DNA of 45,510 bases, from IMG/VR virus record IMGVR_UViG_3300033489_000513; one strand, written 5' to 3'. The translations under genes and the position numbers were made by a program. Origin of the DNA: a virus. This document shows, piece by piece, positions 1-45,510 of this stretch; within the stretch, counting starts at the first letter, position 1; each line of letters begins with the position of its first letter. The notes under the pieces are model-generated. The model was given only the letters and a program-made list of their open reading frames with translations, ran no database searches and had not been told where the DNA came from.

Positions 1-150
1 GCTCCTTCCGTTCAGGAAGAGGAAGCTCCTTCCGTTCAGGAAGAGGAAGCTCCTTCCGTTCAGGAAGAGGAAGCTCCTTCCGTTCAGGAAGAGGAAGCTC
101 CTTCCGTTCAGGAAGAGGAAGCTCCTTCCGTTCAGGAAGAGGAAGCTCCT
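1..150. repeat. Perfect 24-bp tandem repeat GCTCCTTCCGTTCAGGAAGAGGAA, at least 6 copies
   Basis: Read directly; truncated by the window edge. Confidence 0.98.
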
Positions 151-670
151 TTGGTTTGGGAAGAATTTCAGGAGGGATTTCTCTTTGTTTAATGAGGATC
201 GATTCTGCTAGCTTGCGGGTTTTCTTAACCGCTTTCTTCTCGGAAGTTCCATTATCCTTAGGTTGTTCCTTAGGTTGTTCCTTAGGTTGTTCCTTAGGTT
301 GTTCCTTAGGTTGTTCCTTAGGTTGTTCCTTAGGTTGTTCCTTAGGTTGTTCCTTAGGTTGTTCCTTAGGTTGTTCCTTAGGTTGTTCTTTGGGTTCGGG
401 TAATTGTGAAGGAAGATTTGCCTTCACTATTTTCATATGATGAGCTATCAAATATTCGGGAGAAGGGGATTTTTTCACGAGATTTGACTTATCCCATCCA
501 TTTTCCTTGAACTTTTGTTCGATTTCCTGCAAACGGTATTCAAAAAACAAACATTTAGCAGGTTCCGTTATTTCTAAATAAGCGGAATCACATTGATATT
601 CCCATTCGAGAGCTTCTTGTTCTTTCATATCCTTTGGAACTATAGCAGGGGGGACTATGTATTTTGACAT
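1..670 (-). CDS. Hypothetical protein with tandem amino-acid repeats (PKEQ)x11 and (KELPLPER)x6+; runs off the left edge
   Basis: Manual translation from ATG at 670 (MSKYIVPPAIVPKDMKEQE...) stays open through both repeat tracts to base 1; AGAGG just upstream. Absent from the ORF track because there is no stop codon in the window. Confidence 0.8.
   Translation of the reverse strand, partial: MSKYIVPPAIVPKDMKEQEALEWEYQCDSAYLEITEPAKCLFFEYRLQEIEQKFKENGWDKSNLVKKSPSPEYLIAHHMKIVKANLPSQLPEPKEQPKEQPKEQPKEQPKEQPKEQPKEQPKEQPKEQPKEQPKEQPKDNGTSEKKAVKKTRKLAESILIKQREIPPEILPKPKELPLPERKELPLPERKELPLPERKELPLPERKELPLPERKELPLPERKE
256..387. repeat. Perfect 12-bp tandem repeat CCTTAGGTTGTT, 11 copies
   Basis: Read directly. 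Confidence 0.98.
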
Positions 671-685
671 CTAAAAACCTCTATT

Positions 686-716
686 ATAAAAATAGGGAAA
701 AAAGTATAAAAAAGAG
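686..716 (-). terminator. Putative archaeal-type oligo-T terminator after the capsid gene
   Basis: Minus strand CTTTTTTATACTTTTTTCCCTATTTTTAT just after the MCP stop codon; no hairpin. Confidence 0.4.
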
Positions 717-720
717 ATGT

Positions 721-1713
721 TTATGCAGAGAGAACGTTATTCGTGAGCGTGACGGTAATACAGATTGCATTAGGTCGCCGGACACGAGTGGCAAGTCCAG
801 TGATGATCGCAAATTGTTGGGTCAGTCGGTTGGTTAACCCGCCGTTGAAAAGATTAACACGAGTGGGATCATAGTTCACCAGCAAGTCCATATTCTCCTT
901 CTTGTTATCAAGTAGGAGCATTTCACCGCCTGCGTTTACTTCTGCCGCGTTGAGAATGTTGGGAGTTACAACAATCCGTTGAATTGCGGGCGGAATTTGC
1001 TGTCCAGGTATAATCTGGACGTTATTCGCGGGAATACGGAGGACTCGTTCGAGGTCGGTTAAACCCGTGGTCGTACTTTCGTTGGTGATCATTTGCTGGT
1101 AGCAACCATCAGTCACAATGAGATCGAATGGTCCATAATGTAAATCTTCCACGCACTTCGATATCATATGTTTAACCGTGTGGGGATAATCTCCATCGTT
1201 AACCATACTGTCGTCCGCATCTATTCCTGCCCCATTACTACCGAGGGTATTCACGCTACCCCAGTTACAGAGACCAACCACGGAACTCATAGGTGTGTTG
1301 TTGACAACACCTTTCAGATCGTAACCACGATAAACTGCCCGATCAATGAATTGATCTAATTTCTTGAGACCATTTTCTAATTGCTGGGTCTCGTACCGTC
1401 CGTTAGCATCGCGTTCGAGCTTGGACACTTCGAAGTCCACACGAATACCGATCATATCCGCGCGGGTGGGTGTTTTCGTAGTCTTGATGAGTCCTTCTTC
1501 TTCATACGTATAGGTTATGATTGGGGAGCCGACATCATTATACTTGTTCCACTCATAAGCGGTTTTTCCAGCGCCAATGTGAGTGATTTCGAGCAAGCTA
1601 AGCGCAGTCATCCGTTCCATAACCCACGTATTGATCTCGTTATCGATCCAGCGCCATTCTTCCTCCGAGAGGGGACCAGCGTTTGTGTCTTGAGATTGAG
1701 AGATTGGATGCAT
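721..1713 (-). CDS. Major capsid protein, HK97 fold, encapsulin/linocin M18-like
   Basis: 330 aa; N-terminal GPLSEEEWRWIDNEI...HIGAG resembles family 1 encapsulins; C-terminal RVRRPNAIC typical of HK97-fold shells; follows protease, scaffold and cement genes. Confidence 0.8.
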   Translation of the reverse strand: MHPISQSQDTNAGPLSEEEWRWIDNEINTWVMERMTALSLLEITHIGAGKTAYEWNKYNDVGSPIITYTYEEEGLIKTTKTPTRADMIGIRVDFEVSKLERDANGRYETQQLENGLKKLDQFIDRAVYRGYDLKGVVNNTPMSSVVGLCNWGSVNTLGSNGAGIDADDSMVNDGDYPHTVKHMISKCVEDLHYGPFDLIVTDGCYQQMITNESTTTGLTDLERVLRIPANNVQIIPGQQIPPAIQRIVVTPNILNAAEVNAGGEMLLLDNKKENMDLLVNYDPTRVNLFNGGLTNRLTQQFAIITGLATRVRRPNAICITVTLTNNVLSA

Positions 1714-1726
1714 AAGATTATCCTCC

Positions 1727-2230
1727 TTAGATTACCACCGTAATAACTTTGGCAAGTACTCCACCTGCATCATAGTCGAGGCTGGTTCCTACATAGCTGA
1801 TAAAGCTAGTGAAGGTATCCGTTGTTGCCGCCACATCCAAATAACCCGCAGCGGTAGATCCGACAAACATTTTACTTCCAGGATATATAATTGCAGTCGT
1901 GGTTTGTTTGGCAAAGCAGAGGCAAGCCATCCCCGAACCACACACGGCCACGCGGACTAATGCATTGTCGGTATAAACCGCATCAATGTCGGGAGTATCC
2001 CGCACGGTCCCCGCGAGACCATCATTTCGGAAGTGTTCGATGACAATTCCCAATGGAGGTTCTCCAGTGGAACACAAGTCTACATCAGGGTCAGTTTCCC
2101 CAAACCCCGTACAAACGAGCCCAGGATAAAAATCGGAGCCGTTCACTTTCTTCTCCACAACGAAGGCAGGGTTGTATCCTTTTACAACGACTTGTGCTGA
2201 ACCTCGTGTTCCACCAATTGTTTCCGCCAT
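1727..2230 (-). CDS. Putative capsid cement/decoration protein
   Basis: 167 aa, Gly/Ala/Val/Thr-rich, PLGIV motif, directly upstream of the MCP. Confidence 0.6.
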   Translation of the reverse strand: MAETIGGTRGSAQVVVKGYNPAFVVEKKVNGSDFYPGLVCTGFGETDPDVDLCSTGEPPLGIVIEHFRNDGLAGTVRDTPDIDAVYTDNALVRVAVCGSGMACLCFAKQTTTAIIYPGSKMFVGSTAAGYLDVAATTDTFTSFISYVGTSLDYDAGGVLAKVITVVI

Positions 2231-2235
2231 AAGTT

Positions 2236-2703
2236 TTAACCTCCACGGCCTTTAAGTGTGAATGTCTTGACTTGGGAAATTGGTTCTCTGGCATTCGTGT
2301 CTAATTGAGGAATTATCCGTGCGCTCTGGTAACGAGTCGCAATTTTCGTCACGGTAGGATTTTCATCTACCGAAGGGGCAGGAGGAGCACGCCGGACAAA
2401 AGCAAACATTTGCATAATGTCAGCAGGTTCGAGTCCCTTAAGTTCTTCTTTCTTGATAGGGTCGGGCCAGTGGGTGGTATTTTTTATGATCTGGTCTATC
2501 ATTACTTGCTTGTCTTCATCATCACGTTGGCTAACAATGGTCGCAAATTTATCACGTTGCGCTCTGGTAACGTCCAATTCCTTGTTTAGCTCATCGTATG
2601 ATTTGTGACTACCATCCACATACTCAACCGCTGGAATAGCGGCAGGTACAACAGGTTTTCCTGCCACTACCGTTGAAGTAGAGGTTTTTTCGGGTTCTGG
2701 CAT
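2236..2703 (-). CDS. Putative scaffolding protein
   Basis: 155 aa, Pro-rich ends, coiled-coil-like middle, position in head operon. Confidence 0.45.
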   Translation of the reverse strand: MPEPEKTSTSTVVAGKPVVPAAIPAVEYVDGSHKSYDELNKELDVTRAQRDKFATIVSQRDDEDKQVMIDQIIKNTTHWPDPIKKEELKGLEPADIMQMFAFVRRAPPAPSVDENPTVTKIATRYQSARIIPQLDTNAREPISQVKTFTLKGRGG

Positions 2704-2795
2704 ATTCGAGTCTCCAACTTTTATATGAGACTAATAGAAAATTACCTCTCATTCATTTATAAATACCCCGCCACAAACTCGGGCAAAACTGGGGT

Positions 2796-2816
2796 TTTTT
2801 ATAGGGTTTCCTATAA
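2796..2816 (+). promoter_or_regulatory. TATA-containing palindrome TTTTTATAGGGTTTCCTATAA (copy 1)
   Basis: Same motif at 4629 and 22977, each just upstream of a gene start. Confidence 0.7.
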
Positions 2817-2833
2817 TCCTCAATTGAGCACAT

Positions 2834-3217
2834 ATGGCAGAAGATGTTTATTCTCAACTCAAACGATTTTTAGTAGATGGAAAAGATTGGGAAGAAATGA
2901 CCACGCCCCACAAAAGACTTATTATCACGAAGATTCCTGGCAAGAGAACAAAAGGAACTACTCCAATATTCCCCAAAATCGCGCCAAAACTTCTTCATAC
3001 TGATTTGAATGGAAAACCAATTCGTTATAAGGGAATTTTTATTTATGATGAGGAAACTCTTATAGATCTCATCGAAACACTTGAAGATCCTCGCGTGAAA
3101 TATCTTATAAAAGCTTGTGCGGATTTAAATGGGGGAAATATCCACCACCAACCCCAGCGCGAGCTCAAGGGGGAAATTCCAATGGATTATGATGGGACGA
3201 AAGATGAATTAAAATGA
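2834..3217 (+). CDS. Hypothetical protein resembling a conserved archaeal family (FL.xG.DWE...P motif)
   Basis: 127 aa ORF with its own promoter motif; family resemblance is from memory only. Confidence 0.55.
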   Translation: MAEDVYSQLKRFLVDGKDWEEMTTPHKRLIITKIPGKRTKGTTPIFPKIAPKLLHTDLNGKPIRYKGIFIYDEETLIDLIETLEDPRVKYLIKACADLNGGNIHHQPQRELKGEIPMDYDGTKDELK

Positions 3218-3226
3218 AAAATAGAT

Positions 3227-4483
3227 TTAAGCGTTAGCACAGGTTTTGGGAACTCCCACGCCACAATATCCGAGAGGACACCGTCCTTCCGCTTCATTTG
3301 GGGATAAAAGGGCTGCGTGGGTGATCGCGAGATTTTCCTGAGCAGAATCGTATTTCTCTCCTTTATAATCTCCGCTTGGTCCATCAGTATAGAGGTATCC
3401 AATGGAAGTTCCGACAGCTTCTCGTTTCTTGAAATATCCATCTAAGTTTTCTGAAATCCGCTTTTTATAGACATGTGCCTTTCCAACAATACGTTCATTT
3501 TTGGCATCATATTTAATTTGATCAACATAACCTACTTCGAGACTAGGTACTTCGTGTTGGGGATGATGTTCGAAGAGAGGGATTTTTTCTGCGGGTTTTC
3601 CCGTTTTATAATCGATGAATTTTGCATTCTTAAGATTTTCTGGCAACTTTGCCATTTTCATTTTTTTCTCAGGAAACTCTTGAACCATTGCTTTCGTGAG
3701 GATGATGGGGACTATATATTCACTGTCTGTTTCGGTGACGTTATCCATCTTGAAACAAGCACTTTTATCATCGATAGCATGAGCCATCGTTATTTCTGCA
3801 GAGGCGGGAAGAGAAAAATAGTCCCGTGTGGCTAACTCATATGCATCCATCACGTCTCTCCCTTCCTCCACCCGATATTCGAAGAAATCATAGAAAGAGA
3901 AATTTACTTCATCCGCATCCAAAACTCCTTCTAGTTGACTTTGCCAAGCATATGGCGTGGTGAGAGAGATGCCCGTCAGATTTTGCACGGTATGGCGGAA
4001 GGCGGTGAGAAGATCATTATCTTCCCATTCTTTCTGGAGGATTTGGATAAATTGTTGTTGGGAAACTTTTCGTTGGTCTTTTTCCTTTTCGTCCCCCATT
4101 TTATTCAGGAAGTCAAATTTGGAATCTTTACGACCTTTAGCAGCCATCTTTTGGAATTTACCTTTTCCAAATTTCTGTTGGCCGATATAAGCACAAAGTT
4201 CAGGGGACTTGCCTGAAGCAACGCACGCTTTGAAGCGGGCTCCTGACCCAGCCTTAGCTTTCGAGAAAGGTTTATCTTCTTCCTCGGGCTCTTCTTCTTC
4301 AGGGTCACCTTTTTCTTCTTCAGGCTCCTCTTTTTCGGGTTTATCTTCTTCCCCGATATTTTTCTTTTTCTTCTTGCCACTACAACCTGCTCCCCAATCA
4401 GATTGGGGTGGGATACTATGTAAAAACTCGAAATTATTCATCCAAATCATCTTCTCCAGTGGGGGGTAAAATATCTTCAGCAA
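3227..4483 (-). CDS. Prohead maturation protease (DUF2213-like C-terminal domain) with long N-terminal extension; start may be 4441
   Basis: C-terminal HHP...VGYV...SIGY...GDYKGEKYDSAQENLAITHAALL...GRC matches the DUF2213 pattern; upstream of scaffold and MCP. Confidence 0.75.
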   Translation of the reverse strand: MLKIFYPPLEKMIWMNNFEFLHSIPPQSDWGAGCSGKKKKKNIGEEDKPEKEEPEEEKGDPEEEEPEEEDKPFSKAKAGSGARFKACVASGKSPELCAYIGQQKFGKGKFQKMAAKGRKDSKFDFLNKMGDEKEKDQRKVSQQQFIQILQKEWEDNDLLTAFRHTVQNLTGISLTTPYAWQSQLEGVLDADEVNFSFYDFFEYRVEEGRDVMDAYELATRDYFSLPASAEITMAHAIDDKSACFKMDNVTETDSEYIVPIILTKAMVQEFPEKKMKMAKLPENLKNAKFIDYKTGKPAEKIPLFEHHPQHEVPSLEVGYVDQIKYDAKNERIVGKAHVYKKRISENLDGYFKKREAVGTSIGYLYTDGPSGDYKGEKYDSAQENLAITHAALLSPNEAEGRCPLGYCGVGVPKTCANA

Positions 4484-4628
4484 ATTTAATTTCCAAAACC
4501 GAATCCTTCATTTTCTTCTTGATAAGTTTTTTGGCGCGGGATTTCACATCTTTTTCTTCAATGAATGATTCGATCGTAGACATATTAAATAGTTCCAGAA
4601 TTTGCCTAAAAAAGATATCGAAGGCTGT

Positions 4629-4649
4629 TTTTTATAGGAATCTCTATAA
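4629..4649 (+). promoter_or_regulatory. TATA-containing palindrome TTTTTATAGGAATCTCTATAA (copy 2)
   Basis: TATA element ends about 22 nt before the ATG at 4659, as expected for a leaderless archaeal transcript. Confidence 0.65.
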
Positions 4650-4658
4650 ATAATTAAT

Positions 4659-5753
4659 ATGTCAATTCCAGACAAGAAAAAACTCGAATTACATGTAAAT
4701 GCTCAAGCCCCTTTTGTGCTCGTTATCGCGAATATGATCGATCCTTATTCGCGAGATTATATATATGCGCTCCGGGAAATGGGTTATGATGTGCTCCAGA
4801 TTGGGATTGGAAGCAAATTCATTAATATGCATTTCTATCCCTTCGAAAAAGTAATCCGATCTCCTGGTCGCTTGCCCGAACCTTATCGAGAACTTTCGAT
4901 AGAAACGTTGCTGGATTTTCTCAATGCATTTGAATTTTCCTTCGTGTTACATCTTCAAGATGATATTCATTTTAAGGATAAAGAGAAATGTTCGATTCCC
5001 TATTTTTATATCGCGAGGAATGTTCCCTACCCGCTCAAATATCCCCGTTCCGCGTGGAGATTCTTTGCAGAAACTCTTAATCTTTATGGTTCTTTGAAGG
5101 GGAATCCAAATATTCTCGCGGCACTCCATTATCATCCTCTCGCCATTAGCGCACCACTCAATTTCACGCCTTCAACTGCTGAACGAACAATTGAAGGGGG
5201 ATATCTTGGAGATCCATATCTCACGCGAGGGAAAGTAAATGCTGTTGATTTCATAGAGAAATTAGCAATGAATCTTCCTTCTCTTGAATGTCATTATCTT
5301 GGTCCCCCTTCTCAAGATCCTCAAAATAATATGCGAGAAATAGGCGTTGGTCAAGGTGTTTTGTCTCTTCCCGCACGTAAGACATTCTGGAGTCAATGTA
5401 AAGTAGGGTTTTCAATGGCAAGTGCTGGTTCCATTGTTCAGGATGATCTGGAAATCTGTTTGAATGGTGCTATGCTCGTCACGCAAAGTTCACTCGATCA
5501 TGAAGCGATGGGATTTCAAGATGGCGTAAATTGTCGGATGTATAAAACAATGGAAGAAGCGATATCTGCTATCCGCGATTATGACCCAAAGATCGCGGAA
5601 GCGGGCCAAAAACTCGTTTTAGAACGCCATACTATTCGGGCGAGAGCTGCATCGTTTGCAGTTCAAATTGAAAAAGAGATGGGAATTCTTCGCCCCCTTC
5701 CACTTCACGATAAAATGCGCCCGCAACCCTTTATGGAAACCAAGAAAGAGTAG
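4659..5753 (+). CDS. Glycosyltransferase, GT-B fold, CgeB/Glyco_trans_1_2-like
   Basis: C-terminal LEICLNGAMLVT...GFQDGVNC...IAEAGQKLVLERHT; paralog of 21618-22763. Confidence 0.75.
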   Translation: MSIPDKKKLELHVNAQAPFVLVIANMIDPYSRDYIYALREMGYDVLQIGIGSKFINMHFYPFEKVIRSPGRLPEPYRELSIETLLDFLNAFEFSFVLHLQDDIHFKDKEKCSIPYFYIARNVPYPLKYPRSAWRFFAETLNLYGSLKGNPNILAALHYHPLAISAPLNFTPSTAERTIEGGYLGDPYLTRGKVNAVDFIEKLAMNLPSLECHYLGPPSQDPQNNMREIGVGQGVLSLPARKTFWSQCKVGFSMASAGSIVQDDLEICLNGAMLVTQSSLDHEAMGFQDGVNCRMYKTMEEAISAIRDYDPKIAEAGQKLVLERHTIRARAASFAVQIEKEMGILRPLPLHDKMRPQPFMETKKE

Positions 5754-5760
5754 AATAGAT

Positions 5761-5913
5761 ATGAAAGAATTATTCTATTGTGAACGGTGTAAACTTTATT
5801 ATCCTCCCAATGAATATCATAAAAAAATTAAAAAATGTCCCCGTTGCCGTCTCCCTTTTGCAACAAAACTGGTTAGCGAAGAAGATTTGAAAAAAATGAG
5901 GGTCGTGATTTAA
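5761..5913 (+). CDS. Small zinc-finger protein
   Basis: CERC...CPRC; stop overlaps the next start codon. Confidence 0.6.
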   Translation: MKELFYCERCKLYYPPNEYHKKIKKCPRCRLPFATKLVSEEDLKKMRVVI

Positions 5914-6632
5914 TGTCAAAATATTCCCATCTCCCCATCATTTCCTATATCCCCGCATTAGATGAAGAAAGTGATATTGAAGGCGCTTGTCGGAATGCGC
6001 TTCAAATATGTTACCAACCAGATGATGAAGTTTATGTTCTCTTGGATCCTCGGACCAAGGATCGAACACGGGAAATTGTTGAGCAATTTCCTCAAATTAA
6101 GATTTATCTACAAGACCCAGATTTGGGGAACGCCACTCGCCATAATCGAGGATCCGATGAAATTACGTTCATCCATAATATAAATGAATTCTTGAAAACG
6201 GTTGTTCCTGAAGGTCATTGGGTGATGGTGATGGCGGGGGATGAACGATATGACCATCGCGATGCGGAGAAAATCCGTTTCTACATCGATCAAGCGGATG
6301 GATTGAATGCTAATGCTCTTATCTTCGAGATCGCGGATGTATTCCCTGATGAACGACAGCGCATAGCATATGAATCCGTCCCAGGGTTAATTCTCGCTCA
6401 TTTACGTTTCTTCAAATATCAAGAAGATTTTGCTTTTGGCACTCGCGCTCATGATGATATTGGAGATATGGGAACCCGAATTCGAGCGCGCACGGGACTT
6501 TGGTTTTATCATTTTGGAAATTTGAAGAAAACAACAGACTGGAACTGGTGGAGAAATTGGGATGGCGTGAATCTTACCAAGAAATATGTCCCGCTCGATA
6601 ATCCATTTAGCGATTGGAAAAGAGGAATTTAA
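5913..6632 (+). CDS. Glycosyltransferase family 2-like
   Basis: PALDEE...DPRTKDRT...GDER...YHFG; paralog of 9014 and 20809. Confidence 0.75.
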   Translation: MSKYSHLPIISYIPALDEESDIEGACRNALQICYQPDDEVYVLLDPRTKDRTREIVEQFPQIKIYLQDPDLGNATRHNRGSDEITFIHNINEFLKTVVPEGHWVMVMAGDERYDHRDAEKIRFYIDQADGLNANALIFEIADVFPDERQRIAYESVPGLILAHLRFFKYQEDFAFGTRAHDDIGDMGTRIRARTGLWFYHFGNLKKTTDWNWWRNWDGVNLTKKYVPLDNPFSDWKRGI

Positions 6633-6697
6633 AGTTCAAAGCAGTAGGAAGAGGTATTGTAATGATAGTTTAAGGACTGGAAGAAGAAGGTATTTAA

Positions 6698-7714
6698 ATG
6701 GTAAAAGAAAAACGAGAAGATGAGGCAGTATTTAAATTCGAGAGAGAATATAATGGAAACTTTAATACAATCGCAGCAGGACATTATACTACTACGGGAG
6801 GATTTGATTTTACTAAGATTCTGAATTGTAACCCTTCTCCTGATCCTGTTTATAATCTCCTCGCATCAAGCGAAGAGAAATTGATTCCGTGGTATAATCA
6901 TATCCGCAAGCGGAAAGGACCTATTACTTTAATGGTAATGCCAACCAATCGCTGTAATTTAAATTGCGATTTCTGCTCCAATTCCGCGCGAAATATGAAT
7001 GAAGAACTTTCTCTTGCCAAAATTCGATTAACCTTTCAAAATCTTCCTTCTCTCAAGGCTATAGAAATAACGGGAGGGGGGGATCCCTTGTGTCATCCTT
7101 TAATTGGAGATTTAATCCATGAAATTCTAATTAAAAAATTACAAGTAGGGTTGATTACGAATGGGATTTTATTAAAAAAAATCCAATATTACCTTCAAAA
7201 ATTACATTGGCTTCGGATTTCATTGAATGGAATTATTGATAGCAAGCAAAAGGTTCCTTTCGAGATCATTCCCCTTCAGCTTTATACGGGCACAACTTAT
7301 ATTCTCCACGAGAAATCCCCTCCCGATTATCTGGATCAAATCAAGGAAATTTTAACGGCAAATCCTATACTTCAATATTGTAAAATTTGTGGAGATACAC
7401 GCAAATCTTCCCATTCAGATAGAATCGAAATTCGGGGAGAGAAAACCTATTTCTATGACCGAGAATTCCACGATGGAAATAATATACCCTGTTATTTAGG
7501 TTCCATCAAACCCGTTCTCGCGCCTGATGGGAGGTTTTATCCTTGTTCCAATCTCGTTCTAAAAACGGGTGCATATGAAGCGGGAGATTCCATCTCTCTC
7601 GAAGATATATGGAATTATAAACCTGTTGTTTGTACTTGTAAATCTTGCTTCCTTTGGAAGCGAAATGAAGTGGTTTCCAAACTGCTCATTGATCGTTCGG
7701 TGAATTTTGTGTAA
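6698..7714 (+). CDS. Radical SAM protein with SPASM/twitch-like C-terminus
   Basis: CNLNCDFC, TGGGDP, ITNG, DGRFYPC. Confidence 0.9.
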   Translation: MVKEKREDEAVFKFEREYNGNFNTIAAGHYTTTGGFDFTKILNCNPSPDPVYNLLASSEEKLIPWYNHIRKRKGPITLMVMPTNRCNLNCDFCSNSARNMNEELSLAKIRLTFQNLPSLKAIEITGGGDPLCHPLIGDLIHEILIKKLQVGLITNGILLKKIQYYLQKLHWLRISLNGIIDSKQKVPFEIIPLQLYTGTTYILHEKSPPDYLDQIKEILTANPILQYCKICGDTRKSSHSDRIEIRGEKTYFYDREFHDGNNIPCYLGSIKPVLAPDGRFYPCSNLVLKTGAYEAGDSISLEDIWNYKPVVCTCKSCFLWKRNEVVSKLLIDRSVNFV

Positions 7715-7990
7715 ATGACCCCCGCTTTTAAGCGGGGGCTTGCCACTGACGGACGCAACGCAAGCATTTACTACCATCTGTTTCCACACCAAAAAGGTTA
7801 GAACTATGCGCGAAACTCCGAGTACCGAGCTACAAGAACGGCAGGATCCTCCACAAGTCCTGCCCCCTTCGGCAGAACCGTTGAATGCCGCGAGTCTACA
7901 AACCTGTGGCAACCCCACAGAGGACTCTATGCTTGGTATTCCTTTGGGATGTGGGTATCACTCCCGCGAGGGAGCCAGAATATCTGGGCA
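7691..7990 (+). ncRNA. Putative omegaRNA (guide from the 5' flank plus scaffold); boundaries approximate
   Basis: About 280-nt GC-richer region between the element end and the PLMP motif, the canonical omegaRNA position. Confidence 0.65.
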
Positions 7991-9013
7991 CGCCGTGTTT
8001 GTGGTAGGAGTTGATGGAACCCCCTTAACTCCAACCACGAGTGCAAAAGCAAGGAAGTTACTAAAAGGAAAACAAGCGAAACCGATCTGGAATAGATTTG
8101 GACAATTTGGATTGCGGATGCTCGTGAAGACGGGTACGATAACCCCCAACACAATATTAGGGGTAGACTTTGGAACCAAGTTTGAAGGATACGCCGTAGT
8201 CACGGGTAAAGAGAACAACCTCGCCGTAATGTGGAAATTGCCAGATAAGAAAAATATTGTTCGGAAATGCGAGGAGCGAAGGCAGCTCCGCCGCGCGCGG
8301 CGGTTCCGGAATTGCAGGCGGAAGCAATGCCGATTCAGTAATCGCGACAAAAAAGGATTCATTGCACCTTCGCAATTAGTGATCATATATAGCCGCCTGA
8401 AGGCAATTTCGGAATTTCTCAAGTGCTATCCTATAAAGATTGTTGCTATCGAAGACGTAAAATTTAATCACGCCAAGTATCGTTGGGGAAAGAACTTCTC
8501 AACTATTGAAGTTGGGAAGACGAAAATCTACGAATATATTCACGCTCGGGCGTTCTTCCAAATGTATAATGGATACGATACGCCCGACATCCGCGAGACC
8601 TATGGATATAGGAAATCCTCAAGCAAGAATGCGGAAGTTTTTACTTCCCATTGTTCGGATGCACTCGCGATGGCAGTAGATGCATCCTGCAAGCAATACG
8701 TTCCCGAAGGATCTTTCATCGTAGTAGATGACACGTATCGTTCCATCCGTCGGAAACTGCACGATTCACAATTTAGCAAGGGCGGGATACGATACAAATA
8801 TTCAACAGGGAATTTCCGAGGAATACGGAAGGGAACAATGTGTGCATTTGGACAAATTGTCGGTGGAACACGAAATAGTGCATGGATTCGTAATAAAGAC
8901 AACAAGAGAGTTGGAAAAACAATGGCAAAGATCAACTGGTTATCTCATCATTTTAAATACGTGCGACCAATTTCTTCCCCGCTTAAAAGTGGGGGTTCCC
9001 GTGGAGGATTTTT
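7711..9013 (+). mobile_element. IS200/IS605-superfamily IsrB (OMEGA) element, non-autonomous
   Basis: Left end GTAAATGACCCCCGCTTTTAAGCGGGGGCTTG hairpin; right end CCCCGCTTAAAAGTGGGGG hairpin followed by ATGA; no tnpA. Confidence 0.85.
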
Positions 9014-9017
9014 ATGA
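7995..9017 (+). CDS. isrB: IsrB RNA-guided nickase (RRXRR family, no HNH); true start probably near GTG 7995 rather than 7740
   Basis: PLTP (PLMP domain), GVDFG (RuvC-I), RRQLRRARR bridge helix, IEDVKF (RuvC-II), SHCSDA (RuvC-III); no HNH between RuvC-II and RuvC-III. Confidence 0.85.
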   Translation: MFVVGVDGTPLTPTTSAKARKLLKGKQAKPIWNRFGQFGLRMLVKTGTITPNTILGVDFGTKFEGYAVVTGKENNLAVMWKLPDKKNIVRKCEERRQLRRARRFRNCRRKQCRFSNRDKKGFIAPSQLVIIYSRLKAISEFLKCYPIKIVAIEDVKFNHAKYRWGKNFSTIEVGKTKIYEYIHARAFFQMYNGYDTPDIRETYGYRKSSSKNAEVFTSHCSDALAMAVDASCKQYVPEGSFIVVDDTYRSIRRKLHDSQFSKGGIRYKYSTGNFRGIRKGTMCAFGQIVGGTRNSAWIRNKDNKRVGKTMAKINWLSHHFKYVRPISSPLKSGGSRGGFL

Positions 9018-9754
9018 AAGATTTTCCAAAAGTCCCTTTTGGTTTCACTGTTGCCTTGAATGAAGAAGAATGTATTGAAGGTTGGGTTCGGCAGGCAATG
9101 GATTTATGTGAAAAAGTTGCAGTGTATGTGGATCCCACTACAAATGATAAAACTGTTGAAATTCTCCATCATCTCCAATTAGAAAGTAAATATCAAGATC
9201 GATTAACCATTGGCGTTCAAGATCGCGCTCTGGGGAATGATGATAAATACCATCCAGGAACTATCCATATTTTTCACGTAAATCAAACGATGATTATTAA
9301 GAAATACGTGAAAGTAGGGACTTTTTTCTATTATCTGGATGTTGACGAGCGCATTAATCCATTTCAATATGGATTACTTGCTAGTGCCTTAACAGAAGCT
9401 CAGGAAAATGGAGCACAAGCCGTTCTTTCTGGCGCAAAATATGAATTTTATCCAGATGAAGAACATATCGTAAATTGGGGGTTTCCCGTTAATCAATATA
9501 TCTTTTTATTAAACGATGGAAAAATTGAACGAGACCCAAGTGCTCATGGAACATTCAATCTCAATCCCCCACTAAATTGTTGGGTAAGCAAAGTCCCAAT
9601 CTATCATTTTTCCCGCGTGAAAAAATCCCAAAAACCGTTCAAGTGGTGGGATGATTTGCCAAGTTCAGATTACGTGAAAATGCGCCAGAAAATTGGACGA
9701 ATAGATACAATCCCCTTTCATAATCGCATCCCCAATTGGAGGACGATGAAGTGA
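9014..9754 (+). CDS. Glycosyltransferase family 2-like
   Basis: ALNEEECI...DPTTNDKT...LDVDER...YHF. Confidence 0.75.
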   Translation: MKDFPKVPFGFTVALNEEECIEGWVRQAMDLCEKVAVYVDPTTNDKTVEILHHLQLESKYQDRLTIGVQDRALGNDDKYHPGTIHIFHVNQTMIIKKYVKVGTFFYYLDVDERINPFQYGLLASALTEAQENGAQAVLSGAKYEFYPDEEHIVNWGFPVNQYIFLLNDGKIERDPSAHGTFNLNPPLNCWVSKVPIYHFSRVKKSQKPFKWWDDLPSSDYVKMRQKIGRIDTIPFHNRIPNWRTMK

Positions 9755-10590
9755 ATTCTCTTCTCTTTCCCCCAAAATTTAAACTCGGAAAAGAATGGTC
9801 TCTCGTTCTGATTCATTATAACCAGAATGAACGAATCCCGATCTCGTTGAAATATTGGCGGGAACAAAGTATTCCTCCCACGGAAATTATCCTTTTGGAT
9901 GATGGGAGTTTGATTAAACCAGATTTACACGCACAAGGAAGAGAATCTATTTCTGTCTTTCATCTCGAACATACTGGGAATATTGGAGCAATATTGAATA
10001 AGGGAATTGACGCAACTCATACTCCAATCTTTATGACTGCTGAACCCAGTCTCCTGCCAGTAGGAAAATATTTCGCGGAAAAACAACTCGCTCGTTTGGA
10101 AAAGGGGAGTTTTCATATTCCCATTTATGCCATCACTTCTTCTTTACCAATGTTGGATATTGGGAATATTGATGCTTTCGATCATACTTTCGGACAGAAT
10201 CAAAGAACCTCCACTCGTTTTGGTGTGTGGAATATACCTGATCTTCAGACTCCAAGGAAGATAGAAGGTATGTGGTATCCCGTTGAAGGGCATTTTACCG
10301 CAAAAGCGGATTTCCTGCGATATAATGAGAAGTATACTTGTTGGGGGTTTTATGATCTCGACCTCGCCGTCCGATATTATCTGAAGGGAATCCAGATTTT
10401 CACTCAAGATGAAAGTGCCATATGTCATTGGAATCATCCCCGCATAGGTAATTGGTATGATCGCGCCAAAACCCAACCCCTTTTCGATTTTTGTAAGCGA
10501 TATTACGAAGCATATAAGATCACCACTTTAGATAAACAAACTGAAAACAAAATCTGGCAGGAATATTGCGATGTCCACCAAGCTGCTTGA
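9751..10590 (+). CDS. Glycosyltransferase family 2 with GT7-like C-terminus
   Basis: IHYN...LLDDGS...WGFYDLDL...HWNH; GTG start overlaps the upstream stop; paralog of 19255. Confidence 0.75.
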   Translation: MNSLLFPPKFKLGKEWSLVLIHYNQNERIPISLKYWREQSIPPTEIILLDDGSLIKPDLHAQGRESISVFHLEHTGNIGAILNKGIDATHTPIFMTAEPSLLPVGKYFAEKQLARLEKGSFHIPIYAITSSLPMLDIGNIDAFDHTFGQNQRTSTRFGVWNIPDLQTPRKIEGMWYPVEGHFTAKADFLRYNEKYTCWGFYDLDLAVRYYLKGIQIFTQDESAICHWNHPRIGNWYDRAKTQPLFDFCKRYYEAYKITTLDKQTENKIWQEYCDVHQAA

Positions 10591-11500
10591 AAATCCATTT
10601 GTTTCCAATGCCGCGAAACTAATGGGGAACATTGATCGTTTGGCGAAATTCAAGGAAACGGGAGAATTATTTCCCATCACCCTTGATATTGGTCCCACGG
10701 GTCGCTGCAATCAAAATTGCCCGTTTTGTTCCGTGAAAAACCGGAATCGAAATGAAGACTTAAATCTTCAAGATGCTTTGTTAATTACTAAATATTACGT
10801 CCATTATGGTGTTAAAGGTATTGAAATGACTGGAGGGGGGGAACCCACACTTTGGCCGCATTTTGAAGAATTCATCGAAAAGATTTCTCAGGAACCTGTA
10901 AAAATTGGATTAATTACAAATGGGCGGTTGCTTCACAAATATTCTCCAGAATTCCTCCGTCATTTCACTTGGATTAGAGTATCTGTGAATGGTATTGATG
11001 AAGGGTGGGTACCAAACTTTGAAATCCCCCCCGAAGTCACCTTTTCCTTTTCTTATGTCTGGCATCGTGGGACTGAAGATGAAAAAACGAATGAACGATT
11101 AAAACAAGTTTTGGAGAAATGTCCAAACGCCAAAGCGTTGAAGATTCAAAAGGATGTATTTATCGACCAATTAAACCCTATTTCAATAAATCCTCTTACA
11201 AACTCCCGTGTTTTTATAGGAGATAAGGGAATTGAAACAATTCCCGCTAAATGTTTCATTGGGTGGCTCAAACCACATTTGAGCGCAGATGGAAAAATCT
11301 ATCGGTGTTCAACTTGTGCGTTAAAAGAACGAAAATTCACATCCGAATTTGTGATGGGAGATGTAGATCATCTTCCTCTGTTTGTTCCCGACTCGAAAAC
11401 ATTCAATCCTGCTCAGCATTGTGAACGATGTTTCTATACCGCCCAAAATGAGTTGGTTCAGAAAGTTATGAATCCAATCGAACATTCCGAATTTTTATGA
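10571..11500 (+). CDS. Radical SAM protein, paralog of 6698-7714
   Basis: CNQNCPFC, TGGGEPT, ITNG, DGKIYRC. Confidence 0.9.
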   Translation: MSTKLLENPFVSNAAKLMGNIDRLAKFKETGELFPITLDIGPTGRCNQNCPFCSVKNRNRNEDLNLQDALLITKYYVHYGVKGIEMTGGGEPTLWPHFEEFIEKISQEPVKIGLITNGRLLHKYSPEFLRHFTWIRVSVNGIDEGWVPNFEIPPEVTFSFSYVWHRGTEDEKTNERLKQVLEKCPNAKALKIQKDVFIDQLNPISINPLTNSRVFIGDKGIETIPAKCFIGWLKPHLSADGKIYRCSTCALKERKFTSEFVMGDVDHLPLFVPDSKTFNPAQHCERCFYTAQNELVQKVMNPIEHSEFL

Positions 11501-12648
11501 TAGAAGCACAAATTATTATTCCTCCATCCCCCTTTTTGACAGATGAGTTAGTATTTCCACAACTCGGTCCATTATATATCAAACGATTTTGTGAAGAACG
11601 ATCTCAAGGAAATATAAGGGTGGATATAATCCGTATTAATAGTAAGAAGAAAATTGATCCTTTTCTTCCTACTGGTTTTTCGTGTACAACCCCACAATAT
11701 GCTTTTGCTAAAAAGGCTCATATGATGTTTTATGATAAAACAATTGTCGGGGGACCACACTGCGCGCATTACGATGTTTCAAAGGATAAGTGGAATTTCA
11801 TAATCAAAGGGGACGGGTGCTTTCCGTTTTATGACATTCTCAACGGAAATCAACCCATAGAACAATATGACCCAGTTGATCAACTTCCATACCGCGATGA
11901 AAGCCTTCACGATTATAAATACTACCTCGATGGCAATCCAACAACGGTTATGATGACTGCAAGGGGCTGTCCAAACAACTGTTATTTCTGTGAAGATGCG
12001 AAGAAAGCAGTGAGATTGAAGAGCATAGGCATAGTCAAAAAAGAACTGAAAGAATGTGTGGACTTAGGATTTAGCGGGATTATGTTTTTTGATGATCTCT
12101 TTTGTATTAATCTGTCTCGCGTGAAGAAACTCTGTGACATTATTAAACCTTTCAAAATTAAATTCCGGTGTTTCGCGCACGCGCGTAACTTTTCTCGTGA
12201 AATGGCTCAACTCTTAAAAGGGGCGGGGGTTATAGAGATCGGATTTGGCGCAGAACACGCAGACCAACGAATTCTTGATTTAATTAATAAAAAAACAACT
12301 GTTAAGCAAAATTATGATCTTGTGAAAACTGCCCACGAATTTGGCATTCGTGTCAAAGCATTCACGATGTTGGGCTTACCTGGGGAAAATAAAGTATCAG
12401 TAGAGGCATTACGGAAGTTCATAACAACTTCTGGCATTGATGATTATGATGTAACCGTATATTATCCCTATAGAGGCACATACATAGCAGATCATCCAAA
12501 CCAATTCGATTTACAAGTTGAGAAAAATGGTAGTGGATTTTATAAAGGAAGAGGAGGAATTTCAGAATATACAGTTCGAACTTCCGCGTTAACATCTCAA
12601 CAAATACAAATAATACAAAGAGAATTATTGTTATATAAGAAAAGATAA
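11497..12648 (+). CDS. B12-binding radical SAM protein (class B methyltransferase-like)
   Basis: IVGGPH, TARGCPNNCYFC, FFDDLF, AGVIEIGFGAE, MLGLPGE, PYRGT. Confidence 0.9.
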   Translation: MIEAQIIIPPSPFLTDELVFPQLGPLYIKRFCEERSQGNIRVDIIRINSKKKIDPFLPTGFSCTTPQYAFAKKAHMMFYDKTIVGGPHCAHYDVSKDKWNFIIKGDGCFPFYDILNGNQPIEQYDPVDQLPYRDESLHDYKYYLDGNPTTVMMTARGCPNNCYFCEDAKKAVRLKSIGIVKKELKECVDLGFSGIMFFDDLFCINLSRVKKLCDIIKPFKIKFRCFAHARNFSREMAQLLKGAGVIEIGFGAEHADQRILDLINKKTTVKQNYDLVKTAHEFGIRVKAFTMLGLPGENKVSVEALRKFITTSGIDDYDVTVYYPYRGTYIADHPNQFDLQVEKNGSGFYKGRGGISEYTVRTSALTSQQIQIIQRELLLYKKR

Positions 12649-12656
12649 TTCAAATA

Positions 12657-13173
12657 TAGTTTATCCTTATAGATAGAGAATAATTATTTTCTCCAAGCAA
12701 TCCGAGCATAGCAAATGCGGTTCACCCCTATGAGTAGGGAATAATTACGCCAAATCCAATCTCGACACATCCCGCTTCCGGTTCACCCCTATATGTAGGG
12801 AATAATTAAGTCAACAGTTTCTTTCGCTACTGGCGGATCTGGTTCACCCCTATATGTAGGGAATAATTCACTATATCAAGAGTTCAATTTATGGCTCCCG
12901 CGGTTCACCCCTATATGTAGGGAATAATTATCGCAATGAGCGAGCTTATAGAACGTGCCATCGGTTCACCCCTATATGTAGGGAATAATTCTTCGTGAGG
13001 GGGGGTATTTCCAATTTTTCCACGGTTCACCCCTATATGTAGGGAATAATTGGGGCGATTCTCCACCGCTTGCCCAACTTTATCGGTTCACCCCTATATG
13101 TAGGGAATAATTAGAAGAGAATGCATTAATTTTGGCAGCGATTACGGTTCACCCCTATATGTAGGGAATAATT
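12657..13173 (-). CRISPR. Type I-E CRISPR array: 8 conserved 29-bp repeats plus one degenerate trailer repeat, 8 spacers of 32 bp
   Basis: Repeat CGGTTCACCCCTATATGTAGGGAATAATT at 12718, 12779, 12840, 12901, 12962, 13023, 13084 and 13145 (61-bp period); degenerate copy at 12657; minus strand ends in AACCG like type I-E repeats. Confidence 0.97.
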
Positions 13174-13234
13174 ACTGGAAAATGTTTGTAGAATTGAGTA
13201 ATCCATTCAAGATTCTGCGGGTGTATATCTATGT

Positions 13235-13876
13235 CTAAGAAGGGCCAATTAAGAGCAATCCCAACCCGAATGCTTTCCCCGGCCCAATTCCTTTTTGGAG
13301 AGTTTGAAAAAATTGATCCAAATCGGTTATTCGTAATGTACCTTCAAAATCAACTGTATTTAAAATTATCTTTGCTTCATTTGTCTGGGGATTGCGTGGT
13401 CTCCATCCATCCATTGAAATAACCACAGTTACAAGAGAAAATCCTTTTTGTTGGGACTGCTTTTGTAACCAATTTATTTGATCCTCTCTTTTTAAAAGGG
13501 GTTTTCTCTTCCGATTAACATCATAAATTGTGGGGTTTGCCCGTAAAGTAAAACGAAGGATTTTGTTGGGGGTTATTTGCTTCAATTGAGAAGATATTTC
13601 CTTTACCATAAATCCACCCATATAACCAGGATAATGTGAGATAAGTTGTTCCCACTTTGGTTTTTCGGTAGATTGAGCCCAAATAATGGAACGATTTCCA
13701 TTAGGAATAACTCGAAATAAAACATTGAAATATGCCCGCGCCATTCCTTCTACATTTTTGTTTATAACAGTAGGGAAAGCAGACATTATTGTTCGATGTA
13801 ATTCTTTCATATTACCCATATCTCTTTGAGATTGGGGATTTTCGACACGTAAAAGCAATTTCGATAAATAAATCAT
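13235..13876 (-). CDS. cas6e: Cas6e (Cse3)
   Basis: YLSKL, LH, LFRV, FTLRANPT, GIGPGKAFGLGLL. Confidence 0.95.
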   Translation of the reverse strand: MIYLSKLLLRVENPQSQRDMGNMKELHRTIMSAFPTVINKNVEGMARAYFNVLFRVIPNGNRSIIWAQSTEKPKWEQLISHYPGYMGGFMVKEISSQLKQITPNKILRFTLRANPTIYDVNRKRKPLLKREDQINWLQKQSQQKGFSLVTVVISMDGWRPRNPQTNEAKIILNTVDFEGTLRITDLDQFFQTLQKGIGPGKAFGLGLLLIGPS

Positions 13877-14535
13877 AGTATTTTCGCCTTGGGTATCGGA
13901 ACTTGAAATCTTCGAATATTGCGGAACGAATATAATCGCGATATGGGGGTATTTGTAATGCGATCTTGGAGGAGATTTTCACCAAGAGGATCTTCGATGA
14001 TACATTTAAGTGTTTTTGGAATTGGGAAAGAACTTTGCCAAGGATGATACCGTATTGCTTCTTCAAGGGAACTATATTTCGGGGATAATTCTTCAAAGGG
14101 AGGGCGAGTAGGGGGACAACTCTTTCTGCCTAAATAAAGAATCCATTTTGGATTTTGTAATGCTTGAGCACATTTTGTTAATAATTCAAAATTTCCCGCA
14201 AATATCGCGAGAAATGAACCATCGAAAATATATTTTCTCTTAGAAACAATTGTCTCGTCTCGGATTTTTCTTTTACTATTTAGCGATCCTTTAATAGTTT
14301 GATAGTCGAGAGAAATATCCCCCTCTCTTTCAACGCGGATAGCAAGGGTTAAGTTTAAATCTAACTCAAGAATTTGGGGATCGTTGTGATGATAACCAAG
14401 GGCACAAGCAAGCAATCCAATAAGGCCAGACTTTGTTGGTTCCAAATTTGTATTTCGGAAATCATAACGAGTATAAAGACCCCATGATTGCATTGGAGCT
14501 TCTAATCGAAGTATAAGGAAAAGGGGATTAGACAT
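13873..14535 (-). CDS. cas5e: Cas5e (CasD), normal length, no HNH
   Basis: LRLEAPMQSWG, PTKSGLIGLLACALG, LYLGRKSCPP. Confidence 0.95.
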   Translation of the reverse strand: MSNPLFLILRLEAPMQSWGLYTRYDFRNTNLEPTKSGLIGLLACALGYHHNDPQILELDLNLTLAIRVEREGDISLDYQTIKGSLNSKRKIRDETIVSKRKYIFDGSFLAIFAGNFELLTKCAQALQNPKWILYLGRKSCPPTRPPFEELSPKYSSLEEAIRYHPWQSSFPIPKTLKCIIEDPLGENLLQDRITNTPISRLYSFRNIRRFQVPIPKAKIL

Positions 14536-14553
14536 AAAAAATCCTCCTTAGAT

Positions 14554-15789
14554 TTAGAAATATGAAAGAATCACTTCCAACAAATCATTCACATTTTCAT
14601 ATTTGGAAGCATTGGAAGGCGGGGGAAGACCTTGACCAACTGATGTGGTAAACCAAAGGCGGTGTATAGTTTCGAGGGAAAAACACTTTGTCAATTCATC
14701 TGCGTGTTTAATTAATGTTGCGATACTGTTTTCGATGAGTTTTCCCGATGCCTCAATTGGATTTGAAAACGCATTTGCATAACTAAGGGAACCTTTCTTC
14801 GGTCGGATCTCAATCAGGATCGCGTCAGGTAGTGAAAAGGCGGCAAAGGCATTTTGTTTCCCACTTGGATTGGTATAGATAATTGCTTTTAAACACGCTT
14901 TAATACTTAATTTTAAAATTTCCTTTAAATTTGTTTTAAAATGGGGGTTAAGATTGACACGAAGTTGATCCGTATCTATCGAAAAATACTTGTAAAAACA
15001 AGCGCTATTATAGGGGATATGACCTGCCATAGCAAATCCCTTTGTATCTAAATCATCAATTGCTGAGAAGTAATCAAATTCCAGTTCAATGGGATTTGTG
15101 GAGATTGCATGAGCTACTTGTAACGCGGCTTTAACATCAGGAAAAGCATCTGAAGTCGTCATACGTCCCAGAAGCGCGATGTCTGGCGTTAAGTAGGGTT
15201 TCAATTTCTTGACACTTTTAATTTTAGTTTGTAGTAGTTTCAAATCCGTTGCTTCAAGGTTTGGATCTATCTTTTCCTTTGCATTTTTCTTTGCGGTTTT
15301 CGGCGTGATATAATTTTCGGGATGATTAATGGCATCACAAAACACATCCGCATTCAAGACTACCTCTTGATCTGTAAAGAAGATTCGTTGTTTCGTGATA
15401 TGTTTCTGAGTAATGTCCTCCGTTTCTTCATTTGATTCCGTCTCACTATTTTCGGGATCTTCTTCCTTTGAAGGGGATTGGGAAGTTGTCCCAAACGCAG
15501 CGACCTTCTGAGCTGCAATCTCCGCTAATTGTGGGGAAACCTTCCGCCGGTTTAGTTCAGCTCTCACAAGTTCGGGGAGGGTTCTGCTCGCGATTCCTAA
15601 GGGGATACCCGCCAGAATCTGCTTGAACTCTGGAGAAACACGAATATTCCTTTTGAGACATTGACTGGAAATTCGTGCGCGTTGAACGCCTCCAAAGATG
15701 GCTGTCTTTGGATTATTGTTTTCATCTCGATTTAAATTACTCGGAGCGTAGTTTTCTAAGATATGGATCTCGATTAACATAGATTTCAT
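14554..15789 (-). CDS. cas7: Cas7 (Cse4)
   Basis: PSNLNRD, GGVQRARISSQCLKR, DIALLGRM, QVAHAIST, PSGKQNAFA. Confidence 0.96.
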   Translation of the reverse strand: MKSMLIEIHILENYAPSNLNRDENNNPKTAIFGGVQRARISSQCLKRNIRVSPEFKQILAGIPLGIASRTLPELVRAELNRRKVSPQLAEIAAQKVAAFGTTSQSPSKEEDPENSETESNEETEDITQKHITKQRIFFTDQEVVLNADVFCDAINHPENYITPKTAKKNAKEKIDPNLEATDLKLLQTKIKSVKKLKPYLTPDIALLGRMTTSDAFPDVKAALQVAHAISTNPIELEFDYFSAIDDLDTKGFAMAGHIPYNSACFYKYFSIDTDQLRVNLNPHFKTNLKEILKLSIKACLKAIIYTNPSGKQNAFAAFSLPDAILIEIRPKKGSLSYANAFSNPIEASGKLIENSIATLIKHADELTKCFSLETIHRLWFTTSVGQGLPPPSNASKYENVNDLLEVILSYF

Positions 15790-15792
15790 TCC

Positions 15793-16515
15793 TTATTTTT
15801 TTCCATTAAGATATGAGTTTAACCATTTAGATTGTACGTGATGATCTGATGCATTCCATTCAAGGAGATCTTGATTTAATTGATTATAATCCACACAACA
15901 ACTTTTTTTTAGGGCGAGTTTTTCAACAAAATAAGCAAGATTTCGTAATAACATTCCATTCCGTTCACTACGAATCATAAATCGTATTTTTGTTGTATGT
16001 ATATCACAAATGCCAAGAAATCGAATAATTATTCCAAAATTCTCGGCAATTCTTCTATTTCTATTAGGGAAGTTTATTCTTGACAAAAGGGAGGTCATTT
16101 CTTGTGCCGAAAAGATTTGAGTAGAAGGAGATTGAGATAAAACTCTTGCAACATCAAAGCGAGTTTTTAAGATTGTCTTGCAATTGAGATTTATTTGTCC
16201 TTTGGAGTTTAATTCTTGGGGCGAACCAATGTATTCATATAAGAGAGGAAGACAATCCCGATGCCGTGTTTCACTTCCACACCCTTGAAATTGTTGTGTG
16301 AGCTTTAAGAGATTAGCTTCAATCGAAGGCGCGGGAATACGTTTTAATATTTTGACGTACCCATAATTTGCAGTTTGAAAATCTTTACGTCTTTGTTCAA
16401 CATCTTGAGATTCCCCAAGTTTAAGAGGACCGTTTTCTCCTAATTCCATTATATATGTATCTTGGGGACTATCAGTTTTTGTTTGTTCATCTTCAAGGAA
16501 TTTTTCATTTTCCAT
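15793..16515 (-). CDS. cas11: Cas11 (Cse2) fused to an N-terminal GIY-YIG-like (T5orf172/MUG113) domain
   Basis: Located between cas8e and cas7; C-terminal VDYNQLNQDLLEW...VQSKWLNSY fits Cse2; N-terminal TYIMELGENGPLKLGESQDVEQRRKDFQTAN fits T5orf172. Confidence 0.8.
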   Translation of the reverse strand: MENEKFLEDEQTKTDSPQDTYIMELGENGPLKLGESQDVEQRRKDFQTANYGYVKILKRIPAPSIEANLLKLTQQFQGCGSETRHRDCLPLLYEYIGSPQELNSKGQINLNCKTILKTRFDVARVLSQSPSTQIFSAQEMTSLLSRINFPNRNRRIAENFGIIIRFLGICDIHTTKIRFMIRSERNGMLLRNLAYFVEKLALKKSCCVDYNQLNQDLLEWNASDHHVQSKWLNSYLNGKK

Positions 16516-17893
16516 TTATTTCTACATCCTTTATTCGTTGATATTTTGCCAAAATTAAGGGATAGATTTGATTTTGTTTTAAAAACTTAGATAAGCATTC
16601 AATTCCAATGTCCTTTATTTGGTCTGGATTTAAAGAATCAATATTATTGAAGAATGGAATCAACTTTTCCCAAAAAGATGAAATAATGTTCTTTTTCAAT
16701 TGATTCCTTAAAACGGAAGTATATTTCGCGAGATCTGAAAGATAAATGGATTTTATTATAAGATTAATTGTATTTGAAGCGATAGAGATCATATTTTGTA
16801 TTGAGGAAAAAGACTTCAATGAAATCTTTTCCTTTACTTCATCATAAAATTTCATGTCTCCATCTGTAATTAAACCATATACTTGAATGGAAGAATTTTT
16901 CTTGTTGATTCCTTCCATAAGAATTGATTGAGTTATGAAGGGGGGAAGTTCAGGTTTCTTCAGACAAAGTTGAACCCACACATTTGGGGAATAAGGATTG
17001 GGATAACCACTAAAGTTAGGACGAAAAGGTTTCTTTTTTACATATGCAACGTTTGAATCCTTCCACAATTCTTTCTTCTTATTGCGACCCCAACCAGCAC
17101 GAAAAATTACGTTTTTAATTAAGAGAGGGACATTCTTACCAGAATATTCACAAGTCCCTCCTGTTGAAGGAAAGAGATGTACAATACGGGGTTGCCAAGT
17201 TAATCCTTCTAAAATCATAGCAGAATCAAATGACTTCTTAGAAACACATACATCCGAACGCCAAAAGGGAATACCCATTAAGGAAGAAGAAGAGATAAAT
17301 GCATAAACATTAAACATTAATGTTTCAAATAGATTATGTCCTTTTAACATAAAATACCAAGGCGGCATTCCATTTATACTTGGGGAATTGCCTTTACCGC
17401 CAGATGTAATAAACGCAGGAAAACTACATAACGCCTGAGCGCAAATTTCTGGAGAAAGAGATTGAGGATTCTTATGAATGAAAAAAGAAGAGTTTATGCC
17501 ATGAGGAAAATTTTGAATTAAAATTGAAACGGAGTGACATTTCTTCTCGTCTAAGTCAGGGGTTTGGTAGAAAGGATGCTTATTATCAAATAAATCGAAA
17601 CGAGATTTCCATAAAGCGATATAATCTTGAATTGTCTGTAAATCAAATTTCTTTTGTTCAATAATTGATTTTACTGAAGTTATCGTTATAGAGAATGCAT
17701 CAAGAATAAATGCAAAAAGAAATCGATACATTCCAAATTCAAAAATGGGGGAAGAATCATAAATCTCCCGAAGATTATATGCATTTTCCAAAATCTCCAA
17801 AATACTATAGACTTGTACTTGATTTTGGAAGTTCATAGCAGGAATCCATTTCTCAAACAATAAATTATAGGAAATGGGAAGATACTTACACAT
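16505..17893 (-). CDS. cas8e: Cas8e (Cse1)
   Basis: YNLLFEKWIP, RFDLFDNKHPFYQ, GHNLFETL, LTWQPRIV. Confidence 0.92.
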   Translation of the reverse strand: MCKYLPISYNLLFEKWIPAMNFQNQVQVYSILEILENAYNLREIYDSSPIFEFGMYRFLFAFILDAFSITITSVKSIIEQKKFDLQTIQDYIALWKSRFDLFDNKHPFYQTPDLDEKKCHSVSILIQNFPHGINSSFFIHKNPQSLSPEICAQALCSFPAFITSGGKGNSPSINGMPPWYFMLKGHNLFETLMFNVYAFISSSSLMGIPFWRSDVCVSKKSFDSAMILEGLTWQPRIVHLFPSTGGTCEYSGKNVPLLIKNVIFRAGWGRNKKKELWKDSNVAYVKKKPFRPNFSGYPNPYSPNVWVQLCLKKPELPPFITQSILMEGINKKNSSIQVYGLITDGDMKFYDEVKEKISLKSFSSIQNMISIASNTINLIIKSIYLSDLAKYTSVLRNQLKKNIISSFWEKLIPFFNNIDSLNPDQIKDIGIECLSKFLKQNQIYPLILAKYQRIKDVEINGK

Positions 17894-17914
17894 AGATAAA
17901 ATAACGGTTGTATT

Positions 17915-17927
17915 TATTTAAATCTTT
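17915..17927 (-). promoter_or_regulatory. Putative archaeal BRE/TATA promoter of the cas operon
   Basis: AAAGATTTAAATA ending 21 nt before the cas8e ATG; no Shine-Dalgarno. Confidence 0.5.
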
Positions 17928-17974
17928 GTGAGAAAGAATATAAAATAAAAGGTGATCGGAAATCCGCATTGCCT

Positions 17975-18063
17975 CGGTTCACCCCTATAGTAGGGAATAA
18001 TTTGGCAAGGATATTGCATCGCAGATAACAACATCGGTTCACCCCTATATGTAGGGAATAATT
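17975..18063 (-). CRISPR. Mini CRISPR array: 2 repeats, one 32-bp spacer
   Basis: Same repeat at 18035-18063 (perfect) and 17975-18002 (1-nt loop deletion). Confidence 0.93.
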
Positions 18064-18134
18064 CTGGTCTAAGATCTCTTGGAGAAACACGGTTTCATAG
18101 TAAAATCGGCAAGTCTCACAAGATTCACTCATTT

Positions 18135-18446
18135 TCATACCTTCATTCCATCATCTAAGACATCTTTGATGAGGGTTAAGATTTTTTCTTTCAATTCAAA
18201 ATAGAGTTTTGAATCATTTGCGAGTACACTCATTTCCCGAAGGGTATCTAAATGCGAGATAATATAGTCAATCGTGAGACCTGTGTTATCTTTACCTTCA
18301 AGGGTATCACGGGCTAAAAGAATTAACCGATGAGCAATAGTCTGAATATCTATATCTGTATAAAATTGCTTGAGAAAGTTGAGTTTCTCGATATCAAAAC
18401 AATCGATGATTTTCATCTCGACACTTGATCCTTTTTTTCGTACCAA
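18135..18446 (-). CDS. Hypothetical protein
   Basis: 103 aa ORF. Confidence 0.55.
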   Translation of the reverse strand: MVRKKGSSVEMKIIDCFDIEKLNFLKQFYTDIDIQTIAHRLILLARDTLEGKDNTGLTIDYIISHLDTLREMSVLANDSKLYFELKEKILTLIKDVLDDGMKV

Positions 18447-18705
18447 TCTCTGCGGTTATTGTTCCATAAACAATATCGACACGTATTTCGCCGGCCACGG
18501 ATATTATTCCGACAATTTTCTTTGTTTAAATTGGTGCAATTTACAGTCATTTTATTTTTCACTTCATTTTTATGCAATTATTTTCAGATATATAGAATAG
18601 AAGGAAGATAATATATTAAAGGGTTTGTGAGAGGGTTAGTTTTAAATAAGAGGTATTCTATAGGTTATGTGAGAATGTTCTAATTTCAGAAGGAGATAAT
18701 AAATA

Positions 18706-18990
18706 GTGTTAACCAAATTTGAAGAAATTGTTGATGCTAAAAGTATTGGGTCGACTATAAATCCAATTAATTTGAATGCTTTGCTTACCAAGGCGGGGAA
18801 GGAAAACCTCCGCCCCACGAGTCAAGATAAGAAACGTGCCTTATTACTTTGCATTGATATGCAAAATGATTTTATGGAAAATGGGTCGTTAGCCGTTCCC
18901 AATTCTCACGGGGATGTAGAACGTTTGACTCACTGGATTTATTCAAATATGGAGAATGGGGACGCTCTCAAACCTCTGTTTCCACAATGA
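18706..18990 (+). pseudogene. Truncated isochorismatase/nicotinamidase-family gene
   Basis: LLLCIDMQNDF...GSLAV motif, then the ORF ends before the metal-binding and catalytic Cys regions; GGAG upstream. Confidence 0.7.
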
Positions 18991-19254
18991 ATTAATCTAT
19001 AAACCTTCAGATAATGCAATAATTCGATTTAATTATAAAACCAACGAATATAAAGAATTTAAAGTTCCAATTGTCTCCATTGAAACGAAACTTCTAAAAC
19101 GACAAAATAAATTCATCGCCATAAATGAAGATAAAATTTATGAAATTGGGTGATCTATTATGGATATGAATGATCTGGAAAAGAAAAAAAAACGTTGCCT
19201 AGCTTAACCTGAGACACAAGATAATTTTCTTTTTAGAAAATATAAAGATGTCTA

Positions 19255-20130
19255 TCACAACAATTTGATGATATTTTGCTTCGCATATTTATCACAATTA
19301 TTTCTATATTTAAGAAAATTTTCCATTTGAAAGGTTTGGTAGAAATCCTTGTCAGTCCTTGGGTGAGTGATGTGATACATTACACAATCCTCAAATCCAT
19401 AGGCGGCATTATTCGCGAGTTGCCAGCGGAAGGTATAATCGAGGTCGTAATATCCCCGTCCCCGATAATCTTCGGAATATCCTAAAAAGTCTTCCGTGTA
19501 CATCATCGCACCTTTTTCAGGAGCATAGGGACAAAGAATAGAGTCCCCGCCTTCGGGATGCTTGGGCGGGAATTTCTGGCGAGCGCTGGGGAGAAATTTT
19601 TCACATCCCATCATCATTTCATCCATCGTGAGTGGACGGGTAATTGTACTTCCCCAGCAGGAAACTTTTCCCATTTCAAGTGTGGCATATCCACAACGAG
19701 CACACCGACCCATCTTGGGAAAATAATTCCCAAACGAAACAAGAGGGTAAGGAATATTCCAATCCGTATCCACCGTCCGAGGGATAATTCTCGTTCCTCG
19801 TTGGATGCGCCGGAGCTGGAGATTTGCAAAGTCTAACGCGGGAATGTTAAAAGGTTCGGCGGGAACGAAAAGGGGAGTTTTAACTTCCTTAATGCCTTTG
19901 TTGAAAAGTTTCCCTAAATTCATGGTGCGGATAGGTTCTTGGATAAAAGTTACTCTTCTTACTACATGGTATGGTAAATGGGTGATACTGCCATCATCCA
20001 CGACTATGATCTGGAGTGGAGGAGGATTCTGCATAAACCAAGCGAATACGCATCGCCTGAGCGTGGAACTAGTATTATAATGGATGAGAACTACCGAATA
20101 ATAATGATCCTCTTTCAAATGAAAGACCAC
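19255..20130 (-). CDS. Glycosyltransferase family 2, paralog of 9751-10590
   Basis: LIHYN, VVDDGS, PAEP, GYYDLDY, YHITHPR. Confidence 0.75.
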   Translation of the reverse strand: MVFHLKEDHYYSVVLIHYNTSSTLRRCVFAWFMQNPPPLQIIVVDDGSITHLPYHVVRRVTFIQEPIRTMNLGKLFNKGIKEVKTPLFVPAEPFNIPALDFANLQLRRIQRGTRIIPRTVDTDWNIPYPLVSFGNYFPKMGRCARCGYATLEMGKVSCWGSTITRPLTMDEMMMGCEKFLPSARQKFPPKHPEGGDSILCPYAPEKGAMMYTEDFLGYSEDYRGRGYYDLDYTFRWQLANNAAYGFEDCVMYHITHPRTDKDFYQTFQMENFLKYRNNCDKYAKQNIIKLL

Positions 20131-20663
20131 GCTTCCAACGAAATCGCATTCGCTAAGTCATAGAGTGATTTCTTGATGAAAATATCTATCCCGAAGAGGT
20201 TCTGCATTTGATATTGAACATCAAGTAGACGGGGATATTGGGGATGAACGCCAATGCAGAGTCTGATTTTATCTCCTCTCATCGCGCGCATACTATGAGC
20301 ACCTAACTCAAAAAGCACGATGGGTTGAATTTGATCTTTATCAAACCAGAAAGAGATTATGTTTGCTTTTCGCAACATCTCAAACTCCCATTTGACTTGG
20401 GCGGAGGCTGCATTCTTGTCATGTATGGGAAAATTCGCCCGGCGCGGATTTATCACGATCAATCTTCTGGCCATCGGGAGTTTTTCCAGATATTTCCGCA
20501 GGATTTCCACAAGTTCAGTTTGCCATTCCGAACATCCAGTAATTCCTCCCGCGAGAAAAACGATGGGAATTTTCTGCTCTTTATATTCCAAAGGAATTTG
20601 GTTAGGTGCTTCCACGTAAATAAGTTGACCCATTAAATTAACCTCTTTTATTCTCCTTACCAC
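20115..20663 (-). CDS. Nucleoside 2-deoxyribosyltransferase-like protein
   Basis: VFLAGGI...WQ...INPRR...QVKWE...FWF...PIVLFELG. Confidence 0.8.
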   Translation of the reverse strand: MVRRIKEVNLMGQLIYVEAPNQIPLEYKEQKIPIVFLAGGITGCSEWQTELVEILRKYLEKLPMARRLIVINPRRANFPIHDKNAASAQVKWEFEMLRKANIISFWFDKDQIQPIVLFELGAHSMRAMRGDKIRLCIGVHPQYPRLLDVQYQMQNLFGIDIFIKKSLYDLANAISLEAWSFI

Positions 20664-20808
20664 GGCTCTCTATCAGAACATTGTTTGGAATTTTTAGGAG
20701 AGAAAGGGCACGGTTTCAAGTAATTGAATCCTCCAGAATCTTCTCTGCCCCCCTCTTTTCGAGGAGGGCGGGAACAATATCCATTCTTGCGGAGATATGG
20801 ACAGCTCA

Positions 20809-21462
20809 TTAGATACTCTCCTGCCAATTTTTAAAGGGAATACTGGTAGAACAAGTCTTATCTGTAATATTCAACCCGACCCATTTTTTATTTGGATTCT
20901 TTTTCAAATACCCGAAATGCCAGAAGGGAAACTGGCTGGAAAGTGTATTATATAAACCTGTTTCCGCGCCGGGGATATCTGGATAAAATCGAAGATTTGT
21001 CGTCCGCCTGAAAATCTTCTTGTGAACGAATTGGAAGTTGGGAACCTTCTCAAACGCAAGACGGTGGAATATATCGGGATAAAGATCCACGATACCAAGA
21101 GAAATGGCATCATAATTTGAAGAGGAGGCAAGATCCACCAATCTTCGAATGGGCTCGACTTGGGCGGGATGTAATCGTTCGTCCGCATTCAACCACAAAC
21201 ACCATTTTAATTCTTCAACATAAGTTCGCAAGAATTGGTGAATTGACTCCCAAAGATCACTTTTTTGGAGATCGATAATAACCCACGGACAATCCTTCTT
21301 CAAGATATCAATGGTTTCATCAGATGTTTTTGGATCCACTAACGCATAAACTTCATCGCAAAAAAGGCGGATGTTCTTGGCCCATCCTCGAATACATTCT
21401 GCTTCATCCAAAATAGGCGCAAATCCAATGAGATGTTCATGTCCTAAAGTTGTCATTTGCAT
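20809..21462 (-). CDS. Glycosyltransferase family 2-like, paralog of 5913 and 9014
   Basis: PILDEAECI, DPKTSDET, LNADER, WHFGYLK. Confidence 0.75.
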   Translation of the reverse strand: MQMTTLGHEHLIGFAPILDEAECIRGWAKNIRLFCDEVYALVDPKTSDETIDILKKDCPWVIIDLQKSDLWESIHQFLRTYVEELKWCLWLNADERLHPAQVEPIRRLVDLASSSNYDAISLGIVDLYPDIFHRLAFEKVPNFQFVHKKIFRRTTNLRFYPDIPGAETGLYNTLSSQFPFWHFGYLKKNPNKKWVGLNITDKTCSTSIPFKNWQESI

Positions 21463-21640
21463 CTTTCCCCCATAACAATATTTGCTTACAGAATGGACAA
21501 ATATAAGAATCTATATAACCCTTCTTAGATTTCACGAGCAATTTTTCTCCATCAATTGAAAATCCACATTTATGACATGGAATACTCACAACGCGAATGA
21601 TGACATTATTAATTGGTTTAAGTTTCCGTTTTAGGCACAT
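21437..21640 (-). CDS. Small zinc-finger protein
   Basis: CHKC...CPFC. Confidence 0.5.
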   Translation of the reverse strand: MCLKRKLKPINNVIIRVVSIPCHKCGFSIDGEKLLVKSKKGYIDSYICPFCKQILLWGKDANDNFRT

Positions 21641-22763
21641 TTTGTTCTTTCTCCTTTAGATCTTCAATAGGATGCCATTCGGGAGGTGTGACTCCCACGA
21701 ATTTGTTGAAAAAGACTCCTAATTGTTTCATCCGTGGGACGATTGTATGTCCTTCATTACTCCATCCCACATTATCGGGCTCCTTCCATTCCGCGCCTTT
21801 CACGACCAATTCCCACCCTTTACGGGCGATATTGATATCATAAGCATTACATTTTGCGATGGCATCTTCGGGGGTTCCATCGAAGAAGCGACAATTGACT
21901 CCATCCCGGAAACCCATTAGATAATGATCTGGCGTTTGAATCGTGACAAGCATAGCTCCTAAAGAGGGAACTTCCACATCACGGAAATTCGCGCCTGCTG
22001 CCGTGGGAAGATTTAACCCTACCTTTGAACTTTGAAGGAGTTTGACATAAGCATCAGGACCTAACCGCCCTTGGCCTGCTTCAATCTTTCGCTGGTCAGG
22101 AGGAATAATACGACCCTTCTCATCCATACTTTCACCCAACCAATGTCCTTCAAATCCTGACATATCTTTTTTGAGTGTTTGGGCAATCATTCTCCGCTGG
22201 GCATATGCTTCGAAAAGCGAATAGATTTCTCCCGCGAAGGAAGCTTTGATCGGGCGCGGGTTATCGGGGAATACTGCATTCTTCGGCATCACGCCAGGAA
22301 CACAATGAGGAAGATATCCAAGTGCATTAATATTGGGATAATCCCTCTTTACAATTCGTTTTATGGCATCTGTCGAACTTAATGCAAAAGTTGTGGGTTG
22401 GGGACAGACTGGTAACATCGCTTCCGTACAATAGAAGAAATATGGAATTGGCGATTTGCCCGTTGGAAGTGTCCAATCTTGAACGTGGAAGACGAAATCA
22501 AAATCTATTCCTATCAAGTCGAGGAGAGTTTCTAGTTTCACCATACGGACTTGGGTTTGATGTCGCCCAAAAGGACCATTATATTGCATATTCCGGGTGG
22601 GAATGTGGGCAATGTCAAGATCAGGCGCTCCCCGTCCGACATGGAACATTTGGTATCCCCACTGTCGAAACGCGCGAGCATATGCACGGGAAGGATTCCA
22701 CAAATTATCTCCAATGAAAAGAACTCGCGGGGGACGTGGTTTTAAAACAATGTCAATTGGCAA
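21618..22763 (-). CDS. Glycosyltransferase, CgeB/Glyco_trans_1_2-like, paralog of 4659
   Basis: SKVGLN, NFRDVEV, GAMLVT, GFRDGVNC, IARKG. Confidence 0.75.
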   Translation of the reverse strand: MPIDIVLKPRPPRVLFIGDNLWNPSRAYARAFRQWGYQMFHVGRGAPDLDIAHIPTRNMQYNGPFGRHQTQVRMVKLETLLDLIGIDFDFVFHVQDWTLPTGKSPIPYFFYCTEAMLPVCPQPTTFALSSTDAIKRIVKRDYPNINALGYLPHCVPGVMPKNAVFPDNPRPIKASFAGEIYSLFEAYAQRRMIAQTLKKDMSGFEGHWLGESMDEKGRIIPPDQRKIEAGQGRLGPDAYVKLLQSSKVGLNLPTAAGANFRDVEVPSLGAMLVTIQTPDHYLMGFRDGVNCRFFDGTPEDAIAKCNAYDINIARKGWELVVKGAEWKEPDNVGWSNEGHTIVPRMKQLGVFFNKFVGVTPPEWHPIEDLKEKEQNVPKTET

Positions 22764-22767
22764 GAAA

Positions 22768-22959
22768 TCATCCTTCTTCTTTAGATATTTGTATATTCAC
22801 GGTTGTAGTATTTTCCGTGGCAAAAACAACGAGAGCTGGATGTCCTTCGATACTTCCGAAGCGGGATTCCAAATCTTGCTTATGCTTCCAGCCCATATTC
22901 TCAAGAGTCTCGCGGGGAATCGTAATGTAACAAACATTTGGATAATCGTAAATCCGCAT
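22768..22959 (-). CDS. AbrB/SpoVT-like small DNA-binding protein
   Basis: YITIPRETLENMGWK...QDL pattern. Confidence 0.6.
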   Translation of the reverse strand: MRIYDYPNVCYITIPRETLENMGWKHKQDLESRFGSIEGHPALVVFATENTTTVNIQISKEEG

Positions 22960-22976
22960 AGTATCTGTTCATTAAT

Positions 22977-22997
22977 TTATAGGAAACCCTATAAAAA
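22977..22997 (-). promoter_or_regulatory. TATA-containing palindrome TTTTTATAGGGTTTCCTATAA (copy 3)
   Basis: Identical over 21 nt to 2796-2816, on the opposite strand. Confidence 0.7.
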
Positions 22998-23001
22998 GAG
23001 A

Positions 23002-25053
23002 CTAGGTGTTCCGTCCATTTTCTCCATCAACCGCATCACGAATGTCCTTCGGTTTCATATGGAGAAATTCTGCGACCTGTGGGACAGAATGACCATGTTC
23101 TACTAATGCAAGCGCCATAGGAACTTTATAATTTTTATAGAGAGCGATACACGCCGCACATTTATAGTTATATCGGTTATGGGAGGGACATCCTTGAATA
23201 TCATATTGATCTTCGAGTGGAGAAACATCAACTTCCTCCTCTTCGAGAGCATCATTTGGGCGTTCCTGCCCTTGGGCGCGAGGTCCTTTTGGTTGAGCTT
23301 TTGGCGAAGCGGGTGACCCAGGATTTTGTAGGGTAGAAGCTTGCGTGCGTGGGTGAAGAACATTCTTCTTTCCTTCTCCCTCGCTCGATTGGGGCGCTTT
23401 TTCACCCACTTTCCCTAATTGAGGATTATATGTTCTACCAGAAGGGGAACCTACTTGGCCTTGGCCTGAAGTAGTAATTGCCTCTGATTCAGGAAATGCG
23501 GTTGCGTAATCGAAGATGGGAAGAAGCTGATCGCCAATATTAACAGGAAGGGGTTTCAACTTCTTATTTTCGGGTAAATTAAAGAGATCATTATATTTAA
23601 GTCGTGATTCATTAATTGTGAGGATGGTGTGAACGAGCGTGTTGAGGATGTTAACTTTACGTTCGAGTTTTTCTAATGCTTCTTTTTCAGTTTCAACATA
23701 GTGAACCGCCCACTTTATGACAATATCAGCGGGCATCTTGAGGAATCCCGTTTCGAGATCATATTCGAGATCGGGAACTGGTTTCTTCAAATTAGATTCA
23801 CTGAGAATGGCGGCAATTTGCCAGATGACGGGAGCAAGACAATTCTGATCCGCCAAGAGCACGCCCCAATATGAACGTTCATTTACTTCCGAACCCGTAT
23901 GGACTCCCGCAACTTCTCCCTTTAAAATAGGGCGAGCTATCCCCGTTCCAATTACAACTTCATCATAGACGGAGACTTCTTTGTTATTCATTATATCGAG
24001 AGCTTGTCCCGCAGCTCCTACAAAATTCAATTTCACGCCTTTCAATAATCCATGCCAAGTTCTCCGGGTGGGATTTCCAATATTCTCCATGAACTTCTTG
24101 AGCATATTGATATCTTCCAATTCCGTTTCGAAAACTGGATGTCCGAATCCCCAACGGAAGGAAGCTTCACCAACTGAGAGATCGATGTTATATCCAATTT
24201 GGATGGCTTGCCAGTTTCGATCCAAAACGGACATTCCTTTCGTACCGATGTCAATGGACTCATATTTGAAATGAACACAACGAGAATGGTGAAATTTTTT
24301 GCTCTTAACTGACGGTGCACCGCGGGGGTCGGAAGACGTGGGTGCAATATACCAAAATTTTGGTTTTCCATTAAGTAGCCAATCTTCTTTCTTATATGAA
24401 GCTCCACGATTGATATATTCCATCGGGATGGTCATACAATCGACAATAGGCTTCGTTGCATCACGGGGGTCTTCTGTTTTAGTATTTTCCCAGTCAAAAT
24501 TTTCTTCAAAAAGGAGGAGGAGTCCTTCTCCGTCCATCCGACCATTTCCATGTAAGATGGGAAGCATTTCGAGAATACGGGTATCCCGCATTTCTTTGAG
24601 TAAATCAGCTTGCCATTCAACAGGTTCAAATTCATCTGCTTTATGCTTTCCAAAGGTAAAAGGGAATTGATCGCCTGACTTGAAGCAATCTTTGGCAACA
24701 CCAAATGTAATTCGCCATGCGAGGGGAAGAGCTTTTACCGCGAGAATTCGTTGGAACGTGGTAGGCATTTGGAGGCCATAATCTTCATTCGCTGTAGCAT
24801 CTGCAAGTTCATCGTTAACATTTAACCACGTTCCTGCATTCGCTGTCGAAGAAGTTGCGAGATTATCTTGGGCTTTATTACCTTGCATCAACTTGAGATT
24901 TTGTGCAGATTGCTTTTCCAACAAAGCTTCACGCGCGAAAAATTCATCTGAAGTACGGGGGAGATAATGGAGAAAAACACGCGGAGCTGATCCCGAGATT
25001 CCAATCTCGCTCGATTCCTTGGATTTCTCTGCGGGCGGTTTGCCCTCGCTCAT
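23002..25053 (-). CDS. Portal protein (DUF1073-like) with C-terminal extension
   Basis: 683 aa; GKPKFWYI...FHHSRCVHF...GMSVL...GIARPILKGE...SEVNERSYW fits DUF1073-type portals. Confidence 0.75.
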   Translation of the reverse strand: MSEGKPPAEKSKESSEIGISGSAPRVFLHYLPRTSDEFFAREALLEKQSAQNLKLMQGNKAQDNLATSSTANAGTWLNVNDELADATANEDYGLQMPTTFQRILAVKALPLAWRITFGVAKDCFKSGDQFPFTFGKHKADEFEPVEWQADLLKEMRDTRILEMLPILHGNGRMDGEGLLLLFEENFDWENTKTEDPRDATKPIVDCMTIPMEYINRGASYKKEDWLLNGKPKFWYIAPTSSDPRGAPSVKSKKFHHSRCVHFKYESIDIGTKGMSVLDRNWQAIQIGYNIDLSVGEASFRWGFGHPVFETELEDINMLKKFMENIGNPTRRTWHGLLKGVKLNFVGAAGQALDIMNNKEVSVYDEVVIGTGIARPILKGEVAGVHTGSEVNERSYWGVLLADQNCLAPVIWQIAAILSESNLKKPVPDLEYDLETGFLKMPADIVIKWAVHYVETEKEALEKLERKVNILNTLVHTILTINESRLKYNDLFNLPENKKLKPLPVNIGDQLLPIFDYATAFPESEAITTSGQGQVGSPSGRTYNPQLGKVGEKAPQSSEGEGKKNVLHPRTQASTLQNPGSPASPKAQPKGPRAQGQERPNDALEEEEVDVSPLEDQYDIQGCPSHNRYNYKCAACIALYKNYKVPMALALVEHGHSVPQVAEFLHMKPKDIRDAVDGENGRNT

Positions 25054-25064
25054 ATGATCCTCCC

Positions 25065-25313
25065 CTACTTAGAACTGGGTTTGATGAGGCTCATACTATT
25101 TAAACGCTTGCCAGGAAAATGCCACACACACGATATAGCTGATGTGACTGTCTTTCCAAAGTAGGATGAAACGGGATTCTGGCAAGTATTCGTGAGTGCC
25201 ATTCTCCAGATGCAGGATTGACAAGACATCCGCCCGAAGAATTTGGGTCCTTCGTTCGCGGGAGCTTGAGTTTCTAACTTTTTATATTGTGGTTGATTTG
25301 CGCTCGTACCCAT
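25065..25313 (-). CDS. Hypothetical Cys-rich protein
   Basis: CQSCIW...C...C. Confidence 0.5.
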   Translation of the reverse strand: MGTSANQPQYKKLETQAPANEGPKFFGRMSCQSCIWRMALTNTCQNPVSSYFGKTVTSAISCVWHFPGKRLNSMSLIKPSSK

Positions 25314-25584
25314 TAAGGTCGCCTATTGGTTTTGCATTGATTTCTTCGGTATAGAGGGGGGGGATTGGTATACGTTGAATATTCACGGGTAAATAGGTTA
25401 CACACATAAGCTCGTTGCAGGACCGGCAAATGTACGTTTCGGATATCTGAAATGCTAAAGGATGGTTAAACGCGCCCGCATACTCAAGCGGATCCTTACA
25501 CTTCAGGCATATTTTTGGGACATATTTTCCGCGTGGAGCATTCATTGTAAACCATATATTTTTAGTTGTTGTAATATTCTCCAA
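25282..25584 (-). CDS. Hypothetical zinc-finger protein
   Basis: CLKC...CRSC. Confidence 0.5.
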   Translation of the reverse strand: MENITTTKNIWFTMNAPRGKYVPKICLKCKDPLEYAGAFNHPLAFQISETYICRSCNELMCVTYLPVNIQRIPIPPLYTEEINAKPIGDLNGYERKSTTI

Positions 25585-25650
25585 AAACTGTTTAAAAAGC
25601 CACTAACCAATATTTTTTATGGAATGGGGAAGAATTATATATTGAACATT

Positions 25651-25833
25651 ATGTCAGAACTTTTCGATAGTCCTCGTAATCTTGCAAAAACAGATATGAA
25701 TCTTACACGAAAATTAATGCGGAAAAAACAATGTTTCCGTTGTGGTTATGATTTGCCAAGAGGGTGGAAAGAACCCTTCTGCTATAATTGTAAGCATCGG
25801 TTTGGTGGACGACAGATTATCATTGAAAGATAA
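25651..25833 (+). CDS. Small zinc-finger protein
   Basis: MSELFD start; CFRC...CYNC. Confidence 0.5.
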   Translation: MSELFDSPRNLAKTDMNLTRKLMRKKQCFRCGYDLPRGWKEPFCYNCKHRFGGRQIIIER

Positions 25834-26076
25834 ATTAAATTTATTTTTCCTTTTTTACGAGCGAATAAAACCTGCGATATCTGGCCTTATATAAACGGAT
25901 GGCGAAGATATTCTGGGTTAGGCCCATCTTCGGGAAGGGGATATATATACTTCCCCCACAAATAAGACCAAAATTGGTCTGCCCCGCGGTGACTATTGTC
26001 CGCTTCTCCCGCGAAAACTAGGGGGATTTTGTTATAAATCGCGTATAATCTAGTTGTGCTCATATTTTATTCAAAC

Positions 26077-26985
26077 CTAATTAATTCCTAAAACACAATC
26101 ATCCGTTTTGGAATATTCTTTTCTTTCAAGTGGGAGAGGTTCTAGATGCCCACCAGACCACCAACAAATTTCCGCGAATGCTTCCAGAACATCGTGAACG
26201 CGGGAACTGAGATACATTTTAAGATTTAACCAATCTTCGCCAGAAGAAAGCTCCCTCGATTCCACACTTTCAATTTGTCCCACAAGTGTTTTTGTATCAA
26301 GCATAATTTTGTAGCGGGCGTGTTCCGAGATGGACCAATATTTGGTGAAAGTATAGTTTGATTTTGATTCATCGTGTGTAACCGAATGAGTAGAAGACAA
26401 TCCAAAAAGTGTACTATTTAGAGTGGAAGGAATATTTCCTTCTTGGGGAATTATCTTGAAAGACATCCAAGATCGTATTTCGCCCCATTCCCAATGATTA
26501 GAGGCTTCTTTTTGGACATATTTATCGATTCCTTGTTTATCCATTTCGACCAACGATTTCAATTGACGAAAGTTATAACGACATATTCCCATATCATCCC
26601 AATGCTCCGCAAAAATACAATTTACACAATTTTTCAAGACTATATATTTTTCATCGGAGAAATGAGGACAACGTAATTGAAGGATAGTATTTTTCACAAT
26701 TTCAATGGGAATAGTTTTTTCATATAATTTAGGAGTAGGCGTGGAGGATCCTACATTACAGAAAAACCGAATCCCTTCGGGTTTTATTTCCCATTGTTCG
26801 TGTTGCCAAGAAGACCAAGAACTATTTTGTTTTACAGGTACTTGAAGTTCTTTCAAGATGGTATACGTCACATAATGATCTAAACGGATATTCCACCCGT
26901 CCAAATCCACGAAAATATCATCGGATAAACCTCGGGGAGAAAGATAGAAATCTCCCACTTTAATATGAAAGTTAGGGTCCATCAT
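26077..26985 (-). CDS. Hypothetical protein
   Basis: 302 aa ORF with no recognised motif. Confidence 0.7.
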   Translation of the reverse strand: MMDPNFHIKVGDFYLSPRGLSDDIFVDLDGWNIRLDHYVTYTILKELQVPVKQNSSWSSWQHEQWEIKPEGIRFFCNVGSSTPTPKLYEKTIPIEIVKNTILQLRCPHFSDEKYIVLKNCVNCIFAEHWDDMGICRYNFRQLKSLVEMDKQGIDKYVQKEASNHWEWGEIRSWMSFKIIPQEGNIPSTLNSTLFGLSSTHSVTHDESKSNYTFTKYWSISEHARYKIMLDTKTLVGQIESVESRELSSGEDWLNLKMYLSSRVHDVLEAFAEICWWSGGHLEPLPLERKEYSKTDDCVLGIN

Positions 26986-27365
26986 TAGACTTTCACCTTA
27001 CCGAATCGAATTTGCCAGTCTGAATCATTTACTATCTTCAATGCTTTCACTTCTTTGAGATGAAATCTTCCCAAAATCTTTCGTTTACGTAAAACGTAAG
27101 CAGGAATATTTTCCGAAATTGCTACAGTTAATTCTTCATATACTCCACGCCCAATGTATCCTTTATATTCTGAGCAAATGATTTGATCGCAGTGTAATAC
27201 TCTCTTGAGAAAATCTTCAATACGGCGTTTGCCTAACCCATCGTTCGGGTTATCCACTACTCCCAATTGCGAGAGAAATTGGTATTCCTTATCTTCTCGC
27301 GTGGTATCATATATTCGCATCGAATGCGCGTAATAAATCTTCGTTATATCCATTTTCCTCACCAA
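26985..27365 (-). CDS. Hypothetical protein, possible nucleoside deoxyribosyltransferase-like fold
   Basis: IYYAHS...NP...CD...GRGVYEEL. Confidence 0.5.
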   Translation of the reverse strand: MVRKMDITKIYYAHSMRIYDTTREDKEYQFLSQLGVVDNPNDGLGKRRIEDFLKRVLHCDQIICSEYKGYIGRGVYEELTVAISENIPAYVLRKRKILGRFHLKEVKALKIVNDSDWQIRFGKVKV

Positions 27366-28196
27366 TTTGCTTTAATAACCCATTGAAGCACGTCACATAG
27401 TAGGCATTCTTCGTCAGAACAATATCGTTCTGAGACGAATTTATCTTCTATTGTTGCAAGTGGTTTCCCACATTTTTTACAGTGTTCCTTGTCCAAATTC
27501 TCACTATCTATTTTATCCAAAGATTTAATCAGACCAATTATATTCGATATAATTCCTTTTCCAGATAAATCCAAATCAAATTCCTCCTTAAAGCAAACAA
27601 TTGGGAAAATTGGGGCAGATAACCCAGATTCCCCGCCAGTTCTTATATGCTTCCCCCCCACATTTATCCTGCTCGGAGAGCAAGCACCAGAAATATTTAC
27701 ACTGTCTCAAACGTGGGGGTTTATCGTGGCAATCATAACATCCATTGGGACCACGATAACAGAATTTACAAATGTCTGTATTTTTCATATCTGTTTCCAC
27801 CAACATTCAAATCCAGCGATCTTATGTCTTCCGACACGAAAGACAGGAATACATAGAGCGGTGAATTCAGGAGAGTCCACGATAGTTGCATAATCCACGA
27901 GCGTTCCCTCACAACCAGCCAAATCCCGCCCGAATACCCGTTTCCACCATGAACGACAATCCTCAGTTATCCTAACTTGCATTCCTATTGGATATTTTGG
28001 ATTCACTTGTTCATTCCTCCTCATCGGGATCTTCCTTGCAATCCACGCAGAGCGTGCCATCAAAATAGGCTTCATCTCGTTCTGAGAGTTTCTTCCACCC
28101 GCCTGCCTCCACACTAATACCGGCCAGTGCTTTCTTTACTGCTTGATAATCGAGTGGTTCTTTCCGATCATCGATAAAGATAACGTAATTGGTCAT
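27359..28196 (-). other. Run of four small overlapping hypothetical genes, mostly Cys-rich
   Basis: ORFs 27359-27661, 27588-27806, 27785-28114 and 28011-28196. Confidence 0.5.
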
Positions 28197-28407
28197 TTTG
28201 GTTTCACCAGATTTATTTCTTCGGTCTCTCCCCTCTAAGTCTCAATTTCTATATCACGTAACGCCCAGCATGGAGGAACTGTAGGATGGTCTTTAGGCCA
28301 TTTTTTCATTTCTTTCATATTCTTTCCGTTCCTCAATCCAATGTTGTAGTTCATACTTTTCTTCAGAATAATGGGAGAGCATTTTCATTTTCGTTTTCAT
28401 TTTAGTG

Positions 28408-28704
28408 TTACCACTTCATCCAATCAGCTTTGGGAAATCTATCTGTAAATGGTTTAAAACTCTTTTTTTGTTTATGGATAAAACGCCATTCTATGTTCTC
28501 TCTCGCTAATTCGGGAGAATCGTAACAATTTATGATGAGATTTTTTACATCTTGTTCGTCTTTTGCTTTTATTGCGGCGCAGATACTAACTCCATCATCT
28601 GGATTTAAAAATTCCCCCGATATCCACCAAGGAAAATGTAATTCCCAACTACCCATCTTTAGCGTGGTCCACCAAGAAACCCAATATGGAACAAGATTTT
28701 TCAT
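28408..28704 (-). CDS. Hypothetical Trp-rich phage-type protein
   Basis: YWVSWW...PWWISG...EWRF...PFTDRFP. Confidence 0.6.
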   Translation of the reverse strand: MKNLVPYWVSWWTTLKMGSWELHFPWWISGEFLNPDDGVSICAAIKAKDEQDVKNLIINCYDSPELARENIEWRFIHKQKKSFKPFTDRFPKADWMKW

Positions 28705-28741
28705 TTTTTTCCGTTCTTCAATTTGTGCAATGTTGGACATT

Positions 28742-29818
28742 TCATATAAGGCCTCCACGGAAACCCCCGCCTTGAGTCGGGGGAGGAAGTGGACTTGAGA
28801 TGTGGCGCGTTCTCCACCTAATCACGGTTAATCGTTCTAAGTCAGAGAGTTTAGCTCCTTGTGTTACCCGTTTTCCCGTTATTCTGTTGTGCAACGAGAT
28901 CCTTCCTTTAGAAGTTCCACCCACGTAAGTTAGTCCAAATGTATTGTGTTTAACCAAAGTGCCTCGCGTCAATCCCATTGATCTTGTGCCTCCGTATGGT
29001 CTTCTAAATCCTCCTGTAGATGGTTGGAGGACGTGTAGTTGCCTCCGATGCAACCTAATTGGAACCCAGTAGAGCAAGCTTAAACAAATGGGCGTAACGG
29101 CGCCAGTTATGCTTGCTGCCATAACCCAAGCGTCTACGGCGTGCGCCGCAAACGATTGTTTCGCTTTCTGGGATGTCTTCTTTAACCCAAATTGGATCCT
29201 AAGTTCCTTTGTTTCAAATCCTTGCTTGAGGTGTAAGCTCAATCCCAAGTGCTCTATTTGGTTGTATAACCACAACTTGCCTTGTTCGAGTGGACTGAAG
29301 CAAGTATTCCAACGTTTGCTTCCCTTCTTTGTAACTGCCCGGATATCTTCCACCACGACATCTGAAATGGGTAGGATCTTGATTATTTGTTTTAGCAACC
29401 TTAATTTAGCATCCCACCTGCTATGTGTCGAGGGCGGTAACGCCTGCTTGTTTCGGAGTCTGTTATTAAACCGGGCCTCTCTCCGCCAGAGGTTTCGATG
29501 CCGCCTCGTGCGGCGCATATTCCGGCGGACTTCCACTGCATCCTTTACGTGAGTTGGCGCTTCGGACGTGCCATTTAGAATTGTCTTTTTTGTTCCGACA
29601 ACGGACCACCCCTCAAACGAGGAACCGGGGTCGATGCCTACTACTATCTGCTGGTTGTGTGGTTCTACTTCTTTCTGCAAGATGAGGCAGAAGATGCCCA
29701 ACTTATTCCAATACGCTTTCGCCTTACCTTGCTTGAGGAGCATTCTCGCTCTCACGGGACTCGTGGGCATTAACGGGTACTTTCTCGCGTCTAACATGGG
29801 TATTTGCATATTATGCAT
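28742..29818 (-). CDS. isrB: IsrB RNA-guided nickase
   Basis: PLMP, GIDPG, RRNMRRTRR, VVEDIR, AHAVDA; no HNH. Confidence 0.88.
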   Translation of the reverse strand: MHNMQIPMLDARKYPLMPTSPVRARMLLKQGKAKAYWNKLGIFCLILQKEVEPHNQQIVVGIDPGSSFEGWSVVGTKKTILNGTSEAPTHVKDAVEVRRNMRRTRRHRNLWRREARFNNRLRNKQALPPSTHSRWDAKLRLLKQIIKILPISDVVVEDIRAVTKKGSKRWNTCFSPLEQGKLWLYNQIEHLGLSLHLKQGFETKELRIQFGLKKTSQKAKQSFAAHAVDAWVMAASITGAVTPICLSLLYWVPIRLHRRQLHVLQPSTGGFRRPYGGTRSMGLTRGTLVKHNTFGLTYVGGTSKGRISLHNRITGKRVTQGAKLSDLERLTVIRWRTRHISSPLPPPTQGGGFRGGLI

Positions 29819-30037
29819 CTCCTGGTCGGACCAGGGTGAAATTTCCCTTCGGAGGTGCGGTGTAGGCTTAGTCGTCTTTCGACATCCAGTTCGGCGTGCT
29901 GAGAAGCGGGCAGGACTAGGGAAGTATCCTGCCGTTCTTGTAGCCCATATCGTTGCTGCACTTGCGTGCCTCCTAGTCGACAGTTTGGTCTCGCTTGGCC
30001 GTTTGCAAGCCCCCTACTTTAGTGGGGGGTAGTTGAC
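28746..30037 (-). mobile_element. Second IsrB (OMEGA) element, non-autonomous
   Basis: Left end GTCAACTACCCCCCACTAAAGTAGGGGGCTTG; right end CCCCCGACTCAAGGCGGGGG hairpin followed by ATGA. Confidence 0.88.
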
Positions 30038-30057
30038 ACATTTTTTTAGCATAGGGA
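29820..30057 (-). ncRNA. Putative omegaRNA; boundaries approximate
   Basis: Non-coding GC-rich region between the element left end and the isrB start. Confidence 0.65.
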
Positions 30058-30114
30058 ACAGCATTTTCTTTTGCCTTTTCCGCGAGTTGTATTTTGACTC
30101 ATAATTAACATCTT

Positions 30115-30690
30115 TTAATGTTGGACATAATTACCTTTCCGAATGAGGAATTTCCGGTATTTATCCATGCCGTGAATTTCCGTGAGGACTTTCATCACGA
30201 TTTTTTGGTTAAGATTATATGCATATCGCATAAAACGGGCGCTTGCGGCAAGTAATGCTTTTTCCAGTTGTTTGGGAGGAAGCATTAATTTCTGATTTTT
30301 CAAATGCGCGCGAGCGCGATTATACCGATTCCCATTCGTGATCTCTTCGATGAGTTTCACTGCATTTCGAGCTGCTTGAATATTTTGTTTGAGAAGATCT
30401 TGCATAATGGCTTCTCGTTCGAGATTGCGGGGGATTCCTGGCGCCGCCATCCGTTTCTCCCGAACCCGAATTCTCAATAAACGTTTCATCGCGCCTCCCA
30501 CGCCAAAAGCTATAATTAACGACCGAATGTGAGAATCACGGATATAGTTCCGCCAGTTTGATTCAATTCTTTCAGAAATGAATTTGATGGCATCCATTTG
30601 AATCGTTCCTTGTGAGAGGATATAGTCTTCAACGATTAATAAAGGTTTAGGGAAAAAGTTTCCGAAAGAGAGGAGGGAAAAACTCATCAA
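30115..30690 (-). CDS. Hypothetical basic helical protein (start probably later, at MDAIKF)
   Basis: ORF track. Confidence 0.6.
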   Translation of the reverse strand: MMSFSLLSFGNFFPKPLLIVEDYILSQGTIQMDAIKFISERIESNWRNYIRDSHIRSLIIAFGVGGAMKRLLRIRVREKRMAAPGIPRNLEREAIMQDLLKQNIQAARNAVKLIEEITNGNRYNRARAHLKNQKLMLPPKQLEKALLAASARFMRYAYNLNQKIVMKVLTEIHGMDKYRKFLIRKGNYVQH

Positions 30691-31498
30691 GTTTTCGACC
30701 TTGATATCGGTGAATTCGTTTGCGGCTTAATTTGCAAAACTCAGAGGAAATTTCAATCCCAATGTAATTTCTCCCAGTGAGTACACACATCTTACTTGTA
30801 GTCCCACTTCCACTAAAGATATCGAGCACGACATCCCCTAAATGGCTATAACTCAAGATTAAATCTTTGCAAAGTTGTTCGTGCATTGGCGCGGGAAAAC
30901 CTTCCATTAAATCTGTATCAGCAGAGGCATATGCCAAACGATGCCCAGTAGGGTACCACCAAACACTACCTCGGAAGCCCATAAAAGGAGTCTTCTTTCC
31001 CATTTTATGCCGCAGGAATCCCGTTTTATTATCTCGATGAGAAGTTTTCTGTTTTGGTCTCCCCCCTTTTCGATTGAGCCGATCTTTCAATCGATTTGCG
31101 GGAAAGGGAGTATCCTTCGTAATAACAAGCACGTATTCGTGTTCATTATTATAATTATTGAGACTTCCCACTCGTGGAGCGCCTAACTTCGCGTAAATAA
31201 TGGTGAGAGGAATCTTAAATCCGAGATCGAGGAATCCAAGAATCTGCCGCGCGGTTTCTCCTGTAATACTGCCATCAACCACTTCATCTCGGACTACCCA
31301 CGCAATATATCCTGTAGGGTGAAGAACACGATATAATTGTTTCGCTACTGCGGGGAAATTAAAGGAAAATCCATGATATGCAAAAATATCTCCATAAGGC
31401 GGAGACGTAATTACCGCGTGGATTGATTCGGGGGGAAAACTCGCCATAACCTCAACATTATCCCCACATATGATTTTGTTAAGGGGAAGTTCAACCAT
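30647..31498 (-). CDS. DNA N4-cytosine/N6-adenine methyltransferase, beta class
   Basis: TSPPY before DIFSGSGTT, GIEIS. Confidence 0.92.
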   Translation of the reverse strand: MVELPLNKIICGDNVEVMASFPPESIHAVITSPPYGDIFAYHGFSFNFPAVAKQLYRVLHPTGYIAWVVRDEVVDGSITGETARQILGFLDLGFKIPLTIIYAKLGAPRVGSLNNYNNEHEYVLVITKDTPFPANRLKDRLNRKGGRPKQKTSHRDNKTGFLRHKMGKKTPFMGFRGSVWWYPTGHRLAYASADTDLMEGFPAPMHEQLCKDLILSYSHLGDVVLDIFSGSGTTSKMCVLTGRNYIGIEISSEFCKLSRKRIHRYQGRKLDEFFPPLFRKLFP

Positions 31499-33224
31499 TG
31501 GGTTTCCCCCAATCCATCAAGTTCCGAGACGTAAAATAAGCAGCTAATCGTTGTTTTCCTATTTCATAATAATGGGGGTCTTTTTCAATGACTTTCCATT
31601 TTCTCCGCAGAAGCTTTGCGGCGATAGCTGTTGTAAATGAACCTGCGAAAGGGTCAAGCACAACATCTCCTTCGCGGCTACCAATGGACAAAATCCATAG
31701 AAAAAGCTGCAAAGATTTCACGGTTTGATGATCATTTGCAATTGGTTCAGAACTTTGGTTTTGTCTATTGATATCATTTTCATTATCTAATAATCTTAGT
31801 TGTGATTTGGGATGGGTAGCTCCCCCGAGAAAAGCCTTCCGTTTTTTAGGAGCACGTTTCAATCCTTTTTCTCGTTCTCCGCGAGAAGGTTTCGTGGTAA
31901 TTAAAAAGGGAAACGTATCACGTATTTCTTTGGGTAATTGCTTATAAAAACGGGAACTCCACGCATCCAAATCGAAATATCGACTAAAATCTTCCCCTAA
32001 AACAGAATCTGAAATAACAAGATTTCCTGGCATCCGTCCATTTGGATGAGAAGTCCACGGAAGATTCTTTCGCTTGGATTTGGACCATCCATATACATTA
32101 CAAGAAATCCCATCCACAGTTTGGATAACGCCTTCAGGAATACGATCTGCGGGGTGGGCGGGGGATGTTCGTTCCCGCCCTTTCAATTGTCCACCAAACC
32201 AAGCAGTATCACCCGTTTTCCGAGTTCGGTTATAATCCTCATCATTATAATACCCTGAGAAACCTTGTCCCGAAAGATTTTTGCGGGTATCGATTTCATT
32301 AGGATCCCCCTTTGGAATTGGAAAACGTCCATCATCTAACCACAATACGGATTTACCTGTCATCATAGCCCAAGCATGATCACTGGTTATATCCGAATTT
32401 TCATATGAATCGGCAGAGATTATCGTTTCCTTTCCTTCGTGTATATGAACGGTTTTGTCTTGCAGAAGAGGATTTATTGCTATATCCTTATAAATTACAT
32501 CATCTTTCATAATTGAAACGTTAAAACGCTTCTCATATTTTTGGAAATATTCCTCTGTCTGATTGTTTCGTTCTAAATCAAAAATATACCAGAACATCCT
32601 ATAATAGGGAATTTTACACGTTTCCCATAAATCTGAACGATGAATAGAAGGTATAGATTTTTTACAAATTACTATTGCTTCTAATGAAGGCTTCAAATTA
32701 CTGTTCATATATGCTCCTTTCAATCGTTTTCCAATTTCGGTGGTAGGTTCGGAGATTTCACATGCTTTCTCGGCAGTCATATGATTATTGTTAAAACCTT
32801 TCGCAGGATCCAAATAAACGTGTCCCGCCATTTTCTTATATTTTTCTTCATCAAAATCAATTGGTTTTGATTTAACACCTTGCCGCCACTCTGCCATCTT
32901 CCAAGCAGATGTAGATTTGGAAAAACCGCTGGGATATGTCCAATAGATTGAGTTGAAATCCACTTCAAATCCCGCATCATTAAGATTACAAATAAATCTT
33001 GCGAGTAAATCTTGGCGAGGAGAACACATTAAAAACGCAAATGCGCCAGGTTTCATAACTCGTTTTATCTTTCTACACGTTTCTATTGAAGGAACAGAGA
33101 TATCCCATGCAAGAGCCATAAAATGCAAGCCGTAAGGAACATCAGAAGCTACAAAATCGATTGAATTTTCAGGTAACTTATCGAGTTCTTCATTGCAATC
33201 TCCGAGGATTTCCTGATTGTCCAT
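31491..33224 (-). CDS. Large beta-class DNA amino-methyltransferase with insertion
   Basis: SDVPYGL, HQTVKS, DPFAGSFTT. Confidence 0.85.
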   Translation of the reverse strand: MDNQEILGDCNEELDKLPENSIDFVASDVPYGLHFMALAWDISVPSIETCRKIKRVMKPGAFAFLMCSPRQDLLARFICNLNDAGFEVDFNSIYWTYPSGFSKSTSAWKMAEWRQGVKSKPIDFDEEKYKKMAGHVYLDPAKGFNNNHMTAEKACEISEPTTEIGKRLKGAYMNSNLKPSLEAIVICKKSIPSIHRSDLWETCKIPYYRMFWYIFDLERNNQTEEYFQKYEKRFNVSIMKDDVIYKDIAINPLLQDKTVHIHEGKETIISADSYENSDITSDHAWAMMTGKSVLWLDDGRFPIPKGDPNEIDTRKNLSGQGFSGYYNDEDYNRTRKTGDTAWFGGQLKGRERTSPAHPADRIPEGVIQTVDGISCNVYGWSKSKRKNLPWTSHPNGRMPGNLVISDSVLGEDFSRYFDLDAWSSRFYKQLPKEIRDTFPFLITTKPSRGEREKGLKRAPKKRKAFLGGATHPKSQLRLLDNENDINRQNQSSEPIANDHQTVKSLQLFLWILSIGSREGDVVLDPFAGSFTTAIAAKLLRRKWKVIEKDPHYYEIGKQRLAAYFTSRNLMDWGKPNG

Positions 33225-33833
33225 TTAACTCACCTTTAACAATTTGGAGAGTATATCGTTAAATTCGTTCATAGTAATTTCGATGATGGAAGTTTTCTTA
33301 ACCTTCTCGCAATATCGAACTATGAAATCAATAAAATATAAGGGAAATTCATAATCATTCAATGCTATTGCAGAAAGAAAAGCTTTGCGGAACGCATTAC
33401 GTCCCTTTTTGACAAAACTCTCGAAATCCCAAATGATTTGTATTCCTCCCCCAAGAAGGAGAAACTTCCGAACAAGTTCTTTATGTTGAGGATAAGTTGA
33501 ATAAAGCTCTTTAGCGGTTTTGCAGCGGGAGAGATAACTCAAATTTTCCATCCAATCTTTGTAATTACTTCCTTCTTTATCCCAATGAGACAAATGAAAA
33601 TAACGGAAATCCATTATACGTAATTTACCATTGCTCGCATAATCATAACAACGCAAAACGATTTCTTCAGGATCTTCAAATGTTTTTCTACAAAGAGAAC
33701 ATTCTTTCCCTACTGGGGCCCAAGTGGAATTACGGAGTTTGATGTAAAACTTATTATTTGTTGGGAGATCGCTAATACAAATTAGTTTGTTTAGAATAGG
33801 TTCATTATGCCAATATGTCATTATTTCACCCAC
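33225..33833 (-). CDS. Hypothetical protein
   Basis: 202 aa ORF. Confidence 0.6.
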   Translation of the reverse strand: MGEIMTYWHNEPILNKLICISDLPTNNKFYIKLRNSTWAPVGKECSLCRKTFEDPEEIVLRCYDYASNGKLRIMDFRYFHLSHWDKEGSNYKDWMENLSYLSRCKTAKELYSTYPQHKELVRKFLLLGGGIQIIWDFESFVKKGRNAFRKAFLSAIALNDYEFPLYFIDFIVRYCEKVKKTSIIEITMNEFNDILSKLLKVS

Positions 33834-34171
33834 AAATCTAATCCTTTTCGTTTGGGAGTAGGAAATGGTTTTAAAGTTGAGTTTATATCTTTAGCAAAAT
33901 TCGCACATTCTTTGGAACAATATGGACCAGGAATAGGAATCTCTTTTTCCCAATAAGAAGATTTGCCATATTCCTGCTCACATCGTTTACATCGTTTATC
34001 CGTGATATAGATATTTTTATTTGAGTCAAAAATCAATTCCATTTGATATCCATTACGTTCTAATACAACTTTATAAACCCCTTCTGAAATACAATCGGAT
34101 TGAATTACAATCCATCCCGCGCCAAACCACGGGACACCTTTTAATTTACGTTCTATCATTTCTTTTTCCAT
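33821..34171 (-). CDS. Hypothetical protein with CxxC/YCSxxC motif
   Basis: 116 aa ORF. Confidence 0.55.
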   Translation of the reverse strand: MEKEMIERKLKGVPWFGAGWIVIQSDCISEGVYKVVLERNGYQMELIFDSNKNIYITDKRCKRCEQEYGKSSYWEKEIPIPGPYCSKECANFAKDINSTLKPFPTPKRKGLDLWVK

Positions 34172-34177
34172 AGAAAT

Positions 34178-35023
34178 TCAACTGAAGAGGGGGCGAAATC
34201 CTTGATAATTCGTGATAACGATTTCACTCACTGGTTTCCGATTATTTCCGTCACAAGAAATAAATCGAGGAACTTTATGAGTTTTTAATTCAAATCCTTC
34301 AAATAATTCTCGGATAAAGGGAGTATCTAAATTACAAACCAAAACTTGGTTTTTTGCATTACTAATTTGGTCGACATAATCACGAAGTAATTCAAATTGT
34401 TTTTTATCCCAAATACAAGTATCATATTGGGTGAATCCCTCCACATAAGGGGGATCAATGAGATAAAACGCATTTGGTATATCTGGCGGGATAAGATCAT
34501 ATGATCCACAATGAATTTCGATTGTTTTCAAATATTCCGAGATTTTGAATATAACTTTGTTAATGGTTTCAAATCGATGACGTTGACGACTTTCATGATA
34601 CCAACCGACATTGAATTTTCCTTCTTTGTTCACACGATAGAGCCCATTATAACATCTACAATTGAGAAAGAGGAAATATCCTGCCATCTCAACCGATTGG
34701 CAAGATTCATTAACGTGAAGGTTGTATAAATCCCGAACCTCATAAAAATGTTGCTCGGTATCATTTTTCATATGATCTTGGATTTGCAAAACTAGCTGCA
34801 TTGGAATATCTCGTACGATCTCATAAAAATTCATTAATTGCACATTAATATCATTGATAATTGCTTTTCGGGGATGAAATGCAAATAGAAACGCGCCTGA
34901 CCCTACACAAGGTTCCACATAGAATTTAGAACGAAAATTTAATGGAAGGAATTTACTGAATTGTATGGTTTTTTGCGTCTTACCACCGGGCCAGCTCAAA
35001 ATTGGTTTAATCTTGCTTCCCAT
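34178..35023 (-). CDS. dam: Dam-like DNA adenine methyltransferase (D12 class)
   Basis: WPGGK, EPCVGSG, NDIN, YNGLYRVN..G.FNV, DPPY. Confidence 0.92.
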   Translation of the reverse strand: MGSKIKPILSWPGGKTQKTIQFSKFLPLNFRSKFYVEPCVGSGAFLFAFHPRKAIINDINVQLMNFYEIVRDIPMQLVLQIQDHMKNDTEQHFYEVRDLYNLHVNESCQSVEMAGYFLFLNCRCYNGLYRVNKEGKFNVGWYHESRQRHRFETINKVIFKISEYLKTIEIHCGSYDLIPPDIPNAFYLIDPPYVEGFTQYDTCIWDKKQFELLRDYVDQISNAKNQVLVCNLDTPFIRELFEGFELKTHKVPRFISCDGNNRKPVSEIVITNYQGFRPLFS

Positions 35024-36107
35024 ATTTAGATCCCAACTTTAGAATCCTTTTTTTGATCTCTAATGCAACAACTTTTGCTAATTGAGGAGGAACCGCGTTT
35101 CCAATTTGTTTTAACACATCACTTTTAGAACCTTTAAATAAAAAATTTCTTGGAAACGTTTGTAATTCAGCCATCTCGCGTGGAGTGATACAACGATTTA
35201 TGTCTGGGTCATAATGCAGGAAAACGCCCCCATGATTTTCCTTAATTGTTCGTGCCGGTTCATCAGGTCGAAGGCGATACCATGCATCAGAGAAATCTTC
35301 ATAGAGATTTTCCCCCGGTTTGACTTTCTTAATTCGTTCAATAAAAGCGGGTTTATGTTTTGTAAAGATATGAGACCATTCTTTATTTTCAGGTTCGTTT
35401 TTTAAATAATCAATAGCATCAAATACAGTCGATTGTAATTGATATTTTTCGTTTAATGGGAAGATTTTGTTTTTACTATTTAATAGACCAATCAGAAAAA
35501 ATCGTTCTCGTTCTTGAGGAACTCCATAATCTGAAGCATTTAAAATTCGCCAATCTGTAGAATAACCAAACGATAAAGCTAATTCTTGAATATTTTTCAC
35601 TAAAAGAGTAGAATCTTTTCTCATTGAAATAATTCCCTTCACATTTTCCATTACAAAGATTTGAGGTTTAAAATACTGGATAATATCAAAAAATTCTTTA
35701 TAGAGTTCTCCGCGTGGATCATTTGGATCTCGGTTCCCCGCAAGTGAATAGGCTTGACAAGGCGGGCCACCAAAGATGAGATAAAAATACCCGTGTTTAT
35801 AATCAGCAAATAATTGTTTTTTTATTTCCCGTATATCACCTTCATGTATTTTCGTGTGGGGGAAGTTCTGTCGATAAGTTTCCGCGGCTGAATGCCATAA
35901 TTCCACTGCATCGGTCACGATGAAACCAGCATTCTCAAATCCGAGGGACATCCCACCACAACCGGCGAATAAATCCAACGCTCTAGTTTGTTTCTTAATC
36001 CGGATAACTGTTCGTTTGTCTGAATGAACTTCCTTACAAATTTCAGAATAAGAAGCATGTTGTCGCAATAAAAATATGATTTTATCATTCTTCTCAATAC
36101 TAATCAT
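35007..36107 (-). CDS. dcm: DNA C5-cytosine methyltransferase with short N-terminal HTH
   Basis: DLFAGCGG, GGPPCQ, ENV, QERER, QIGNAVPP. Confidence 0.95.
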   Translation of the reverse strand: MISIEKNDKIIFLLRQHASYSEICKEVHSDKRTVIRIKKQTRALDLFAGCGGMSLGFENAGFIVTDAVELWHSAAETYRQNFPHTKIHEGDIREIKKQLFADYKHGYFYLIFGGPPCQAYSLAGNRDPNDPRGELYKEFFDIIQYFKPQIFVMENVKGIISMRKDSTLLVKNIQELALSFGYSTDWRILNASDYGVPQERERFFLIGLLNSKNKIFPLNEKYQLQSTVFDAIDYLKNEPENKEWSHIFTKHKPAFIERIKKVKPGENLYEDFSDAWYRLRPDEPARTIKENHGGVFLHYDPDINRCITPREMAELQTFPRNFLFKGSKSDVLKQIGNAVPPQLAKVVALEIKKRILKLGSKYGKQD

Positions 36108-36193
36108 TTAGATCACTTCATACCTTGGTGTTATTCTACCTCTGCAGATAACACCATCTCCACAATTAAAATACATTAAATGTCCCATATTTA

Positions 36194-36718
36194 TTACATC
36201 TCTTTTTTAATATAAGAATCCAATTTTCTATATTGTGAGAAGGGTGGTTCCTTTGTTAATAATATGTCTCTTTTATTTTCGAGTGAAGGTCCTAATTTAT
36301 GTGCGCATTCCCCCAAATAATATCGTGAAATATTACAATTAAAACAACGAACGGTTAAATTGAGATTATCAGGAAATCCTTGCTTCTTTAGATATTGATA
36401 TAATCGATATCCTGAACGTCCCCCAACATTTTTTCTATGATGATTACCATCATTATTTAAATGATCTATTGTTAACATAGACATTTCCGTAATTCCACAA
36501 CAAGTACAATGAGGTGGGTCAGTTCCAGAATAATGTACCAAAGTTTTCCATTTAAGGCGATAATAACAATTTCTTGTATCTTTCCTCTTTTTTTCAGGAT
36601 TCTCCTGATATTTTTTGTAACAATTTTCAGTATCGATAATTCGTAGTCGTTCTCTATTTTTCGTTCTATACCGCCGCATATTTCTGCGGCCTTTCAAGCG
36701 ATTGTATTCAGTACCCAT
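36194..36718 (-). CDS. HNH-like endonuclease
   Basis: CTCCG...LTIDH...CFNCN. Confidence 0.75.
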   Translation of the reverse strand: MGTEYNRLKGRRNMRRYRTKNRERLRIIDTENCYKKYQENPEKKRKDTRNCYYRLKWKTLVHYSGTDPPHCTCCGITEMSMLTIDHLNNDGNHHRKNVGGRSGYRLYQYLKKQGFPDNLNLTVRCFNCNISRYYLGECAHKLGPSLENKRDILLTKEPPFSQYRKLDSYIKKEM

Positions 36719-37255
36719 TTAAAATAACCTCATCTGGGTTTTTCGTTCAACGGTTACTATCGTATCATTATGAATCCCGCTATGTGGGACTAAAAGGATT
36801 TCTAATATTTGAAATCCTTCTGGAAGAGTTTCGCCAATTCCTCCCGAATTCCATCCACAAGAAATCACGATACCGTTTGGTTTTAAAATTCGGGCAATTT
36901 CTAATTTAATTGTAGTCCAAAAATTAGATTGAGTATCTTTGGAAGAAACTGGGAGACCTATTTTCTTGTAACATTCAGATAATTGTCTCACGGAATATAC
37001 TGGATCAAAAAGCACACCATCGATGGAATCCGTTTGGAAAATTGCTAAAAATTGTTCTGCTTTCATACAATGCGAAGTAAGATATTTTGGGTCAATATCA
37101 TTTGTAAATTTACAATAAGGATTAAAACAAGATTCATTCGCAAAAGGATCTATCCAAAGTTTTTCTTTAGAAATATATCTATTAATAAGATCATGAATGG
37201 GAAGAATCGAGAATGTATTCTTGTTAGGCATTGCCCATTGACGAGTAATTTTCAT
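36719..37255 (-). CDS. Small adenine-specific DNA methyltransferase
   Basis: WAMPNKNTFSI, DPFA, LFDPVYS, HNDTIVTVE. Confidence 0.8.
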   Translation of the reverse strand: MKITRQWAMPNKNTFSILPIHDLINRYISKEKLWIDPFANESCFNPYCKFTNDIDPKYLTSHCMKAEQFLAIFQTDSIDGVLFDPVYSVRQLSECYKKIGLPVSSKDTQSNFWTTIKLEIARILKPNGIVISCGWNSGGIGETLPEGFQILEILLVPHSGIHNDTIVTVERKTQMRLF

Positions 37256-38310
37256 TAGGTTCCATCTCCTAAATTAGAATTTAAACCATAATGTTTCACT
37301 AAGAATAAAAGTTCTTTCTTCGGTAAACCTTCATAGAATTCCCGCCGTTCTTTATAGGTTCGTTTTGGACTAGAGAAGAATTTTTCATAATGTTGTATGA
37401 GTTCTTTTTGATTGGGAATGTGGTAATCTTGCTCCCCAAATTCTTCGTTAATCAAATCCCGTTGTCCAATACGTGTAATAGATTTAATGAAAGGCATCGA
37501 CATTCGCCCCACATAACCCCATTGATTCACGTCTAAACAATCGTCACAAAAGTAAAAGGGTTTGTGTTTGTCGTAACCTAATATCCGAACTGACCGAAAA
37601 CAAATTACTTTCCAATCTGCAATGTTTTCTTCGCAATCTTCACATATTGGAAATTTCATATATTCTGCTCCCTTATGCTTTAAAGAGATTAATAATTTCT
37701 TGTGCTAATCGTAACATTGTTCGTTGGTTTTCTGAAGGTAAATCTTGGAAAGATACTCGTGTTTTTTCTTGAGTATTCCAAAATTCTTCTTTAGCAATAG
37801 CTTCATACCGTTTATGCATAAAAATAGCGAGCTCTAAAGATTTAATTTCAGTCATCGCCATCGCCAGAATGCTTTTTTGGTTGGGATATGTTTTATTTGA
37901 GGATTTAAATTCTTGATCATTCGCTTCTTCAACCGCTTGGGGATACCTTCAAAAATATTCTTCCCCAAACTATGGTATTTTCGACTATCCATATAGTGAC
38001 AAAAAGGAATTTTGAGCTTTCGTTCCCGCCAAAATCCTTCGATGGGATGAGGAACACACGCCGACCATTCTTTCCTGCGCCAAATCCTGCCATATTCATC
38101 CCAATAATCTTGGCAATGGGCAATTTCGTAATATTCGGGGAGAATCTCTTTTTTAGGAGGAGGGGAAAGTAAGAATAAATCTGTAACAATCGTGGAAGAA
38201 CTCGAACTTGAAAAAAGGATTGAATCCGTTCCATTGTCATTATCTGTAAGCCAATCAATCCCCCAATTATGGGGTTGTCGCCGTTTTGAATAATACTGGA
38301 ATATAGGCAT
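37255..38310 (-). other. Three small hypothetical genes
   Basis: ORFs 37255-37659, 37673-37861 and 37852-38310. Confidence 0.5.
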
Positions 38311-38504
38311 AAAAACACTTTCCAGAGTATTACTTTCGTAACTTACAGATCATCGGCGTTTGGCATCGATTACACGTTCTCTCAAGAGTGGGAGCAATTA
38401 ACCCACTTCTACATTTAAGGCGTTGCCCACATTCTGGATTTGGGCAATATCCAATATATTCTGGCATCTTTATTTCCTCCATTTTACGATTCTTTTATTA
38501 ATGT

Positions 38505-39476
38505 TCATTTTTTTAACCACATTCTCACATCCTTTCCTTGGGCTTTCTCATATTTAACAAAGGGCCGATTACTAATTAAAAGTTCATGCCGACCAGCGGT
38601 AGTCGCTCCTGCAGCGCAGGTATAACTCCATCTCACGGATTTGATATTATATTGCTTGAAATATAGGCGGACAATATCCGAATCTTCATTCGACATAATC
38701 CAAGGATGCGGGCTGACTTTCAGTAACTCGGAAAGATCTCGCAGATCATCTTCCGTGAATTTTATTTGATACCCTTGCTCTTTTATATAGGGAGGATCAC
38801 AATAGATGAATGCATTTCCTCCTGGTCCTGTAGCCCAATCATTCACTTTTTCAATACATTTGCGGAAGTCTAAGTCCCAAACTCGGACATCTCGTGTTAA
38901 GCAAAAATTGCGGAAATGTTTATAATGATAATAATCCCACGGTTTGCGGCGTGCTTGGATGTAATCAAACCCAATCTTGGGAATATTGCTAAAGTTATTC
39001 CGATTCCCGATGTAATACGCCACAGCTTGAGAAACCGTATCGGGCAATTGTTGGAACATCCAATAAAAGAGGGGAGCACGAACAATGGAATTTACAATGG
39101 TTTGAAAAGAATCCCATTTCCACGTTTCTGACCGCCACATACTTTGAACGCATTCAGGAGCTTCGGGATATTTCTTCAACAATCGCTTGAATTTTGCTCC
39201 AAGGAAAATGCGGAGGAAATTCACGAGTTGCTCATCTTTATCATTAATGATCGTCATTGGGGCATCTATATTTAGGGGTACTACACCACTTCCTGTAAAA
39301 ACATCTACAACAGTAGTTTTAGTGGGAACGGGATATCCAATAAGCCCAAAAATGTAGGGGAGTAGGCCATCCAAAGCATTGAATTTACCGCCATATAATC
39401 CCATAGCAGCGGGTTTATATTGTCCCTTGTGCGAATGGAACTCTTCAATAATATCATCAAGAAAGGCAAGGCTCAT
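38505..39476 (-). CDS. Dam-like (D12 class) DNA adenine methyltransferase
   Basis: YGGK, DVFTGSG, IND, YCDPPY, ELLISN. Confidence 0.88.
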   Translation of the reverse strand: MSLAFLDDIIEEFHSHKGQYKPAAMGLYGGKFNALDGLLPYIFGLIGYPVPTKTTVVDVFTGSGVVPLNIDAPMTIINDKDEQLVNFLRIFLGAKFKRLLKKYPEAPECVQSMWRSETWKWDSFQTIVNSIVRAPLFYWMFQQLPDTVSQAVAYYIGNRNNFSNIPKIGFDYIQARRKPWDYYHYKHFRNFCLTRDVRVWDLDFRKCIEKVNDWATGPGGNAFIYCDPPYIKEQGYQIKFTEDDLRDLSELLKVSPHPWIMSNEDSDIVRLYFKQYNIKSVRWSYTCAAGATTAGRHELLISNRPFVKYEKAQGKDVRMWLKK

Positions 39477-39498
39477 TTAATCACTTAAGCAGCGAGAT

Positions 39499-39786
39499 TT
39501 ATAACTCCTTCTCACAATTGCGAGAGTCCACAATACTATCAAGTCCATTGAGACGGAGGAATCTTTTTCCTCTTGGAGTTAATCCATATTTTGTATTGCG
39601 CCGTATTCCGATTTGCCGCATCAATTCTGATTTGATAAACCATCGTAAATGGCGGAAAACCAGATTTGAGCGAAGATTAGTTGCTTTTGAAATCTCGCGG
39701 GTTTCGACAAAACGTTGTTTTTTTAATTGTTGGAAAAAATACAAGATTTTCTGTTCGGGATATTGAAGGTTAGATGGGATTTCCAT
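39499..39786 (-). CDS. Winged-helix DNA-binding protein (start probably MEIPSN)
   Basis: TREISKATNL...VFRHLRW...KYGLTPRG. Confidence 0.55.
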   Translation of the reverse strand: MEIPSNLQYPEQKILYFFQQLKKQRFVETREISKATNLRSNLVFRHLRWFIKSELMRQIGIRRNTKYGLTPRGKRFLRLNGLDSIVDSRNCEKEL

Positions 39787-39790
39787 AAGA

Positions 39791-40699
39791 TCACAATATA
39801 AGGTGAGTTTGTGTGGGAGATTGTTTTTCACATTCAAATTCTTCAAAAGGAACTTTCCAATAACCCCATCTGCGATTTGCCCACCTTTGCAAACGGCGGA
39901 TCCTTGCATTTCGTTTATGATTAATATTAAACATTACAAAAGCATTTGTACCTAACTCACGAAGAACATTACAACGATGGAGAGCAGAATCAAAGCAATC
40001 ATTGGAATCAACATAAACGAAAAATTGAATTTCGTGTTTAAGGTTAAATCCCATTCTTTCCATTAAGGCTACTTTCTTTCTGATTAATGATTCTAAACGG
40101 TCCCAATCAAAGGCAAAAGAAATTGTTTTAAAATGCTTCATCGAATGTATGGTATTTAATTCCCATTTTCCCACGAGACGAATATCAAACCCTTGGGAAA
40201 ACCATACCTTCAAATCATTTTCATTACACCAATCGGTTGCTTTCTTGAATCCAATAGGATTCCACAATATATTATTATCAAGGAAAACTATTTTTTTGAA
40301 AGCGGGATTATACCATTTTTCTGGATGTTGCCATAAAATGAATGACCCTTCTTTTCTTGGTACAATACAAAAGGGACAATTACGCATACATCCGCGAGTG
40401 GAAAAACCAAGAGAATAATCCATTTCAGGATAGAGCATATAATCTGGTTTTAAAAATTCAATTTCATTGGGTAATCGAATATCTAAAGAATATCCACTTC
40501 CCCCTCGAATGATTTTCGTGCTTTTTGGAAATGAAGGAATTTGAGTGCGATTTTTAGTAAATATTGTCGAAATATATACAAGATCGGGATTTTGCGTGTG
40601 GAATCCTACAATATCTCCTTTTGTTTTATGATAGGTAGAAATTTTCATTAAAGCAAGGTTGGAAATTTTACTATCTACATCAATCAATTGTACGCGCAT
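39791..40699 (-). CDS. Radical SAM-family protein
   Basis: NLALMKIS, TRGCMRNCPFC, LDNN, QGFDIR. Confidence 0.85.
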   Translation of the reverse strand: MRVQLIDVDSKISNLALMKISTYHKTKGDIVGFHTQNPDLVYISTIFTKNRTQIPSFPKSTKIIRGGSGYSLDIRLPNEIEFLKPDYMLYPEMDYSLGFSTRGCMRNCPFCIVPRKEGSFILWQHPEKWYNPAFKKIVFLDNNILWNPIGFKKATDWCNENDLKVWFSQGFDIRLVGKWELNTIHSMKHFKTISFAFDWDRLESLIRKKVALMERMGFNLKHEIQFFVYVDSNDCFDSALHRCNVLRELGTNAFVMFNINHKRNARIRRLQRWANRRWGYWKVPFEEFECEKQSPTQTHLIL

Positions 40700-41646
40700 T
40701 ATTCAAAGAGTCTCCTTTGGTTGTTCGGAATTTTAGGGATTATTACTTCAACTTTTCCGTTAGGGTATTTAATACGCGAGGATATTCCCCCTTTATTTTT
40801 GGGATCTCTCGTTCCAATATCAGGAAAATCAACAATCGTTTGGAGCATATACAAATTATATCTCGCGAGTTGGTATCGCAAGAAGGTTGTGTGTTTCCCA
40901 AGCGTTTCCCCCGCATAGGAAGAGCAGGTTTCAAGCAAATCTTCATCTACCCCAAGCAATCGTTGATCTCCTGGAGGAAGTTCATTCTGGCGGATGTCGA
41001 GGAATTTCCCATGTTTTGCCATTGTCGCAGGAACGCTTGTATCAAAGGACGTGATGATATCTGAATGTTCGTGAAAGAAGTTTAGGATTTCCCCTTTTGG
41101 GAAAATTCCAAAAATGTGAATTTTCTTTTTATGACTCGCGAGGAGTTTCACGCCTTCTTTGATATGGATTAATTGCTCAGCGGGGGGTAATCCTAAGAGT
41201 CCTCCTAATCCAAAATATTCATAATCTTTGAAGAAGTGAAAACAATCTTCATATGGACGTTGGAGAGGAATTAAAAGTTTAGGAGGCGAAATGGGAGACG
41301 TTCCTATTTTATAGGTAGAATCAAAAGCTATTGATTTGCATACCTCCGTGTATTCCTCCAAAAAATTGGTCACAGAACTAATAGTTTTAGCTATCTCGTT
41401 AGGATAATCTTTGGGAACAATATAATCCGCGCCGATTTCCAATCCTTTCTTGATGAGCATTTGATTCGTAACTTCTCCTTCTTTTTTATTGAAAGAGGAA
41501 TCAAGGATTAATGTACCAGGAACGAATTTTCCTGCCATCATTTCCCCGCAATTATTCCTAACCGCCCGAGAAGCATATGAATAGGATTCCAAAATGTTAG
41601 CGAAGAGTACAGGCCAACCACCCAAAACTCCGAAGATTTTAACCAT
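40699..41646 (-). CDS. tRNA-guanine transglycosylase-like (DpdA-like) protein
   Basis: LILDSS, IPLQ, FGLGGL, IHIFG, SFDTS. Confidence 0.65.
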   Translation of the reverse strand: MVKIFGVLGGWPVLFANILESYSYASRAVRNNCGEMMAGKFVPGTLILDSSFNKKEGEVTNQMLIKKGLEIGADYIVPKDYPNEIAKTISSVTNFLEEYTEVCKSIAFDSTYKIGTSPISPPKLLIPLQRPYEDCFHFFKDYEYFGLGGLLGLPPAEQLIHIKEGVKLLASHKKKIHIFGIFPKGEILNFFHEHSDIITSFDTSVPATMAKHGKFLDIRQNELPPGDQRLLGVDEDLLETCSSYAGETLGKHTTFLRYQLARYNLYMLQTIVDFPDIGTRDPKNKGGISSRIKYPNGKVEVIIPKIPNNQRRLFE

Positions 41647-41647
41647 C

Positions 41648-42046
41648 TTAAATAGCTTCCCATTCTTTCATTTCTTTTTCAATCTTGGAAAGTTGCATTA
41701 ATTGATGTTGTAATTCAATAGCAAATTTTGCATTGCGTTGAAATGAATTTAACGATGTTCGGGTGATTTTTCGCATTTTATTTAATTTGTGGGCAGCTAC
41801 CCGATAGCTCTTGAAATGAGAATGTCCATCCACGATTTTGATTTGATATTTCAAAATCTTATTGAGATGGAATAATTTATCTCGCATCCTGCCCAAACGC
41901 GCATTTAGCAATTTTTCTACAATCCGTTTATCAGTATAGGTTTGTTCTGGGTGGAAATCTGGAAAAAGTAAATAATCCTCAGTCATTTTTATCATCTTGT
42001 ATTTCCATAAGGTTAATTTCATTTTTAAATAGATCAGGTATAACAA
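41648..42046 (-). CDS. Hypothetical protein
   Basis: ORF track. Confidence 0.5.
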   Translation of the reverse strand: MLYLIYLKMKLTLWKYKMIKMTEDYLLFPDFHPEQTYTDKRIVEKLLNARLGRMRDKLFHLNKILKYQIKIVDGHSHFKSYRVAAHKLNKMRKITRTSLNSFQRNAKFAIELQHQLMQLSKIEKEMKEWEAI

Positions 42047-42272
42047 GTTGATTTGGATTCTCGATTAATTCCCATATGAATCCACAATTTCCGCATTTGT
42101 GGGAACGATTGTGGTGGGGAACTGGATAATTATTAAGGGGTTTTATCCAATTATGAGCTTCACAAAGGAGAAACATAGACATCCACTCTTTAATTTGCAT
42201 CTCCGCACCACACTTTCCACAAAAACATTTCCAAGGTTCTTGTTGGTTTGTGCTTTCGAGTTCTTTGATTAT

Positions 42273-42890
42273 TTAATTACCTCCAACCATTCCGATCACC
42301 ACGAGACCATATTTGGCAATTTCTTCTGGTGTCCAAAAATCGTTGTTGTCAATTAAAACTTTTGCATATTCTTCGTGATTGTAATTACTCACAATACCCG
42401 TTTCTCTATCTATTCTTTCAACTAAACTGGTAATGGGTTTCACGTTAATTTTCATAATGAAAGTGATTTTATATATCTCTTTGTGATTGGTATATTCCCA
42501 TATTTTTCCCATTCCATTACAATTTAGGCAGTCTATATGATTGTACCGCCCACTTTCACAATAATCCCCATTTACAAATCCATCTCCATCGCATTTTGGG
42601 CATTTAATAGGAATATATTCCAGCTGCCAAAGAGTGTCCCCGATTTGATATTGAAAGTCTTCTTTATTCATACCAGGAATAACTCCTTCTACACAATTCG
42701 GGCATACAATCTGATCATAAGACGTGAAATCAATCCCATCTTCTTCAATCCATCCCCGACCTTCACATTTGGGGCATTGGATTCCCACAATATCTTTTTC
42801 CTCTAAATGATTTAATTTAATGTCAAATGATTTTCCCTTCAAGAATTGTTCAAAAAAAGTAGATTGACATTTTTGATTTATTATTTTCAT
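42273..42890 (-). CDS. Protein with DnaJ-type CxxCxGxG zinc fingers
   Basis: CPKCEGRG, CPNC, CPKCDGDG, CLNCNGMG. Confidence 0.65.
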   Translation of the reverse strand: MKIINQKCQSTFFEQFLKGKSFDIKLNHLEEKDIVGIQCPKCEGRGWIEEDGIDFTSYDQIVCPNCVEGVIPGMNKEDFQYQIGDTLWQLEYIPIKCPKCDGDGFVNGDYCESGRYNHIDCLNCNGMGKIWEYTNHKEIYKITFIMKINVKPITSLVERIDRETGIVSNYNHEEYAKVLIDNNDFWTPEEIAKYGLVVIGMVGGN

Positions 42891-43372
42891 ATCAACAATA
42901 ACACTCCTATGAATATACTTGCCATAATTAATCCGATTCCGTTTGATAACAAGAAAATCTGACTTTGTAACTTGCTCAACTTCACCACGTCTCCCTGCAA
43001 AAAATCGAGGAGAAGATGGGATGCAACTGCGGCAGAGAAATATACCGCAAATGAGATCGTGAAATTATAAATGAAAATAATACTCTGTTTCTCGCTCGCG
43101 AGCACGTCCGCCCGTGCATACATAGCCGCAATAGACATCATTATTAAAATGAATCCAGGGATGATCGCTGAATGAGTCAACGGATGTCTATGTCCCATAT
43201 GTAATTTGAGGTCGGTATCTGGGAAGAGAGCAAATAACCCGCCGAACAATACCGCAACTAAACACCCGATCGGAGAGAAGTTATGATTGATAACCCAGAT
43301 TACTATCCAGATTATAATACTCGCCATAATGCCGCCAATAAAATGCGCCTTGCCATCCATTAATATTTTCAC
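42887..43372 (-). CDS. Membrane metal-dependent hydrolase (YdjM-like)
   Basis: H...PDTD...HRHPLTHS...SHLLLD with transmembrane segments. Confidence 0.8.
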   Translation of the reverse strand: MKILMDGKAHFIGGIMASIIIWIVIWVINHNFSPIGCLVAVLFGGLFALFPDTDLKLHMGHRHPLTHSAIIPGFILIMMSIAAMYARADVLASEKQSIIFIYNFTISFAVYFSAAVASHLLLDFLQGDVVKLSKLQSQIFLLSNGIGLIMASIFIGVLLLI

Positions 43373-44272
43373 CTAATTTTCTGGTTCAAATTCTATAACC
43401 TTAACTTGTTTATTACAGAGGGGACACTTGTACCATCGATATTCCACATCGTTGATCTCATAAGAATCTCCATCACGTTCTAATTCACATTCACAATTCG
43501 GGCAGATTAATTCTACTACGATTGTAGTTGAACAAGGATAAGCACAATAGAAATTTCGATATGTTTCGCCGTGGGTTGTATAAATCCGAGGAAGAACATC
43601 TTTCCCACATTTTGGGCATTTTTTAACTATCGTTTTCATTCAGGTTTCTCCTTACCATATTTCATTTGGACGAGTTCTAACCAGTCGTGGAGTTCATTTA
43701 ACGCGGTCATATTCGGAATGGTGAATACGAGTCCTTTTTCACTGTGGAGGGTAATTTCGTACCCACCGAGTTCGGGATCTTGCATCACCTTGCCCCAGAT
43801 GCCCCTGTAAATGCGATTGGGTAAATAGTCTGTCATTTCAGATGTCACCCTATTTTAAATTTCCTTTGTCGTTTATATGCTTCGATGGCATTCTTCGCCG
43901 CCCGGCGCTCCGCCCGTTCGATGAGATCAGCTTCAAGTTCGACATATGCCTGAATTTGGTCAATCTCTCGCAAGGAAAAAACATCCGATTGTTTAGAAAT
44001 TACCATTTCAGTAAGGATACTTCGACAACTTCGCTCGATCTCAGCGAGAAACTTTCGCGTGCTTTTCCTCATTTCCAATCCTCCAAACAAAAGGCTTTCT
44101 CATACCATCGAATAATAACTTTCCGTTCCCGCTCAATGAGGCCCGCGATGTATTCTATCATCGCGTGGATGTACTGCCCCACATACGAGATTGACCGCGT
44201 ATTCTCTAACCGCGTGGCGAATTGAATCGAGCGGATCAAACTCGCGATGTATTGGCGCGTGGCAGATATCAT
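43373..44272 (-). other. Four small translationally coupled hypothetical genes
   Basis: ORFs 43373-43639 (zinc fingers), 43636-43848, 43845-44090 and 44069-44272. Confidence 0.5.
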
Positions 44273-44493
44273 TTATTTCGTTCCTCCATAATCTTTTGTT
44301 TCAGATACATTGCTAAATCCAATGCTTCTTGATACGCATCTATGAGAGCATTTCGCCCATTGAAAGTTTGAAGATAAAAACCATATTTTTCCTTGCCAGC
44401 TTCTGCTCTTTGTTTTAAATCTTCCAGAACCTCATTTAATACTGTTTCCCGCCCGATTTTTGGTGGGGGTTGTGAGATACTGTCAAGGGTCAT
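44269..44493 (-). CDS. Small MazG-like nucleotide pyrophosphohydrolase-type protein
   Basis: R...GKEKYG...DAYQEALDLAMYL. Confidence 0.5.
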   Translation of the reverse strand: MTLDSISQPPPKIGRETVLNEVLEDLKQRAEAGKEKYGFYLQTFNGRNALIDAYQEALDLAMYLKQKIMEERNK

Positions 44494-44496
44494 ATT

Positions 44497-45364
44497 TTAT
44501 TCTTCTCCATGACAAGTTTCAAATTCAATTTTGGAAGTTTTGCTCGCCTCATATTCTTTTTTCGTGATATGTTGCATTATTACCTTGTAATAATCACCAG
44601 TATAGTATTCAGTATAGTCTGGCGCAAAATTATTTTTACACATATTCGGATTGCGGATTCTCAATAACAATTCTGCAGGAAGTGATGTGTTTTTGTTTTC
44701 TTTACAACCTATTTCTTCCATTAAATTCACGAGAAATTGCCAGTAGGGATGCGTAACATTTCGCCGGCTCGCCCATCCCGCATTAAAGGTATCATTTATT
44801 CCCTGCCATTTGGCATATGTGCCAATATATATTTCCTTACCATTAGTTCCCAAATGAATTTTCTGGAGGAATTTCGGATTCTCGATGGTTTTTTTCATAA
44901 ATTCACTTTTTAAAATTGGAAGGTCTTTTCCGAAATCGTAATTGAATTTCGCCGCTTGGGTCGAGTGTATGTCGCCAATAGATGATGGCTATACATTCCT
45001 CACAGTAGGAAGTATTGAAATTTCGACATTTCCATTCTTGACAACCTGCTCCTTCTTCATTTTTGCAGATTTTCCGTGTTTTTATAGTTTCATCAGAACT
45101 ATACAGCGACATTCATTTACCACCTGGTGTAAGATCATCCCGAAGTCTGTTAAGAATTTCCGATTTCATTGTTTCTACAAATTCTTCCACGTTGAATGAT
45201 ATTACCACAGGCAATTTAATTTGTTTCCAAACAGTGGAAGCAATTTCCCTGAATTTTTCAAGATCACTTTCTATAAAGTCTTGAGGGATTCTAATTGGTT
45301 TTGCCCATTGAATATAAGGATATTCTCCCGTTCTCATCTCAAGAACGTGTTGCTCATCACCCAC
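44497..45364 (-). other. Three small hypothetical genes
   Basis: ORFs 44497-44898, 44903-45112 and 45113-45364. Confidence 0.5.
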
Positions 45365-45510
45365 AAAAAGCGCGCAAGTATATTCCTTCTCTTGAAATGT
45401 ATCATGACGGCAGAAACATTTACCCTTATTAGCATTTAACCAATCTTTCGCTTTTGCTTCCGCTCTCTTGTTTTTTTCTGTTTGGATATGTCCTTCATAA
45501 GAAAACTGAC

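Follow-up and report, generated by a model that had tools for sequence, protein, structure and literature searches.

Viral CRISPR arrays that lack cas genes of their own have already been described with spacers that target a neighbouring gene while the virus's own copy of the site is mutated; for these Cas-less mini-arrays, the origin of such targeting was stated to be unclear, and the proximity of viral spacers to their targets was named as an open question (PMC6858448). Type I variants that lack Cas3 or have a nuclease fused to an effector subunit are also known, with an HNH domain on Cas5 or Cas8 or a VRR-NUC domain on Cas11. The latter, a type I-E variant with a VRR-NUC (PD-(D/E)xK) domain, is found in PMC10910872 and also in PMC12669027, whose text names it I-E3 and whose supplement names it I-E4. 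Among the nucleases found in phages, the T5orf172 enzyme Odn keeps the Arg and needs the Glu of its family, and T5orf172 activity rests on both residues (PMC8263062). Here we describe a viral cassette in which a type I-E effector operon with a putative T5orf172-type nuclease on Cas11 lies beside an array whose two oldest spacers match the adjacent gene.

The DNA analysed, called the window below, is 45,510 nt long and forms part of a 145-kb contig from a soil metagenome. Because its proteins include a portal, a head protease and a major capsid-like protein along with several DNA methylases and clusters of glycosyltransferase and radical SAM (rSAM) genes, the contig is assigned to a tailed virus. 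A TFIIB-type zinc ribbon and PolB are encoded on related rSAM contigs. The cassette sits between two convergent, paralogous-looking glycosyltransferase clusters (4659-12648 and 19255-22763), with the portal gene (23002-25053) on one side of them and the genes for protease and capsid (721-4483) on the other. At 7740-9017 and 28742-29818 lie two RRXRR (IscB/IsrB-like) genes whose inverted end sequences are related; one of these genes interrupts the left glycosylation cluster. Five DNA methyltransferase genes of the N6/N4, D12 and C5 types are clustered at 30647-39476, and perfect tandem repeats of 24 and 12 bp at 1-144 and 255-396 encode low-complexity peptide. A truncated isochorismatase-like ORF (18706-18990) just outside the cassette may be a gene broken near the right junction. 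The cassette and the gene beside it comprise the following features, where L003 and L007 denote two related loci taken up below.

11497 to 12648, plus strand: B12-type radical SAM gene (383 aa; Pfam Radical_SAM) adjacent to the array, the resident allele of the targeted family
12217 to 12251, plus strand: self site for spacer 12747-12778, AAA followed by a 23/32 match, holding Val245 (12229-12231)
12356 to 12390, plus strand: self site for spacer 12686-12717, AAG followed by a 23/32 match
12657 to 13173, minus strand: type I-E array with nine repeats of 29 nt and eight spacers of 32 nt
12686 to 12717, minus strand: oldest spacer, reading FAMLGLLGEN
12747 to 12778, minus strand: second-oldest spacer, reading EAGCVEIGFG, 27/32 to the L003 allele
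13174 to 13234, minus strand: short leader separating the array from cas6, with an end similar to that of the L007 leader
13235 to 13876, minus strand: cas6e (PF08798)
13873 to 14535, minus strand: cas5e (220 aa), no HNH extension
14554 to 15789, minus strand: cas7e (PF09344)
15793 to 16515, minus strand: GIY-YIG (T5orf172/MUG113)-Cas11 fusion (240 aa), nuclease domain at about residues 19-90 (16246-16461)
16505 to 17893, minus strand: cas8e (Cse1, 462 aa)
17914 to 17945, minus strand: promoter-like TCTCACAA motif and AT-rich box upstream of cas8e
17975 to 18063, minus strand: second mini-array of two repeats (one with a 1-nt deletion) and one spacer (18003-18034) without a match

In order, the operon reads cas8e-cas11-cas7-cas5-cas6e, and the corresponding Pfam domains are Cse1, Cse2 (weak, E 3e-4), CT1975, Cas5d and CRISPR_assoc, as in a type I-E effector. 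The locus departs from canonical type I-E: in the window and a further 9.4 kb of the 145-kb contig, tblastn detected none of Cas3, Cas1 and Cas2, and the portal gene is the only ORF of Cas3 size in the DNA checked (about 55 of 145 kb). The Cas3 queries recovered 6 of 34 control loci and are thus not very sensitive, so the absence of cas3 rests mainly on ORF sizes. Neither Cas5 (220 aa) nor Cas8 (462 aa) has a hit to an HNH family, which sets the operon apart from the Cas5-HNH and Cas8-HNH systems, and the domain fused to Cas11 in its relatives is MUG113/T5orf172, above the Pfam cut-off, rather than the PD-(D/E)xK domain of the VRR-NUC variant (I-E3/I-E4). The TCTCACAA motif occurs eight times in the window against 1.9 expected and recurs upstream of other viral genes; its enrichment and its place before cas8e suggest that the operon may be under viral promoter control. 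The array itself is of type I-E, with a hairpin repeat ending in CCG. Its degenerate terminal repeat (12657-12685) starts 8 bp past the rSAM stop codon and has eight mismatches, while the next repeat has two. Spacers 12686-12717 and 12747-12778 sit at this trailer end, and the opposite end resembles the leader end of L007, which bears out the claim of the initial annotation that these two spacers are the oldest. With its own Cascade operon and 8+1 spacers, the locus is not a mini-array of the described kind, which has no cas genes of its own and one to three spacers. The second mini-array, upstream of cas8e, leaves the cas operon flanked on both sides by direct repeats, between which it could loop out by recombination.

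The N-terminal part of the resident Cas11 resembles T5orf172/MUG113 in language-model features and in structure. An independent profile hits the nuclease domain at E 1e-9; the domain is predicted to fold as beta-beta-alpha-beta-alpha with a pLDDT of about 76-82 over residues 21-60, and its best fold matches, which are weak, are GIY-YIG proteins (Foldseek E 0.35; VIA Z 5.7, rmsd 4.2, 78 aligned). Searches with Pfam and PHROGs did not detect the resident GIY-YIG domain by itself. Three full-length homologues (P0123, P0124 and P0125, 26-28% identical) contain both MUG113/T5orf172 and Cse2 Pfam domains, and each is encoded directly after cas8e. A single-sequence structure model of P0125 reached a pLDDT of 34, and P0122 is a repeat artefact. 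Tyr21, Lys32, Gly34, Arg42, Glu66 and Glu82 are invariant in all four fusions, and the resident domain shows the fold, Tyr, K-x-G, Arg and Glu of T5orf172/MUG113. The C-terminal motif (E-x-x-L-H, GEWF) is intact in P0123-P0125; the resident domain keeps both Glu residues and lacks the His and the Trp-Phe, and it scores 26.6 bits against 41-59 in the relatives. The loss of these residues lowers our estimate of its activity, and we regard the resident nuclease as moderately likely to be active.

The nuclease of L007, the locus of one of these three homologues, has a better chance of being active. This locus (L007:8524-19232) is a complete, cellular-type, Cas3-less I-E system with the same five genes, an intact GIY-YIG-Cas11, an array of 56 repeats, cas1 and a cas2 of 380 aa with a long C-terminal extension. 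The 20.7 kb of sequence at this locus contain no gene of Cas3 size; a Cas3-like tblastn hit (E 0.004) was dismissed since its frame is ridden with stops. The repeats of L007 and the window differ, and their Cas7 proteins are only 47% identical and group together weakly (90/50). Spacer 35 of L007 matches a window gene (30170-30201) in frame at 24 of 32 positions; the changes are conservative and AAA lies 5' of the match, which weakly suggests contact between the L007 host and relatives of this virus. No related cassette was found in viral contigs and no further GIY-YIG-Cas11 among 160 Cas7 loci from genomes and metagenomes. A literature search confined to journals outside subscription returned no publication that joins GIY-YIG with Cas11 or Cse2, and the fusion is absent from the supplements of PMC10910872 and PMC12669027. 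With GIY-YIG-Cas11, Cas3-less type I Cascades appear to have recruited one more nuclease family in addition to HNH and VRR-NUC. Present in four assemblies, the fusion is a candidate for a precise RNA-guided cutter or nickase that could be tested in E. coli.

The matches of the two trailer-end spacers to the resident rSAM gene are in frame and on the same strand, and the 23/32 alignments with AAG and AAA 5' that the initial annotation had reported are confirmed and exceed chance. Among 300 shuffled versions of each spacer, none (12686-12717) and two (12747-12778) reached 23 matches anywhere in the window, none did so inside the rSAM gene (0/300), and at the peptide level 0/60 shuffles reached either spacer's score. 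Mismatches to the resident fall at positions 5, 6, 8, 12, 14, 17, 20, 22 and 26 of spacer 12686-12717 and at positions 2, 3, 9, 10, 11, 13, 15, 21 and 32 of spacer 12747-12778. The same annotation had noted many third-position mismatches as well as mismatches in the seeds; by manual count 10 of the 18 are at third codon positions, and each spacer has two in the seed. The other seven spacers reach at best 21/32 in the window and 22/32 in 9.4 kb of further genome, which is chance level, as is the peptide likeness of spacer 13052 to the glycosyltransferase at 9736 (6/60 shuffles), a candidate that was set aside. Between the terminal repeat and the near ends of the sites lie 267 and 406 bp. In conservation the sites rank 3 and 26 among 373 windows of the rSAM gene, and 12356-12390 is the most conserved AAG-flanked window in that gene. 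Since the hits come from neighbouring spacers and share a strand, with 139 bp between them, they may represent one linked (primed-like) acquisition episode rather than two independent hits. Counted as one event among about eight, a chance hit on a homologue of the adjacent gene in a 145-kb virus is estimated at about 5-15%.

The spacers have their origin in the rSAM family, and the comparison of alleles supports the view that they derive from a homologue, another allele, rather than from the resident gene. The resident protein has 143 homologues (best 65% amino acid identity) and groups in the tree with P0003 (L003) and P0004 (L004), with support of 100/99 and 99/91. The L003 and L004 alleles lie on virus-like PolB contigs and further family members on phage-like contigs, while one (L093) belongs to a glycosylation cluster that looks cellular. 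The peptide encoded by spacer 12747 is the consensus motif of the family; its best match is the L003 allele (27/32), three other alleles reach 25/32, and the resident reaches 23/32. As in the mini-arrays, the guides point to the neighbouring gene of related viruses and the self site is mutated. The oldest spacer, 12686, behaves differently, the resident being its best match among known alleles (23 vs 19-22); it encodes Ala and Leu at positions where no homologue has them and may therefore have decayed. Clade-typical residues of the spacers (Phe in GFG, a small residue before MLGL) agree more closely with the resident/L003 clade than with L093, which matches the spacers at 19 and 25 of 32 and has no AAG at the second site. 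In type I-E systems the last base of the repeat is the last base of the PAM, and the repeats preceding both spacers end in G, so both source sites would have had an NNG PAM; upstream of the second site the resident has AAA, a Lys codon that one synonymous change would turn into AAG. The initial annotation had expected near-perfect, AAG-flanked hits in the syntenic rSAM gene of cassette-free relatives, and none was found. No spacer has a perfect protospacer in the collections searched: exact and degenerate scans of viral contigs returned no hit for spacers 12747, 12686, 13052 and 13113, the EAGCVEIGFG coding pattern was not found in metagenome contigs, and the array yielded only noise (E=7) against GenBank phages.

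The resident allele looks immune to its own guides, judging by its mismatches. Across 31 close homologues, its protein deviates at 4 of the 114 columns that are at least 90% conserved, and two of the four deviations fall in the second site, with Val245 in place of Cys and Ile246 in place of Val. Position 245 is Cys in 97 of 97 homologues. A third deviation, Thr290 in the first site, is shared with sister alleles and is thus not an escape change. The nine mismatches between spacer 12747 and the resident all affect pairing positions; the flipped-out positions 6, 12, 18, 24 and 30 are free of them, although in the second site these fall on wobble bases. Against this spacer, the six other alleles show 3-8 mismatches at pairing and 1-3 at flipped-out positions. 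The resident is the worst pairing match of the seven alleles and the only one without flipped-out mismatches (Fisher p 0.024, post hoc, one spacer). The first site has no such pattern. Taken as a whole, these differences suggest that the resident allele has been under selection to avoid its own guide. Guides against a virus's own gene should persist only with an immune, linked allele, and the observed arrangement fits this expectation.

The account we favour, and hold to be slightly better than an even bet, is that the cassette attacks rival viruses through a conserved, linked gene of which this virus keeps an immune allele. A tailed virus, probably archaeal, would have taken over the effector half of an uncommon type I-E system that has GIY-YIG-Cas11 and no Cas3, and a host with an L007-like system is the most likely source of the effector and part of the array. 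Cas6 would cut the array into 61-nt crRNAs, Cascade would open an R-loop at an AAG-type PAM, and the nuclease borne on Cas11 would nick or cut the bound DNA. The type I-E Cascade of E. coli holds two Cas11 copies, and two copies per complex could give two nicks. The two oldest guides would stem from a related virus, from its B12-rSAM allele, and aim at the most conserved motifs of that allele. With the resident allele tightly linked to the cassette and escaping through its mismatches, the cassette would harm relatives with a sensitive allele during co-infection, the target thus being a co-infecting virus. Counted against this account are the missing perfect protospacer, the oldest spacer fitting no known allele better than the resident, the eroded nuclease motif, an escape signal drawn post hoc from one spacer and seven alleles, the rSAM homologue in the cellular-looking cluster and a check for cas3 that covered about 55 of 145 kb. 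Guide, nuclease, target family and candidate escape mutation lie within one 6.5-kb block, so cutting and copying could be tested without host Cas proteins.

Inter-virus attack is compatible with RNA-guided homing, the reading put forward by the initial annotation, which would add a plausible copying step: the sensitive allele is broken 270-440 bp from the cassette site, and repair copies the cassette together with the resistant allele. The geometry, with both sites near the array and in conserved motifs, is that of a free-standing homing endonuclease, the T5orf172 domain is a typical homing nuclease of phages (PMC10448857), the ends left by a local cut would be repairable because no Cas3 shreds the DNA, and the proximity of guides to target is something that pure competition does not explain. 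Another phage rSAM allele (L177:6001-8007) contains an HNH intein at about residue 159-160 (resident numbering), beside the CxxxCxxC motif, which marks the rSAM family as a homing target. If homing were true, it would also explain why spacers of viral mini-arrays often target array-adjacent genes. The homologue origin of the guides (27/32 to L003), the virus-like contigs, the immune-looking resident and the candidate nuclease all speak for what that annotation proposed; it is weakened by the lack of a perfect protospacer and of a syntenic, cassette-free relative among the contigs searched. The nearest known alleles are 62% identical in DNA (40% at third positions), which is low for homologous repair, the genes downstream of them differ, the resident nuclease motif is partly eroded, and identity to L003 does not change stepwise around the sites. 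None of the seven younger spacers has a match nearby, and the fusion did not arise for homing, as it also serves the cellular-type immune locus L007. Contigs from the source sample showed no joint that skips the cassette, which is no evidence either way since contigs drop rare variants and one run was uncovered over the cas genes. Homing is therefore possible but somewhat doubtful, and plain competition between viruses, named as an alternative in the initial annotation, stays beside it.

The same two spacers could instead be the scar of capture: a host array acquired them against the virus family, and a cut or spacer-protospacer recombination at the rSAM gene brought in the cas operon and the trailer spacers beside it, so that the proximity would be historical and the guides now irrelevant. 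The virus has neither cas1 nor cas2 whereas L007 has them alongside the same operon-leader-array order, the two spacers are older than all others and adjoin decayed repeats, and at 0.357 the GC fraction of the cassette is below that of its flanks (0.404 and 0.432). We consider this unlikely because the junction is at the rSAM stop codon instead of at either target site and the replacement of Cys by Val implies that a live guide exerted pressure; the differences in repeat and Cas7 also keep L007 from being identified as the donor. An eroded nuclease motif would suit a Cascade that no longer cuts and, by binding, silences a homologue in the host or in a virus, in the manner of CRISPRi, and so alters, for example, surface glycosylation; a homologue does occur in the L093 cluster, and repressing Cas3-less systems on mobile elements are known (PMC11656645). 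The retained core Tyr, Arg and both Glu residues, the better fit of the spacers to the viral clade and the position of both sites deep in the coding region make silencing quite improbable. Least credible by far is self-regulation, in which imperfect guides tune down the resident rSAM gene; the AAG PAM at one resident site and the fit of the oldest spacer would agree with it, but seven and nine mismatches are at pairing positions, two of them in each seed, and the second guide fits foreign alleles better.

For inter-virus attack with an immune resident allele, the closest precedent is the mini-arrays of SPV1 and SPV2 (PMC6858448), which share with this virus the targeting of a neighbour and the escape of self. 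The comparison with T4-like GIY-YIG enzymes in the initial annotation passed over these closer Cas-less arrays. The SPV1/SPV2 arrays and the phage mini-arrays of Faure et al. 2019 (cited in PMC6858448) have one to three spacers and borrow host Cas proteins, whereas this virus has nine spacers and its own five-gene Cascade with a fused nuclease. Relative to the VRR-NUC-Cas11 variant, the nuclease is likewise at the Cas11 N-terminus within a type I-E operon, but it is T5orf172/MUG113 of the GIY-YIG superfamily; some VRR loci keep Cas3, and neither complete locus here has it (this cassette checked over about 55 of 145 kb). Cas5-HNH (I-E2) and Cas8-HNH (I-F4) are similar in being Cas3-less Cascades whose homing-type nuclease apparently stands in for Cas3. 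They differ in nuclease fold and carrier subunit, and cleavage was demonstrated there (PMC10910872, PMC12669027), while here it is predicted from sequence. The phage GIY-YIG/T5orf172 homing endonucleases, including ICP1 Odn (PMC10448857, PMC8263062, PMC9040626), belong to the same nuclease family, and the cutting of a conserved neighbouring gene with immunity of the linked allele is likewise predicted for this virus; specificity here would come from crRNA instead of a protein DNA-binding domain, and a 5.4-kb cassette takes the place of one gene. Targeting of a neighbour with self-escape is thus already known from Cas-less arrays, and the GIY-YIG-Cas11 fusion is, apparently, the part of this locus without a described counterpart.

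Follow-up and report, generated by a model that had tools for sequence, protein, structure and literature searches.

We found in the viral DNA analysed here (hereafter the window, a stretch of 45,510 nucleotides taken from a viral contig of ~145 kb) an intact cas8e-cas11-cas7-cas5-cas6e operon, at positions 13235-17893 on the minus strand, in which the small subunit Cas11 is fused to a putative nuclease domain. The reading which we favour, and which we hold to be rather probable, is that of a Cas3-less type I-E Cascade whose effector nuclease is built into Cas11 as a T5orf172/MUG113 domain. Judging from the sequence, such a complex would probably cut the DNA to which its crRNA guides it.

The five genes are tightly packed and were identified with Pfam and NCBIfam. 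The large subunit gene cas8e/cse1 (16505..17893, 462 aa) matches Cse1 (PF09481, E 4.9e-43). It is followed by the fusion gene (15793..16515), which encodes a protein of 240 aa, P0001, and whose 5' end overlaps the 3' end of cas8e by 11 nt. Then come the backbone subunit gene cas7e (14554..15789, 411 aa; PF09344, E 1.1e-83; TIGR01869, E 1.7e-68), cas5e (13873..14535, 220 aa, without HNH insertion; PF09704, E 7.5e-42; TIGR01868, E 2.9e-39) and the gene of the pre-crRNA endonuclease Cas6e (13235..13876, 213 aa; PF08798, E 6.5e-49; TIGR01907, E 2.5e-25), which has a His at residue 27, within ELHRTIM. All are on the minus strand. The type I-E Cascade genes cas8e, cas7e, cas5e and cas6e are thus all present, in the same order as in related loci, and the products of cas8e, cas7e and cas6e are respectively 32%, 41% and 37% identical to those of an archaeal contig, L002, to which we return below. 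A TATA-like run followed by TTCTCACAA (17926..17950, minus strand, 33-57 nt before the ATG of cas8e) is a candidate promoter for the operon. These matches, together with the repeats on both sides, bear out the initial description, made from the sequence alone, of a complete operon from cas8e to cas6e lying between CRISPR repeats. That sequence-only reading had also reported that no cas3, cas1, cas2 or transposase gene lies nearby: none of the three cas genes was found among the ORFs scanned in the window, while the statement on transposases has to be qualified, as the window holds two RRXRR (IscB/IsrB-type) genes, at 7740-9017 and 28742-29818. TnsB, TnsC and TniQ are absent from the window, and we rejected its identification as a CAST.

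The operon is flanked on one side by an array with a period of 61 nt, in which 9 repeats (29 nt each) enclose 8 spacers (32 nt each; 12657..13173, minus strand), and on the other side by a 2-repeat mini-array (17975..18063, minus strand), which consists of a repeat, one 32-nt spacer and a repeat with a 1-nt deletion, and which lies upstream of cas8e and reads in the same direction as that gene. As transcribed, the repeat of the main array is AATTATTCCCTACATATAGGGGTGAACCG. It fits type I-E by its length, its 32-nt spacers, its hairpin and its 8-nt handle ending in ACCG, and it aligns with the repeat of L002. We assigned the array to the minus strand because of the I-E-like 8-nt handle GTGAACCG, the alignment with the L002 repeat and the AAG and AAA flanks of two partial self-matches. 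The terminal repeat (12657-12685) is degenerate, which marks the trailer end. The 61-nt interval between the stop codon of cas6e and the first repeat (13174..13234, minus strand) is, from its position, presumably a leader, or else the array is reached by read-through from the cas operon.

The N-terminal domain of P0001 (residues ~20-95, 16231..16458, minus strand) escapes a direct Pfam search: a scan of residues 1-110 returned no match to any Pfam family, T5orf172 and MUG113 (PF10544/PF13455) included, even at E 10. Its homologues are recognized. HMMER, run exhaustively on 1.84 billion representative proteins, retrieved the fusion protein P0003 (E 4e-4, residues 18-235 aligned; pairwise BLASTP over the full length, E 2e-14), which scores above the Pfam gathering cut-offs for both MUG113 (29.9 vs 22.3 bits) and T5orf172 (23.9 vs 20 bits), and two further fusions, P0004 and P0005, have T5orf172, MUG113 and Cse2 in their precomputed Pfam lists. 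Since Pfam misses P0001 but recognizes these three relatives, the membership of P0001 in the family is one of transitive homology. In addition, residues 20-71 are 37% identical to a stand-alone T5orf172/MUG113 protein, P0006 (pairwise E 1e-10). The AlphaFold model of the domain (pLDDT 79, pTM 0.70) has the beta-beta-alpha-beta-alpha topology expected of a GIY-YIG fold. Compared with 48,161 PDB chains, its three best matches are GIY-YIG nucleases, namely Slx1 (7cq2_A, Z 5.4 over 81 residues, rmsd 3.4; 6seh_C, Z 4.9) and At-HIGLE (7wme_A, Z 4.9), with modest Z scores (4.9-5.4) of a range where chance arrangements occur; I-TevI stands further down the list, and the Foldseek E for the fold match is weak (0.27). 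In the ESM Atlas, all 8 structure matches listed and the top named feature matches carry T5orf172/MUG113, and a cluster of 88-aa proteins reaches a TM of 0.80 (by target) across residues 14-97. The sequence comparisons hence support a T5orf172/MUG113 domain, of the homing-endonuclease-type branch of the GIY-YIG superfamily, at the N-terminus of this Cas11, where a GIY-YIG-like domain had been suspected, and the predicted structure agrees with it at these modest scores.

The rest of the protein (residues ~101-240, 15796..16215, minus strand) is Cas11/Cse2. Its C-terminal half is clearly Cse2-like while its first ~50 residues are divergent. Aligned by hhalign to the unfused Cas11 proteins of related loci, it gives a probability of 98.5% (E 1.8e-15), and a profile search retrieves the PDB Cse2 structure 3wa8 at E 0.002. 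The direct Pfam match to Cse2 is weak (residues 178-235, E 2.9e-4 to 1.2e-4, 21.7-23 bits vs a cut-off of 24.6) and is the sole Pfam match of the full 240-aa protein. Of the two domains expected from a structure and profile check of the gene, hhalign yields Cas11 for the C-terminal half, which confirms the Cse2-like C-terminus that had been noticed; the model of the N-terminal domain has GIY-YIG nucleases as its best matches, at modest Z scores.

A search for the same fusion in other loci, which had been suggested as a check, produced P0003, P0004 and P0005, one of which belongs to a complete locus that lacks Cas3 and includes an adaptation module. The four fusion proteins are 232-245 aa long and 26-67% identical, come from a few distinct contigs and samples, and keep the same continuous two-domain frame, which for P0001 also shows in its full-length alignment to P0003 and to the other fusions. 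Each fusion gene is translationally coupled to cas8e and has cas7 next to it. The archaeal contig L002, which carries P0005, has cas8e, the fusion gene, cas7, cas5, cas6e, 58 repeats (57 spacers), cas2 and cas1, and no cas3 in its positions 1957-50814 (48.9 kb). The relatives of this L002 type carry a fully canonical T5orf172 motif. We propose that the same effector type serves there a normal adaptive system. Some 8 kb upstream of its cas operon, L002 also has a gene for a TniB-like ATPase; the genes in between gave no matches to TnsB or TniQ.

In the reading which we favour, Cas6e would process the minus-strand transcript of the array into crRNAs of 61 nt (handle GUGAACCG, 32-nt guide and hairpin), on each of which Cas8e, Cas7, Cas5, Cas6e and, by analogy with the Cascade of E. 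coli, two copies of Cas11 would assemble. The complex would open an R-loop at a target flanked by a PAM, perhaps AAG, and the nuclease domains tethered to Cas11 would be placed along its belly, where the displaced strand runs. There they could nick or cleave the DNA at the site of binding, the two copies perhaps acting together, in place of the processive shredding carried out by Cas3. Without cas1 and cas2, and limited to 8+1 fixed spacers, the viral module would most likely be directed against related competing viruses.

We aligned the catalytic positions of the domain in 7 sequences, ICP1 Odn included. P0001 has the Tyr of strand 1 (Y21), the K-[ILV]-G of strand 2 (K32-L-G34), the Arg of helix 1 (R42) and the Glu of helix 2 (E66) of the T5orf172 motif. 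Y21, K32, G34, R42 and E66 do not vary among the fusions, two stand-alone proteins and Odn, and E82 is kept. Elsewhere the motif is degenerate: GEWF reads GSETR (WF replaced by TR) and LH reads LL (His replaced by Leu). The motif had thus been read correctly from the letters, with Tyr, Lys-x-Gly, Arg and both Glu kept and with His and WF altered. The viral copy diverges the most and could be inactive. The Cascade might then bind its targets without cutting them, the T5orf172 domain playing a structural or DNA-contacting role, and, in the manner of type IV-A systems, silence them by preventing transcription or replication. The loss of WF and His in P0001 and the silence of Pfam agree with this explanation, as do the lack of an adaptation module in the virus and the guide of the mini-array, whose match is no more than a partial, seed-type one (13/14 nt, flanked by GAG) shortly before a viral DNA methylase gene, as one would expect of regulation and not of cutting. 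We nevertheless consider it unlikely. The invariant E66 aligns with Glu180 of Odn, which corresponds to the position of I-TevI E75 and is the one T5orf172 residue shown to be necessary for cutting, the E180A mutant having lost DNA cutting both in vitro and in vivo (PMC8263062); Odn itself lacks the helix-1 His/Tyr and yet cuts DNA (PMC8263062). Moreover, the motif is canonical in L002, and an adaptive locus that has 57 spacers and lacks Cas3 across the 48.9 kb covered needs an effector nuclease for immunity.

We found no target sequences of the guides, and the sole hint at a PAM comes from one AAG and one AAA beside two imperfect self-matches: the two oldest guides match the flanking radical-SAM gene at 23/32 positions, with these flanks. 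Another possibility, which we judge improbable, is that of an RNA-guided homing element. The cassette has CRISPR repeats at its borders, adjoins the radical-SAM gene and would carry a homing-endonuclease-type nuclease aimed by crRNA. The two oldest guides might match the radical-SAM allele of a relative while sparing the virus's own copy, with its 23/32 positions. During a co-infection, the T5orf172-Cascade would cut a cassette-free rival genome within that allele, and recombinational repair from the carrier would copy the cassette into it. If true, this would be a programmable counterpart of intron/HEG homing and would offer a route by which a Cascade acquires a homing nuclease.

As had been advised, we looked for cas3 beyond the operon, with an HMM which we built and which scores >1100 bits on relatives: the window, translated in all six frames, gave no match. 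Among the closest unfused type I-E relatives with enough flanking sequence, 9/9 have an ORF of 843-942 aa matching this HMM directly upstream of cas8e, and the 8 of these ORFs which were scanned against NCBIfam all match Cas3 (E 2.7e-96 or lower); the Cas11 proteins of the unfused relatives are 170-229 aa long. Since cas3 directly precedes cas8e in these relatives and is absent from that place in both fusion loci, its loss there is a specific one. Cas3, the signature gene of type I, is thus found neither in the window nor in the 48.9 kb of L002; the accepted Cas3-less variants, Cas5-HNH and Cas8-HNH, are still classed as type I. As the window covers only part of the viral contig, a cas3 gene could lie in the other ~100 kb of the virus or on the host chromosome and act in trans, leaving to the T5orf172 domain an accessory role in generating spacer precursors or in processing the R-loop. 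Our coverage of the L002 genome likewise consists of positions 1957-50814 of one contig, and an apparently active Cas3 is kept in some Cas11-PD-(D/E)xK loci (PMC12669027), so that a nuclease on Cas11 alone does not prove that Cas3 was replaced. Still, the HMM is silent across 45.5 kb of the virus and 48.9 kb of the archaeal contig, and the cas3 slot upstream of cas8e is empty in both fusion loci when it is filled in the unfused relatives, which makes a Cas3 in trans improbable. Finally, an annotation or assembly artefact, in which a free-standing homing endonuclease gene inserted upstream of cas11 merely seems joined to it, is scarcely credible: T5orf172 genes are indeed mobile and common in viral genomes (PMC10448857), but the fusion recurs in the same frame in four divergent proteins from separate contigs and samples, coupled to cas8e and followed by cas7, and 15793-16515 is free of stop codons and frameshifts.

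Nuclease domains on type I Cascades are known. HNH domains replace Cas3 and cut DNA in type I-E and I-F Cascades (PMC10910872, PMC12669027). The I-E Cas5-HNH Cascade (Altae-Tran 2023; structures in bioRxiv 10.1101/2024.07.22.604555 and Zhang et al. 2024), for which precise cutting has been demonstrated, is also a Cas3-less type I-E complex with a homing-endonuclease-type nuclease inside a subunit, and its Cas7 proteins are 32-37% identical to the viral Cas7. There, however, HNH is in Cas5, in one copy per complex, whereas here T5orf172 is on Cas11 and two copies are expected. The viral system is not of that kind, as its Cas5 has 220 aa and the Cas5 domain alone, while the Cas5 of the HNH variant has 365-418 aa, with an HNH match in 5/5 scanned (Pfam). 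Our Cas7 scan turned up 60 Cas5-HNH loci. In a quick Cas7 tree, the two T5orf172 systems group with Cas3-bearing I-E systems, outside the HNH clade (the branches are long and the sampling is biased); this placement points to a replacement of Cas3 independent of that of the HNH clade. The I-F Cas8-HNH Cascade (PMC11459484, PMC11480323) shares the replacement of Cas3 by a nuclease domain on a subunit but differs in subtype, subunit and nuclease family.

Two comparisons concern the viral setting. ICP1 Odn (Gp88) is likewise a virus-borne T5orf172 nuclease aimed at a competing genetic element, and it stands in for phage CRISPR-Cas (PMC8263062), but what directs it is a DNA-binding protein domain (RepA_N-like) instead of a crRNA-guided complex. 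Virus-borne CRISPR-Cas systems and mini-arrays also combine an effector module and spacers without cas1/cas2, plausibly against competitors; the known phage type I systems (e.g. ICP1 I-F) use Cas2-3, whereas the viral system described here has a fused nuclease and no Cas3 in the window.

The closest precedent is the I-E Cas11-PD-(D/E)xK variant ("Cas11-VRR", VRR-NUC; Altae-Tran et al. 2023, PMC10910872; listed by Makarova et al. 2025, PMC12669027). It, too, is a type I-E Cascade with a small nuclease domain fused to Cas11. We rejected identity with it, as PD-(D/E)xK is absent among the Pfam, PDB and Atlas matches: T5orf172/MUG113 has an unrelated fold and active site. Published accounts assign no function to the VRR loci, some of which also keep Cas3, while neither of the T5orf172 loci with context has cas3 in the DNA covered. 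The effector had been put forward as a new nuclease-Cascade. This stands in so far as no T5orf172/GIY-YIG-Cas11 fusion was found in the literature and supplements searched, and gives way in that a Cas11-nuclease fusion in type I-E was already known. T5orf172-Cas11 is a rare design, which adds a new nuclease type to the already known nuclease-bearing Cascades.

Five closely packed genes lie on the minus strand of the window at 13235-17893, four of which are named by Pfam and NCBIfam: cas8e/cse1 (16505-17893, 462 aa; top match E 4.9e-43), cas7e (14554-15789, 411 aa; E 1.1e-83), cas5e (13873-14535, 220 aa; E 7.5e-42) and cas6e (13235-13876, 213 aa; E 6.5e-49). The gene in the Cas11 position (15793-16515, minus strand) encodes the 240-aa protein P0001, for which these scans gave a weak Cse2 match only, and which proved homologous to Cse2 in its C-terminal half (see below). 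Neighboring stops and starts overlap or are at most 18 nt apart: the five genes are a single operon, an effector module of about 4.7 kb in all, as the sequence-only reading had described it. That reading had noticed no cas3, cas1 or cas2 near the operon, and this was borne out across the whole window, which represents 45.5 kb out of a viral contig of 145,402 bases: none of the three is found among its genes, and its six-frame translation gives 0 matches to a custom Cas3 HMM trained on eight related Cas3 proteins.

The source is a virus-like genome of head-tail type: the window also encodes a portal protein (phrog_146, E 7e-9) and a head maturation protease, besides several DNA methylases, glycosyltransferases, radical-SAM enzymes and two RRXRR proteins. 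The RRXRR-domain genes (IscB/IsrB-type, OMEGA nuclease) are at 7740-9017 (plus strand) and 28742-29818 (minus strand), which brings the RNA-guided or homing-type nucleases of the window to three kinds. The CRISPR cassette is flanked by like clusters of glycosyltransferase and radical-SAM genes in mirrored orientation (4659-12648, plus strand, and 19255-22763, minus strand). Further on, at 30647-39476 (minus strand), there are at least five DNA methyltransferase genes (two N4/N6, two Dam-like D12 and one C5), with a TGT-like and radical-SAM gene pair downstream; this cluster suggests that DNA is heavily modified, and the virus's own DNA might be protected in this way as well. Upstream of the cas8e ATG by 33-57 nt (17926-17950, minus strand), a T/A-rich TATA-like run is followed by TTCTCACAA. 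If TTCTCACAA is a viral promoter motif, the cas operon would be tied to the virus's own transcription programme.

Direct searches with P0001 gave the weak Cse2 match (residues 178-235) and nothing else: residues 1-110 had no matches in Pfam, PHROGs or PDB sequences, and a word-indexed search returned P0001 alone. The N-terminal domain was hence recognized only through intermediate sequences. A HMMER search of 1.84 billion representative proteins gave one real relative, P0003 (232 aa; E 4e-4 over residues 18-235, pairwise BLASTP E 2e-14), which exceeds the curated Pfam cut-offs for both MUG113 (29.9 vs 22.3 bits) and T5orf172 (23.9 vs 20 bits), has a Cse2 match as well, and whose gene comes after a Cse1 gene. 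Seeded with P0003, the search gave two further fusions, P0004 (245 aa) and P0005 (240 aa), both with T5orf172, MUG113 and Cse2 in their precomputed Pfam lists. In P0001 itself, residues 20-71 align with the stand-alone T5orf172/MUG113 protein P0006 (37% identity, E 1e-10), and the C-terminal half aligns with the unfused Cas11 of related type I-E loci (hhalign probability 98.5%, E 1.8e-15). The P0003 scores, the P0006 alignment and hhalign together uphold the earlier proposal of a nuclease-like N-terminus joined to a Cse2-like C-terminus, and the suggested search for the same fusion in other loci yielded three more proteins. The first part of canonical Cas11 has no recognizable alignment in P0001, where some 50 divergent, helical residues are found instead. 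P0003, P0004 and P0005 share a 3-residue insertion in the N-domain which the viral protein lacks. No more members were found in IMG/VR viral contigs, GTDB genomes or JGI metagenomes, and tblastn found the fused form in none of 50,697 phage records and 72,556 plasmid records, where the matches to the P0005 N-domain are all stand-alone "GIY-YIG nuclease family protein" genes. This makes four fusion proteins found among about 15 billion, and at such rarity the fusion could readily have escaped a catalogue of rare variants.

Modelled folds of the N-terminal domain lean, at modest scores, the same way. The full-length AlphaFold model of P0001 (four sequences) is poor, with a pLDDT of 50 overall, below 50 in the Cas11 part and 57-82 in the N-terminal domain, and was taken as a first hint only; the top matches of its N-terminal domain were already GIY-YIG nucleases. 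A model of residues 12-102 (six sequences) has pLDDT 79, pTM 0.70 and the order beta-beta-alpha-beta-alpha-alpha. Compared with 48,161 PDB chains, it is closest to three chains of GIY-YIG nucleases: Slx1 (7cq2_A, Z 5.4, 81 residues aligned, rmsd 3.4; and 6seh_C, Z 4.9) and At-HIGLE (7wme_A, Z 4.9); EF2693, I-TevI and the AtGRXS16 N-domain rank further down. Foldseek places the GIY-YIG protein BH0048 first (E 0.27); these Z and Foldseek scores are modest and would be insufficient by themselves. With the ESM Atlas model, the structure matches listed (8/8) and the top named feature matches are with T5orf172/MUG113, and an 88-aa ESM Atlas cluster reaches a target-normalised TM of 0.80 over residues 14-97. 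On the structure matches plus the sequence evidence, we regard the identity of the domain as T5orf172/MUG113 as settled.

We aligned the four fusions with two stand-alone T5orf172 proteins and with Odn (Gp88, from HQ641347), the T5orf172 nuclease of phage ICP1. The invariant columns are Y21, K32, G34, R42, L57 and E66 (P0001 numbering), and E66 is aligned with E180 of Odn. Odn is an active DNA cutter both in vitro and in vivo, and E180A abolishes this activity (Barth et al., PMC8263062); Odn lacks the helix-1 His/Tyr yet keeps the catalytic Arg and Glu (PMC8263062). The motif is canonical in P0003 and P0005, and P0004 departs from it at the glycine only (REWF). P0001 is the most divergent member, with Leu for the His of E..LH and GSETR in place of GEWF, which agrees with the altered His and WF remarked on at the outset. 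Because of this divergence the activity of the viral copy is not assured; judging from the residues kept, we consider it likely.

P0005 is encoded on a contig of 50.8 kb (GCA_040961015.1), which we covered from position 1957 to its end (48.9 kb) in four overlapping pieces. Its locus, L002, has the order cas8e, fusion gene, cas7, cas5 and cas6e, and carries an array of 58 repeats and 57 spacers. The adaptation module is unusual: a 380-aa Cas2 with a C-terminal extension including a SWIM zinc finger (L002 16914-18056, minus strand) and a 388-aa Cas1 (18066-19232, minus strand) adjoin a DnaQ-like (RNase_T) exonuclease (19540-20088, plus strand). The contig is archaeal, since it carries a TBP gene and an Arf/Ras/Roc-type small GTPase (19261-19632 and 8183-8764 in L007, another piece of it), and is possibly Asgard-like. 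A TniB-like ATPase gene (L002 1-795, minus strand) about 8 kb upstream of the cas operon and a reverse transcriptase (18769-20355 in L005, a further piece) are also present, and the cas locus may lie within a mobile region. Neither the precomputed Pfam annotations nor the custom HMM revealed a Cas3 in the 48.9 kb; a 717-aa and a 428-aa protein beside the locus (L005), considered as Cas3 candidates, were negative with NCBIfam and with that HMM. With its large and uniform array, its adaptation module and no sign of Cas3 across 48.9 kb, this system speaks for an effector nuclease located inside Cascade. Subunit by subunit, virus and archaeon share 27-43% identity.

Scanning one genome per GTDB species by Cas7 gave 80 related loci. 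The closest group (11 loci, 39-45% identity) consists of ordinary type I-E systems with an unfused Cas11 of 170-229 aa; the nine whose flanks are long enough all have an ORF of 843-942 aa, matching the Cas3 HMM, directly upstream of cas8e, and the eight of these ORFs scanned against NCBIfam all match Cas3 (E 2.7e-96 or lower). Sixty of the 80 loci (within L019-L087) form a Cas5-HNH group that spans many bacterial phyla and has one member in a Bathyarchaeia MAG (L058); their Cas5 is 365-418 aa long, the five scanned have a Pfam HNH match, and intact Cas3 is absent throughout the group. A T5orf172-domain HMM matched none of the ORFs in these 80 loci. In a quick maximum-likelihood tree of Cas7, where the viral and L002 proteins are long branches and sampling is biased by the search patterns, these two pair (SH-aLRT 88) inside a fully supported group of Cas3-bearing systems, apart from the HNH clade. 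The tree suggests that T5orf172 systems may have replaced Cas3 independently of the HNH lineage. Among the Cas5-HNH loci, L029 and L033 each have an ORF of 678-687 aa that ends at cas7 and resembles a fusion of Cas8 with Cas11. In L072 (9157-10011, plus strand) the Cas11 ORF is 284 aa long; Pfam matches nothing in the roughly 137 residues before its Cse2 domain, which may represent a further Cas11 extension or simply an upstream start codon.

The viral CRISPR array (12657-13173, minus strand) has nine 29-nt repeats and eight 32-nt spacers. It is transcribed from the minus strand, co-directionally with the cas genes, to judge from the type I-E-like 8-nt handle GTGAACCG of the minus-strand repeat AATTATTCCCTACATATAGGGGTGAACCG, the degenerate repeat at the trailer end and the AAG/AAA flanks of the partial matches. 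Plus-strand transcription was rejected on the handle, the far-end degenerate repeat and the AAG flank. The two trailer-end, oldest spacers each resemble the adjoining viral radical-SAM gene (11497-12648) at 23/32 positions, at 12220-12251 and 12359-12390, with PAM-side flanks AAG and AAA; presumably they fit a relative's allele of this gene exactly. Exact targets of these two spacers were not found in viral and metagenome collections, and the seeds of three guides had 0 exact matches in viral or metagenome contigs, so that neither natural target nor PAM was recovered. None of the L002 spacers matches the window.

A mini-array of two repeats and one spacer lies at 17975-18063. Its guide (spacer 18003-18034) pairs at 13 of the 14 PAM-proximal nucleotides with a GAG-flanked site at 36126-36157 (minus strand), 19-50 nt upstream of the start codon of the C5 DNA methylase gene (35007-36107); the rough expectation for such a match is ~0.01 in a post hoc test corrected for nine guides. 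The promoter-type motif TTCTCACAA recurs at 36233-36241, about 76 nt upstream of this partial match. The guide could be a cr-like regulatory RNA, binding without cutting, or the match could be due to chance.

We propose that a type I-E surveillance complex of standard kind would form the R-loop and that the T5orf172 domains on Cas11, probably two per complex, would cut locally instead of Cas3. Type I-E complexes normally contain two copies of Cas11, along the path of the displaced strand. Slx1 and HIGLE, the structural neighbors of the domain, are cutters of branched DNA, which by analogy would fit action at an R-loop. The fixed spacer set of the virus suggests that related viruses compete, and perhaps that the cassette is homing, since the allele of the neighboring gene matched by its two oldest guides is a diverged one.

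If this is true, T5orf172/GIY-YIG is one more nuclease superfamily recruited to Cascade, and independent recruitment would strengthen the view that Cas3 has repeatedly been replaced by mobile homing nucleases. With two Cas11 copies along the displaced strand, the cut geometry could differ from that of the HNH forms (a nick, a staggered double cut or a two-site cut), which could be of use in editing. Virus-borne, adaptation-free CRISPR weapons would be extended to a Cas3-less class 1 system, and CRISPR effectors would be tied to homing-endonuclease biology in an archaeal contig and in a large virus-like genome.

To our knowledge, cutting has been demonstrated only for the HNH forms among the three known nuclease-bearing Cascades. 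That a GIY-YIG-Cas11 version is undescribed, as the sequence-only reading supposed, agrees with full-text literature searches, which found no description of a T5orf172, GIY-YIG or MUG113 fusion to Cas11 or Cascade. The known forms are Cas5-HNH (I-E), Cas8-HNH (I-F) and a PD-(D/E)xK (VRR-NUC) domain on Cas11 (I-E) (PMC12669027, Makarova et al. 2025; PMC10910872, Altae-Tran et al. 2023). T5orf172/MUG113 is unmentioned in these papers and the searched supplements, where GIY-YIG occurs once, in a UvrC annotation in a supplement. For the VRR-NUC-Cas11 form, the role is stated as undetermined and Cas3 is retained at some loci (PMC12669027, PMC10910872). This variant, too, places a nuclease on Cas11 in type I-E. 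Nuclease-bearing Cascades being already known, it is the T5orf172-Cas11 form which is new.
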